NCBI GenBank assembly: GCA_010909165.1 | Contig: VJWM01000284.1 | Coordinates: 66,488-130,487, forward strand | Reading direction: 5' to 3' | Origin: Anthoceros angustus | Lineage: Eukaryota > Plantae > Anthocerotophyta | Length of the DNA stretch: 64,000 nt | In this document: in pieces, positions 1 to 64,000 of the stretch | Layout: every line of letters begins with the position of its first letter | How positions within the stretch are numbered: position 1 is the first letter of the stretch | Position numbers and translations under genes: made by a program | The notes under the pieces: model-generated | The model's input: the letters and a program-made list of their open reading frames with translations, nothing else | What the model was told of the DNA's origin: nothing | Database searches by the model: none

Positions 1-59
1 TGCCTGCCAGGCTCACGCCTATCTGAAAGGTCGACTTGGGCGGAGGGCACCATAGGGCA

Positions 60-1200
60 TAGGGAGACCTCGAGGTTGTACTCTGTAGCCTTCAGCTGCC
101 ATCACCTCTGCGACAAGCAAGAGACAGTGCAGGTAGTCAACCATCCATCCAGGCACCCAGCATGGATCTTTCATCCCGACGAACCGCCGCTGCTGGATGG
201 AAAAAGAGCGGTGCACACCAAAATCCAGACCAAGAAAAGTAAGAATACTGGCCTTTAGAAGTATTACATGAGACCCCACGCGGAATTGGCATGGCCCTTG
301 AGCACGCCGCTGATGTTGACGGCAAACATCCTATCCACAGCTGCAAAGCATGCCGGCAGCACATTCACAGCCTCCGAAACCTTCCCACACACTGTGCTTA
401 ATATCATTCCACATTATCCCACAGTGAGCCGAATGCTTCATCAACTTCCTTCACTAGTTCACTGCAACGGTGCTATTGGAGCAGATTGGCGTCATCTCAA
501 CTTTGCTGGCAAACTGGCGTCATCTCAAATTTGCTCATGAAGCCTCTGGTGCAGACATTTGTCATCCTCCACGGCCTGGTTTGCCCGTTCTGCAGACAAG
601 TCGTATCATTGTTAGAATATGAAGATAAACCTAGAATAACTGGGAACGGAGACGTTATAGATTTGCAGAGATTGGAAACTCCCATCTACACCGAGGGAGT
701 GGGGAAGAACCCACTCAAGGCCCAAGGCCAAGGGGGACTAGCCCCCGCGAATTAGGGTATTCTTATATTACTCCACCAAGGAAGTATACATGACACCTGC
801 AAACACTAGCATGGCTATCTACAAGCTATTAGTGCGTGTGTGTCATCAGAGTCTAACTTGCTCTGGTGGTAGTGAGGTTATTCACCTAACCTAGTAGGCC
901 ATTGGCCTTGGGGACCATCTATCTACTAGTGCTGGAGTAGCATATGGTTGAATCTCTAACATCATCGGAAGGAGGATGATATAGGAATCGGTCTAAGGTG
1001 TCAAAGATCTGCCGCCACGAGGTGGTATGCAAACCTCAAGTGGAGAGAGGTGGAAGGTGAGGACATGTGAAGGTTTTAGTTCAAATTGACAGCAAGATGA
1101 TGAGAGCTGCTGCTGCTGCCATGATACCTGTTCGATTGCACCAGTCCAAGGGTAAAAACCCTTCTGCTACATTTGAACTGCTCACAGACAGATAGGGAAA
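60..1200. repeat. Diverged direct paralog of ~55915-56690 (last-exon plus 3' flank module related to the GH17 gene end), interrupted by a solo LTR
   Basis: Colinear matches, e.g. aaaatccagaccaagaaaagtaagaatactggcctt vs aaaatccagaccaagacaagttagagtactggcctt, and ctgttcgattgcaccagtccaagg vs ctgttcggttgcaccggtccaagg. Confidence 0.75.
610..961. mobile_element. Solo LTR
   Basis: Perfect inverted termini TGTTAGA...TCTAACA flanked by a 4-bp direct repeat TCAT (606-609, 962-965). The segment is absent from the paralog near 56500. Confidence 0.75.
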
Positions 1201-1462
1201 CACATTCAACACCAGTTCTGCTGTATCCGGTTTGTCGTTTGTCGTTTGTGTCTGAACATCATCAGAGACAAATCGGATGCAGCAAAACTATCAATTCGAT
1301 TTGTTGTAGTGTTCTATGGACCAACGCCAGGCCAGCACTTGCTTTGATCCAAGTGGAAAGAGGAACTGAAGCTGCCAGTGGATCGTCCGTAGCCCCCGCC
1401 GTCTGAAGAGCAACACACACCATTGCCAAAGCCACAATTGTGCGAGCTCCCAGGTACGCCAT
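1081..1462 (-). CDS. Putative 77-aa secreted GPI-anchored small protein (exons 1462-1326 and 1177-1081)
   Basis: Signal peptide MAYLGARTIVALAMVCVALQTAG. A phase-2 GT..CAG intron joins in frame to SNVAEGFLPLDWCNRTGIMAAAAALIILLSI*, which is homologous to the GPI-signal exon of the GH17 gene. The donor site (gc|gttggt) is weak. Confidence 0.45.
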
Positions 1463-1699
1463 GGGCTGGCGCCGTAACCTGAATTCCAAGGAGGAGATCA
1501 GCGATCTTCAAGCCTGAAGCTTGCGATTTCAAGACTGTCGATGTCCAGCAGCGCTCGATGAGGGTACTCACGCAGAGGGCGGCAATCGAGCTGGAATCTT
1601 GAACTGGACGACATGCGATTGATCGATGATGACAGAAGTGTCGCTGCACAGGCCCACTTATACAGGGATTCTGGACTGGAGTCCGAGTACGCATGCTCA

Positions 1700-4555
1700 C
1701 TTTGAAGAGCGCTTCCGTGCATCCAGTCGTCCCAAGTCTCCAGTTTCTTTGGCCGGGAGGCCACGAGCAAATCGCACTGGCATTTTGTGGTGATCATGAC
1801 TTAAGTAAAGAGGCGGGCACAGTTTGTCCAGCCCGCGCCACTTTTCCTCGCATTTTAGATGCCCACAACCATGCTGTTGGTGTTGGGATCATTACGGATG
1901 AAAAGTTGTTAGACATCAAATTGATATGAACTAAAAACTTATTCCTCTAAATGGTTTAAAAATTAAAAAAAATTAAAAAGTATTTGAGATAAGATATATA
2001 GATATATAAAACTAAAGATATTGAGATATCCTGAAGTAAAAGATCGAGATACCAGACGGTTATACGCTATATATGTGAGCAGAGGTCAAGTGATTTTATG
2101 TAGTTTGTGGTACCATGGAACCAAAGAGAGATATCATCATGTTTGCTAGGTGTTTATTATTATTGACTTGCTTGTCATTAATTAGGGATGCTAATGCATT
2201 CTCGGTGGCTAATATTATCTTACCATTTGTTGAATCGCACAATGTACTGTGTTTCTGCACCTATGGATGTGACTTTTCTATTGGATTGCCTCCAACTGTT
2301 TTTGATTTGTTGAAGAATGAACCTAGATTCATAGTAGTATACTAATTTTTTCATAGCTCTTCACATGACCCTGTTGCAGCTTTCAGATGGCTCTATAGTG
2401 GATTGCGTCAATGTTGAAAATCAAGTCACCTTACAAGATCCACGTTTTCAAGATCACGTTATTGATGTAATTTAAGGCTTTTAATATTTATGGATATATT
2501 TAGCTTTCATTTCCAACATCTTTTAATCTTTCATGTTCACTACATGCAGAAACCATCACCACCAACGGTACACATAGAAGATGTAGACGATGCAAATCCA
2601 CCAGTTCAATTGTATAAAAAGGAAGTAGGTTCTTGTCCCGAAGGTACCATTCCTATTCTGCGCATGTCGAAAGAAGAAATTCAGAAAATACTAGAGCTCG
2701 AGAGGATATCAAAAAGACCCGAGGGCTTGACCCATCATCCACATAACCCTTCAATTACTTCTTCATCTACAGGAACAATTCAGGTATGCAAAATTTCGCA
2801 TTTTTGTTAATGTGAGTCTTGCAATTTTCATATATACTAAGTATTATAAAGATTGTTACTATTGTTATCTTTCAGTATGTGATAGCAAACCTTCAGGGAG
2901 AATATCACGGGGGAGGAGTACATATCAGTCTTTGGAAACCCACAACACCTCAAACAGATTTTACAACCTCCCAAATGTGGGTGATCAATCAGAAAACAAA
3001 AGACCTTAACTCTGCTGAAGCGGGATGGCATGTAAGGCATTTCAGAACTGGCATTTCATTTCTGTATCTTTAAGTTTTGCCTATGGTTTACTGTAAACAT
3101 TATGCATTTGATATCTAGGTCCATTTTTTATCAATTTTTTCGTGTGAGACGACCCATTATTAATTTGAATTGAATTTACTGTACACAGGTGTATCCATCA
3201 CACTATGCGAGAAGTACGGATCCTCGTTTGTTTGTTTATTGGACGGTATGTGCTACATAAGTCCTTGCATGGTTTTGATAACTTTAATAGTTTTTTTTGT
3301 GTTCTATGATTAACTGGAGTTTTATGTGTTTGTTTGTTTATTGGGCGGTACGTGTTACATAAGTCCTTGCATCACTATTCACCAAAAATAAATCCTTGCA
3401 TAGTTTTAATAACTTTAATAGTTTTTTTTTGTGTTCTATGATTAACTAGAGTTTTTTGTGTTGCGCAGTCAGATGGTTATCATTCTATAGGTTGTTATAA
3501 TCTTTTATGCTCAGGATTTGTCCAAACTTCTTCAGAATATTTATTAGGTGGAACTTTTACCGGTAACTATGAGGGCACAAGTTTACTATTCACAATCTAC
3601 AAAGTATATCCCCCTCTTATCTTTGTTTTCTCAAAATTTCTTAAATCATTTGATTCTTAGTTCCATAGTAAAATATAATTTTTGTACATTTAAACTTCTA
3701 ATTTATTTATTTTCCTTGATGCATGTCTAAATTGAAGAGCAACATTTCGGATAATTGGTGGCTGTATATTGATAATAAGCCGGTAGGTTATTGGCCTTTC
3801 TCCATCTACTCACCAGATTCTCTTCAACAATTCACATCAGATATTATATTTGGAGGCAAGGTGTATCGATCACCTCTAGACTCACCGGTAGCAATGGGAA
3901 ATGGACGATTTGGTTCTACAGCAAGAGGTCCAGTACCTTGTGGTGAGACTGATACTCCAGCACATCTTGCCGATTTGTTTTATTTAACGGCGAATGAGGC
4001 TAATAATTTAATTACACATAAAGTTGAGAATTCTGGGGATCTGAAAATATTGGAATCACATCCGGAAAACTATAATTCGAAGATTTTTTTTCATCAGCCA
4101 TATGGTCCATGTTTTGCTGGAGGTACTTGTCTATTTTATGGTGGTCCTGGTGTTTAGAGATCTTCTTGGAACGGATGGAAACCGAGGCCTATTCATATGA
4201 TGGCTACATTATGTCATCATAACTAGCTCTATGTAATAGTTAGGATGAACATAGTGAGTAATCTTTTTTTATCTATTTTATTTTGTTAATCATACGGTAA
4301 ACATGTCTCTAAGTGAAAAGCTCAAAACGGGACTAGCGTCCTCCTTTCAAGGAGTGACATCCAGACATGAGTTCAATAGAACTCCACACTTAAGACGGAT
4401 CAGTTCTTCGATAGGGTGCTGCGCATCCCCAGCTATAAACATCATGCCCTTGTCTCTGCAGTGTGCGGAGCCGCTAGTTGTTCATGTCCTATGGGGTTTC
4501 ACCCTACGGGTTACTCTAGTTGTTAATGCCCTACGGAGTTACTCCAAACTAAATT
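1700..4555. repeat. Left arm of a large inverted duplication (partner ~12890-16755)
   Basis: Promoter, all neprosin exons and introns, and the 3' flank match the reverse complement of 12890-16755. Confidence 0.9.
2115..4157 (+). CDS. Neprosin-family (DUF4409 propeptide + DUF239) secreted glutamic-peptidase-like protein; exons 2115-2243, 2380-2466, 2550-2783, 2876-3031, 3189-3245, 3469-3603, 3738-4157
   Basis: Signal peptide; motifs DGSIVDCV, CPEGTIPILR, SAEAGWHVYP, PRLFVYWT, GCYNLLCSGFVQ, NWWLY..VGYWP, FGGKV, FYGGPG. All introns are GT-AG, phase 0, and the frame is preserved. Confidence 0.9.
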
Positions 4556-4664
4556 CGAGGGCGAACTTCGATGTATACTTCTATATACCTATATAATGTC
4601 TCTAAAGTCACTAGAAAAAAATGGAGCTGGCCCTTCGGAGGTTGTAGCCGGCTTGTGTGTGCTA

Positions 4665-6271
4665 TGAGGGATTTAATCTTTCGAATGCATCCTTAGGTGG
4701 CCAACGGCCTGTTTGTCATGGTTATTTATGTTTAACCTAGCCATTGGTTAATTAAGTGACCTTTAGGGTTGATTGTTTATAATGTATATAAACTTGACAT
4801 TCCTATAATTTAATTCTCTTGCACACATATTGTAGAGTTTCTTGTCTTCCGCTAAATTGACATAGTATCAGAGCCACAATAGCTGTTGTGTCTGATTGCT
4901 AGCGCTGGCGAGGTTGATATGCACATGACTCACATCCCTCACACATGGAGGGATGTATAATTGTATGCCTATACTTTAGCCAAAGCCTGCACTCCAGATT
5001 CAGTTAGTGCTTTCTAGTTCTAATTCTAGGAAAATGCACTAATGATCCTACATAGGCAATTGACATGGCTAGAAGGGGAGGATGCCATCCGGAGGAGCTG
5101 CTGTCTCAATCACTTGTAAGGTAGTACAGTAATCAACAAATTCAGGCTTCTTGAAGGTGCTCTTGTAGACTTTCTCCACCACCGCTCAAGAGATCTGATT
5201 TGGTGAACAGACGTGGAGCTTCTCCTCCTCCCCATTGCTACTGCAATTGTCATATGCAGCAACACAGTCAGGATTCCTCCTTCAGACCTCTTCAAGAGAC
5301 AGGATTGAACTCTGACCAATTGGTGCAGACATTCTCGATTCGACTTCGATCTTTGGAGGCTCGAATTCAGTCCTTTGAGGAACTGGTCCAGCGCATGTTT
5401 GCCCATCAAGTTGACAAGTTTGAGGCAATTGATCTTTCATTTACATATCTGGACATGGAGCAGTTCATGATCCAGCCACTCACTTGGGACGAACCAAAAT
5501 TGGGCATTCTGCAAGGGATCTTTTGGTTGCTGCATATCTTCCTACGCTGACACCAACCCATGAGCAACGAGAGATATCATCACAGTAATTGCTCAGATCT
5601 GAAGCGACGGCTGAAGTTGCTACATGCATCACGCGGCTTGATCCTATGCTGGCGTTGTGGCTGCCTTCTCCAGCTTACTCACAACGGACTACTCAGCTTG
5701 AATTGGACGTGACTACTCAGCTTCTATCCAGCCTGCCGGCTTCATACCAGAACTTTGTTTCTAGTCATAACTATGCTCTTCGGGACTCCTGTAAGGCTGT
5801 TGCTGCTGGTCAGCCTTCCACAATCAGCCGGAATGAAGTTGTTGGCGCCCTCCTGCAAGAGAAGCAGAGCCGTTCAAAGTCAGGAGCAGGCTCTCGTCTA
5901 AAGGGCAAATGAGTCCTTTTCGCTACAAGAGGAAAAGGATTCGGAAAGGGGAAGGATAAAGAAAAGACGAACATCCACACTTCTAACTCACCTCCTCCTT
6001 CGTCCACTAAGCGCCAGGGGAACCACAACTGGTGTCTTATTCCAGGTCACTGGGAACGTGACTATCATGAAAAGAAGGCCGGAGAACCTAAGAGAGATAA
6101 TTTCCAAACAAGAGGCACACGTGACATTGAAGAATGGCAAGTCCTTTGGCATTTCACAACAACAACAACGAAGTAGCATTACTGCCCTGACAGTTTGTCT
6201 GACTTCCTCAAAGGAGAGATCCTCTCACTGGTTTGTGGATTCCTGGAGCAATTGCCCATATTTGCAACAAT
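4665..6271 (+). mobile_element. Decayed Ty1/Copia 5' part (LTR, PBS, gag, start of protease)
   Basis: ...ttgaCA followed by a Met-tRNA PBS-like tagtatcagagcc (4863-4875); gag-like LLSSLPASYQNFV; degenerate zinc knuckle NWCLIPGHWERD; protease-like WFVDS. The LTR start is approximate. Confidence 0.7.
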
Positions 6272-7480
6272 CACTACTAGGAAAACAGGCCTTTTACAAC
6301 GGAAATTACAACGGGAATTACAACGCCTTTACTAAGTCTGTAGTAAAAATCCCCGTAGTAAACACACCTTAGTAATATCCATAGTAAAAGTATATACGCG
6401 TATACGAGGGCTATATCATGTATTGAATACGGTATTGTCCAACCCATACGGTGTATGGCTTGACTCGTGGTCCGTACACTGGTTAAACTTTACAACGGAA
6501 CCCCTTTACGGACATTACTACGATACACTTACAACGATTTTACAACTTCAATAACCATGGTTAATATACTAGAGTTAAGTACTATTGACCGCAGCTTTAT
6601 TAATCAAGTTAAGTAATCGATTCCGATTACCACAAACTAGTTGGCGTTAGTTAACCATGATTAACCTAATCGAATGGTTGCTGTAATCGTATGCACTCGC
6701 ACGAGCCTTGTAATAAGTATGCACTTTACAACGGACCTTGTTGTAAATGAACCCCAGTAGTGGTCTGCTTAGTAGTTAGCATTTACAACGAAGCCTTGTA
6801 AAAGGCCCTCGTTGTAAAGTTTGGAGTAGAGATAGGGTCCGTTGTAAACTTAGTGCTGCAATGAAACAAGTTGTTGTAAAAATCTACAGAGGTCTGCTGA
6901 AAAACTCCACTAAGAGATCCAAAGCCTACTACACCATGCATCCTACAATCGGTAGACTAGTTTGTCACCGGCCTCCATTTGACAAAGAATCTCGCCAACA
7001 CTCCTTCACAAACATTCAACTACATGAACAAAGCCCACATAACGAGATGAACTTAAACAATTACGTTGAAGCTAACAGAAATTACAAAGTGAAGTGCAAG
7101 CTCTATTTACCGACCAACTATGATGAGGATTTCTTAGCCTTTTTCAAGAATCGTCCGGGAAGAAGATGTTCCACCATGAAACCTTCATCCCGACCTCTTC
7201 TTCGTAATGGCCTCCATTACCTGCTCATCACACTCTACACTCTCATATCCCGCTCATGCAATAGATTCCACATTCACAACCTTATCGATTTTCCTTCGTA
7301 ATCCACTTGAGGACCCAAGGATGGAATTGTGGTTTCTCTTTCCAATGCGCCTCGCCTTGTTCAGCCAATTTCCATGCCTAGATCCCACACTTGATCTCTT
7401 CAAAAGTTGCTTGCCTATCAAACTTGGCTTTGAACTCCCATGAATTGCTTTTGACCTCCAAACCCAAAGCAAGAATAGGC
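6272..7480. mobile_element. CACTA (En/Spm) transposon end with subterminal repeats, inserted into the Copia remnant
   Basis: TIR CACTACTAGGAAAA at 6272, then many TTTACAACG copies and inverted CGTTGTAAA copies. A decayed minus-strand GCECGIYCM motif weakly resembles CACTA Ulp1-type protease. The opposite TIR is not seen. Confidence 0.75.
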
Positions 7481-7486
7481 TTATGC

Positions 7487-9300
7487 TTTTTCTCCACCAC
7501 CGCTCAAGAGATCTGATTTGGTGAACAGACGTGGAGCTTCTCCTCCTCCCCATTGCTACTGCAATTGTCATATGCAGCAACACAGTCAGGATTCCTCCTT
7601 CGTCCACTAAGCGCCAGGGGAACCACAACTGGTGTCTTATTCCAGGTCACTGGGAACGTGACTATCATGAAAAGAAGGCCGGAGAACCTAAGAGAGATAA
7701 TTTCCAAACAAGAGGCACACGTGACATTGAAGAATGGCAAGTCCTTTGGCATTTCACAACAACAACAACGAAGTAGCATTACTGCCCGACAATTGTCCGA
7801 CTTCCTCAAAGGAGAGATCCTCTCAGTTCAGGATTCCCGGAGCAATTGCCCATATTTGCAACAATCACTACTAGGAAAACAGGCCTTTACAACGGAAATT
7901 ACAACGGAATTACAACGCCTTTACTAAGTCTCAGAGTAAAATCCCGTAGTAAACACACCTTAGTAATATCCATAGTAAAAGTATATACGCCGTATACGAG
8001 GGCTATATCATGTATTGAATACGGTATTGTCCAACCCATACGTGTAAACCGGGTGGTCCGTACACTGGTTAAACTTTACAACGGAACCCCTTTACAGCGG
8101 ACATTACTACGATACACTTACAACGCATTTTACAACTTCAATAACCATGGTTAATATACTAGAGTTAAGTACTGTTGACCGTAGTTTATTAACTGGGGTT
8201 AAGTAACTGGATTCCGATTACCACAAACTAGTTGGCGTTAGTTAACCATGATTAACCTAATCGAATGGCTGTAATCGTATGCACTCGCACGAGCCTTGTA
8301 ATAAGTATGCACTTTTACAGTATCTGTTGTAAATGAACCTAGTGTATGTGGTTCTGCTGTAAGAGCATTTTACAACGAAGCCCGTTGTAAAAGGCCCTCG
8401 TTGTAAAGTTTCGGGAGTAGAGATAGGGGTCCGTTGTAAACTTAGTGCGTTGCAATGAAACAAGTTTGTTGTAAAATCTACAGAGGTCTGTTGAAAAAAA
8501 CTCCACTAATGCTATACTGGCAAAGCCTACTACACCATGCATCCTACAATCGGTAGTAGACTAGTTTGTCACCTGCGGCCTCCATTTGACAGCAACTTCG
8601 CCAACACTCCTTCACAAACATTCAACTACATGAACAAAGCCCACATAACGAGATGAACTTAAACAATTACGGTTGAAGCTAACAGGAAATTACAGTGGAA
8701 GTGCAAGCTCTATTTACTGACCTGAACTATGATGAGGATTTCTTAGCCTTTTTCGCAACTGTCCGGGGAAGAAGATGTTCCACCATGAAACCTTCATCCC
8801 GGACCCTCTTCTTCAGAATGGCCTCCATTACCTGTTCATCACACTCTACACTCTCATATCCCGCTTCATGCAATAGATTCCAGACATTCACAACCTTATC
8901 GATTTTCCCTTCAGAATCCACTTGAGGACCCAAGGATGGAATTGTGGTTTCGCCTCTTTCCAATGCGCCTCGCCTTGTTCAGCCAATTTCATGCCTAGAT
9001 CCCACTTGATCTCTTCAAAAGTTGCTTGCCTATCAAACTTGGCTTTGAACTGCCCATGAATTGCTTTTGACCTCCAAACCCAAAGCAAGAATAGGGCTTA
9101 CCAATGACGTTTTCCCCTCGATCGCAGCAATCTTCGTTGATCGGTGCAACAACACCATCCAGCTTATCTTTCTCCTGTTTCAGAAGAACATCCCAATACT
9201 CCTTCTTCAGGCTCTTGGGCACATACTTGTCACTTGATTTCTTCCCATGTAAGAAGTGCCTAGCCAATTGCTTGTCAAACAGTTGCATGGAACACATGAA
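7487..9300. repeat. Tandem duplicate of the Copia/CACTA junction (copy of ~5170-5283 joined to ~5996-7480); second CACTA TIR at 7866
   Basis: Near-identical sequence and duplicated ORFs (5988-6179 vs 7504-7809). The internal deletion joins at the microhomology cctccttc. Confidence 0.85.
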
Positions 9301-11185
9301 GTGCGTGTAAGGAATTTGAGAGCTCTTCACTCACAGCCTCTGGAGCTAATGCAGAAGTTTGAAGCAGTGTCCTTGACACATGTGCCACGACAAGGAACGA
9401 GCACGACCCGCCAAATTAGCTTTGAAGGAGGAACAAACTACTGCCCGAGCAAGTTCACAAGCCATGTCTCTAAGAATTGCGGCAGAAGTATGTCGAGTTG
9501 TCAGCAAGGCCCGGATGAGTATGAGGAAGAAGGATGGACATCCGGAGCGTGAACGAGCTGCGCGTGGTGTTATTTGGCAACGCAGGATTGGCAATAGTGA
9601 GATCTCCCCGTGAGTGCGGATCTGCTCGATATCCGTGACCGTGGCCGCGCGTAACCACAAGGAGGGCGGCAATGGCGATCCCGGCAGGGTTAGTGGAAGC
9701 AGCCAAGTGTGGAGCAAAGCGGGTAATGATCAAGAGCCATGACTCAGGAATGTTGCTTGAGGTCCAGAATTTTGCAGCAGGCCAAGGTAGTACAGTGGCA
9801 ACCCGAGTCTTGATACAGATCGCAAGAATTGTGGCGACAATGGATGGAGTTGGATTTCTACACATCAACGAAGCTCATAATATCAAGGCACACAAGATGG
9901 CTAATGCAGGTCTCTACAATAATGCAAGGAAGAACACAGGTATGACATTCCGAGCGATGGCTGTAAAAATTGAAAACCCTATAGCCTTGTATGAACAAAT
10001 TGCAGATTATCTCAAGGAAAGGAAAATGCCGGAAGGCTAGGGGCTGATCCAAGCATGAAGAGGAAGTTACAATCTTGGTCGAAAGCATACACCATGATAG
10101 AAGGGAAGTTGTTTAGAATCGGTCCCGATAGGGTCCTACGCTGTGTATGGGCGAATGATACCTCGGATCCTTTTGAGATGCATGACTCGTGTGTGGTGGT
10201 CATTTTGATGCATCGCAATCGGTCAAAAGATTCGAGGGCTGGTTTTACCGCCCACCTTGTTCAAGGATGTTCGTGAGTATTGCCAGTAGTCTCGCCAAAA
10301 TTTGCTCAAGTGTCACAAGGTGGTTTGTTGTGTCCAAAGGTTTCCTAGCGGTCCCTTTGTCAAGTGGGGTATTGATTGTATAGGTCCGATCAGCCCAAAG
10401 GTCATTTCATGGCAATCGCTACATAGTAACAAAGAATCGACTATGCTACCAAGTGGGTTGAAGTCGCCGCACTATCGTGAGAAATGGTAGGAACTGCACC
10501 ATCATGTGATCACAAGGTTTGGATGTCCAGAGATAGTGTCGGATCGAGGTCGAGAGTTTGTCAACGAGGTGGTTGAGAAAGTCATGTCCATGTTCTTTGT
10601 CAAGCATAGGTTAACAACGGCCTATCATCCTATGGCTAATGGTCAAGTCGAAAGCTCAAACAAGATAGCCATTAAAGTGTTGTCTAAACTTTGCCAGGAT
10701 GAGCCACAACGCTGGGATCAACACCTGTATGGTGCCCTCTGGGCCATGCGAACCCGTGTTAAAACTGGGAGTTTCCTTCGAGTTAGTTCACGAGTACCGC
10801 TAGGGTACCCTCTCGTCACTACAAGAACAAGAGGATTCGCATCCCGGAGGCTATGTCTATGGAAGAAGATGCAAGGATTGCAGCTTGCATGAATTGGATG
10901 AGGTCAAGAGCACCACCTCACCATCAAGAAGAGAAACTCAAGCGTAAAGAAAAGTATGATGAGGACAAGAAGGAGTTCGGTTTCTCTGTGGGAGAATGGG
11001 TCCTCAGGCTAAACGTCCGCAGGTATCTCAAAAGGGAGTCGGGGGCGAAGCTGAAGCCGCGTTGGGAAGGCCCATGGCTTGTCAAAAAGATACATGAGAA
11101 CGGGTCAGTAGATGTGGTGAAACCGTCTGATCTGGAAGCTACGGAGACGGTAAGTGGGTCTCACCTCAAGAAATTCTATTGCTGA
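9300..11185 (+). mobile_element. Ty3/Gypsy (Tat-like) pol fragment: RNase H-like domains and integrase, frameshifted
   Basis: FEAVSLTHVPR; PFVKWGIDCIGPI; ITRFGCPEIVSDRGREF; TTAYHPMANGQVESSNK; KLKPRWEGPW. Confidence 0.9.
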
Positions 11186-11315
11186 TAACACTACCATGAG
11201 TAGCTGCGGTCCTGATTAGGATGCCTGCATACCATGGTTGAAGGCATCTAACCTAAGCCAGCAGACTATTTTTAGGTGGGATTAGGCTTGGATAGGGTAT
11301 ACGTATGATGGGTGA

Positions 11316-12200
11316 ATGGCTGAGAATGTGATTGTTGGTAGCCCCAAACGAGTGGCCAATGGTGGCCAAGAGAACTACTTAAAGCTAGCAGAGTTGATAG
11401 GAGGTGTACTTCGTACTATGACAGGAATGGACTCCTTCTGGCCTACTTATGACCCTCAGCTGCTGCAGAGGCCTCGTAGTAGGAAGGAAGTCATCCTGTT
11501 TCTGTCATACTGTGGTAGGCACCATGAGTGGTGCCCGATAGAAGGTTTTGATGAGAGGCGCCTTGACTTGAGTCTGATGGGTAGGTCCAATGCGTATACA
11601 TGGACCCGGAGGTGTCATGAATGTTGGGAGGATCTTCGGATGCACTTGTGGTCGCATGTGTGTGTCAGTAGAAGCTTGCAGTGGACGGGTCAATGTTTCA
11701 CGGAAAACCATCCAACCATGGGGAACTTCAAGCTTGGTTAGTCGATTTGCGTGTCACCGGAAGGTCAGCCGAGTTCAATGATTGGTATTACTTGGTATAT
11801 CCTTTGGCTTGGATCTTGAAGAAAGACTTAGCTTTTGGGAATGGTCATCTGCTCATGATGCTTCTGGGACACCTTTGAAGCTCCATGAGCCAACACCTAT
11901 CCGAGTGATAGATTTTGTCGACCAACACTGCATGCCTTGGAGCCTACATCGGAGTCGATTGAAGAGGTCGAAGACTTGATAGACCGCTTGCAAGGATTGA
12001 TGCGGGATTATATCAAAGCTGAAAGGTAATGCCAGAGATAAAGCAGGGCCTTAATGACCAACCATCAGGGCATGAAGACGGAAGACCTTTCCCGGTGGCT
12101 CTGAGCTGGGTGAACAATACGATACAAGGTGTGGTGTGCAATTCTGTGTGTGAAGTATAACAGGAGATTATGGAGTCGTGTGTGTGCGTAACTACATCCT
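11316..12200 (+). pseudogene. Frameshifted extra ORF 3' of Gypsy pol, function unknown
   Basis: Chain of overlapping coding-like ORFs (11316-11741, 11681-11878, 11782-11979) starting ~130 bp after the integrase stop. Confidence 0.4.
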
Positions 12201-12889
12201 TGTCCTTCTTATCAGGGGAGCGAGCCCAGGGGCCAGCCGGGGAGAGAAAATGTGCAAGGATAAGAACGAAATAACAAAGGGGATGTTTTGTGTGGTGTGA
12301 ATGAAGATTTCTATTCTGATAGCAAGGGATCTCTGCAACAATGCCTCTTGGTGCCAACGGTGCATAGGATTCCAGTAAGCATCATGAGTTTAAAGTAGAG
12401 CCAACTTTAGAAAAGGACTCCCGCTACAAATAGCGGCCATTGTAATCTGGAAGGGGCATTCAGCAATGGATGGGACGGAGTCCCCTTGCTCATCGCGAGC
12501 TTCTAAGCTCTTGTGCCTTGACCCTATCAAAGATTCTAGCTTGGTAGTTCCACATGTCCAGTCATATACTTTGTGATTTCCTGAGGGGCTTGATTGCTGA
12601 TAGTCGGTCATGCTCGCAATTCCATCTGTGTATGTATGTATGGTGCAGGGCTCGGTGAGCGCAGAGACTAGGCCACATCAATCTGTATACGCTCTCCCGG
12701 GCCACGGTGACATGGCAGTGCTGTCCCCATAATCGACTAACATATCCGGTTCGGTCGATACGGAAGAGGTCATTCGTCACCCGATGCTAGGTAAGTCCAT
12801 AGGAGCATCTCAGAATGTGTGAGACTGGCTACAAGTAGAAGGGTAGGGATCTCCCTCTTGGGGTAGGCTGCTACCTCAAGGAGATGGAG

Positions 12890-15800
12890 TATTTAACAGC
12901 ACAATTGTTTCTTAGGGCACACTAACAATTGGACTACCCGCGTAGGGCACTAACAAGTGGCGGCCCTGCACACTTGCGGAGATTGATTGCATGATGTTTT
13001 TAGCTAAGGATGGGCAGCATCCCATCCAAGTACTATCCGTCTTATGTGTGGAGTTCCAATGAACTCATGTCTGGATGTCAGTCCTTGAAAGGAGGACGCC
13101 AGCCCTGTTTTGGGCTTTTAACTTTTATAGACATGCTCACTATATGATCAACAAAACAAAATAGATAAAAAAACGTTACAAATTGTGCTCACACTAACAA
13201 TTACATAAAGCTAGGTATGATGGCATAGTTTCAATACGTTCTAAGAAGATCTGTAAACACTAGGGCCATTGTACCAAGAAGAGTTCTAAACGCCAGGACC
13301 ACCATAAAATAGCCAAGTACCTCTAGTTAGACATGGACCATATGGCTGATCGAAAAACATCTTCGAATTATAGTTTTGCGGATTTGATTCCAATATTTTC
13401 AGATCCCCAGAATTCTCAACTTTATGTGTAATTAAATTATTAGCCTCATTCGCCGTGAAATAAAACAAATCGGCAAGATATGCTGGAGTATCATTGTCAC
13501 CACAAGGTACTGGACCCACTGCTGTAGAACCAAATCGTCCATTCCCCATTGCTACCGGCGAGTCTGGAGGTGATCGATATACCTCGCCTCCAAACATAAT
13601 ATCTGATGTGAATTGTTGAAGAGAATCTGGTGAGTAGATGGAGAAAGGCCAATAACCTACCGGCTTATTATTAATATACAACCACCAATTATCCGAAATC
13701 TTGCTCTTCATTATAAATATGCATCAAGGAAACAAAATATATTAGAAATTTAAATATGAAAAAATATTTTACTACAGTAATAAGAATCAACAAAAAACCA
13801 AGATAAGTAGAGTGTCATATACTTTGTAGATTGTAAATAGTAGACTTGTGCCCTCATAATTACCAGTAAAAGTTCCACCTAATAAATATTCTGAAGAAGT
13901 TTGGACAAATCCCGAGCATAAAAGATTATAACAACCAATAAAACGATAACCATCCGATCACAAGAACACAAAAACTCTAGTTAATCATAGAACACAAAAA
14001 AACTATTAGAGTTATTAAAACTATTCAAGGATTTATTTAGCACATACCGTCCAATATACAAACAAACGAGGATCCGTACTTCCCGCGTAGTGTGATGGAT
14101 ACACCTGTGTACAATAAATTCAATTCAAATCAATTCACGAGAAAAAATTGATGGACCAAGATATCAAATGCATAATGTTTACACTAAACCATAAGCAGAA
14201 CTTAGAAGACAAAATTTCTCAAATGCCTTACATGCCATCCCGCTTCAGCAGAGTTGAAGTCTTTTGTGTTCTGATTGATCACCCACATTTGGGAAAGTGT
14301 AAAATCTGTTTGAGGTGTTATGGGTTTCCAAAGACTAATGTGTACTCCTCCCGTGATATTCTCCTGTAGATTTGTCACATCAAAGCCATAGTAACAATCT
14401 TTATATGTTCATCATTAACAAATACCTAGTATGTATGAAAATTGCAACACTAGAATAACAAAATGCGACAATTCAAACGCATACTTGATGTATTCTCAGT
14501 GGAGTAGTAATTGAATGGTTAAGTGGATGAAGGTTCAAGTCCTCGTGTCTTTTGATATACTCGAGCTTGATGGGTCTTGAATTTCTTCTTTCGACATGCG
14601 AATAGGAATGGTACCTTGGGACAAGAACCTACTTCCTTTTATACAATTGAACTGTGGATTTGCCAAATCTTCCATGCCCATTGTTACAGTAGTCCGAGGT
14701 GATCGATATACCGCCTCCAAACATAATATCCGGATGAATTGTTGAAGAGAATCGGTGAGTAGATGGAGAAAGGCCAATAACCTACCGCTTATTATTAATA
14801 TACAACCACCAATTATCCAAATCTTGCTCTTCATTATAAATATGCATCAAGGAAACAAAATATATTAGAAATTTAAATATGAAAAAATATTTTACTACAG
14901 TAATAAGAATCAACAAAAAACCAAGATAAGTAGAGTGTCATATACTTTGTAGATTGTAAATAGTAGACTTGTGCCCTCATAATTACCAGTAAAAGTTCCA
15001 CCTAATAAATATTCTGAAGAAGTTTGGACAAATCCCGAGCATAAAAGATTATAACAACCAATAAAACGATAACCATCTGACTGCGCAACACAAAAAACTC
15101 TAGTTAATCATAGAACACAAAAAAACTATTAGAGTTATTAAAACTATTCAAGGATTTATTTAGCACATACCGTCCAATATACAAACAAACGAGGATCCGA
15201 TTTCGTGAGTGTGATGGATACACCTGTGTACAATAAATTCAATTCAAATCAATTCACGAGAAAAAATTGATGGACCAAGATATCAAATGCATAATGTTTA
15301 CACTAAACCATAAGCAGAACTTAGAAGACAAAATTTCTCAAATGCCTTACATGCCATCCCGCTTCAGCAGAGTTGAAGTCTTTTGTGTTCTGATTGATCA
15401 CCCACATTTGGGAAAGTGTAAAATCTGTTTGAGGTGTTATGGGTTTCCAAAGACTAATGTGTACTCCTCCCCCGTGATATTCTCCGTGTAGATTTGCTGT
15501 CACATACTGAAAGCCATAGTAACAATCTTTATATGTTCATCATTAACAAATACCTAGTATGTATGAAAATTGCAACACTAGAATAACAAAAATGCGACAA
15601 TTTCAAACTGCATACTTGATGTATTCCTGCAGGTGGAGTAGTAATTGAATGGTTAAGTGGATGAAGGTTCAAGTCCTCAGGTCTTTTTGATATACTCTCG
15701 AGCTTCAGTAGGTCTTGAATTTCTTCTTTCGACATGCGCAGAATAGGAATGGTACCTTCGGGACAAGAACCTACTTCCTTTTTATACAATTGAACTGGTG

Positions 15801-16755
15801 GATTTGCCAAATCTTCCATGTGCGCCATTGGTGGTGGTGGTTTCTGCATGTAGTGAACATGAAAGATTAAAAGATGTTGAAAATGAAAGCTAAATGTGTC
15901 CATAAACATTGAAGGCTTTAAATTACATCAATAACGTGATCTTGAAAGCGTGGATCTTGTAAGGTGACTTGATGTTCAACATTGACACAATCCACTATAG
16001 AGCCATCTGAAAGCTGCAATAGAGTCATGTGAAGAGCTATGAAAAAATTAGTATACTATTATGAATCTAGCTACATTCTCGAACAAATCAAAAGCAGTGG
16101 GAGGCAATCCAATAGAAAAGTCACATCAATAGGTGCAGAAACACAGTACATTGTGCGATTCAACAAATGGTAAGGTAACATTAGCCACCGAGAATGAATT
16201 AGCATGCCTAATTAATGACAAGCAAGCCAATAATAATAAACATCTAGCAAACATGATGATATCTCTCTTTGATTCCATGGTACCACAAACTACATAAAAT
16301 AACTTGACCTTTGCTCACATATATAGTGCATAACCATTTGGTATCTCGATCTTTTACATAAGGATATCTTGATATCTATCGTTTTATATATCTATATATC
16401 TTATCTCAAATAAAATTTTAATTTTAATAATTTTAAACCACTTTGAGAAAATAAGCTTTAAGTTCACATCACATCAATTTAATGTCAACATTTTTCCTCT
16501 GTAATGATCCCAACACCAAGAGCATGGTTGTGGGCATAACGTTCACAAGTATAAGAAGGAAGTTGAGCGTGTCAGTCAGGGAGACTTATTTGTGGAATTC
16601 CATCTAAAATAAAAGTGGCGCGGGTTGCACAAACTATGGTCCCCCTCTTTACTAAAATCATGATCACCACAAATTGTCGGTGCCATTTGCTCCTGGCCTC
16701 TCGGCCAAAGAAACTAGAGACTTCGCGCAACTAGATGCACAGAAACGCTCTTTAA
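12890..16755. repeat. Right arm of the inverted duplication
   Basis: Reverse-complement match to 1700-4555, plus an internal ~1.1 kb tandem duplication. Confidence 0.9.
13286..16278 (-). pseudogene. Second neprosin-family gene with an internal tandem duplication of exons 3-7 (disrupted, or mis-assembled)
   Basis: Same exon set as 2115-4157; last exon 13286-~13705 is intact with FGGEV. Block ~14680-15830 is repeated at ~13545-14680 (offset ~1119 bp) with indels near the junction. Confidence 0.8.
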
Positions 16756-17171
16756 CCTCTAATGGACGGAGCGGTTTTCCCCACTTTTCTCGATCGTTAA
16801 ATGATAGAAAACATGGGAGGGGCTTATCAATTTTCCTGTTTTTTGAACTCCACGATAATTACGAGTAGCTTGGATTCCCCCATTGAAGTCCTCTCTCCAT
16901 TGCTTACCGATGTGTGGTATTTCTTGAATGCAAATTGATTCAAGGTTCTAAGTTGTTTAGCGAGAGATTCTCCAAATTGATCGGCATGGTGCAAACCAAC
17001 GAGAGATTCCTCATATCTTTAGTACTAGTACTAAAGAAAACTGCATGTCGTACTTGCAGTTGCTCCTCAGCATGATTTACGACATCCACTAGTGCTAAAT
17101 TGTTCTTTTCCAAAACAGGCAGGAAACCAGACATGCTTTCCTTTTCATGCCTGTTGTGGCAGCTAATGTTT

Positions 17172-17700
17172 TTACACTGGTGTCTCCTTTGGCCTAGCTA
17201 GTCTATCCATACAATTCAAAGTCCTCCATATCTTCGCCATATGATGATGAAGGTTTGCTGGAGTCCATGGTACTACTAAGATTGGCAGCCTTGTTAGCCA
17301 TAAATTCATCAATAGAATCACACAAACAGTGAGCCAAAGTGGGCCAAAGAATGACTTTGGCAGCCTCTGAGATTCACGCACTCCTTTATCCATACACCAA
17401 TAGGAACTCTTGCCGGAATGAGATCCTCTTTCCCAATCTGCACTCTTGTTATACTCTCTCTTGTAGAACAACCACTTATCCTGGCACTGTTTTGCTGTCC
17501 GGTACACTCCTAGAGCTGCATAAGCAATTGAGATTGCTTACCACCTGACATCACCACTTGTGGGTTTTTTTCTTTGTACCACCTTCTTTGTGCTTTACCA
17601 TGTCTTCCCTGCGACAGGCCACCAACACCAACAACATGCTTTCATCCCACCTTCTACACTCTTCAGACATGGGAATACCTTCTGCACAAGATTCCGTGGA
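17172..17700 (-). pseudogene. Decayed trihelix / Myb-SANT-like DNA-binding gene (possibly transposon-derived)
   Basis: RWDESMLLVLVACRRE...GVYRTAKQCQDKW...SYWCMDKGVRESQRLPKSF, with stops and frameshifts. Confidence 0.7.
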
Positions 17701-18280
17701 AGTCTGTGGTGGCATGTCTGTGTTCTTCTTGTGAGTTGATCCTTTTATGGTTTTCCATTTCTTCTGTATAGGGGTTAGCTCAAGAATTGGCTCTTGAGTA
17801 AGAAATGACTGTGGCAGGTGATCATTTCGCACCGCTTGTGTGTAACACGATAGTATTTGAAGTGGCTGAATATATATGAACCCGCTTCCAAAAATCAAAA
17901 TCCCTCTTGTGCAAATCTTGACAGTAACTACAATGCATATTTAAGCATGTTTTGATTATATGGGGTGAGTGTTATTCCTTCGGATTGCAATTTCAGTCCA
18001 TTTGTAAGAGCAATACCTAGTTATGGTGGTTGGCGCCGGCTTGCCAGTGCCCATACTGAACCCCTCTTTACAATAGGGTGTCATGGACGGCTTAAAAATC
18101 AGCCCTGAAGTCGTTACTGGTGAAAGGATTCAGAAGTCGGAAGGCACCAGCATGCCGGCGCCCTCTACACAACACAAAGTTCGACAAAACAATATGTAAC
18201 CCTCAACCCACAAAAGTGTGACCTAACCCGCACGCTCATCAAAACAAGGCTGAGAATCTGGTGGGCACTGCCCAGACACA

Positions 18281-21200
18281 CTAGCCATAACTACTTCCAG
18301 ATTCTTCAGTCGCGCCTGATCGGGTCTTCAAAGGTGTCGTTCTCCTCCAGGATATTTTCAGTGTCCGATGAGCCCCCTCGACATCCTTCGGCGGTGTCCG
18401 TTGGACGCCAGATTGTGTCCAATGTCTGCTGCCCACCGTCGAGGATGTCTTTAGTTTTCTCTTTCCTCTTGGAAGACCCCGAAGAAATAACTTGAGCTTG
18501 GACAAACTTTTTTCCGACAAGGTCACCTCTTTAGCCCAGAACTGAGTTGGCCCACGGTGGTGTGGCTCGTGGTTCAACTCCTCCTCTGCGTCCAGCAAAA
18601 CTTCATATCTATGGATCCTCTGAGGAATGAACTTTGCGCAGCGCTTGTCTGTATCCACAGCAATGCGATTCCGGCCACATAGCAGAGCAGCCAATGTTGT
18701 CAAACTACTCCCAGCACAGGCGTCTAAAATCCAATCTCCCTCCTGTGAAAAGTTTTGATGATTCTCATCAATTTGCTCAATGGCCTCTGATACGCACTGA
18801 CTACTAGCTTATCGAGAGATGTGTATAGCAGCTTCTTCACCACAGTATCATGCCCAATGACCGCATGTCCGTTGTTGAAGGAACCCTGCACATTATGTGG
18901 GAGCATGGAAACTCTGGCCTTCTCGATACGAGATGTTGTCCCATACAAATGAGACCCGACCTCCCCCTGTGCACCACTTTCACATTGTCTCCCTGACCGT
19001 GTGGTGCTCTTCCACACCATGCATCACTATCTTCCTTATCTCATCGCAACTTGTCATATCATGGAACGCATCGAAAACTATACTCATCTGTTGCAAGCCC
19101 ATTGTCACATCATGCTTCCCCTTGTTGAACCCTCTAGGCACATCCATGACTATCAATGTTTACTTTCGAATTCGCAGGAAACCTCTCATGTCAATTATAT
19201 CCCTTACCATAACTTGGTACTTGACAATGTTCTCAGTCGTCGGTACTGTGAAAGATTGCAGGCCTTCCTCCATGTCCATGTCTGCCATTGCCCTTTGCTC
19301 CTCCTCTAGGCCTTTCCAAGTGTGCGCTTCAAGCATAAAAGCTTGAAAATCATATGGAAGTTCCTTCAGGTCATCTACATCCTTAACTTGTTATTCAAAC
19401 GAAAGAAGGTGAGTTCATTAGCACGTAGAAGAGGGAGAGGGGAAGAACACTTGCGAGGGCACCAACATGCCGGCGCCCCATTCGGGAAACAGCATAGCAA
19501 AGAAGCATGAACCAACCTTGCCCTCAAACGCCATCTGAAATCTTGCGATGACCTTGTCCGTTGAGTTTTGGGGATATTTCTGCCTGACTTGCTCGAATGA
19601 GTCACATTCGAAGTGCTTGGCCATTACCATCTGAATGACATGGAACTTCTTCTGAAGTGTGATTTCCTTCGCCATCCCATTGAGGTCTAGAAGCCCCGTC
19701 AAAACCTTCTCTGTTGCACTTATCAACATTTGGTGGCCACTCTCTCTAGGTGGGATGCCTTGGAAACTCCTTGAGGGCTTGCCTTGCATCTCTTTTGGCT
19801 TGAGAAAGACGCCATCTACTGCCTTCAACTCGTCAGTCACTTTATGTTTGCCCTTGCTCTTCTGGCTTGTGCCCTCTGCAACATGTTTTGCCTGTTCCGG
19901 CAACTCCATGGCCTCCCACTTGCTAAATATTTTGTCCACATTCTCCCACACTTTTCCTTCCAACTTGGAGATGCATAGAATATGGGTCCTATTGTCCACC
20001 TTGTTCTGTTTATACTGCTTATCCTCACGGCCTTCGTCGTCCTTGATCAGTCCAAGTACTTTGTACAGGTTGAATTTCTAGTTTATGGTCATGTTCACAC
20101 CATCCCGCTTCGCGATTTGCAACTCGTCTCTCAACTTGACTTGCTCAATAAAGTTCATCTTTCTCCTCTTGTCGGACATGGTGTTGTAGTCAGTGGCTAA
20201 AACTCTCATCTCCAGAACAATGAGACCACAATATACATGAGCCTCAATCCACTGGAGGCTCGCCTTACCGGGTGATATGTCCGCATAGCTGCATATATAT
20301 ATATGGTTTCCTCCAAGCACTCCAATCACATACTTCTTAGCCCTGAACTTCTTCCAATCCAGGGAATTAATATCATTGCACTCTTCCGAATCAATCATGC
20401 AAAGGAGAGGCAGCACTCCTTCCTCGATTTCCCCTTTACCCGGGCTAGGTAGTTTGCCCAAGCCTTGTCCACTCTTTGGATTTGCGCATCTGGAGTTAGG
20501 AAGGAAGCAGGTCTCAAGTATTCCAGCTTTACCAACACGGTTTCTGGAACCACTTTCTTCGCATATGCAGCTTCCCTAACAGTCCTCAAATAATCCTCAT
20601 CCAAAACTGATGCCTCCAACCTTTCCTCATCAGTGGACACATGAACAATTGGAATATCGTGGATGTCAGATGGTCTTGCCACTCGCCTGCCCTTCGTCTT
20701 CCCCCTTCCTCACTTTGGGCTCTGCTGACATCGCAGGAGGCTGCTTTCCACTTCCGACTACCACCTGAAGAAACCCGGACCCCACCATCATCAACCACTG
20801 GAGGGGCGCCGACATGTCGGCACCCCTCATGGTTGTCCGCACTGGGTCTGGCCTTCGCTGCCTGTCCATGCCCACTTTGAGCCTTCTTCCCTGTCGGTGG
20901 CTTACTATTGCCACTCCCAGTCCCAGACCCCGGTTCACTCCTAGATTGAAGAACTGCATCTTCATAGGTTGCGGGGTGCCATTTGCCTTGAGAAGGGCCT
21001 GCAGTGGCATGCCGGTGCCCCTCCTCCACTCTTGCATTGTACCCGGGCATAAACCAAGAAACCTGAGGGGTACCCAATTCCTGCATAGCAGGTAGGGTGC
21101 CGGCATGCCGGCGCCCTACCTCTTCCTCATCGTCGATAACACGCGGCACTGAGGGCACAAGCACGGAAGCACCTGGTGGATCGGGTGCAAAGTCCAGATT

Positions 21201-22272
21201 GATATCCGTCTCCTTCTCTTCATCTTCCCCATCGTATCCGTCGTCATCCGATTGACCAAGGACATCCGGAATGGGGCCATCATCTTGATCTGATGGGCCA
21301 ATCTTTAGCTCTAAGTCAACATTAGCATGACATTGTTCCTCTAGGGCGAATTCAGGCAGTCCCTGTCTTGTTCCCCGGAAAGACATCTTCCTTTTGTGAT
21401 TGATCATGGACTTTGTGATGACCCCACAGAGGCATCTATAGAACGCTCTTTCGGGCTGAAAATCACAAGAGGCAAGTGTCAGTTAACATGGAGCACGAAA
21501 AGTGGTAGCTCATGAATGAAGACAGACAATTTCCACTTACATTTTGTCCCCGTAGACTTTCACGAAATTGCATTGAAAGCTCCTTGGGTTTACATTTCTT
21601 TGCGTGGAAGCCATCCAGCCTGAAAAGGAATACTGGTAATTATCTGGTGTATGCGGCAATTGATCAATGACATAGGGTCTTGATGTGCAAAGCACTTGGA
21701 CCTCGGGATGTCCATTTTCCATGTCCAAGCTTGCCCACAAAACCCATCCGGCCCTTGCGCGCTGGTTGGGCAGAGCACCCATGCATCCTGTTATTCACAA
21801 CTTCAACAGAGGGGTCCAGATTGCACTATCTTCTTCCGGCTCTCTAGCTTGAGTGAAAAACCAATCTTTCTCTAATGCCGATGTTTCCTCAACCTGGCTT
21901 GTGTGTCTCCGTAATTGAACTGCCTCATACATGTATGGCGATGGATTAGGCTCCGGAGTACCCTTCTTTTTACTCCTTGACATTGCGGTCTTCTCACCAC
22001 CCCTTCCCTGCGCCTTTGTGGTGCTGGCCTTTGCTGAATTTAGAGACCCAGCCTTTCCGACACCCTGAAGACTTGTTAGAATTGCATCGCAAGGCTGGAG
22101 ACAAGGAATACCAATAGGGCCGGCAGAAGTTAGAACCGGGAATGGAGATTCGGGGCAAAGGGTCTTCTTTCTTCGCCTTCGATTTACGCGGATTCTTCAG
22201 CCTCCCCACAATCCCAGGCTGATCCAGAACGGGCTCTGCCAGGTCCTTCTTGCTGCGTCTTCCACTCGCCAT
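18281..22272 (-). pseudogene. Decayed large gene: low-complexity N-terminal region, ParB-like domain, and C-terminal beta-class N4C/N6A DNA methyltransferase-like domain
   Basis: Hand translation across stops and frameshifts gives VLGGNH...VYCGL...LATDYN (~20140-20320), LIVMDVPRG (19156-19130; motif IV position), FVWD, and AYQRPLSKLMRIIKTF[S]QEGDWILDACAGSSLTTLAALLCGRNRIAVD (motifs X, I, II; needs one extra T in the run at 18748-18751). Confidence 0.75.
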
Positions 22273-23059
22273 GCCTCTGGACACACCAGCATCAATAAGA
22301 AGAGACGGACAACAAGGCCACGGTTTGCGAGCAAAAACTCACAACCACAAAACTGCATACCTATGTCGCCCTCGCAAACACCTCCTTGCAAGCTTTGAGA
22401 AGGCCTCCTCGTCAATCACACCTGGTGCAAATGGTATGCTGGGAATTCCACGAAGATGGCGCGCAAGCGGCCTACCTTTTAAGCTATGTTGGAACTCGCA
22501 CTTACGCTCGCGCGCTTGCCACCATCAGGATTCAATCCGACTTTCCCCTACAAGAATTGCGCTACGTAATGGGGAACCTACTTACCATAAACCCTACTTA
22601 GAAGCGGCCAGCCGTAAGAAACCCTATTCCGATGACAACAACCACACTAGTGCCTAATATCATTTTGAAAACCCCATGATCCAGTCATAAGTGAATCGTA
22701 TTTGACCCTATCTCGAGCATTATTAAAACCATAATAACACCATAAGTGCACTCTATTTTGAGCATAGACATCGTAGTGTTAGTGACCCGAACTGCGATCA
22801 AATGGCGGCGCCGTATGTTTGGCTGATTGTATGCAACTGGTAGGTGTTATGTCTCCTTCATTGTTCCTCTAGTCAGTCCAGCTTGAAATTGGAAGAAAGA
22901 GGAGAGTTTGAGCGTGGTAGCGGAGCATGAGCGGTTTCGGTGTCTGGAGGAGGGCTTCTTGTTCCAGGCTTTACGGTGAGTGCAGAGAGGCACATCTACG
23001 CCGTTTCTGAGGGCTGGTGGTGCCCGCTGGTCCAGGGTGGCCTCTCTGCCATAATGCTG

Positions 23060-26000
23060 CATTCCATCCATGGCTTGGACGAGGATTAGGTATTGTCTAC
23101 TGTGGAGTATCACATGTATCCTAACCATTCTCTGAACTGTCAGGATGAATGATTTTTTTTGTTTTTGGTGTCTTAGTATAGCGGAATGCTTTGGAATCGT
23201 CCAGGTAAGGCCTTTTACGGAAAGGGTCCTTGGCCCATGGTGATAATAATATTTTCTTGTCCTTGGGTTTCGACCCTGGTTAGGAAGGTTAGGTATAGAG
23301 TCCTTGGGTTTCGGTAATTTTAGAAATAAGAAGGTGTCTATATATGCTAGGGGATGCTAGGGATATATGCTATAGTTGCGCAGTCAAGTGGGGAGGTGGC
23401 TAGTTCCACCACGGTGGCCGGGCTGACGAGGGAGTTCACAACCCTAGTGGCGGAGGCGGGCGCCACGGTCTCGGGCGCAAGCGGAAGAAGCCACATCATG
23501 AGGTCGCAATTTCCGGGCGTCTGGGAGCTGCCGCATGGCGCCGCATGCAATGCGCTGCGCCAAATCACCGTTCTTGTCACGGTGGCGGCGTGTCGATCGG
23601 CGGGCGGTGAGGCCACGAGCGAATCGCGAAGGAGGAAAAAGGCGGCGGGAGGATCAGCCGAGGGAGCGACAGGGGAGGCGTGCTTTTCCTCTCGACCAGT
23701 CGCGGGAGGCCGAGTTTTGAAGGCGAAGGAGGAAGGAGATGGCACCTCGAGCCGGCAAAATTCCACCATCGGTGGCCCAACATGGACCCTTTGGAAGGTT
23801 AGAGTGATCTTGTGGGGAACCTAGATTTCATGGAGAAGAAATGGTGCTCGATGACCCATTAGTGCAAGAGTGTGCCCATGTGAGAACCAAAAGCAAGAGG
23901 CGGCCGAGGAAGAGGCCGCAAAATTGGGATTTGGGGCTCTTCCGTGTATGGGCGAAGAATCAAGATGGAGCTGGTGATTGAAGAGAAGAAAACTCGAAGC
24001 TGCAGCCAGCGCTCATGAAGCCAGGGAAGTGAGAGTTAACAATGGTTGGGTGACTCTTGCCTCATGCGGTGGTGGGTTGGCCAAGTGGATTTTGTGTTTC
24101 CTTGAATCGAAAGTTAGATCACATGGCGGACCACTTCACGGTCTTCCTTCATGGGTCAAGACGCATTCGATTGGGGAAGGATGATTTTTGAAAGAGCTTG
24201 TGAAGAGAAGGCTCTCCCCTCCTCGGCCTTCCTTGATTTCACCCTTTTGATTCATGTGTTTGAGCATTGGATGCCTAGCAGTTGGAAGCCGTGTCACGCC
24301 CTTCATAGGCGGAAACCGTCGAGAACTCAAGGTGGAGGAGGAGGAGCATAAGGAGGATTCGGAAGGATTCCGTTGAGAATCGCCTCACTAGAGGATTCGG
24401 ATGAGGTGGAGAGGTTTCAAGGCAAGAGGAGTAGCAGTGAGCGAAGTCGGCCAAAAGGGAAAAACAGCCGCGGAGGAAGGCTACACCTAGGGTCACGAGG
24501 TCGAAATCGGCGGGGCGGGTGAAGGAGGAGAAAATAAAAGGGAGGCAGGGTCCCCCTTTCGGTGCGAGGATGAGTCACGCCACTAGGGAGGTTGAAGCGG
24601 ATAAAGGGTAGTTGCGGATCAACCCCTAGGAGAGGAAGGGCTAATTTCGGCAGCCGCGATGGAGCTCAAAGACATTTTTGGCGACATCTCATTGACCCGC
24701 CCAGCTGAAGTAGAGATAAGTGACACCGCTCGCGTGCGGGAATTGTTGTGGAGGGGATGGGCAGGCGCCCAATTCTGAAGGTGACCTCGGCCATGGCTCG
24801 ATCAGTGGACCTTCTCGATCGACCATGGCTCTCACTTGGCTGAGTGTGCGGGCAACAAAGTTGCTCAAGGAGAAGTTGGAGGGCCTAGAGGGCAAGAACA
24901 AGGTGGCGGAGGGTCGCGAGGAGTGCGAGGAGGCATTGTGCAAGGCACGAGGGGTGAAGGCCATGACCACCCAACAGGAGGCCCTAGTAAATCAAGTAAA
25001 AGGAGCGACGCCACGATTGAGGAGCTAATGAGGTCTCATGAGTCCAAGAGCAAGTGGAGACGATGGCGCCCGGAGAAATTCAAGAAATCGAGAGATAAAA
25101 GCTGAGAGATGAAGCTAGGGCCGAGTCAAGAGAGAGGCAGTAAACCAAGAAGGGCAGAGCAGCCCACCGCAGAGTCAAGCAACCACCGTGGGGAAGCAAC
25201 CACCACGGTGGCTAAACCGCCACCGTCATGAGGGAGGAGGAACCGAGGTGGGGAAGCCACCGGCAGAGCGTGCAGTGGGGATACGACTCCCGGGTTCCAA
25301 GGGGCACGGGTTCGGATTGTCCATGGGAGGAGAGGGTAAGGACCTGAGCGTATGGGCGAGTCGCGGCCCCGGATGAGGATGCTCATGTCCTCGGCCGTCG
25401 ATGGTGAGCGGGTGCTCACTCTAAATGTGTATGTGGTTGTTGGGACAAAGGGGCAAACCATCGGGTTGCACATCTTGACCGCCACGCTACGCTGGTTCCT
25501 TCGAACGGAGTCAGCCTACCCCAAGTGGTGATCGAGGAGATGAGCGGAGGCAGGCGTGGAGGGAGGAGAACACTGTGGCCGTCCACGACGAGGAGTGGAA
25601 CAATGCATAGGGCTTATAGACGCATCGACGCCCACCAAAGACGCCAAGAAACCGCAGTGAAGTGAGGTGGAGGTTTTGGGGAGAATCGCTCGGATCGAGG
25701 CGCGGGCAGAGAGCGAGAGCGAGGGGACCCCATCAAGTGGCTAGGCAAAGAATCATGACGCGCCATTGATTTTAGAGGAGCGACAGTGCCGTGGGTTTTT
25801 CTAAGTTAGGGATAGGATGTTTTGAGGGTTCATGGAGTCAGAAGTTACTGAATTGGTAGGAGCGCCTGGTAGTGGGTCATATTTTCAGACACTGAGAGGA
25901 GTGAGCTGGAGATCCGACAAATGGATGTAAGAGATCCTTTTGTGTCTCTCTTAACAGACAATTCTGTGTGAGCTCTGGTGTTGAACCTCACGCGAGGTTG

Positions 26001-26670
26001 GTTAGAGACGCCCGATCAAGATCAAACGTTCGATGCCTCGCACAAGAAGACCGGAAGATCCTGGGTGGTCGAGAGCGGAGTGGCCAAGCTCCACGTCTGG
26101 GAGTGGTGAGCGGTGAGAGGTAACTGGGCGCAGCCGGGAGGGGTAGGAATTTCCGCCAAGGCTGGGTGAGACCGCAAGACGGGGGTCCTGGCCAAGGTGA
26201 GGTCCGGTGGCGTGAGAGAGAAAGGTTATTTGTGCGGTGGAAGGTCCGAGGGGTGGGTGAGTGTGCCGTGGGAGGATTATGCGCTTTTGGGAAACGTGGA
26301 TGATCGATAAGAGTGGAAGTGAACGGTGAATTGGGAACCAAGAGTGAGGAGCCACGCTGAGGACGTGGTGCATAACCCTGAGAAGATCCGATTGGTGTAT
26401 TCCCGAGAGAGAAGTAAGAGTCCATGTAGGTGTGTGTATGACCATTTCCCCCAAGGACCGCGCGCGAGAAGCCGGTGACAATAGTCCCCGCGACACGAAA
26501 AGTGGGTGGGCCCGCCACAGTGGTTGAATCAGCCACTACGGTGGTTGAACCTCCCGGGCCCACGGTGGTGGCCGAGTCTTCCACGGTGGTGGGTTTGGGC
26601 AGGGTAGCTGGTTATGGGAGGGTAGTGATTGATTGTGGTAGGACTAGAGTCCATAGTTTTAGAACATCTT
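23060..26670. mobile_element. Probable decayed Gypsy-type retroelement 3' internal region; boundaries uncertain
   Basis: GC-rich, broken coiled-coil-like ORFs. Block 23200-23350 (aaggccttt..ggtccttggcccatgg..gtccttggg) is shared with 60925-61085. No catalytic motif seen. Confidence 0.4.
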
Positions 26671-29600
26671 GACACAAAACCATTCCCTTGGGATCGAATC
26701 CTAGGACTATAACGACATAGAGGGTAAATGTGGCCTCTTTGCGTCTTCGGATGCAAAAACCCATTCCACATCTACAGTCGCCATGTTGTTCACACTTTCT
26801 AGAAATAGACAAAGGCATTGCAGGTCCCATATAGATTAACGCGATGTTGTAGGAGGTACTTGATGTGCATCCTGGGGGTAGGTATGTCAATTGATTCTCA
26901 GAGAAACTGGATGTTGTTCGGCGAATGCCTCGCACTGCATGACCGGCTCTATTTTGCTTGCCATGAGCGCTCCTGGAAGGTTATTTTTCCCAAAGCAACT
27001 CCGTGCATGTGCACCAGAATCATTGTCACAAGGCAAGTTCCTAGTGCTCTTCACCATTTTGCAGGCGTATGCTTTTAGATGTTAGGTGGCTCAAAATTGT
27101 AGTCGCATTGCCTATTTCACATGGAATTGATGTAGTCGTCGCCAATGCAATATTGTGGATTACTGGGCTCCATAGCCTGAGATGAAAGCGATGATCTTTG
27201 TTTGCAGGTCGAGGAGGAAAGAGGAGAACGCAGCAGTATCCACGAATTCCTTGATATGTGCCTCCTACTCCCCGGAACTTGAATTTGTATGATGTAGTGG
27301 AAGGCAGCCCAAGTGAGCAGGGAAAAGCTGGAGATTGTGCACATCCATCCAACGATCACTACTACAATCCGTAATAAAAAGTGACGTATTGTATGATGTG
27401 CTAGTGACGAATTGAAAGGAGAAATGACGCGGCCCCCGTTCCGGCCCGCGTCATTTATTACGTCACCTAAACAACGTCACCCGCTATGCAAAATGATGCG
27501 TGAACCGCCCACCGGCATTATGGTGAGGATCCGGTGGCTAAACCGGTGCTCAGCAGTTGAGCCCAGCCGAATCGGAAACCGGCCAGACCGACGGTGTTTG
27601 TTGGGTGCCTCCCGCCCGTCACCGTGGATGGGCGGCACCCTCAGTGGCACGCCGGTCCGCGTCCTCGCGGACCGGCATTGCACCGTCCCCACCTCTCCCC
27701 CAACATTTAGGGAGCCAGTTGTCGCAAGCCGTTGGCCTCTAGGAGCCACCACGTGTCGGACTGGTGTGCAGCGGGACAGGACGGCCTTTATGTCATCTCG
27801 AACTTTTAAAATGCCAGCTAGGCGTGCCAAAATTCAAAATCAAAAGTTAAATACGTTTTACTTTTTACAATAGGAGTAACTCTTATGGACTATAGTAATA
27901 ACAACTAACCATCGTCAGAACTGGGTTACATTATCAGATGACTACCCGCGACCCGCAAAAGCAACATTCGAGCATAGCGCACGAGATTGGAGGATTGGTG
28001 CAGCGCTTGCGATGGGTGCTCTCTTCGGTGTACTCGCTTGCTTCATCCCACCGGCTTCGACCGTGTACTAACCCACGTTTACCCCTTTCCTTCGCCGTCT
28101 TCTACCAAACAGCACCCCCGACCTTACCACATCAACACTGGATTGTCCTTGTAACATCGACAACATTGCATCCCAAACTGTGGCCTAGCAATTGGGTGGA
28201 GAGACACTCACCCCACCAGCCTGTGTCTTCCCTCTCGGGTCCCCACAAACACCCACAGTTTCCGTGCTCATTCCTCCAGCGTTTCCCTGCACCCGCGACA
28301 CGCACTCAGCGGCTGAACCCACGTAGTATGATGCCTCATACATGCTCCATTGACAGGTCACACCTTACTCACTGATTTCCGAGTTTGTGCACGGGTAACC
28401 CTCTTGCTTGCTTCTGCAGATTGGGTTGCAAGATCCCGGCACGGCGAAGCAGGTAGTTGCGTTGTAGGGACAATTACCGTCGATGGCTGGTCCTCCTCTT
28501 CCCGCCCACTCCGTTTAGGTGTGCTGCCGGTGGACGCTGTTTGTCTTACCTCGTTGCCTCCCCGACCTTGCCAAAATAACACGACAAGTATCAGTCACCC
28601 CCAACAGATGAATCTACTACAAACGAGCACCAAACGATGGGTCACATTGTAACGTAAAGTCGCGGCCTCGTCTGGGGCCTCGACGCGCTAGCTCGATTTT
28701 TTTTCGGGGGCCAGAGGGTAGATTTCTAGAGAGAGAATTGACCATTTGGTCATTTTTTTTACTCAATATAGTAAAATCTATTACAATAGAGTAGAAAACA
28801 TGGCATGTCGGGTGAAATGCATCCACCACAAATGTTGAAACCGGTGAGTGGTAGAAAAATTTGACTCAGTGAATACTAGGTACATCTAGATGAAAGCTCA
28901 TTCTAGAAATCCCACCAAATCGCTAAATCTGGCAGTAAAACATATTCAGGTAAATACCATTCATGCGGATCCAGGATATACAAAAAACCAACAAAGAAAC
29001 CTTTTCTTTGCAGAGTTTCATGCATATCCAGAATGGCATGAAATAAAAATTAAAATAATGTAGAGTAAATACCAGATAAGATTGATCCCCGCTACTGCCT
29101 CTAAAACCTGCATAGAAAACATAAATTAAGCACACTGAAAATATTAAGAAATAGACACAGACAATGTATATTAGACAAGTCAAAGACACAAACAGACAAA
29201 GCGGTGAACCCCGGACATGTTGTAAAGGTCAAACAGATTATGGCGGTCACGTGATGTGCAATGCATGCATGCAACGCAGCAGAACGAAGCATGACAGACA
29301 GTTTGACACAAAGATGAAAACATACCACGGAGGCCTACTGACAGAATTTTCAGGTTTCTTCAGGATCTTGTTCAAGCCCCCCACACTCTCCTGCTCGCCA
29401 AGACATACGAAGTAAGCAACTGAAAAGCACCCCAATTGACCGTAGCTGATCCTTATTTACTTGTGCATTGGTGGAGGGAAGTATATGGCAGATGTCATTC
29501 TCATAGTTGAAAACGACGAAGACCGTCCCCTAAAAAGGAAAAGGGGAAAACACCACAACCCACCTAATATATAGAAGGTATTCGTTCGGAGAACAGTTAT

Positions 29601-29798
29601 CGTGTATTATGGGTTCAAGCTCAACGCAAGGAAACATCGCTCAAGCTAGGATAGTTTGCTCACAAAGTGTGCTGGAGGACTCATGTGTGAGCGGCGTTTG
29701 ATTTCAGATTTCATGTGCAACGGCAGCAGATTGTCTGCTTGCATCCCGGTTGCAATGTGCGGGTCTGTTTTCTTTTACTCATAGTAGTTGGTGGCAGC

Positions 29799-30653
29799 AT
29801 GGCTGACAGGAAGCGTCGAGGGTGCAAGCCAGATGTGATTGTGGTGGACAGTGTCAACTGGCGGGTTTGCCACCACTATCCTCATGAAAGGGCACAAGGG
29901 TGTCCGCAAATTGTGGATGATGAGAAGGTTGCAAAGTGGCAGCAGCCCTTTCAACGGGCTTACCAGGTGGACAGGCCCATGGTGTCGAAGTAGTCCTATG
30001 CAGAGCTCACAAAGTTCTTGATGTGGATTGAGGGTCATCATGGCCGTTGTCCCATCGAGTTCTACCCTACGGAGCACAGGGATTTGTATGAGCTGCAGAG
30101 GAGGGGGCATGAGCAGTTGCCCTGGGTTTGGACAACCTACCCCGAGGGTGCATACCGCAAGCTGGAACATCATTTGTTCATGCACCAAGTGTTTGACGAT
30201 TCGCCAATGGCAAGTCGTTATGATTTTTATGGTGAGTGGAAAGTGCCCTCTACCATGTTTTTGCTCAAGGAGTGGTTGGCCCAGTTTCACAAGATGAAGA
30301 CTGGCAAGTATGTTGCTGGGTGGCCGAGGCAGTTTTATCGCCTCACTAACATGGTTTGAGTTGGTTGTGTGTCGTGGACCCCTGACTCTGCTTAGGATTT
30401 GTACACCTTGTAGGCTGCTGCACAAGACCACATGAGGGTGATGGCTCTGCACCCGCCCTATCATATTGATGAAGTGATTGTCCAGGACAGTGATCCGGGA
30501 TCCGACAACAGTATTCAGTCGGGAGAATCAATGGAGAGCAATCCCGAGCCCATGTTTGAAGATGAGGAAGATGATATGCATTCTCCTCCCCCACCAATCT
30601 ATAAGACCATCATCTCCAAGCGTTTTGCTTCTCGCGGGATTGGTTTTTGGTAG
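29799..30653 (+). pseudogene. Orphan ~285-codon reading frame with several in-frame stops
   Basis: ORFs 29715-29993, 30018-30359 and 30432-30653 share one frame. Aromatic-rich globular-looking part followed by an acidic tail. Confidence 0.5.
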
Positions 30654-30849
30654 CTTTAGGTGCAAAATTTGGTTCTCAAATGCTGCTTATTCACCAGATT
30701 TTCCAGGGGGGCTGTTCAAGGGGCTAGGATTTTGCTTAGTTCTTCTTTTGCTTTGCCACATTGGTAGTTAGCCAATAACCCTATTTTGCAGGCTTATTAA
30801 ATACTTGTTTAAGTGATAAGCCCATTTTGGAGGCTTATTTAGACCCTGA

Positions 30850-32080
30850 AGTGTAATGCTTCACAGACTGAGACATGAGCCGTGACCTAACATGGCCATG
30901 GAGAGCTATGCTGCCTCGGCGTGACAAAGGCTTGAAGGCCATGCAGCCCTTCCACAGAAAACAAGGAAAAGGGAGGCATGGACACCCTAGCCTCGGAGGA
31001 AAGGGAGTCCCTAGCCAACCTAAGGGAAGCCTGCAAAGGGAAGGCCCCCTCCTCAACGCCCGAGACGAAGGCCTCTAAGATGAGAACATCCTGGATTAAG
31101 AAACCAGTGGTGAAGACGTAGGCAGAGAGGGCCCAGCTCCCAAGGACGGCCGCCGGCGTCGAGGCCTCCGTGGCCAGTAGACTTGTGCCCACAAAAGCGA
31201 TAGGAAGGGACGCTTGCTGCTACGCAAAGCCCCCTGCGGCACACTCGAAGGTCCCCGGCCCGATAATGTCTACAAGTGCTACATAATCTGTAGATCAAAA
31301 TTCCGCAGGCTTAATAGAAAAGCTGGGGGGGATCCACCGTCCTGGTAAGGTAACCCGGCCGACGCGCGAAGCGGAACGAAAGGATGACAAATGCCACCTG
31401 AGGGTCCCCTAATAGAGATAGGTTGCCGACGTGGGCCAAGTCCTCCTTCAAATCCTCATCCACAAAACCATGAATAAAGGCGGGAGGTCCCACGGGGACC
31501 CCCAAGACGCAAAGTCCCTGCGAAGGAACAATGTCCCCCCTAGGAAATTGAAGAGAGGGAGTAATGCCAGACGGGGACCAAACCTTGCACTTCAGAATCT
31601 TGACCCTCAAACCCAGGTGGGAGAGCTATGAGGAGAAGAGTGCGAAAGCTTCCCTGACCTTGCCCCCAGGTCCTAAGATATGCGTGTCGTCCACCACGGA
31701 CGGAAAGAGACACTCCCCGACCACACCGGCTGTAATGACTAGGGCCTTGAAGTACACAACGACAAAGAGGGCACCCCCCAAGGGATCCCCCTACCTCGTA
31801 CCGGTCGTCGAGTCCAGCACAGTAACCCCTTCCTTAGATGGTTCGTGCTGAAAGTAGAGGGTAGACGAGGAACCATAGAAAGAGTGGACGAAAGGAATAA
31901 GACTTGCCAGGTGCCCGCTTGCATCCTTGAGCTATGTAAAAATTGCCGTCCTAGAGACCGTGTTGAAAGTGTTCTCGAAGTCCACCTACAGGGCGACCCA
32001 ATGTTGATGTGACTCCAGAACCGCCGCGATACCGAATGTGGCCGACTCACAACCCCCGGAGTGGCAATCCCAAACATACT
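30850..32080 (-). mobile_element. Non-LTR retrotransposon RT fragment (CRE-like)
   Basis: GTR*GDPLGGALF (QGDPL with CAG>TAG), SVVDDTHILGP, KCKVWSP, GLCVLGVPVG, LGDPQVAFVIL. Confidence 0.8.
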
Positions 32081-32464
32081 AAATACGTATTTGAGATATT
32101 GTATATTTTTTTATTTCTTTTTTAATTCCACCTCAAGACCTCAAGACAACATGACGGCGATGGCAATCCACTTCCTTTCCGGCCTCTTAGTCCCCCAACA
32201 AGAGGGAGGTGCGTCCAAGAGTTGGAGGGATCTATGGGGTGCTGCTACCCCGAGAGACTCATGACTCTTATGTATGCAATAAAGTTGGGAATTGGAAGGC
32301 AGGCGATCCAGCAGCTGCATTATGCTGGATGCGGGATAATGTGGAGACCGGAATGATGATAGGATGTGGTGAAGAGGATGTAATGTACCAGCAGCGGCAG
32401 CACTTGCTTCAAATCGAGATGGAAAGAGGACCTGAAGCTGCCGGTGCACGAATATGATACATAG

Positions 32465-33021
32465 AGTAACACCCCCTTAACGGGGTGGGGAAAACCACGC
32501 AGTTAGAAGCAAACTAGGGTAATAAATCAACACCAGACACAGCACTAGGCCTCCAAGTAGCCCGCCCTCCTCTTCTAGGAGGACTCATGAGACACTCTTG
32601 CCTGCTCTTTATTCTTAGATCACGAGTCAACAAGAACATACAATGGAGGGCTAGAGAGAACTCCCCATCTTTGCCTAAGCTAGGAGCTTAGCTCTCTTCA
32701 CTTGACCTCCTCCCAAAGCTCCTTCACAGACTCCTTCCGTGCTTCGCCCAAGCATCAAGTGCTCTCAAGGCATAGCCCAAGCATCAAGTGCTCTCAAGGC
32801 GCAACCCAAGCAACAAGTGCTCTCAAGGTTGAACTGCCTTTAGCTGTAGGCGGTCTCCTTTATACTCAAGCCCTAGCTACAATCTTAGTAACTACTTACT
32901 TAAGCTTTAAGCTATTATTTACTACCACACTTCCTGCATGCTTAACATGCTCTTAGTAAGCTCTTCTAAACATGCCTCTGCATGGAGCTTTCTTACAAGC
33001 ACTCAAGCCGACTTTGTTACT
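32465..33021 (-). mobile_element. LTR 1 (3' LTR) of the chromovirus-type Gypsy element
   Basis: Termini AGTAAC...GTTACT; preceded by CATAG (32460-32464); followed on + by tcctcccc (PPT on -). Confidence 0.9.
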
Positions 33022-36000
33022 TCCTCCCCACTAGGAAGAATCACTCGGTGATAACCAGTAATGAGCAATCATCCAGAGCCTTTCGGATATCCTCTAGTGT
33101 TACCTGGTATTGAGATCCCATCTTTACCATGTATTGTGGTAGAGTTCCACGTCTGCCACGCTACCTTAAGGAATTCTTCAATCTCCGCGGTCCTTGATCA
33201 TCTTTGCGAGGATCTTCTTCCTCCATGTCCTCTTTCTCCTTGCACAAATGGCTTCAGTGAAACATGAAACACATTGTGTGCAAAAATCCGGTGAGCAAGT
33301 CCAACTTATAAGCGACTTCTCCAATGCGCTTAAGGACAACATAAGGACCTCCATACTTTGGCCTCAACTTTAGAGACAAACCTTGGCGTGTGAAATGCTT
33401 CAATTTCACCCAAACCTTATCCCCAACATTGAAGGCAGTTTCTCTCCTTATCATATCTCTTGGCGTGCTTGAGCCTTGGCTAATATCTTTTGGCAATCTC
33501 ATGCCTAGCCTTCAAGCTCAACAAATTGGCGTGGATCTCTGTGGTAGTATCGAAAACTTCATTTAGCATGGATACTACATCCGGTTTCCACTCATCTCAA
33601 AGGGACTATATCCCCAAGGAGCTATATGCGGTGTTGTAACAAAACTCGCATCATCAAGATGATCACCCAATCTCATCAATCGCACATAGTGCCTCAAGTA
33701 TTCTTCTTGGATTCGGTTGACTCGCTGTTAGCCCATCGATGATCGGATGGTATGCGTACTCATGCATAAGCGCACATTCAAACTTCTCATCAAGTCTGCC
33801 AAAATTCTCCGTGAATCTTGGATCTCTATCACTCACAATGCGGGCAAGCCATGATACTTGTACACATACTTCTTGAACAAGTTGGCCCTCGAGCGGTCAC
33901 TCGCTTCTTGGTGGGGATGAAGTGCTTGCAGTGAACCTATCCTGCACCATGATAGTGTAAACCATTCTTTGGGAGGCAAAGGCATGATGAAGTCCATAGA
34001 AATACTTTTCCATGGCCCTCTTGGAATAGGTAGAGTAACAAACCTCTTGGTTTAGCCTTTGTCTACCTTATCCTGGACAAACAAGACATGCCTTGACATA
34101 GTCTAATGTATCTTGATACATTCCTCGATAAAGCCTTCAACTTCTCATAAGTTGAATCACCTCCACAGTGACACGGCACATCATGACATTCAAAGTAACT
34201 TCTTCTTCAAGCCTCTGAGTTAGGAATCACAACTCTCTTACATTTGTATATCAACAAACCATCTCGAGTTTGAACTTGCTTCCTTTCTGCCACCCCATTC
34301 ATCCGATCCACTTGAGATCTTGCGGATAAGCTTCCTTAATCTCTTTGTGAGTATCCACAGGCTCAATCACACTTGCCATTGCCTTGATCCTTGACTCTTT
34401 GCGACTCAACGCGCAACCTTATTCTCCTTTCCGGGTTTGTATTTGAGTCATCATACATAGCTAGGAATCACGCCATCTAGCTTGCCATTCAACTTCAATT
34501 GGTTGAGAAGTATGTTGTCTTGATATTATCGATTATGACACAAAAGACCTACCAAGAGATAGTGCCTCCAAGCCTTTAGGCGTGGATGGCGGTCATTTCC
34601 TTCTCATAGGTGGGATACTTCATCTCATAAGGATGCAACTTCCTTGACTCAAAAGCTAATGGCTTTTGGTCACATCAAAACTCCACCTATAGCCATGTCG
34701 AGGCATCACAATACACTTCTACATCTTTCTTGGGGTCATACATTCCCAACAGGAGTAGTACTCAACTTCTCTTTCAAGTATTCAAAGGCTTGACAATCAG
34801 ATCCACTTCCAAGCTTTTGATGTCTTCAAGAGGTCATTATGTGCTATCTTAGCAAACATATGTACAAACCTCACATGCAGAAACCCATAAAGCTCGTACC
34901 TCATGAATGTTCCGAGGCTGCCAATCTTGAATGGCTTTAACTTTATCGGGATCCATCACGATGCCCTCGGCAGACAATAAAACCTAAGAATGGAATCTCT
35001 TGGCGAAATCACACTTCTTGATTGCCAAGAACAAAGAATTCTCTCTTAGCTTTTGTAACACTTCTCTTAAGTGTTCAAATGTTCCTCAAGGTATGGCTAA
35101 AGATCAAAATGTCATCCGGATAGATTACAACACACTTGTCCACGGATCTATGAATATAGTATTCATAAGTGTATCGAAATGTGTGCATTAGTAAGTCCAA
35201 ATGGCATGACCAAATTCAAAAGCCCCATACACGGTCCTACAATTTGTACTCATGCCCCTCGATCGATCGATAGTACCGCCGCCAGATCCGGTGAAATACT
35301 TCAACCGTCAACATATCATCCATTCTAGGCAAAGGATATGCATTCTTGATTTAATCGATTCGAGCTCGTAATCCGACATCGAGTCCTCCATTCTTTTGCG
35401 TGAACAATACAGCGCGCAAGGAGACTTAGAAACTCGACATATCCCTTTGCCAGTTGGATAGTTGTCGCTTGAGTTCTTGCAACTCATCCGACAATCTATC
35501 TCGGTGCTCTTGAAGGAGGCGTACTCCACGGCTTCAATTCAATCTCATGATCTACTACTGCGAGGCGGCAATGGTGGCAACTCATCGGCATCAAATCCTT
35601 GAACTCATCCAAGATAGCTTGTACTTCTTTTGGGATGTCTTTCACCTCAGTGGAATCTTCTTCTAGACCATCCTCTAGTCCTTGGAGTACAACTAAGTAT
35701 AGCTCCTTCTTTTCCGAGATCCTTCTTAAGCTCTCTTTTGAAATTGTCTTGATGGAGTCTCAAGCTTAGCTAACACTAGCACAACTCACCTTGTGCTTCT
35801 TGGATATCTCAATAGTGCGAGACTTAACATCCATATACACTTCATTGGATCTCATCCACTCCGGGCCTAAGATGATATCATGGTCATCCATCTCGACGGA
35901 AACTCTCATTTCCTTGCCATGCTTGACTTGCAGCTTTACTCCATGCAATTCACCCGAAATTGAGTCCCTTTAGCTTGCTTGATTCCATATGGCGTGGAAG

Positions 36001-37272
36001 TTTCATCCATTCAAGACCAAGCTCTCTTGCCTTACTAGGAGTTATAAAATTGTGGGTGGTGCAGTCCAACAACAACTCTACATCTAAGCCATTCATCTTC
36101 CACATATATACATGAGATCTCCACCTTTCCTCATTATAGTGTCATCCTTGACACTAGATGACTCACCACATGTCTTCACAACATGTGGCCCCAGCGTCTG
36201 GGCTCCTCGGGAAGTTCTTGAATCCGGCTCTTGGAGCAGGTGGATTGGCAAACCAAATTCAAGTTGGGAGCTCCAACATGTGGACAATTCTAGCAAAGTG
36301 TCCTTCTCCATAGTAACACACACACAGCTAGGCACTTGTTGCCGTCTTCCGACCCCAGTATCTCCTCTAGCTCGGCCTCTGCCCGAGTCTCATTGGTTCC
36401 ACTATTCAGTGGTGGTGGCACTCCTCTCCTCTAGATCTACCGAGACCTAGGATATCTTCCTCTTGATACGGTGCCTCTTGAATAAACATATCCGGTATAG
36501 CATCTGCGCCATGGCCTCTTGCAGTGTTTGAGGATTAGTCAAAGCTATCCTATTTTGAGCCCATCTCTTAAGGCCGGTGATAAACTTGTGGAGTTTGTCC
36601 GCTCATGCATCTCTGGACATTGCAAGACAATAGAGCTAAACTCACTCACATACTCCGCAAAGTTCCGGTATGCTTGACATTGTCGAGCATCCTTGTAAAC
36701 TCTGCATTAGCGGGTTGGAAAGCGAGTTGCGGCTTGCTTGAAGTCGCCCATGTGAAGATTGTGGCTCTGCGATTGCCTTGCCTTACGTTCTCAACGTAAG
36801 TCCTCCACCAAGTAAGAGCATAATCCTCTAAGAAATTCGTGTGCTTGGTACTCATCTTGCGGCACTCATGATTCGATGCGCTTCAAGAGAAAAACCAAGG
36901 CGATTTTCTCGTCACGCTCGCCTTTATAAGTCTTTGGGGCTGTATGCTCCCTCAACTTCTTAGACTTTTGGCGGTCTTGCTCTCGAGCTCGGGCTCCACT
37001 TCTTGGCTCTTCTTCAACGAGCTTTACTTTAATCTCGATCCATGGCATCAAGTCTCCTCATGATCTTTTGGGATGGTCCTCTATGGTGGTGCGGTCCTCT
37101 GCTCAAGTTCCTTCCTCCATTCTCACAACTTGCGGACTCGTGGCTCTTCCACGCCGATAGCGGGGCCTTATCTTTCCGGGCGTATCCTTTCCACTCTACT
37201 TGGCTCGGCGGGATCGCCATCTCCACTAGCGTACTAGTCAAAGATGCTTCAACCTATGCTCACGATACCACA
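33022..37272 (-). mobile_element. Full-length but frameshifted Gypsy/chromovirus internal region (gag, protease, RT, RNase H, integrase, chromodomain-like end)
   Basis: PBS tggtatcgtgagc (37270-37258); gag LEDYALTWW; protease-like VELLLD..THNF; DIILGPEWM; RT and RNase H remnants; KLRPKYGGPYVVLKRIGEVAYKLDL; QYMVK-like chromodomain remnant. Confidence 0.9.
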
Positions 37273-37800
37273 AGTAACACCCCCCTCAGCGGGGTGGGGA
37301 AAACCACGATTAGAAGCAAAAATAGGGTAATAAATCAACACCGGACACGGACTAGGCCTCCAAGTAGCCGCCCTCCTCTTCTAGGAGGACTCAGAGACAC
37401 TCTTGCGCTCTTTATTCTTAGATCACGAGTCAACAAGAACATACAGTGGAGGGCTAGAGAACTCCCCATCTTTGCCTAAGCTAGGAGCTTAGCTCTCTCT
37501 TCACTTGACCTCCTCCACAAAGCTCCTTCCACGGCCTCCCCTTAGTGCTTGTTAAGCAACAAGTGCTCTCAAGGCGCAACCCAAGCAACAAGTGCTCTCA
37601 AGGTTGGGCCCAGGCTCTTTAGCCAGGCGAGGTCTCCTTTATACTCAAGCCCTAGCTACAATCTTAGTAACTACTTACTTAAGCTTTAAGCTATTATTTA
37701 CTACCACACTTCCTAGGGCTGCATGCTTAACATGCTCTTAGTAAGCTGCTCTTCTAAACATGCCTCTGCATGGAGCTTTACAGCACTCAAGCCGACTTGT
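37273..37800 (-). mobile_element. LTR 2 (middle LTR), missing its last few bases on the right
   Basis: Near-identical to LTR 1 and LTR 3; starts AGTAAC after the PBS; ends ...gccgacttgt instead of ...gactttgttact. Confidence 0.9.
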
Positions 37801-38121
37801 AGTGTGTGGAACAATGTCATCCACAGCGCCACAGGGAAAGAGGGACGTGGGGCACCCTTCAGTAGGTCCTGCCAGAACCGAAAGACTGGAAACTCCTCCA
37901 TCCGCAGTCTCCCCGCGCCGGTCGCCGCCCCTCCCATCATTTTGAAGGGAATGACACAGTTCGTAGTTATGGTGTTGGCAGAAAAATTAAAAAAAAACAT
38001 ACCTTCAAGAAAATAAAATAAATATTTGAGCAGAAAATTCGCAGGAAAACCCCTCATCATTCTGGGGTTAAGCAGGCACTTCCACCCACCAATGAGCACT
38101 TGGCCTACTTCTTTATTTTTC

Positions 38122-40317
38122 TCACGGTCGGCCCTTACAACTGCAATAACCAGCTGCGAATCGATGCACACGGTATCCATCTCTTACAACAATGTCTCTT
38201 TGTTCAAGCCTTGACATTATCTCCGTGGAACTGTGGCAGTCACTGCACATGCGTAGATTCTTCGTTACCACCAGAGGTGTCCCACTCGGAGTGTTCAACA
38301 GACCAAACGCTAGAGCTAGCTTCTCAGCATGCCCACAAAGCACATCTTCCTTTTCCCTCTCAGACACTGGCTTCAGCACCAACTTTGTGTGAGGTACGTG
38401 GCCTCCTTCTTGCTTCACACGTGCATTTGTGCTCTCTACCTTAAGCGCAATATCCTCTCCTTTCTCCCACCAAATCTATGTACCTGCTTATTCACCTCAA
38501 TGGTCGCCACTGCAGGTTTCTTGTTAGCTCCTGCTGCCTTCTCTGTGTTTCAATCCTGTCTACATCGGTCCACCTACCTGCATCTGCGTAGGCATTGGCC
38601 ATGAGCACACGCAGACGCCTGTTGAGGTCCAGCCTAACAATGCTTTCAAAACACCATCGCCCTCTCTATCCCGTGACTTTTGCAGGCATTCAACAAAGAC
38701 GTCAAGCCCACAACATTACTTTGGCCCTCACATGATAATAGCATCTTCTCTGCCTCATCTAAATGGCCTGCACGCCCAAGAAGATCAATCATGCAAGGTA
38801 ATGCTCAATAGTAGGTTTTGATGCCATGCTGTTCAGCCATGGAATCAAAGTGCTTGCGACCCTCTGGACCAGTCCCTCATGACTGCATGCTACTAGAAGG
38901 CAAGTAAAGTAGCATCATTAGGCTGAATACCGGCAACTAACATCTCCTCAAAACAAGCTAGTGCCTTGTGACCTTCATCACAAGTACCATACCCAGATAT
39001 CAGGGCATTCCATGTCACCACATCCTTTGTGCCATGCTGTCAAAAACCTGGCGTGCATCTTCCAGTTCACCACATTTTGCATACATGTCCACCAGGCAGT
39101 TGCCACAGGCAGTTATCCAGCAGTCCTCTTTCGACAATCTGTGAGTGCAGCTGCCTGCCCTTCTGTAAGGCACCAGTGCTTGCACAGGCCTTCAGAAGGC
39201 AAGCAAAAGTAACATGGTCAGCCAAAATGAGGCCCTCCTCCTCCATTTGTCCATACACAAGCGCCTCTTGGCCGAGTCCTTGCTGTGCATACCCAGCAAT
39301 CAGGGCATTCCATGTCACCACATCCTTTGTGGCCATGCTGTCAAAAACCTGGCGTGCATCTTCCAGTTCACCACATTTTGCATACATGTCCACCAGGCAG
39401 TTGCCCACCATTACGTCAGCAGTCCTCTTTCGACAATCTGTGAGTGCAGCTGCCTGCCCTTCTGTAAGGCACCAGTGCTTGCACAGGCCTTCAGAAGGCA
39501 AGCAAAAGTAACATCAGCCAAAATGAGGCCTCCTCCTCCATTTGTCCATACAAGCGCCTCTTGGCGAGTCCTTGCTGGGCATACCCAGCTATCAGGGCGG
39601 TCCATGTCACCACATTCTTCGTGGCCATGCTGTCAAAAACCCGGCGTGCGTCTTCTAGTTCACCACATTTTGCATACATGTCCAACAGGCAGTTGCCCAC
39701 CACTACGTCATCCAGCACTCCTCTTTTGACAATCTGTGAGTGCAGCTGCTTGCCCTTCTGTAAGGCACCAGTGCTTCCACAGGCCTTCAGAAGGCAAACA
39801 AAAGTAACATCGTCAGCCAAAATGAGGCCTTCTTGCTCCATTTTTCCATACACAACAAGCGCCTCATGTAGCCTTGCATACCCAGCAATCAGGGCATTCC
39901 ATGTCACCACATCCTTTGTGCCATGCTGTCAAAAACCTGGCGTGCATCTTTCAGTTCACCACATTTTGCATACCCAGCAATCAGGGCATTCCATGTCACC
40001 ACATCCTTTGTGCTGTCAAAAACCTGGCGTGCATCTTCCAGTTCACCACATTTTGCATACATGTCCACCAGGCAGTTGCCAACAAGTTAGTGAATGCCAC
40101 TGTGCACCACATCACAGTGCACTTTTCTGCCAGATTCCAAGTCGGCAAATGCACAAGCTTGAAGGGCAGCAAAGACGTGAGCATCCGCCTTCACTCCTGA
40201 CCTACGCATCTCATGGTACAGTTGTATGGCCTCATTAGGTTTCCCATGCTTAGCGTATGCGGAGATTATGGAAGACCACATGAAGGCATCTGGTTTGCCC
40301 CTGGTGAACACATCCAT
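38122..40317 (-). pseudogene. 5'-truncated, frameshifted PLS-class PPR gene with DYW:KP (GRP) domain, embedded in the LTR structure
   Basis: Repeated P-L-S motifs (VVTWNALIAGYAQQG, HVTFACLLKACASTGAL, VGNCLVDMYAKCGELEDAR). C-terminus HAEKLA..CSDCH..SCKGRP. Confidence 0.92.
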
Positions 40318-43300
40318 GGCCCTCTTGGAATAGGTAGTGTAACAAACCTCTTGGTTTAGCCTGTTCTACCTTATCCTGGACAAACAGACATGCCTTGACA
40401 TAGTCTAATGTATCTTGATACATTCCTCGATAGCTTCTTCAACTTCTCATAAGTTGAATCACCTCCAGTGACCCGGCACATCATGACATTTGACATTCTT
40501 AACTTCTTCTTCAAGCCTACAGAGTTAGGAATCACAACTCTCTTCTGTTTGTATATCAACAAACCATCTCTGAGTTTGAACTTACTTCCTTTCTCTGCCA
40601 CCCCATTCATCCAGTCCTGCACTTCAGGATCTTGCAGATAAGCTTCCTTAATCTCTTTGTGAGTATCCACAGGCTCAATCACAGTTGCCATTGCCTTCAG
40701 TCCTTGACTGTTTGCGACTCAACGCATCTGCAACCTTATTCTCCTTTCCAGGTTTATATTTTAGAGTCACATCATACATAGCTAGGAAATCCTGCCATCT
40801 AGCTTGTCTGCATTCAACTTTGGTTGGAAGTATGTTATCTTGATATTATCTGACAAAAGACCTACCAAGAGATAGTGCCTCCAAGCCTTTAGGCGGTGGA
40901 TGGCGGTCATTTCCTTCTCATAGGTGGGATACTTCATCTCATAAGGATGCAACTTCCTTGACTCAAAAGCTAACGGCTTTTGGTCCCATCAAAACTCCAC
41001 CTATAGCCATGTCAGGCATCACACTTCTACATCTTTCTTGGGGTCATACATTCCCAACAGGAGTAGTACTCAACTTCTCTTTCAAGTATTCAAAGGCTTG
41101 ACAATCGGCATCCCACTTCCAAGCTTTTGATGTCTTCAAGAGGTCGATTATGGGGCGCTATCTTAGCAAACATATGTACAAACCTCACACGAAGCCAAAC
41201 CCATAAAGCTCAGTACCTCATGAATGTTCCGAGGCCAATCTTGAATGGCTTTAACTTTATCGGGATCCATCACGATGCCCTCGAGACAATAAAACCTAAG
41301 AATGGAATCTCTCTTGGCGAAATCACACTTCTTGATTGCCAAGAACAAAGAATTCTCTCTTAGCTTTTGTAACACTTCTCTTAAGTGTTGACATGTTCCT
41401 CAAGGTATGGCTAAAGATCAAAATGTCATCCGGATAGATTACAACACACTTGTCCACGGATCTATGAATATAGTATTCATAAGTGTATGAAATGTGCATT
41501 AAGTAAGTCCAAATGGCATGACCAAAATTCAAAAGCCCCATACGGTCCTACAAGCTTTGTACTCATGCCCTCGATCCGATGATAGTACCACATCGGATCC
41601 GACAGTGAAATACTTGGCACCCTTCAACTGTCAACATATCATCCATTCTAGGCAAAGGATATGCATTCTTGATTGTAATCGATTCGAGCTCGTAATCCGG
41701 ACACAATCGAGTCCTCCATTCTTTTTCTTGGCGTGAACAATACAGCGCAAAGGAGACTTAGAAACTCGACATATCCCTTTGCCAGGGTTGGATAGTTGTC
41801 GCTTGAGTTCTTGCAACTCATCATGACAATCTATACGGTGCTCTTGAAGGAGGCGTACTCACGGCTTCAAGTCAATCTCATGATCTACTACTGCGAGGCG
41901 GCAATGGTGGCAACTCATCGGCATCAAATCCTTGAACTCATCCTTGTACTTCTTTTGGGATGTCTTTCACCTCATGGAATCTTCTTCTAGACCATCCTCT
42001 AGTCCTTGAGTACAACTAAGTATAGCTCCTTCTTTTCCGAGATCCTTCTTAAGCTCTCTTTTGAAATGTCTTGATGGAGTCTCAAGCTTGCTAACACTAG
42101 CACAACTCACCTTGTGCTTCTTGGATATCTCAATAGTGCGAGACTTAACATCCATATACACTTCATTGGATCTCATCCACTCCGGGCCTAAGATGATATC
42201 ATGGTCATCCATCTCGGCGTGAAACTCTCATTTCCTTGCCATGCTTCAACTTGCAGCTTTACTCCATGCAATTCGAGTGCAGTCCCTTTAGCTTGCTTGA
42301 TTCCATATGGCGTGGAAGTTTGTCCATTCAAGACCAAGCTCTCTTGCCTTACTAGGAGTTATAAAATTGTGGGTGGTGCGAATCCAACAACAACTCTACA
42401 TCTAAGCCATTCATCTTCCCACATATATACATGAGATCTCCACCTTTCCTCATTATAGTGTCATCCTTGACACTAGATGACTCACCACATGTCTTCACAA
42501 CATGTGGCCCAGCGTCACTGGGCTCCTCGGGAAGTTCTTGAATCCGGCTCTTGGAGCAGGTGGATTGGGCAACAAATTCAAGTTGGGAGCTCCAACATGT
42601 GGACAATTCTAGCAAAGTGTCACTTCTCCATAGTAACACACACACAGCTAGGCAGCATTCGCGTCTTCCACGACCCTGTTATCTCCTCTAGCTCGGCCTC
42701 TGGTAGTCTCATTGGTTCCACTATTCAGTGGTGGTGGCTCGTCCTCTCCTCTAGATCTACACGAGACCTAGGATATCTTCCTCTTGATACTGGTGCCTCT
42801 TGAATAAACATATCCGGTATAGCATCTGCGCCATGGCCTCTTGCAGTGTTTGAGGATTAGTCAAAGCTATCCTATTTTGAGCCCATCTCTTAAGGCCGTG
42901 ATAAACTTGTGGAGTTTGTCCGCTCATGCATCTCTGGACATTGCAAGACAATAGAGCTAAACTCACTCACATACTCCCAAAGTTCCGGTATGCTTGACAT
43001 TGTCGAGCATCCTTGAACTCATTGCATTAGCGGGTTGGAAAGCGGAGTTGCGGCGCTTGAAGTCCGCCCATGTGAAGATTGTGGCTCTGCGATTGCCTTG
43101 CCTTACGTTCTCAGCGTAAGTCCTCCACCAAGTAAGAGCATAATCCTCTAAGAAATTCGTGGCGTGCTTGTGCTCATCTTGCGGCACTCATGATTCAGTC
43201 CAAAGAAAAACCAAGAGCGATTTTCTCGTCACGCTCGCCTTTATAAGTCTTTGGGGCTGTGCTCACCTCAACTAGACTTTTGGCGGTGCTCTGCTCGCTC

Positions 43301-43569
43301 CACTTCTTGGCTCTTCTTCAACGAGCTTTCGCCTTTAATCTCGATCCATGGCATCAAGTCTCCTCATGATCTTTTGGAGTGGTCCTCTATGGTGGTGGGT
43401 CCTCTGCTCAAGTTCCTTCCTCCATTCTCACAACTTGCGGACTGTGGCTCTTCCACGGCCCCGGGGGCCTTATCTTTCCGTGCCTTTCCACTCTACTTGG
43501 CTCGTGAGGATCGCCATCTCCACTAGCGTACTAGTCAAAGATGCTTCAACCTATGCTCACGATACCACA
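40318..43569 (-). mobile_element. Second chromovirus internal copy (gag to integrase N-terminus), truncated at the PPR junction
   Basis: Colinear copy of ~34010-37272; PBS at 43567-43555; ends at PIPRGPW, just before the integrase core. Confidence 0.9.
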
Positions 43570-44128
43570 AGTAACACCCTCAGCAGGGTGGGGAAAACCA
43601 CGATTAGAAGCAAACTAGGGTAATAAATCAACACGGACCCTAGGCCTCCAAGTAGCCGCCCTCCTCTTCTAGGAGGACTCGCAGAAGCACTCTTGCACTC
43701 TTTATTCTTAGATCACGAGTCAACAAGAACATACAGGTGGAGGGCTAGAGAACTCCCCATCTTTGCCTAAGCTAGGAGCTTAGCTCTCTCTTCACTTGAC
43801 CTCCTCCACAAAGCTCCTTCACGGCCTCCCCTTGGGTGCTCCGCCCAAGCAACAAGTGCTCTCAAGGCATAGCCCAAGCATCAAGTGCTCTCAAGGCGCA
43901 ACCCAAGCAACAAGTGCTCTCAAGGTTGAACGCTCTTTAGCCGGGCGAGGTCTCCTTTATACTCAAGCCCTAGCTACAATCTTAGTAACTACTTACTTAA
44001 GCTTTAAGCTATTATTTACTACCACACTTCCTAGGGCTGCATGCTTAACATGCTCTTAGTAAGCTGCTCTTCTAAACATGCCTCTGCATGGAGCTTTCTT
44101 GCAAAGCACTCAAGCCAGCTTTGTTACT
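43570..44128 (-). mobile_element. LTR 3 (5' LTR)
   Basis: AGTAAC...GTTACT followed by CATAG (44129-44133), matching the sequence left of LTR 1. Confidence 0.9.
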
Positions 44129-44330
44129 CATAGACTAAAATGAGTAGGTGTTCTGTTCTGTAGCATTCTCACGATTCACGAATCGAGCTCTTATTAAAAA
44201 TAATAATGCGAAAGAACGAACGTACATTCTGATGTCATGAAGAGAATGGAGGATCTATGTTCACATCCCGCTCCACGTTAGCACTTGCAGTTGCCCTACG
44301 CTGTCCCAGTTGTCGCTCCAGGCCGAGGGG

Positions 44331-46715
44331 ATGCGTCGGCGGGGACTGTTGTGGACCCAAAAAATTGGTGTTTGTACAGGGATTCTACGAGGAGCTCCCG
44401 CTCACCTCACTTCTGGGAGTCAACCCCTTGCAAACCACCAAGCCTCCAGGTGCAGCAGTTTAAGGAGCCCAGCATTTCCACTTTTTAGAAAATGTGTGGG
44501 TGTGGACGGGTTATCCTGCGATGGTCGTCGCCACGAGCAGGAGCACTTGTGGGAACAATTTTTTTTGGACCCTACCATGTGGTGGGACAACAGACGAGAT
44601 AAGTATAGCTCCCGTTCGCCTGACTTCCGGCGTAAGGGGTCCGGCGAGGTGCTGTGGTTAAATAGCATGTTTAAGCCAGCTTGGGTTGATGAGCAGCTCG
44701 TTTCCTTGGATATGCAGATGGGTCATGGTGCCTCTCCTTCCGGGTCCAGCTTTTCAGGCAAGCCTGAACCTGGCAGGCATGCAGGATCGGAAATGGGACT
44801 CGTTACGGCTGTAACCGTGAGCATGTTATGTCAGGAGGGGAAGCTTTCTGAGGCCGTTGAAGCCCTGGAATCCCTGGCGCTGGCACACTCTGCTATTTCT
44901 CAGTCTCTGTTTTACACTGTGCTGAAATTGTGTACAGCTAAGAAGGATCTGGTTGTGGGGCGACGAGTTCATGACCTCACTGTCAAATTCGGGTACGAGT
45001 CGGATGCATACTTGGGGAATCATATCTTGCGCATGTATGCATGCGGGGGTAGTCTGCAGGAGGCCATGGATGTGTTCACCAGGGTGGGCAAACCGAATGT
45101 CTTCATGTGGTTTTCCATAATCTCTGCGTATGCTAAGCATGGAAAACCTAACGAGGCCATACAACTGTACCATGAGATGCGTAGATCAGGAGTGAAGGCA
45201 GATGCGCACGTCTTTCTAGCTGCCCTTCAAGCATGTGCATTTGCCGCCGACTTGGAGTCTGGCAGAAAGGTGCATTGTGATGTATTGCACAGTGGCATTC
45301 CTGTTAACTTGTTCGTTGGCACCTGCCTGGTGGACATGTATGCAAAATGTGGCGAACTGAAAGATGCACGCCAGGTTTTTGACAGCATGAACACAAAGGA
45401 TGTGGTGACATGGAATGCCTTGATTGCTGGGTATGCAAAATTTGGCGAACTGGAAGATGCACGCCGGGTTTTTGACAGCATGAACACAAAGGATGTGGTC
45501 ACTTGGACGACGCTGATTGCTGGGTATGCACAGCAAGACCTAGGACATGAGGCGCTTGTTCTGTATGGACAAATGGAGAAGGAGGGCCTCATTTTGGCTG
45601 ATCATGTTACTTTTGCTTGCCTTCTGAAGGCCTGTGCAAGCACTGGTGCCTTACAGAAGGGCAGGCAGCTGCACTCACAGATTGTGGGAAGCGGACTGCT
45701 GGACAGTGTACTAGTGGGCAACTGCCTGGTGGAAATGTATGCAAAATGTGGTGAACTTGAAAATGCACGCCAGGTGTTTGACAGCATGGCCACAAAGGAC
45801 GTGGTGACATGGACCGCCCTCATATCTGGGTATGGTACTTGTGATGAAGGTCACAAGGCACTAGCTTGTTTTGAGGAGATGTTAGTTGCCGGTATTCAGC
45901 CTGATGGTGCTACGTTTACTTGCCTCTTAGTTGCATGCAGTCATGAGGGACTGGTCCAGGAGGGTCGCAAGCACTTTTATTCCATGGCTCAACAGCATGG
46001 CATCAAACCTACAATTGAGCATTACACCTGTATGATTGATCTTCTTGGACGCGCGGGCCATTTACTTGAGGCTGAGAAGATGCTAATGTCATGTGAGGGC
46101 CAAAGTGATGTCGTGGGGTTGATGTCTTTGCTGAATTCCTGCAAAAGTTATGGGGATATAGCGAGGGCGACGTGGTGTTTTGAAAGCATTGTTAGGCTGG
46201 ACCCCCTTCAGGCGCCCCCATACGTGCTTATGGCCAATGCCTATGCAGATGCAGGCAGGTGGACCGATGTAGACAGGATCGAAACACAGAGACGGGCAGC
46301 AGGAGCTAACAAGAAACCTGCAGTGGCAAGCATTGAGGTGAATAAGGAGGTACATAGATTTGTGGTGGGAGAAAGGAGAGAAGATATTGTGTTCAAGGTA
46401 GATAGCATGAATGCCCGTCTGAAGCAGGAAGGAGGCCACGTTCCTCGCACAAAGTTGGTGTTGAAGCCACTGTGTGAGAAGGAAAAGGAAGATGTGCTTT
46501 GTGGGCATGCTGAAAAGCTAGCTCTGGCCTTTGGTCTCTTGAACACTCCGAGTGGGACACCTCTGGTGGTAACGAAGAATCTGCGCATGTGCAGTGATTG
46601 CCACAGTTCCACGGAGATCATGTCAAGGCTTGAACAGAGAGACATTGTTGTAAGGGATGGCTACCGTGTGCATCGATTCGCAGCTGGTTGTTGTAGTTGT
46701 AAAGGTCGACCATGA
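44331..46715 (+). CDS. PLS-class PPR protein with E1/E2 and DYW:KP (GRP) domain, putative organellar U-to-C editing factor, with an N-terminal OSB-type PDF motif
   Basis: Intronless intact ORF, first ATG at 44331. Transit-peptide-like start; WWDNR..SPDF..GEVLWL; 12 PLS motifs; KPAVASIEV, HAEKLA, CSDCH and terminal GRP. Confidence 0.95.
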   Translation: MRRRGLLWTQKIGVCTGILRGAPAHLTSGSQPLANHQASRCSSLRSPAFPLFRKCVGVDGLSCDGRRHEQEHLWEQFFLDPTMWWDNRRDKYSSRSPDFRRKGSGEVLWLNSMFKPAWVDEQLVSLDMQMGHGASPSGSSFSGKPEPGRHAGSEMGLVTAVTVSMLCQEGKLSEAVEALESLALAHSAISQSLFYTVLKLCTAKKDLVVGRRVHDLTVKFGYESDAYLGNHILRMYACGGSLQEAMDVFTRVGKPNVFMWFSIISAYAKHGKPNEAIQLYHEMRRSGVKADAHVFLAALQACAFAADLESGRKVHCDVLHSGIPVNLFVGTCLVDMYAKCGELKDARQVFDSMNTKDVVTWNALIAGYAKFGELEDARRVFDSMNTKDVVTWTTLIAGYAQQDLGHEALVLYGQMEKEGLILADHVTFACLLKACASTGALQKGRQLHSQIVGSGLLDSVLVGNCLVEMYAKCGELENARQVFDSMATKDVVTWTALISGYGTCDEGHKALACFEEMLVAGIQPDGATFTCLLVACSHEGLVQEGRKHFYSMAQQHGIKPTIEHYTCMIDLLGRAGHLLEAEKMLMSCEGQSDVVGLMSLLNSCKSYGDIARATWCFESIVRLDPLQAPPYVLMANAYADAGRWTDVDRIETQRRAAGANKKPAVASIEVNKEVHRFVVGERREDIVFKVDSMNARLKQEGGHVPRTKLVLKPLCEKEKEDVLCGHAEKLALAFGLLNTPSGTPLVVTKNLRMCSDCHSSTEIMSRLEQRDIVVRDGYRVHRFAAGCCSCKGRP

Positions 46716-47233
46716 GAAAAATGAAATCTACCCTGTGCGCGAATAAAGGATGACTACCCAGTACTGAAGTGTGTAAAGCAGAGAAAATGGCCTTTTTCAG
46801 TCTAACTGTCCATGCTCCGGAACCTCTACGATTAGATGCTGCGCGATTTATTTCTGCTGTAACATTCTTGTAATCTCTGAAGGCCAGAAATGACATGTAC
46901 GCGTGGTACCGTGAGCTCAGGAACTTTTAGACTGGTTGAACAACGGTATGGTTCTTAAACATATCACATTTTAGCACCCACATCTACATATGTACACACA
47001 CCAGGTAACGAGTATGAAGAGGGAGATCTTGCTTCATAACTCAAAACAGACACAACGAAGCTTCACCACTGAAGGTAAACAAAAATCTCACCTTCCCAAG
47101 GATTGGAAGATCAGGATCCAGCAACGAGTTCCCAGGTGCAACTTCCGTTCAGAAATTTATCAACAGGCCATTTTCACATCCATCAAACAAATTCACTATT
47201 CGGAGGCCATTTGCATGAACCTCCTCTTCCAGT

Positions 47234-48694
<1,461 letters not shown>

Positions 48695-48762
48695 CTACAG
48701 CACGCAACCACTCTCCGGAGTCAACCAGATTTAACACACATGGTTTACAGCCCTAAGGGCCC

Positions 48763-48768
48763 TTTATA
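48763..48768 (-). promoter_or_regulatory. Probable TATA box of polyubiquitin
   Basis: TATAAA on the minus strand in a GC-rich context ~155 bp upstream of the ATG. Confidence 0.55.
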
Positions 48769-49436
48769 TGGGGGAGTGCGCTACACTACGTACCTAAGCA
48801 GGAACGTAGAGAAAGTTTTTTTAATATTTTTAAACTCTGACTTAAAATTTTAAAATAATAATTAAAATATTTATAGACACACTTTTAATTTAATATGTAA
48901 ATTAAATTATGTTGTCACAAGCTTATGGATTCCTAACAATTCTACATCTTTCTTATGCTTAGCGTTTTTTTTGCCTAGTATAATATTTGGTCAAGACATC
49001 TATTGGTGGGACAATATCTACTCCAATTTTATCTTTTCATATTATTTATTTTATGATTTTACCTTTTTTCATATAAATGATGCTTCGATTGATGGTCTTC
49101 TTGTGAAATGTAGCATGCTTGGTTAAAAAATGAGAACTTGATTGTCATTCAAGAGGGTTGTTGGTGCCCTCCTTAGGGCTGTCCTTTTTTTTTTTGTTTG
49201 AGGTGTATGTGATTTCACATCCCTTTTTCTTATGTAAAGCCTCCGGTTCCATTCTTTCTAAGTATTTGAATCTCAAATCTTCATAAAAAGTTTACGATTA
49301 AATTATTTTAATAGTTGGAGAATAATTATATAATAATTTATGACATGTTTTACAAAGAATGTTACATCTAGATTACCTACATCAACCCTCGTTATGCTGG
49401 AAAAACCTTATTTTTTTTGCGGAATAAAGTGTAGAA

Positions 49437-49615
49437 TCACCCATGGGATTTGAACCCACGCCCTTTTGTACTTGCAAAAACGTGATAGTAGGCCACTATA
49501 AAATCACACTTGGGGTTTGAACCCACACCTTTTTGAATTTGCACAAACCTTATAGGAGGCCAGTATAAAATCACAAATGGGATTTGAACCCATGCCTTTT
49601 TGGACTTGCAAAAGT
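49437..49615 (-). repeat. Three ~66-bp tandem units derived from a tRNA 3' half (Leu-like variable arm and T arm)
   Basis: Each unit reads AAAAGGGCGTGGGTTCAAATCCCA-like on the minus strand. Confidence 0.6.
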
Positions 49616-49736
49616 TGTCATGGCAAGTAAGTATCATGTAGCATTTTACAACTTGGTTAATACCAAGGCTATATGTAAAGAAAAGAATAACAGGAGCAAG
49701 CCTCGAGCGAGCAAAGAAATTCTCCCTTTAAATTAG

Positions 49737-49799
49737 TGTCAGATTGAACCTATGCCCCTTTCAAACCAGATGCCTTTAGACCAAGGTGGCCATCCTAAC
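49737..49799 (-). pseudogene. tRNA-Leu-like pseudogene lacking the anticodon arm
   Basis: GTTAGGATGGCC..TTGGTCTAAAGGC..GGGGCATAGGTTCAATCTGACA resembles plant tRNA-Leu ends, with internal deletions. Confidence 0.55.
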
Positions 49800-50539
49800 C
49801 TCACCCTGGAACATATGAACCCAATCATCAGCCAATACTTACATTGCATTCTACATATGTACAACAATATATATATGTGTGTCCAAATGGCTTATTCCAA
49901 ATGTACATGCGGGAAAAGAAGGGAAAAACCCATCCACCCCAAAAACAAAGGGGGAAAAACCAAACGAAGGGCACCATGCCAAGGGGACTAGCCCCCACGA
50001 TCACAAATTTCAAAACTACCGACCGCCCGAAGAACTTTGTGGTCAGGGAAGTGAAAAGGCCTACTTACCACAGGTGTTGAAGAAGCTGTATCTCTTGTGC
50101 TCGCTGTCGTTCTTTACACTGCGTTGGCCAACGCCTTCTGCAGAGCGATGTAAACCCTCTTGCCGGAAGAAAGCAACAAAACAAGAAAGGGGGAGGCCAA
50201 CCCCATTCTTGCGGTTGTGATAAGCCTTGGCGCAGGTCGAACCTAGAGAAATCCTTGCCCATGGCTCTGTGAATCTAGATGGTAAGGGGAATGAAGGTGT
50301 GGCCGTCTTGCATAGGAGAGTACTTTGTGGACCTTAGCTGTCGCGCATTCCAAATGGACACACATTTATAATATAGATACCTAGATGGGGTGCCTAGGGA
50401 GTGGATGCCTTGGTACTAGTAGCTTAGGCACACCATGGCATACGTTGTCGAGTGCCAAAGTCTTAAGGATAGGAAAATTGGATCCAGGTGGACTAAAATA
50501 GACTTTTTTTCAATTAGGTTATTCGAGTCTACTAGGTAA

Positions 50540-51878
50540 AGGGCATACGAATCAAATGCATACTTGGAACCATATCCTGCATGTATTCATGGGAGGTAGG
50601 GTACAAGGGGCCATGGATGTGTTCACCATGGTGGGGAAACCAGATGCCTACACGTGCTCTTGCATAGGCTCCGCACATTCCAAGCACGGGAAACCAAATG
50701 AGGCGATTCAACTGTACCTTGAGATGCGTAGTCCAGGTGTGCAGGCGGATGCTCACATGTTTGTGGCTGCCTTTCAAGCTTGTGCACCTTCCGCCGACTT
50801 GGAATCTGGGAGAAAAGTGCTCTTCGATGTGTTGAACAGTGGCACTCATCCTGGCTTATTCGTTGGCAGCTGCCTGGTGGACTTATATGCAAAATGTGGC
50901 GAACTGAAGGATGCCCGCTGGATTTTTGATAGCTTGGTCAGAAGGGATGTGTTGACATGGACGGCTCTGATTGCAGGGTATGCAAATCATGGTGTTCGTC
51001 AAGAGGCGCGTTTTCTGTATGAACTAATGGAGCAAGAGGGAGTGATTGTGGCTGACCATGTTACTGTTACTTGCCTTCTCAAGGTCTGTGCCAGCGCTGG
51101 TGCCTTACAAAAGGGCAGGCAGATGCATTGACAGATTGTGTCAGGAGGACAGCTAGATAACACACTCATGGGCAACTGCCTGGGGGACATGTATGTAAAG
51201 TGTGGAGAAGTTGAAGATGCACGCCAGGTTTTGGACAATTTGGCCAAAAAGGATGTGGTGACATGGACGCCCTCATTGCCGGGTATGCATGCCACATAGC
51301 TGGGTATGCACAGCTGGGGCTGGGTGACGAGGCGCTTGTTCTGAGTGGACAAAGGGAGCTTGAGGGCCTGATTGTGGTGGCTATGTTACGTTTGCTGGCC
51401 TTCTGAAGGCCGAAGGTCTGTGCACGGGATGGTGCCTTACGGAAGGGCAGGCAGCTGCACTCCCTGGATAACTTACTAGTGGGCAACAGCTTGGTGGATA
51501 AGTATGCCAAATGTGGCAAAGTGGGAGATGCATGGCGGGTTTCTTGACGGCTTGTCCACAAACAATGTGGCTGACATGAACGGCCCGCATCGCTTCGGCC
51601 AAGAAGCGCTTGTTGTGTGCGGAAAAATGGAGCTGGAGGGCCTGATTGTGGCTGACGAAGTTACTTTCGCTTGCCTTCTGAAGGCCTGTGCATGCGCTGG
51701 TGCCTTACAGAAGGGCAGGCAGTTGCACTCACAGCGTATGGAAAGAGGAAAGCGATATCACATACTGGTAGTGGACATGTATGCAAAATGTGGCAAACCG
51801 GAAGATGCTCGCCTGGTTTTTGATAGCGTGGAAGCTGGACTCAATTTGTTATTATGCAACAAAACACAGTCGCTTTAG
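50540..51878 (+). pseudogene. PLS-class PPR pseudogene of the same family as 44331-46715; no E/DYW seen
   Basis: AMDVFTMVGKPD, KHGKPNEAIQLY, ADLESGRKV and FACLLKACACAGALQKGRQLH, with a stop at 51129-51131 and frameshifts. Confidence 0.9.
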
Positions 51879-52429
51879 TGCTTGTGGGGTTTTGGGGCGG
51901 GGTCACATGACTCATTGATCACGATTCACACATCGAACTAGCGCAGCTGGCAAGCCAGCCGTTGAGTCGGGCAATGTACATGTATGGCCTGCCAATGCAA
52001 ACATGTTTGTCGATACTTACAGATCTGGTAGCTGCCAGAAACGTGGGTCCGGGCTCTCGTTTTTCAAATTTGCAACGGCCAGGCTGCCGTGCGGCCAATC
52101 CAGTTCCGATCCTCCAGCAGTGCACGATGTGTGGCATACATATGTCGACCCAGAGGGTGTGTGGAGCCTGCAAGTGTTGCTGCTGCAGACTGTGGTATGC
52201 ACGGTACGGACCCGGAATCCCGTTTCCCAACGCACCTCTTTTTCTCTCTCGCCTCTCGCAGGGGCCGGGGCCACATGCATGACGTGTGTACTGTACATTC
52301 CTCTCCACCGGGTCGCCGACGCCGTCGAGCTTGCAGGTTGCAGGTTGCAGGGGCCGGGCAGCTGCATCCAAATTTGGTGCGTCTCTACTGTATCCAATCA
52401 AGCGCACCGCGCACCCTTGGTTGCCTCGC

Positions 52430-52476
52430 CCGTCGGGCCGTCGGGCCGTCGGGCCGTCGGACCGTCGGACCGTCGG
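52430..52476. repeat. 8-bp tandem repeat (CCGTCGGR) x6
   Basis: Read directly from the sequence. Confidence 0.9.
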
Positions 52477-53234
52477 CGTCCATCCCATTGGACTGTCGGT
52501 GTCGGAACTGCGTGCATGAGCAGCAGTTTGGCATTTCACGGAACCCAAAGGGTAGGTAGGTAGGTAGTTGAAACTGGAGTTCCTGGTACCGTTTGAATGA
52601 CCACCCAAATTTACATTTTCATAATATCACGTATGTAGCCAAAAACAAAAAACTGGAATGGAACGTTGGAGTTGGACTGGACTGAGGACTGCATCCCCCT
52701 CTCTCTATCTCTTCCGACTGTCCCTGACTCTCCTTACCGCGCTCCCGGCTTCTTCCCCGCTGCTGCCATCGCCTCTTCCGACAACAAGCCAAGCCCCTTG
52801 CTTCCTCGCCCTCGCTCCGTACATCCCTTTCCCTTTCCCGTCCCCGCCTCGCCTCGCCTCGCCGCTCGCTTCTCTGCCCCTCGGACTCTCTCCATTCCGC
52901 TATCGCCCCATCTGCATTGTGTGTTTGTGTGTGTAGGATTGGAGGTCAAATCTGGGCCGAGCTTTCCCGGAATTCGGTCAACAGGGAGTGTCAGTGCACA
53001 ATCCGATGCCCAGACCCAGCTCTAGATTGCGGTGTCGGATTCAGGGGAGGTGAAATTCGCAGCGGGGCATTCAGGAGCGGGCGGAATCGGATGCAGCAGA
53101 GACCGGGGGGACGGTGACAGGTGACGCCAACAGTGTGTCCCCTAATTCTGCCCGCATTGGCATTGCCGGATGCCAATTGGCGCGGAATCGAGCTGAATGG
53201 ATCTGAGCTGAAGGCGCGGAGGAAGTCCAGGGCC

Positions 53235-55049
53235 ATGGACCGGGTGGTGGGGTGGGCTGCATTGCTGCTGCTGCTGCAACTGTGTCTCCTCTTCAGCGCA
53301 GCAGGTATGCCAATGCCGATGGAGCGATGGCAGCAGTGCGGCCATGGAGGTCTGTGAGATGAATGCATTGCCAATTGTTGTTGCACTTGTGACGGTGGTG
53401 GGTGGTTTGTGCGCAGGATCGAAGCAAGTGGGAGTGTGCTGGGGGAGGTCGGCGACGGACCTGCCGCCGGCGTCGCAGACGGTGCAGCTGCTGGAGCAGT
53501 ACGGGATCACCAGGGTGCGCCTGTTCGACTCGGATTCCTCCAGCCTCAAGGCGCTGGCCGGGAGCAACATCGAGGTGATCGTGGGGGTGACCAACCAGGA
53601 GCTGCTGGGGCTGGCCATGTCGGGGGACGCGGCCAGCAAGTGGGTGGAGAACAATGTGGCGGCCTACGTGCCCAAGGTGAACATCAAGATGGTGGCGGTG
53701 GGCTCTGAGGTGCTCACCACCACTAACCTGTCGCAGTACCTGGTGTCGGCAATGATCAACATCCACACGGCGCTCACCAAGAAGCAGCTGGACGGGAGCA
53801 TCAAGGTGTCCACGCCCAACTCCATGTCCGTGCTGCAGAAGTCATATCCGCCCTCGGCGGGGAGGTTCAACGCCAGCCTGGAGGACGTGGTGGGGGACAT
53901 GCTCTCCTTTCTGCAGAAGACGGGCTCCGTCTTCATGATCAACACCTACCCCTACTACGCCTACGTGCAGGATCCCGGCAACATCAGCCTCAACTACGCC
54001 CTCCTCCAGGCCACGCAGCCCGTGGTGGATTCCGGCTCCGGGTTCAAGTACTACGGCCTCTACGAGGCGCAGGTGGATGCCGTCTACGCTGCTCTCAGCT
54101 TCTACAACTACTCGCAGATCACAGTGCTGGTGTCGGAGGCGGGATGGCCCTCCAAGGGGGACTCCGGGGAGACGGCGGCCACGGTGAACAACGCGCAGGC
54201 CTTCAACGGAAACCTGGTGAAGCACTCGCTGAGCAACCAGGGGACGCCCGGGAAGGTGGGCATGGAGATTGATGTCTACATCTTCGCACTCTACAACGAG
54301 AACGGCAAGCCGGGGCCAGCGTCCGAGCGCAACTGGGGGCTCTTCACGCCCGACCAGAAGCAGGTGTACCAGATCAGCTTCACCTCGTCCGGGAGTTCCA
54401 GCTCCGGGGGAGGAGGCGGGAGCGGCGGAGGAGGGAACGGCGGGGGGAACAAAGTCCGGGCCTGGTGCGTGGGGAGAACGAGTGCGTCCAATGCCAGCCT
54501 GCAGGCTGGGCTGGACTGGGCTTGCGGGCCGCAAGGCCAGGCGGACTGCGGCCCCATCCAGCCCGGGGGTCGCTGCTTCGTGCCCAACACCGTCTACAGC
54601 CATGCTTCCTATGCTTTCAACAGCTTCTGGGTCAGGAGCGGCTTCCAATCCCAAGCTTGCAATTTCTCTGGAGCTGCCACCTTGAGCACCACCGATCCAA
54701 GTGCGTTCTGCATCTTTTCCCTGCATTCCTTTCATCTTCCTGCCATGCTGCCCCGTGATGCTGGACATGGATTTTAAGCTCATGCCTTGGTGTTTCCTTT
54801 TCCTCTTTGGCAGGTACTGCAACATGCTTCTACCAATCAAGCGTAGGGTATGTTGCCGATGTGCAAGGAGGATGTTCCTTCCGTGTTCTTCATCTTTCAT
54901 TACCCGGCCTCACCCTCTGACTGTGGGATCTGGTTGCTTGTCTGTCGTTGAGCAGCTCGTCTGCAGGTGTGCTACCCTTGGAGCGGGGCAATCGAATAGC
55001 CATCATGGCAGCAGTGGCTCTCCTCTTCTTCCTTGTCAACTTCAACTAA
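53235..55049 (+). CDS. Glucan endo-1,3-beta-glucosidase (GH17) with X8/CBM43 domain and GPI signal; exons 53235-53304, 53417-54700, 54814-54847, 54956-55049
   Basis: Signal-peptide exon; VGVCWGR, AVGSEV, INTYPYY, VSEAGWPS, FALYNE..KPGPASERNWGLF; Gly linker; X8 WCV..LDWACG..DC..I.PGG.CF.PN..HASYAFN; hydrophobic C-terminal tail. GT-AG introns are phase-consistent. Confidence 0.95.
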
Positions 55050-55899
55050 AAGCTTCGCATTTCCTCACCTTCCGTCTCCATTTCGGGTCTGCATAACGTT
55101 AACCTTGTGACTGCAAATTTTGACAGTTTCTTAGCATAATTTATATGCGCACCCTATTGATGCAACGTGGGCAACGGTTCTGGCATCCGTCAGGTTTTTG
55201 CATTATTATTGCTCACAGGGTTCTCTTCTTGGTGTCCTTTTGACTCTTGATATAGCAGGTTCTGTTAGCAAAATAATCCATGCGTCAGGCTAGATCAGTA
55301 GGAGTTGGTCCATCACAGGCGGTGGGCTTGTGTGAGCAGATGCGCAGTTGAAGTGATTCATCAGAGAGTCTCTGGATGTGTGTCGCATGGACTCGTAGAT
55401 GTAAAGTCTCATTCAGATTGCCTCTGAATGCTGGGAGTGAATGCTCACGTAGAGTAGGCCAGTTATAGCCATGTTTCTGGTACATACTAGTGTCAAATAC
55501 AGGAAGAGGATGATGTGCAGCGCACTTTTTGGGGCTTGTGATCTTGCTACCATTGTACTATCCTTTTCAGGAGAAAACGTCACCAGCAGCACAGCATCTG
55601 CTGGCTGGCATCATTTGTGCCCGAATTGTGTCCGTCAGACATATCGTGTCCAGTCCCATAAAAGTTCCCTTCTGCACTTCAACCATCCAGAGTACCTATA
55701 CGTCTGGGGCTTTTGACACTCTCTGACTCGGTGTCCCAGGGACACTCGGTACTCTAAACTGGAACCCCTGGAAATCTCATAGCCACAGGTCACAGCAGGG
55801 TAGCTGCTCGGAAGATGAAGCGCTAACAGCAGCCGCAGATGCAGATGCATGGGAGGTTGATTCAGGCTGAGTTGGAGCAGAAAGTCACCCACAAAGCTA

Positions 55900-56930
55900 G
55901 TACCTGGATGATATACGCTATAGGGAGATCTCCAGGTTGTGTTCTGTGGCCTTCTGAGACAGCTAAGAAGCCCTGCAGGCAAGCATCCATCCGCCACACA
56001 ACATGGATCTCTCAGCCCGACGCATCACACCTGCTGATCTAATTTAAAAAGCAGTGCACCATAAAATCCAGACCAAGACAAGTTAGAGTACTGGCCTTGA
56101 GGAGTCATACATGAGACCCGACGCGGGCATTAACATAGGCCTTGTGAGCACTCGGTTGATGTTCACGGCATCCATATCCCAGCCACAGCTACAAACTATG
56201 GCGCAGCACATTCACAGCCTCCGAAACTTCCCCACACCACCCTCCTCATCATCACTCCACATGATCGCACATAGGGCAGCTCAGCATAATGCAGCTGCTT
56301 CATGAACTGCCTTTCCCTAGTTCGAATTCACAGCAAGGGTGATGTTGGAGCAGAATGTCACATGACATCATTTTGAGGCTCCATGTTGAGATGATGCATC
56401 ACCTCAACTTTTCTCGAGCTTGAACCCATATCTGCTGCAGACATTTGTCACCTTCCATGGCCTGGTTCTGGCACCGGGAGGCAATTCCGCAGGCAAGCCA
56501 TCAAGGTTGGTATGATGAATCAGTCTAAGGCGTGAAGATTTCCACTGGCAGCCAGGAGTTGTTATCCAAACCCGATGTCTGGAAGATGAGGAGAGCTGCT
56601 GGTGCTGCCATGATGGCTGTTCGGTTGCACCGGTCCAAGGCTTAAACACTCTTGCACACGAACTGCCTACAGACAGACAGGGGGAACAATTTCAAAACCT
56701 TTCCGAGGGTGGGGCCGGGTACGAAGAGGAAGAAAACGGAAGGAACATCCTTGCACATGATAGAACCTTCACAACATTGCCTTGGGGCTATAGCATACAG
56801 TCTTTGGACTTCCTATAACAGTGCTCGATTGGTAGTTGCAGTAAGTAGTTCAGTACCTGCAGAAGACAATTTTTTATCCCAGGGCATGAACAGCATCCAT
56901 GTCCCATGATGAGACATCATCGTAGGAAGG
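55900..56930 (-). pseudogene. Inverted, diverged relic of the GH17 3' end (intron 2 tail, exon 3, exon 4) plus flank
   Basis: Reverse complement gives gcaggtactg..taccaatcgagc (cf. exon 3) and ccttggaccggtgcaaccgaacagccatcatggcagca (cf. exon 4). Confidence 0.65.
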
Positions 56931-57399
56931 AAGAGTCCAATCGTATGCAGATGTGCAACGCATATGGACGTCGATGCATAAACAATGCTTAGGGGTACTT
57001 ATAAATGTAATGTAACCAACAAAGACCACCACTTGCAGAACGAGATGGGAAGAGAAGTCAAGCTACCAATCCATTCTCACCATTCACGAATGGAGCAAAA
57101 GGAACGTGTAAGGCCGAGCGTCTTCATAACCGTAAAAAGAAAGTAGACAAGTACATTCAAGAAGACCCGATAACACTTGTTTGGCAAGGTTTGAAACAAC
57201 TAAATTATCCATTTTTTCTTTTTCCCTTTTTGGGGGCAACAAAGATCGCTAAGCTATTAGGCAACCTAAATCGCCTACGGAACTTCAAGAGCCTGGTGGT
57301 TCCGGGCTAGCTACTATGTGAACATGATGATTACCGCAAAAGAAATATGTCTCAAAGACTGAACACCCCATGGCATGCTGCACCAAACGAAAGCTATCC

Positions 57400-58603
57400 A
57401 AAGGGTCGAAACTCATGATCCGGGGTCATAAAAGGCGGCGGTAGTGGAGGAACTGACTTCTTACAAAAGCTTTATCATACCCGCATCCAGCGTGGGAAAC
57501 TAAATCAAGGCGATGATACATCCTCATTCCCCAAGCGAGGACAATCGCCATGGGTTGGTTGCTCCAAGCATTTTGGGCCACGTTGTAGACAGTGTGGGGT
57601 GGATAAAATCGCGAAGCCGATACAAAGGTTGGTGTCAAGGATACAATCATCGCCACCGACACAATCGCGAACTCCTCGTCGAACTCGGCCTGCAAGAACA
57701 AGTCCTGTGGCATCACCGCAAAAGGGAGGAACTCAAGTAGCCGGGTCCTTTGAAAATGTGAATGCCGGAAAGCGTGGTCATGATCACCGAGAGAAAACAT
57801 CCGATCCACGTTATGACCTTGAGGATTTGGAAAACCGAGGGAACAAGGCGATTACATTACTCCAAGTTCCATCACTCATATTGTAAGACGCCACTCCCAA
57901 AGGCCATGACCTAAGGCTATAGTCAACCGCCACACGAGAGGAAGCCATTGCAATATGCGCTCCCAAGATCATAGCCGAGTCGCAAGGGGGCCTCCCATTG
58001 ATATTCCAAACACCAAGCACGAGTCATATACTTGCGTGTTGGGCGAGAGCATTAGGCGCTTGATTGTAACGATTCGATTTTGAGTGTCCGGAGAGACAAT
58101 GATCTTGTACGAGTTCGACGGTCGGTCCACAACCATATGGAAAACCAACGGGGTATACCAGATCTGGAACCATTGTAGGCAACTCCTCCACATCCTTGTG
58201 AGAGGGTTGCACACAAGCTGGACGTCATGATTATTCATGGCCTCGGACACATAGTTGATGCATAAAAGGCCCTCACTGAAGACACCCAACATGAGGTAAT
58301 CGCGAGGAAGAAAGACAATGACGGCAGCCTCGCCATCTGCGAGATTGACGTCATATGCTAAGCACTTTTCTCATCGCCTCTAGAAATGTACATGGGCGCA
58401 TAGGTGCCGACGTGAGAGTCTCAAAGATAAGTCTGGGCTAGGGATAGAATGGTGTGATTCCGTGCCTTGAGAGAGTGAGAGCCCGAAACGACTATGCAGA
58501 GGTAGGCGAGATGACTTCTTCCAGAAGTCATGGGAAGATTACTCCACAATCTTGGATCCATGGGAGAACACTCTTCGCTGCGCCTATGCCTATGCTGTGT
58601 CAT
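57400..58603 (-). pseudogene. F-box (beta-propeller/kelch-like) pseudogene
   Basis: MDPRLWSNLP, SEGLLC, LVCNPLTRMWR, VDRPSNSYKII, TQVYDS and YNMSDGTWS are spread over several frames. Confidence 0.8.
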
Positions 58604-59020
58604 CTTGCTTATGATCTCCTTTCATCGAGCTCTTGCCGCATGCCATATTGATATCGGGCAAATCATAGAATCTTCAAGATGAAGCTATGACTCACAAGGA
58701 CACCGGAACAATATACCGCCGAAAATCAAAGCTTCATGAAATATGGTGGTCTTTTAACTGCTCAAGAATTACTAACCTAAAGTTCAAGGAAGAATATGTC
58801 CTTTAATTTCTCCAAAGGATCATTCGAGGAAGAATATGTCACTCTATCAAGTAAAACCGTGATCACGAGGTACATATATAGGCTTTGAATTTCCTATGAA
58901 ACCGATATTATGAACTTAACATAGTAAAAGGAGAGAATATTTATGTCACTTTCTAAACACATCTACCTACTTGGAACATCGGATCAATACATATATAGTC
59001 TTTTTATTTATTATATTTAT

Positions 59021-59332
59021 AGATGCACGGAAGCGCTCTTCAAAGTGAGCATGCACACTCGGACTCCAGTCTAGTCCCCGGGTCATTGATAGAGACCCAC
59101 CATCCATTGTCGCATTGTAGCCCCTTACATCATCATCATCAATCAATCGCTTTGGTCACGAAATTCTTCCAGCTTGATTGCCACCGCTTTGAGTCGACTC
59201 ATCGAACGCTACTAGACAGCGGTCTTGAATATGGCGAAGGCCTGGTCAGATCTCCTCCTTGGAATCGAAGATACGGCTTGGAGCTCGCACAATATTAATG
59301 GTGGCGGTGGCAATGGTGTGTGTTGCTCTCCA
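59021..59332 (+). pseudogene. Relic copy of the promoter and signal-peptide region of the 1081-1462 gene, cut by a Copia LTR
   Basis: Matches the reverse complement of ~1405-1722 (ggagctcgcacaat..gcaatggtgtgtgttgctct). Confidence 0.7.
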
Positions 59333-60650
59333 TGTTAGAGATTTAATCCTCCTGCCTCTTATTAGGATATACTAGGATGCACTCGAGACTAGGATGCACT
59401 CTCGAGACTAGGATATTGCACTCTCGAGACTAGGATATTGCACTCGAGACTAGGATATTGCACTCGAGACTAGGATATTGCACTCTCGAGACTAGGGCAT
59501 TGCACTCTGAGACTAGGATATTGCACTCTAGACTAGGGCTTACCTCCTCGATAGTTGCCCTTTAAGGGCTATATATGTAGCACCTGCACCATATTGACCC
59601 AGTACCGTGGAGCCTATCTAAGCCGTGGTGCTGTGTGTGCCATCCATTGCCTGCTTGTATACGCTAACTAGTTGTGTTGATCTCGTTGCCAGGTGTTATG
59701 TCGGCGAGGGTTCTTACATGGTATCGGGCGGGAACACTAATCGCGAGACTTGATAAGAGAGGACGGAGTTGTGATGGCGATGGGCTCGGTAACCACCGCG
59801 GCCTTGAGGACGCGGGTGTTTGATGGAACGGAGTTCCATGTATGGAAAAAGGTCCATGAAGGTTCTGGCGATGGCGGAGGACGCGTATATGGCATTGCAG
59901 GCAAAGAGCGAAACCCGAAGATGAGGGAGGCGAGAGAATGGATGCGGAGAGACTACAAGGCGACTCTCCTATATATGAATCTCTCTGGCGACTGGTGAAG
60001 GTCGGAGAGACCACAAGGCACTCTCCTATATATGAATCTCTACGGCGCAAAGGTCGGAGAACCGCATAAGGGCACGGAGCATATTGGAATCTTCTCGATG
60101 AGAAATATGGCGAAGGAGGCGGTGAAGTATTTCACTTGTTTTGTCATGTGACGACTTTGAAGTATTCACGGAGGCGATTTGCAGCTTACGACACCTTTCC
60201 TTTAATGTTCTACATCACTATGGCGCTTTGCTATCCGAGGAGGACATATGAAGATGTTTCTATATCGTTCAATGCCCAAGCTTGGTGGGTTCATAGATTT
60301 CCTAATAGCCCAAGACACTCTCACATGGGAGGAGGTCACCTCTAAGATGTTGGTGAAGGAGACTGCCGATTGGACGCCTTGATGGCGGGGTCTTCAGTGC
60401 AGCATGCGATGTTCATCAAGGGAAGGGACGGAACAACCGAACAAGGACAAGCGAGTCCTCGCGAGGGACAAGGACAAGAGACTAGTGAAGAGGGGATGGT
60501 CTGAAATGCTTCAAGTATGGTCATTATGAGAAGGATTGCAAGGATCGGAAGACCGCACATCTCGGAGGGTGAGAGTAAAGGCGAGGTTGCGGAGGCAACG
60601 TCATGAAGTATTGCACGTGCTACGATTACCTGGCCGAAAAACGATACATG
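59333..60650 (+). mobile_element. Ty1/Copia 5' LTR (59333-59718), PBS and decayed gag
   Basis: TGTTAG...CTTACA, then PBS tggtatcgggc; gag N-terminal motif FDGTEFHVWKK. Confidence 0.8.
59369..59540. repeat. About eight tandem 18-22 bp units (ACTAGGATATTGCACTC[TC]GAG) inside the LTR
   Basis: Read directly from the sequence. Confidence 0.9.
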
Positions 60651-60699
60651 ACGATAGATTCTGTACATCCTTTATGGTGAAGGATAAGGGCTCCTTCAA

Positions 60700-63600
60700 G
60701 ACTACAAGAGGGAGAAGACAGTGCGCTAGGGAATGACATCGAGATGAGCGTCGAGGGTGTGGAGAGTACAGGCTCAAATAGCTCGGCGAGGTCAAGGCAA
60801 TGGAAGGAGCCTGTTTGTACCGCACCCTCTTGTGGAAGACCACATGTACACTAACCCTCCTAGGCATTGGTTTGAATGTTTTTTTTTTTTTTCTTATGTT
60901 TTGTGTGATGGAGTGCTTAGGAATGTCAAGGCAAGGCCTTTTATACTAAAAGTGGTCCTTGGCCCATGGCAATATTACTTTTACAAATAATTAGTCCTTG
61001 GGCCTCGAACACAGGAATGTCAGGTGCTAGAAGGTCCTTGGACCTTGGGATTTTAGGAATAAAATTGTCTATGTAAGGTGGGGGATTCTTCATTCAACGT
61101 TGGCCGAGGAACAAGTGGAGGCGGCACCTGGAGAAGTTCAAGCTAGCGGAGGTATAAGCGGAGAGGCAGGCTAGGGCCGGGGTCAAGAGAGAGGCAGGCG
61201 GTAGAAGGGGGAGCATCGACCTGCGGTGGTGGCTTGACCCCAGTTGAAACGACCACGCAGTGGTGGGCCGGCCGTCGCGTAAGAAGGACCCGGTGGGGAA
61301 GCCCGTCAGAGCTAGGAGGATGCAACTCCTCAGATTCGAGGAAGCGGCCCGAGATTGTCCACAGGCGGGCATACCCTTGAGGTTGTGCTCGAGAAATGAG
61401 CAAGGCGGAGGCTAGAGCATGGATGGAGGAACGCATATTTTGGTCCGGTGATGAGGCGAGAAAGCGTCTTGCGAGGCGGTAGGCGGACGGCGCCTCCTAG
61501 GAGGAGTGAAGGGACCTCGGATAGCGGGAGTGGAGATATTAAGGGAGGATCTTCCGGATCGGGCGTGGTAGGAGGCGAGGGAACACCCATGGGCCTGAGG
61601 TTAGGCAGCCTAGCGGAGGCGGTGTGATTTTAGAGGAGTGGCATCATAGGCGGGGCTTTCACTTGGATTACAGGATAAGGTGCTAGGAAGCTTGTGACAC
61701 CAGATGCAGATTGGTGGTGGCTCCGTGGTTGATTAGCCATCTTTAGACAGGTAGGTTAGCCATCTTTAGACCTTGGGAAAGTGAGCTATGGCGCCGGCTG
61801 GGATGTACAAGAGACCCACGTGGCGCGACTTTCGGCGATGGCGGTAGGCGACAATCCGTGTCGTTGTAGGAAGAAGTCCGTTCCCAAGGAATGATAGGCT
61901 CCGTTTACGCGTTTGGTGATTCCTACCCTTAGCGCTCGTTCGGCCTCAACACACATACTCCTAACTACTCTAGCGTTCACCGTCAGCCGGTATGGCCAAG
62001 CGTTTAAGGACCCGTTCGTCCGTATCGTTCACATCCGTCACTCACACATCGGTCCTTTCCTCTCTCCCCTCACGCTACACTCCTCGGTCTTAGAAAAAGG
62101 CGCGGGTTACGGTCGGACCTCCTCGTCGTTCGCGGGCCTCTCCGTCCGTCTGCCGCCCTCCGGAGTTCCTCGGCTCACGCGTTCCGGTCCGTTCGGTCTT
62201 TGCGCGGCTCGGCACGGGTCACGATCACCCTTCCACACACCACAACCGTTAGGTCGTCACGGGACCACAGTCAATCTCCCGGGCATCGTGCACCTTTCGG
62301 TGACTCGGGACTCACGTTAGCAAGAAGACACACAAAGGTGCAGAGCGGCATCAACACCAAGAAAGATGATTTATTGAGCGGCCTTAGCCCTCTTATACTA
62401 CCGAAGGTCGGCGCCTTTATTACACCTCTATTACGCGAGGGCCATTTCGGTGTACCTAACCCCGCCTACTACTGTTCACCTATCGCCGTCGGTGGTGGGA
62501 TAGCCTCATTCCTTCTTCTTGGCACGGCGGCCAAACCACAGCCGGTGCGCTGTCGGATGATCCGGTAGGGGCCTTCCTCTTCAGTGCAGCCGAGGCACCG
62601 GCGGCGGCGACAGCGGCCAAGTCCTCCTCGTCCTCCCTCTTCTCTCTCTCCGGGCCCCTGGCGATGGGCCCTCAAGGTTGGATCTGCTGGGGTTGGTGGT
62701 GATGGCTCTCCCCACTCCCAGTTTGGACCTCGGGACCTGTCTCGACTCGGTCCGGACCTCTAGGTCGGTCTTCCCTCTGGTCCGGTCTCCTAGCCCCGGC
62801 CTTCTTTGAGTCCGGTCCTCGGGGGCCAGCCTCGGTCCGGTCTTGGACCCAACCCTTCCCACAGGGTCGGACCTCGGGGCGGACTCGTCACTGAGTCTGG
62901 ATCCCTAAGTCGACTTCCTTGGGCGGACCTCGGGGTCGGCCTTTCCTCAGTCAGGACAAAGTCCGGACCTCGACTCTGGGCATGCCTCCTGCCGGGCTAG
63001 CCACGGGTTCATCCCAGAGCCCTCCCTTGGTTCCCGAATGCCCGGTTGCACCTTTCCCCTTCAAGATCCTCCCTCGTCCTTCCATGCGAGGTCAGCTTAC
63101 CTCGGTGTGGCGCCTTCCTCCTCCGGTTCCTCCTGCTCTCCTTCGCTGCTGCTGCTCGTCAAGCAGCTCCTAGGACTCCAGGTTGTCTGTCCCGGGTCTC
63201 CTCCCTCGCTCCTCCTTCCATCCCTTGAGTCCACCCTCCTGCCTGGGGTGGCGCGGGACCTCCAGGCCTTGAGGAGCTCTGCGTGGTAGTAGCGGTCGGA
63301 ATCGACTTCTTGAATCGCCTCCTCCACATGAGCCGGGCACGGTACTCCCTCCTCCACATGAGCCGGGCACGGTACTCCCTCCTCCACATGAGCCGGGCAC
63401 GGTACTCCCTCCTCCACATGAGCCGGGCACGGTACTCCCTCCTCCACATGAGCCGGGCACGGTACTCCCTCCTCCACATGAGCCGGGCACGGTACTCCCT
63501 CCTCCACATGAGCCGGGCACGGTACTCCCTCCTCATAGAATTAAACACGTTCGATGGGCGGCTTGGGAAGGAGGGGTCTGTGGCCCAAGGAGGGGTCCGG

Positions 63601-64000
63601 ACCTCGACTCTGGGCATGCCTCCTCCGGTTCCTCCCTTCTATTCTTTCCGGAGGTCCTCCACTTCCTTCTCCAGGCGGGCGGACTCCCTTGAGTCCACCC
63701 TCCTGCCTGGGGTGGCGCGGGACCTCGGGACCTGTCTCGACTCGGTCCGGTCTTCTTGTGACGAGAAGGCGGTCGCGCCCGTTTGATCTTGCGACGGGCG
63801 TCTCCAATCAACCCCACGAGGATTCGATACACGGAAGTTCACACACGAAATCGTCATCTTTGAGAGACACCCAAAGGGTCTCTTATACATCTGGGCGTGG
63901 TCCAACACTCACTTCTCTTTAGGGTCTAAAATTGTAGCTCCTACCACGGCCCTTACCAATCTAAGCAACATGACTCTGGTGATGGCTCTCCCCACTCCCG
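60700..64000. mobile_element. Probable decayed retroelement fragments with internal duplications
   Basis: Block shared with 23200-23350; GC-rich repeated blocks (62960-62990 vs 63594-63625; 63224-63260 vs 63686-63725). No catalytic motif seen. Confidence 0.4.
63321..63534. repeat. Perfect 30-bp minisatellite x7 (CCTCCACATGAGCCGGGCACGGTACTCCCT)
   Basis: Seven identical units read directly from the sequence. Confidence 0.97.

What the first reader, a model, noticed from the sequence alone, without database searches (positions are those of the whole stretch)
32460..44133. Three-LTR chromovirus unit carrying a captured U-to-C editing-factor gene
Seen, reading the minus strand: CATAG-flanked LTR, PBS, gag-PR-RT-RH, a junction at the shared 8-mer CCATGGCC (~40314-40321), then PPR-DYW:KP in the same sense with ~320 bp of 3' flank, LTR, PBS, a complete gag-pol, PPT and LTR. 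One 5-bp TSD brackets the whole 11.7 kb. The PPR copy replaces the integrase core and PPT, is out of frame with pol but begins at its own ATG, and differs from the neighbouring intact gene in sequence, motif number and 3' flank. Inference: template-switch capture of a PPR mRNA in a tandem element that includes a complete internal copy. This would be a direct mechanism for the expansion of intronless editing-factor genes.
Basis: partly seen in the sequence, partly recalled or inferred. Interest (0 to 1): 0.8.

Follow-up and report, generated by a model that had tools for sequence, protein, structure and literature searches.

The report
Editing-gene fragment inside triple-LTR retrotransposon
In a likely hornwort genome, a jumping gene with three terminal repeats and one target-site duplication holds a front-truncated piece of an RNA-editing gene, which was likely patched in as DNA from a nearby gene rather than captured as messenger RNA and so likely made no new working editor.

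Summary
The anatomy is in the sequence. On the minus strand: LTR1, PBS, gag to integrase zinc finger, a 9-nt microhomology, a PPR-DYW:KP (GRP) block with 320 bp of flank, LTR2, PBS, a full internal region, PPT and LTR3, bracketed by CATAG. Corrections: the ATG is an internal Met (codon 276 of the neighbouring gene), so the copy lacks its N-terminus; no chromodomain was shown; the LTRs end AGT...ACT; the unit is unpolished long-read sequence. LTR2 starts at or within about 6 nt of its terminus, with no PPT or poly(A). The block therefore likely came from a genomic locus with an element copy downstream, not from a free mRNA. Short-read contigs match the right outer end and the PPR flank but span neither inner junction, and the flank looks single-copy. 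The PPR block lacks the element's CG/CWG-linked errors and lies head-to-head with a 91-94% identical paralogue. Gene capture by LTR elements, tandem elements and PPR retroposition are all published. The scan had not noted this on other DNA.

The parts
32460..32464 (.). left target-site 5-mer CATAG
   Evidence: identical to 44129-44133
32465..33021 (-). LTR3 (3' LTR), ends AGTAAC...GTTACT, three ~29-nt internal units
33022..33029 (-). polypurine tract (8 purines) abutting LTR3
33030..37257 (-). internal copy 2: gag, protease, RT, RNase H, integrase (zinc finger, core, SH3); frameshifted in this assembly; ~200-nt tail after the SH3 where a chromodomain would lie is unassigned
37258..37270 (-). 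PBS-like site after LTR2 (TGGTATC; resembles the initiator-Met site, recalled)
37273..37803 (-). LTR2 (middle LTR): start within 3 edits of the full terminus, no PPT before it, lacks one ~29-nt unit
37804..38121 (-). 3' flank of the PPR block: T-rich stretch ~95-145 nt after the stop, then a GC-rich part with a 50-69 nt motif shared at 85-94% with other contigs; no poly(A)
38122..40317 (-). 5'-truncated PPR-DYW:KP (GRP type) block: starts at an internal Met, five S-motif anchors, E motifs, KP, HAE, CxxC, GRP-stop
40313..40321 (-). 9-nt microhomology shared by the integrase-core start (also 34017-34009) and the PPR gene (45062-45070 in the neighbour)
40322..43554 (-). internal copy 1: gag, protease, RT, RNase H, integrase zinc-finger region
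43555..43567 (-). PBS-like site after LTR1
43570..44128 (-). LTR1 (5' LTR), three ~29-nt units; outer end matched by a short-read contig
44129..44133 (.). right target-site 5-mer CATAG
44241..46715 (+). neighbouring intact, intronless PPR-DYW:KP (GRP) gene A (824 codons stop to stop, first ATG 44331), head-to-head with the unit; not the direct donor

Best explanation
A young gypsy-type element with three LTRs and one CATAG target-site duplication holds an extra 6.3-kb block, which was likely patched in at the DNA level from a likely nearby locus where a GRP-type PPR gene had another copy of the same element 320 bp downstream. Shown: the block begins at a 9-nt word shared by the integrase core and an internal codon of the PPR gene; it runs through the PPR 3' part, the flank and LTR2; and it rejoins element sequence by long homology. 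Inferred: a break near the integrase core of the resident element was repaired by microhomology-primed copying of the donor, with a homologous return. Alternatively the same block looped out of the donor as a circle at the two 9-nt words and recombined into the resident element, which would leave one copy of the flank. Inferred: the product is a truncated, out-of-frame PPR pseudogene without its targeting N-terminus, not a new editing factor. The shared core (block taken from a genomic gene-plus-element locus, one non-homologous junction) I put at about 0.65; this DNA route at 0.38.
For: One TSD (chance 0.0015). LTR1 and LTR3 both have three ~29-nt units while LTR2 has two, so the outer LTRs pair. 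LTR2 begins within 3 edits of the full terminus, with no PPT and no poly(A). 9-nt microhomology (4e-5). The block lies head-to-head with a paralogue 91-94% identical; I estimate a randomly placed new insertion would do so 1-3% of the time (inference). In X1 one contig at depth 5.99 is the only substantial cover of the flank, against 9 for the single-copy contig next to gene A; under ideal Poisson sampling depth <=6 has probability 0.035-0.27 for one copy and <=0.0007 for two. Gaps sit beside 121 of 274 CG/CWG sites in the element but only 24 of 142 in the PPR triplets, so the PPR block does not look methylated like the element (link between methylation and nanopore error is recalled).
Against: Neither inner junction is spanned by a listed contig. 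No donor was found: there is no genome and none in the window. A plain copying event predicts two flank copies, which the depth speaks against; the circle version fits the depth but needs two rare steps. The flank is unpolished (3 indel places, 4 extra letters in 218 nt), which is easier to explain if a second copy exists in the assembly. The tool warns that contig depth is a poor copy count. PPR versus gene A does show a weak CG-linked gap excess (9/72 vs 9/188, P=0.032). Many paralogues exist at about 90%, so gene A is not uniquely close.
Confidence: 0.38

Rival explanations
1. 5'-transduction finished by one template switch. A transcript of the donor PPR gene would read through LTR2 and the whole downstream element, be co-packaged with a normal element RNA and be reverse transcribed. 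RT would switch at the 9-nt word to the normal RNA, and integrase would insert all 11.7 kb at CATAG.
For: It explains three LTRs, one TSD, the terminus-type LTR2 junction, no PPT before LTR2, no poly(A), the same sense and the 5' truncation with a single non-homologous jump. Microsimilarity-led switches are the published route for LTR-mediated retrocopies. Template-switch complexes with one TSD are described.
Against: It predicts a near-identical donor, but the flank looks single-copy. It does not predict landing beside a close paralogue. The block lacks the element's CG/CWG error pattern. It needs read-through past the gene's and LTR2's poly(A) signals (inference).
Confidence: 0.27
2. Assembly error. 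A simple element sits at CATAG, and a noisy long-read assembly has spliced in a PPR-plus-element stretch from another locus through the 3.8-kb and 5.3-kb repeats.
For: The unit is unpolished. No listed contig spans either inner junction. The flank is single-copy by depth yet uncorrected. The PPR block has a different error pattern from the element. Two other tandem duplicates in the window differ at similar noise level.
Against: A chimeric read would not be expected to join at a 9-nt shared word (4e-5), so the 40318 junction is probably biological somewhere. The contig hole begins at an 81% GC stretch in a shallow run, and X1 holds only 0.31 of the sampled words, so holes are expected. LTR2 differs from both outer LTRs by a whole repeat unit.
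Confidence: 0.18
3. No capture at all. The PPR gene would be a resident inverted paralogue of gene A with one element inserted upstream and another downstream; a microhomology deletion then fused the upstream element's integrase to PPR codon 276. The matching CATAG would be chance or target preference.
For: It fits single-copy depth, the gene-like error pattern, the head-to-head paralogue and the LTR2 junction. The flank's frame is open for 67 codons up to LTR2, and the matching frame is open for 107 codons beyond LTR3, whereas the right flank has stops. Fly elements with AGT ends have target preferences.
Against: It needs the TSD match by coincidence (0.0015 without preference). CTATG is not readable before LTR2: edit distance 6 versus 3, and 246 of 1024 5-mers fit better. 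LTR1 and LTR3, not LTR2 and LTR3, share the unit count. In-window repeat homologues of the left flank did not align to the PPR flank.
Confidence: 0.1
4. One reading: RT would leave the element RNA for a free PPR mRNA and return, inside a tandem element.
For: Same sense; the block replaces part of the internal frame; microhomology at the 5' junction.
Against: It needs the 3' switch to fall by chance within about 6 nt of the LTR terminus. There is no poly(A) and no second microhomology was shown. The distal flank holds a dispersed motif. It needs a second tandem-forming step, and it shares the depth and adjacency problems of the read-through model.
Confidence: 0.07

Closest known systems
LTR-mediated retrocopies (Tan et al. 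2016, PMC5131818; passages seen)
   Same: Part of the internal frame is replaced by a partial host gene in the same sense, with microsimilarity at a junction (median 6 bp there, 9 here).
   Different: Those have two switch points inside one two-LTR element. Here the 3' junction is at an LTR terminus and a third LTR and a full internal copy follow.
Tandem LTR-retrotransposons with a shared middle LTR (Morales-Diaz et al. 2025, PMC11899658, parts 1-4 of 6; Sabot and Schulman 2007, PMC1950507, part 1 of 2)
   Same: Three LTRs, two internal regions, one 5-bp TSD; gypsy elements over-represented; RNA versus DNA origin left open by the 2025 authors.
   Different: Here the first internal region lacks integrase core and PPT and carries 2.5 kb of host DNA.
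PPR expansion by dispersed duplication/retroposition (PMC13386178; section 6 and passages)
   Same: Intronless PPR genes near or between LTR elements in hornworts, lycophytes and Takakia, including a DYW pair flanked by gypsy LTRs.
   Different: That study counts TEs within 20 kb and poly(A) tracts; the section I read gives no junction-level case. The copy here is truncated and has no poly(A).
NLR retroduplication inside LTR elements (Kim et al. 2017, PMC5664825; passages) and maize Bs1
   Same: Host gene-family members lying inside plant LTR elements.
   Different: There, intron-bearing parents showed the RNA step; here no donor is known and the family member next door is intronless.
Hornwort DYW:KP, GRP subgroup (Ichinose et al. 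2022, PMC9478123; passages)
   Same: HAE active site, CxxC, GRP C-terminus; designer GRP proteins edit U to C.
   Different: The copy lacks the first 275 codons of the neighbour's frame; its activity is untested.
Drosophila errantiviruses with AGT/AnT ends (PMC5408687; passages)
   Same: LTR termini AGT...ACT with several complementary terminal bases (six here).
   Different: A plant-type pol (nearest hits are angiosperm polyproteins), a 5-bp TSD and no env-like frame seen; target preference untested.

Membership tests
Ty3/gypsy LTR retrotransposon | LTRs, 5-bp TSD, PBS and PPT | tested here: met
Ty3/gypsy LTR retrotransposon | domain order PR-RT-RH-INT | tested here: met
   Pfam on fragments; tblastn of P0008/P0009 with their Pfam maps
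Canonical plant LTR element | TG...CA termini | tested here: not met
   AGTAAC at LTR1 and LTR3 starts, GTTACT at all three ends; LTR1 start matched by X1 with 0 differences
Chromovirus | chromodomain at the integrase C-terminus | tested here: inconclusive
   0 Pfam families for 3 of 3 tail fragments; frameshift-aware scores reached by 11/150 and 25/150 shuffles, while the SH3 control had 0/150; both of the 2 homologues found carry Chromo
Chromovirus | RT phylogeny within a chromoviral clade | not tested
   no reference lineage set was held, and the frames are noisy
Chromovirus | Met-tRNA PBS within 3 nt of the LTR; 7-14 purine PPT abutting the 3' LTR (PMC3605345) | tested here: met
   2-nt spacer then TGGTATC; 8-purine PPT; the Met assignment is recalled, and the feature is not specific to chromoviruses
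DYW:KP, GRP subgroup | HAE...CxxC and C-terminal GRP | tested here: met
   (DYW E 9.7e-35); definition
DYW:KP, GRP subgroup (functional factor) | complete N-terminus for organelle import | tested here: not met
   the block starts at the equivalent of codon 276 of 824
DYW:KP, GRP subgroup (functional factor) | U-to-C editing activity | not testable with these tools
   needs an assay
LTR-mediated retrocopy | host sequence replaces part of the internal frame | tested here: met
   987 nt of internal sequence replaced by 2509 nt
LTR-mediated retrocopy | microsimilarity at both switch points | tested here: inconclusive
   9 nt at the 5' junction; at the 3' junction the donor continuation is unknown
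LTR-mediated retrocopy | intron loss relative to a parent gene | not testable with these tools
   no donor and no genome; the neighbour is intronless
LTR-mediated retrocopy | a separate parent locus exists | tested here: inconclusive
   flank depth fits one copy, but contigs are shallow and filtered
Retrogene (general) | poly(A) remnant at the 3' junction | tested here: not met
   the only A-run of 5 or more is 4 nt after the stop
Tandem LTR retrotransposon | three LTRs under one TSD | tested here: met
Tandem LTR retrotransposon | two complete internal regions | tested here: not met
   copy 1 stops at the integrase-core start
Tandem LTR retrotransposon | outer LTRs most alike | tested here: inconclusive
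   odd-one-out events 16/15/20 for LTR1/2/3 (noise); only the ~29-nt unit count pairs LTR1 with LTR3

The most novel reading that the evidence does not exclude
A plant case of 5'-transduction caught at junction level: an editing-factor transcript read into a downstream gypsy element with AGT...ACT ends, was packaged, and was completed by one microhomology template switch into a three-LTR, one-TSD insertion. A 2026 review states that 5'-transduction has not been reported in plants (PMC13317346, passage seen). A switch further upstream would deliver a whole editing factor behind an LTR promoter.
Probability: 0.27. Interest if true: 0.65.

Novelty: new variant of a known kind. Interest (0 to 1): 0.4.

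Why it matters
Hornworts carry up to about 2,300 PPR genes, and the published case for retroposition rests on genome-wide counts. A young, junction-readable event would test how these genes are copied. This one points to a gene-plus-downstream-element locus as the source and yields a truncated product, so it cautions against reading every LTR-flanked intronless PPR gene as a retrogene. If the read-through route is right, it would be a plant example of 5'-transduction. The AGT...ACT ends would be missed by TG...CA-based annotation (inference).

Tried and rejected
No whole genome is held, so the donor search, the copy count and the empty site could not be run. Run search: no RNA holder listed; RNA run X24 laid 0 reads on 37640-38150, which is no test. 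Relatives' depth in the flank first looked like an orthologous flank but is a 50-nt dispersed motif in X5 and X13; rejected. Gene A as direct donor: rejected, with 6-9% substitutions, two fewer triplets and a different flank. Gene C as donor: 14.7% substitutions. A simple 6.3-kb tandem duplication in place: rejected, because the DNA before LTR1 differs from that before LTR2. The 46-codon frame in the distal flank: no homologue; the 4 hits are repeat-summed chance matches; no Pfam. Left-flank frames: no family above cut-off. RNase H fragment search: none at E<=1e-8. Chromodomain: not found. Atlas look-ups gave only SH3 and PPR leads. No tRNA gene in the window. The bacterial promoter scan is not informative for a plant. 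Earlier findings: nothing by sequence, words or near place. The literature search for methylation-linked nanopore errors found no usable paper, so that link is recalled. PMC8075897 passages were read for background only. No supplementary files were read; those of PMC13386178 and PMC11899658 may list similar loci.
Full report
1. Observation. Read on the minus strand, the window shows CTATG, LTR1 (44128-43570), a PBS-like site, an internal copy, a PPR-DYW block, 322 nt of flank, LTR2 (~37803-37273), a PBS-like site, a second internal copy, an 8-purine PPT, LTR3 (33021-32465) and CTATG. Two local 5-mers match by chance with probability 0.0015. Pfam on unchanged fragments gave gag, protease, RT, RNase H, integrase zinc finger and SH3 matches, several of them weak. 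tblastn of two homologous polyproteins gave the gypsy order and put the 40318 junction at the start of the integrase core. The junction word is 9 nt, shared by the element (34017-34009) and the neighbouring PPR gene A (45062-45070); random junctions reach 9 nt in 4 of 100,000 trials. The block has HAE, CxxC and a GRP end, which defines a hornwort DYW:KP subgroup.

2. Corrections. The ATG at the junction equals codon 276 of gene A's 824-codon frame, so the copy lacks the N-terminus and first motifs. It is out of frame with pol. Of 382 cleanly aligned codons against gene A, 295 are identical, 54 synonymous, 33 non-synonymous and 0 are stops, so the source was likely a selected gene. Gene A is not the donor: 6-9% substitutions, two fewer triplets, a different flank. 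A chromodomain was not shown, although both homologues found have one. The LTRs end AGTAAC...GTTACT. The unit is noisy: the internal copies differ by 59 substitutions and 111 indel events in 3368 columns, and X1 shows that the window's flank has 4 extra letters at 3 places in 218 nt. Coding intactness and LTR age cannot be read from this sequence.

3. Independent data. The best holder, X1, has 0.31 of the sampled words. It matches 44102-44359 with no difference, including 27 letters of LTR1, below the tool's 31-letter bridging rule. It matches the DYW end plus flank (37927-38144) with no substitution at depth 5.99. No piece of X1, X5 or X13 covers 37802-37837, and the X1 contig stops at an 81% GC stretch. 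No listed piece spans 40318, but that table was cut to the longest pieces. X5 and X13 have no cover on LTR2's first 160 nt, so the family looks young or lineage-specific. Against a single-copy depth of 7.5-9, depth <=6 has probability 0.035-0.27 for one copy and <=0.0007 for two under ideal sampling; the tool warns that such depth is a poor copy count.

4. What the junctions say. LTR2 starts within 3 edits of the full terminus in a noisy spot, with no PPT and no poly(A) before it. A free template switch would rarely fall there; an integrase-made junction always does (inference). So the block likely came from a genomic locus where this element had inserted 320 bp below a PPR gene. The outer LTRs share three ~29-nt units and LTR2 has two; other LTR differences are noise (16, 15 and 20 odd-one-out events). 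The unit is thus best described as one TSD-bracketed element plus a 6304-nt addition with a single non-homologous junction.

5. DNA or RNA. Three observations lean to a local DNA event. First, single-copy depth. Second, the block lies head-to-head with a close paralogue in a small PPR cluster; I estimate 1-3% for a randomly placed insertion, although many paralogues exist at about 90%. Third, error pattern: gaps lie beside 121 of 274 CG/CWG sites in the element but 24 of 142 in the PPR triplets, and CWG exceeds the GWC control in the element (42/81 vs 53/152) but not in the triplets (15/108 vs 8/48). This suggests an unmethylated, gene-like block; the link between methylation and nanopore error is recalled, and a weak CG excess against gene A (P=0.032) runs the other way. 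Against the DNA route: plain copying also predicts two copies, the circle variant needs two steps, the uncorrected flank suggests a second copy in the assembly, and the same-sense layout is what RNA requires. My odds, which are judgement and not computed: DNA-level templated or circle insertion 0.38; read-through RNA with one switch 0.27; assembly error 0.18; deletion between two independent insertions 0.10 (open frames on both sides, but CTATG is not readable before LTR2); two-switch mRNA capture 0.07.

6. What is known. LTR-mediated retrocopies with microsimilarity (PMC5131818, passages), tandem three-LTR elements under one TSD (PMC11899658, parts 1-4 of 6; PMC1950507, part 1 of 2), genes inside plant LTR elements (PMC5664825, passages) and PPR expansion by retroposition with LTR-flanked examples in early land plants (PMC13386178, section 6 and passages) are published. 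It works like these composites. It is a gypsy element and a GRP-type DYW:KP fragment; membership among retrocopies and chromoviruses is not established. Searches listed no junction-level PPR capture, judged from listings and the papers named; the library lacks most subscription papers, and no supplements were read. A review states that 5'-transduction is unreported in plants (PMC13317346, passages). AGT ends are described for fly errantiviruses (PMC5408687, passages) and were not among lotus copia end types (PMC9804982, passages).

7. Verdict. A probably real, unusual composite whose inner junctions remain unverified. It is a new variant of known kinds. It does not show a direct route to new working editing factors, because the copy is truncated and the RNA step is unproven. 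Interest 0.4; 0.65 if the read-through route holds.

Noticed in passing
window 44128, 43570, 37273, 33021, 32465: The gypsy family has AGTAAC...GTTACT ends. In the lotus survey the first base was always T in its eight non-canonical copia end types; AGT ends are described for fly errantiviruses. Searches listed no plant case by title or abstract start.
   Followed up: partly
window 32465-44128, 5993-9125, 13530-15830: Indels between repeat copies cluster at CG/CHG sites (54 of 112 versus 21 expected; 24 of 66; 17 of 36), which looks like a methylation footprint in long-read consensus errors. Both internal copies read YPDD at the RT active site, at such a site, likely a shared error.
   Followed up: partly
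window 44526-44720: Gene A has an N-terminal segment (WWDNRR...SPDF...LWL) resembling the PDF motif of plant organellar ssDNA-binding OSB proteins (recalled). No Pfam, NCBIfam or PDB support.
   Followed up: partly
window 44129-44331: The element sits about 200 bp upstream of gene A's first in-frame ATG, in the opposite sense, and may affect its expression.
   Followed up: no
window 38988-39973: Three P-L-S triplets in the copy differ by 9-21 substitutions per ~300 nt: recent motif expansion within the gene.
   Followed up: partly
window 50546-51831: A third, degenerate PPR paralogue (gene C) beyond a polyubiquitin gene at 47234-48694; the region is a small PPR cluster.
   Followed up: partly
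window 5993-9125 and 13530-15830: Two tandem duplicates of about 1.6 and 1.1 kb whose copies differ mostly by indels; real or assembly duplicates.
   Followed up: no
window 10533-11110: Integrase-like remnant of another gypsy family on the plus strand; no DNA match to this family.
   Followed up: no
window 18284-18808: Weak match to a DNA methylase family (N6_N4_Mtase, E 1e-4, below cut-off).
   Followed up: no
window 31000-32050: Degenerate stretch that by eye resembles a non-LTR reverse transcriptase on the minus strand (recalled motifs, not tested).
   Followed up: no
window 1702-4497 and 12936-16755: Long inverted repeats, about 84-85% identical, bracketing 1.7-16.8 kb; possibly a large DNA transposon.
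   Followed up: no

What the first reader, a model, noticed from the sequence alone, without database searches (positions are those of the whole stretch)
44544..44712. OSB-type PDF ssDNA-binding motif fused to a PPR-DYW:KP editing factor
Seen: HLWEQFFLDPTMWWDNRRDKYSSRSPDFRRKGSGEVLWLNSMFKPAWVDEQL lies in frame between the transit-like peptide and the PLS array. Known: W..FF..P..WWDNR..K....PDF.HK..GEALWL is the PDF motif that gives plant organellar OSB proteins their ssDNA binding, and DYW:KP domains are linked to U-to-C editing. Inference: the motif may tether the editor to nucleoids or transcription bubbles for co-transcriptional editing, or help unwind RNA. I cannot confirm whether this fusion has been described.
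Basis: partly seen in the sequence, partly recalled or inferred. Interest (0 to 1): 0.78.

Follow-up and report, generated by a model that had tools for sequence, protein, structure and literature searches.

The report
Single-strand grip on hornwort RNA editor
This gene, likely from a hornwort, encodes a predicted U-to-C RNA-editing enzyme whose front end carries an intact copy of the small module that plant organelle proteins use to bind single-stranded DNA; the same pairing occurs in ferns and clubmosses, appears undescribed, and likely serves as an extra grip rather than as part of the editing chemistry.

Summary
Bases 44541-44711 encode a complete OSB-type PDF motif (71.8 bits against a profile of OSB-type proteins; shuffles at most 12.3), in frame in an intronless 794-aa ORF (ATG 44331): leader, PDF, linker, PLS-PPR array, E1, E2 and a 133-aa DYW:KP domain of the hornwort GRP subtype. 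The fusion is a family trait. Related sequencing runs hold 47-119 variant contigs per motif site, amino-acid changes among copies avoid all 11 invariant residues, and two other KP proteins carry the motif. It is not specific to U-to-C editing: fern and clubmoss PPR proteins without a DYW domain carry it too, outside the KP clade, and 7 of 9 KP homologs with long leaders lack an intact copy. Best reading (0.45): an accessory, sequence-independent single-strand grip, likely acting on the target RNA. Nucleoid tethering is the main rival (0.27). No binding, targeting or expression was shown. Ten literature searches found no description, but the two key papers on hornwort editing factors were not available. 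Earlier notes of this scan report the architecture in mosses and liverworts. New variant of a known kind; interest 0.52.

The parts
44331..46715 (+). Intronless ORF, 794 aa from the first ATG: leader - PDF - linker - PLS PPR array - E1 - E2 - DYW:KP (GRP)
44331..44504 (+). Transit-peptide-like leader (residues 1-58): Arg/Ser-rich, no acidic residue before position 59, predicted disordered. Organelle targeting is inferred.
44541..44711 (+). OSB-type PDF motif (residues 71-127 from the ATG; predicted folded unit 62-130)
44727..44780 (+). Gly/Ser/Pro-rich linker, predicted disordered (residues 133-150), with indels among related copies
44787..46109 (+). Helical head, then PLS array L1-S1-P1-L1-S1-SS-P1-L1-S1-P2-L2-S2 (motif types assigned by hand from length and sequence)
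46110..46313 (+). E1 and E2 motifs
46314..46715 (+). 133-aa DYW:KP domain, GRP subtype: KP box, HAE, Lys88, CSDC, terminal GRP, stop
   Evidence: defining features from PMC9478123 and PMC11845758
40313..44128 (.). Repeated LTR-retroelement-like sequence ending about 200 bases upstream of the ATG; 91% identical to 34009-37793; weak retroviral protease match. Context, not part of the gene.
38112..40321 (-). Frameshifted GRP paralog (87-90% identical); its 5' end stops where the repeat begins, so its lack of a PDF motif is uninformative

Best explanation
The gene encodes a PLS-type PPR protein with a GRP-type DYW:KP domain, a predicted organellar U-to-C RNA editor, and the PDF motif at its front end likely acts as an accessory, sequence-independent grip on single-stranded nucleic acid, most likely the target RNA itself. 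Steps: (1) Inferred: the leader directs import and is cut before residue 60, leaving the PDF domain at the mature N-terminus. (2) From established PPR biology: the PLS array reads the RNA sequence and the DYW:KP domain edits the base. (3) Predicted: the PDF motif folds as its own small domain on a flexible linker of about 20 residues. (4) Inferred: since PPR arrays run N-to-C along RNA 5'-to-3' (recalled), the domain sits at the 5' side of the bound site, far from the active site, where it would hold or open nearby single-stranded RNA and lengthen the editor's stay. It would raise efficiency without setting the site or the direction of editing. (5) Shown for the sampled proteins: the module is optional, being present, duplicated, decayed or absent among relatives.
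For: Shown: intact motif with all 11 invariant residues. Variation among related copies gave 10 silent against 7 amino-acid-changing base differences (6 residues) in the motif, where 19-26% silent is expected at random (binomial p 0.0003-0.004), and none hits an invariant residue. AlphaFold2 gives pLDDT 93 for the motif alone and a separate folded unit between disordered stretches 1-58 and 133-150 in the full protein. Not tied to catalysis: 11 of 150 motif hits carry PPR arrays and 0 of 150 match the DYW domain; the 7 fusions long enough to place lie outside the KP clade (SH-aLRT 98, quick tree). Optional: 2 of 32 KP homologs have it, both among the 9 with leaders of 75 aa or more; contigs skip it or repeat it. 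PPR-borne motifs have their own signature, KPxWVD in 8 of 17 against 0 of 94 OSB-borne, which fits adaptation to a new setting. PDF-only proteins without an OB fold exist, such as an algal protein of a leader plus four motifs (P0018). The Chlamydomonas protein RB38/RBP40 binds U-rich RNA and destabilises a stem-loop (PMC3555230); that it is built of PDF repeats is recalled and was not confirmed by any search.
Against: The only binding data point to DNA: the OSB1 PDF motif suffices for ssDNA binding (PMC6963530), and OSB1 and OSB2 prefer ssDNA over RNA (PMC4166229). No RNA binding by this motif was tested. The RBP40 link comes from memory, and no listed paper held both RB38/RBP40 and OSB. The window's motif has a net charge of -2, and PPR-borne motifs are not clearly more basic than OSB-borne ones (p 0.07). 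The silent-change excess in the motif is not significantly greater than in its flanks (8 silent, 12 changing; Fisher p 0.33). The signature was picked after seeing the sequences, and the hits were chosen by likeness to the query. Designer GRP proteins edit at 22-26% with no such motif (PMC9478123), so it is not required.
Confidence: 0.45

Rival explanations
1. The motif keeps the OSB preference for ssDNA and tethers the editor to nucleoids (displaced strands of transcription bubbles, R-loops or replication intermediates), so that editing happens on nascent transcripts.
For: OSB PDF motifs bind ssDNA and whole OSB1/2 prefer it over RNA. All invariant residues are kept. Many PPR proteins are associated with nucleoids (PMC10226603).
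Against: Nucleoid association is reported for PPR proteins in seed plants, where 0 of 21 DYW:PG homologs had the motif, so the motif is not needed for it. One motif on a low-abundance editor would compete with abundant SSB, OSB and Whirly proteins for scarce ssDNA (inference). The signature differs from OSB motifs.
Confidence: 0.27
2. The motif is a protein-docking module: it links PPR proteins to each other or to a cofactor, for instance letting DYW-less E-type PPR proteins of ferns and clubmosses recruit a deaminase in trans.
For: All 7 long fern and clubmoss fusions end in or after the E motifs with no DYW domain. Split editing factors that borrow a deaminase are known (PMC10226603). The motif is rich in Trp and Phe.
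Against: The window's protein has its own complete DYW domain. The motif lies at the end of the protein opposite the E motifs, where deaminase partners are thought to dock (recalled). The known activity of the motif is nucleic-acid binding.
Confidence: 0.13
3. The motif is a passenger: an old exon capture copied along with a retroposed GRP gene during its expansion, now neutral or merely a spacer in hornworts.
For: The gene is intronless and sits beside an LTR-like repeat, as described for retroposed hornwort PPR genes (PMC13386178). The motif is decayed or absent in 7 of 9 long-leader KP homologs and skipped in some contigs. The silent excess is not significantly above that of the flanks.
Against: The motif is intact in a GRP protein only 73% identical in its DYW domain (P0178) and in five named fern and clubmoss species. 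Amino-acid changes avoid all invariant residues, and the indels listed fall outside the motif.
Confidence: 0.15

Closest known systems
[quoted passage not shown] 2006, not read; known through PMC6963530, PMC4166229, PMC13393729)
   Same: The same 50-56 residue PDF motif with all invariant residues, behind a transit-like leader.
   Different: No OB fold. The motif is N-terminal (median relative position 0.06 in 14 PPR fusions against 0.59 in 45 OSB-type proteins) and is joined to a PPR array. It has Arg for the near-invariant His and the KPxWVD signature absent from 94 OSB motifs.
PLS-DYW:KP proteins, hornwort GRP subtype (designer KP2 and KP3 of PMC9478123; Lys88 mechanism in PMC11845758)
   Same: KP box, HAE in place of HSE, 133-aa domain, Lys88, Glu at the position of PG Lys103, terminal GRP; groups with three other GRP proteins (SH-aLRT 99).
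   Different: Carries an N-terminal PDF domain that the designer proteins lack (they use thioredoxin-His plus a consensus PLS array). PMC11845758 states that the activity of natural KP proteins is unknown.
PPR proteins with added nucleic-acid-binding domains (RRM-PPR such as PPR4; RRM-DYW and MORF-PPR fusions in PMC13386178; the domain list for moss PPRs in PMC9459714)
   Same: An extra nucleic-acid-binding module fused to a PPR array in one chain.
   Different: The module comes from a DNA-maintenance family and has no Pfam model. The main text of neither paper mentions a PDF motif; their supplements were not searched.
Chlamydomonas RB38/RBP40 (chloroplast U-rich RNA-binding translation activator)
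   Same: Recalled as a 382-aa protein of four PDF-like repeats; a 383-aa Astrephomene protein found here has that layout.
   Different: No PPR array and no deaminase. That P0018 is an RBP40 ortholog, and that RBP40 has PDF motifs, were not tested.

Membership tests
PDF motif (OSB type) | About 50-residue motif with the Pro-Asp-Phe signature, homologous to the C-terminal motif of OSB proteins | tested here: met
PDF motif (OSB type) | Binds ssDNA | not testable with these tools
   needs a binding assay
OSB protein family | OB-fold/SSB-like domain ahead of the PDF motif | tested here: not met
   No SSB match in Pfam; only a 70-residue, mostly disordered leader precedes the motif. The protein is not an OSB.
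OSB protein family | PDF motif(s) at the C-terminus | tested here: not met
   Motif at residues 71-127 of 794
PLS-class PPR-DYW editing factor | P-L-S triplets, then P2-L2-S2, E1, E2 and DYW in one frame | tested here: met
PLS-class PPR-DYW editing factor | Zinc-site residues HxE and CxxC and the C-terminal zinc ligands | tested here: met
   HAE, CSDC, and His plus CSC near the end
PLS-class PPR-DYW editing factor | Import into chloroplast or mitochondrion | tested here: inconclusive
   Leader composition and disorder fit a transit peptide; no targeting predictor or experiment was available
DYW:KP, GRP subtype | KP box, 132-133 aa domain, Lys88, terminal GRP, Glu for PG Lys103 | tested here: met
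   features as given in PMC9478123 and PMC11845758
DYW:KP, GRP subtype | Groups with other KP and GRP proteins in a tree | tested here: met
   33 KP rows on one branch (98), 4 GRP rows on one branch (99); quick tree of the P2-E2 block, careful search unfinished
DYW:KP, GRP subtype | Catalyses U-to-C editing at a matching organellar site | not testable with these tools
   No organelle genome or editome of this plant was available; no target was predicted

The most novel reading that the evidence does not exclude
PDF-PPR fusion is an ancestral land-plant editor design: a built-in single-strand cofactor, captured once from an OSB gene before bryophytes and vascular plants split, kept across seed-free plants, amplified in the hornwort GRP clade, and replaced in seed plants by separate MORF and ORRM helpers. 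Natural U-to-C editors would need it for full activity, which would help explain why designer GRP proteins that omit it edit weakly, and adding it would improve synthetic editors.
Probability: 0.2. Interest if true: 0.8.

Novelty: new variant of a known kind. Interest (0 to 1): 0.52.

Why it matters
Both parts are known; the combination was not found in print in ten searches. The motif has no Pfam model, the recent OSB survey kept only proteins that also have an OB fold (PMC13393729), and PPR surveys look at repeats and C-terminal domains, so the fusion could fall between the two fields. It names a testable accessory domain on natural U-to-C editing candidates, whose activity is still unproven, and every designer KP editor described in the papers read lacks it. 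A deletion test in the existing E. coli assay would show whether it matters. It also bears on how hyper-editing plants without MORF proteins keep editing efficient.

Tried and rejected
No whole genome is held for this window, so no genome-wide count of PDF-bearing PPR genes was possible. Two word-based homolog searches with the motif found nothing, nor did the ESM Atlas or a PDB sequence search (best E 0.31); these blanks reflect sensitivity, as one search shows. Fold searches with the motif model gave no usable match (best Z 3.3 among 48,161 chains; none at E<=0.001), which neither shows a new fold nor hints at the ligand. A two-copy complex prediction of the motif gave no verdict (score 0.00, alignment not used). 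No RNA holder was listed as on record: runs marked RNA are guesses, so expression is not shown. Summed contig depth was not used as a copy number. Run X24 gave only 4 laid contigs. Gerke 2020 and Gutmann 2020 are not held, and Zaegel 2006 was not read. Rejected: chance resemblance; fusion of two neighbouring genes or an assembly chimera (single intronless frame, contigs of three other runs bridging motif and downstream gene, independent fused proteins); KP-specificity; reading the two window paralogs as losses (both are broken and lack the matching 5' region). The kinesin protein with PDF repeats (P0040) was set aside as a likely annotation merge, not checked. No target RNA was predicted. A search of earlier findings by sequence gave nothing.

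Full report
Observation. The window holds a stop-free frame at 44241-46715 on the + strand. Its first ATG is at 44331 and gives 794 residues. Pfam finds PPR repeats, an E motif and a DYW deaminase, and nothing on the motif. By hand the array parses as L1-S1-P1-L1-S1-SS-P1-L1-S1-P2-L2-S2-E1-E2, followed by a 133-residue DYW domain that starts with a KP box, has HAE and CSDC, has Lys at position 88 and ends in GRP. PMC9478123 (passages and section 6 read) names GRP and DRH as the two hornwort variants of DYW:KP. PMC11845758 (passages) gives Lys88 as essential for U-to-C editing. The organism is therefore inferred to be a hornwort; no genome is held to check this.

The motif is an OSB-type PDF motif. 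A search of 1.84 billion cluster representatives with the 63-residue motif gave 599 hits at E<=0.001, of which 150 were listed. Of these, 45 match Pfam SSB, and two clusters are named OSB1 by their sources. A profile from 46 motifs of 32 SSB-bearing hits scores the window motif 71.8 bits over its whole length, against 7.1 for the next of 2040 window pieces and 12.3 for the best of 1000 shuffles. The profile is partly circular because its members were found with the query. All 11 invariant columns of a 34-sequence alignment are kept; the near-invariant His after PDFx is Arg. AlphaFold2 folds the motif alone with pLDDT 93. In the full protein (mean pLDDT 86.7) it is a separate unit at residues 62-130, between disordered stretches 1-58 and 133-150. 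No solved fold matched.

The motif is probably part of the mature protein. The first 58 residues contain no Asp or Glu and are rich in Arg and Ser. In four related runs, the first mates of family homology appear abruptly in the bin 44316-44419, where summed depth rises from 13-162 to 2,266-41,005, and small insertions cluster at 44323-44329, just before the ATG. Minor frame-shifting variants also occur in the leader at 44413-44438. The next in-frame Met is inside the motif. Targeting and cleavage were not tested.

The fusion is a family trait. None of 24 listed runs holds half of the gene's words (best 0.47), so these are relatives or paralog pools. Contigs in X1 and X4 bridge the end of the motif to the start of the helical region, and contigs in X1 and X12 span motif and linker. 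Some contigs skip the motif (44481 to 44717, three runs including a presumed DNA run) or repeat it (44741 back to 44559). Of 37 listed base differences in 44490-44800, 17 fall in the motif: 10 silent and 7 changing 6 residues, none invariant. Random change would give 19-26% silent (binomial p 0.0003-0.004, treating sites as independent). The flanks had 8 silent and 12 changing, not significantly different (Fisher p 0.33), and their alignment is blurred by indels. Depth is not a copy number, and RNA labels on these runs are guesses.

It is not specific to DYW:KP. Of the 150 motif hits, 11 match the PPR part of the window protein and none matches its DYW domain; a twelfth, P0144, shows a decayed PPR start by eye. 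Sources name Adiantum capillus-veneris, Ceratopteris richardii, Pteridium aquilinum, a Selaginella and Diphasiastrum complanatum; two are unnamed. The 7 that reach the C-terminal block end in or after the E motifs and fall outside the branch that holds all 33 KP proteins (quick tree, careful search unfinished, few fern KP proteins and only angiosperm PG proteins sampled, so truncated members of an unsampled KP subclade are not excluded). That Selaginella lacks U-to-C editing is recalled. Conversely, among 53 proteins found with the DYW domain, 2 of 32 KP-type carry an intact motif (P0178, GRP; P0192, DRH) and 0 of 21 PG-type do. Only 9 of the 32 have leaders of 75 residues or more, so the rest are uninformative; two of the nine show weak remnants (7.7 and 3.3 bits). 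Of 3 GRP homologs, one has the motif, one has a 66-residue leader without it, and one is cut short. Unchecked notes of this scan report the same motif on PPR-DYW proteins of mosses and liverworts, lineages without DYW:KP according to PMC13386178 (passages). I did not test those claims.

Origin. In a tree of 111 motifs (58 columns, weakly resolved), 12 of 17 PPR-borne motifs, from hornwort-type and fern proteins, group together (SH-aLRT 91). Holding all 17 together gave a higher likelihood than the free search and was not rejected (p-AU 0.75), which allows but does not show one origin. KPxWVD occurs in 8 of 17 PPR-borne, 0 of 94 OSB-borne and 3 of 219 other motifs; the pattern was chosen after seeing the data. 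The window motif scores 87.2 bits against a profile of the other PPR-borne motifs. The gene is intronless and lies about 200 bases from an LTR-like repeat, in line with retroposition-driven PPR expansion in hornworts.

Mechanism. Shown: architecture, conservation, optional presence. Predicted: a separately folded domain on a flexible linker. From the literature: the OSB1 PDF motif is sufficient for ssDNA binding (PMC6963530, passages), and OSB1 and OSB2 prefer ssDNA to dsDNA or RNA (PMC4166229, passages). Inferred: on an RNA-bound PPR protein the motif is held next to RNA at the 5' side of the site, where even weak RNA affinity would act, while ssDNA is scarce and coated by abundant proteins. 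PDF-only proteins exist (P0018, four motifs, no SSB match), and the OSB survey lists no protein with both domains for Chlamydomonas (supplement rows seen) although PDF motifs are reported there. RB38/RBP40 binds U-rich RNA and opens a stem-loop (PMC3555230, passages), but its PDF content is only recalled. I give 0.45 to an accessory RNA-side grip, 0.27 to nucleoid tethering (PPR proteins are often nucleoid-associated, PMC10226603, passages), 0.13 to protein docking and 0.15 to a passenger. Designer GRP proteins edit at 22-26% without the motif, so it is at most an enhancer.

Known versus new. The protein is a member of the GRP subtype by every sequence feature tested. It is not an OSB protein, lacking the OB fold. 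Ten searches listed no paper describing a PDF-PPR fusion. The main texts of PMC13386178 and PMC9459714 have no PDF term, and that of PMC13393729 has no PPR term. PMC7027989 (passages) reports only the PPR expansion, and bioRxiv 10.64898/2026.10.24.761589 (passages) has no PDF term. The two main papers on hornwort KP factors are not held, Zaegel 2006 was not read, and most supplements were not searched, so a prior mention cannot be excluded.

Verdict. Real, conserved and apparently undescribed domain fusion; a new variant of a known kind. Interest 0.52.

Noticed in passing
window 38112-40321 (-) and 50502-51831 (+): Two broken paralogs of the gene, with many frameshifts; the first ends in GRP and is cut at its 5' end by a repeat. 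Some frameshifts may be sequencing errors.
   Followed up: partly
window 40313-44128 and 32465-37793: Two copies (about 91% identical) of a 3.8-kb LTR-retroelement-like sequence flank the minus-strand paralog on both sides.
   Followed up: partly
window 47234-48694 (-): Polyubiquitin gene with six repeats, tail to tail with the PPR gene about 500 bases downstream.
   Followed up: no
window 53212-54777 (+): Glycosyl hydrolase family 17 with an X8 domain (beta-1,3-glucanase type).
   Followed up: no
window 3720-4157 (+) and 13286-13723 (-): Two neprosin-domain gene pieces, apparently a local duplication.
   Followed up: no
proteins P0010, P0064 (names): Multi-PDF proteins are listed from the dinoflagellates Cladocopium and Yihiella, although the papers read restrict PDF motifs to green plants. 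Contamination or prey sequence was not excluded.
   Followed up: no
protein P0040: A Coptis chinensis gene model joins three PDF motifs to a kinesin motor; likely two merged genes.
   Followed up: no
proteins P0154-P0163: Annotated isoforms of two Diphasiastrum PDF-PPR genes differ in whether they include the PDF motifs, which hints at alternative 5' structure.
   Followed up: no
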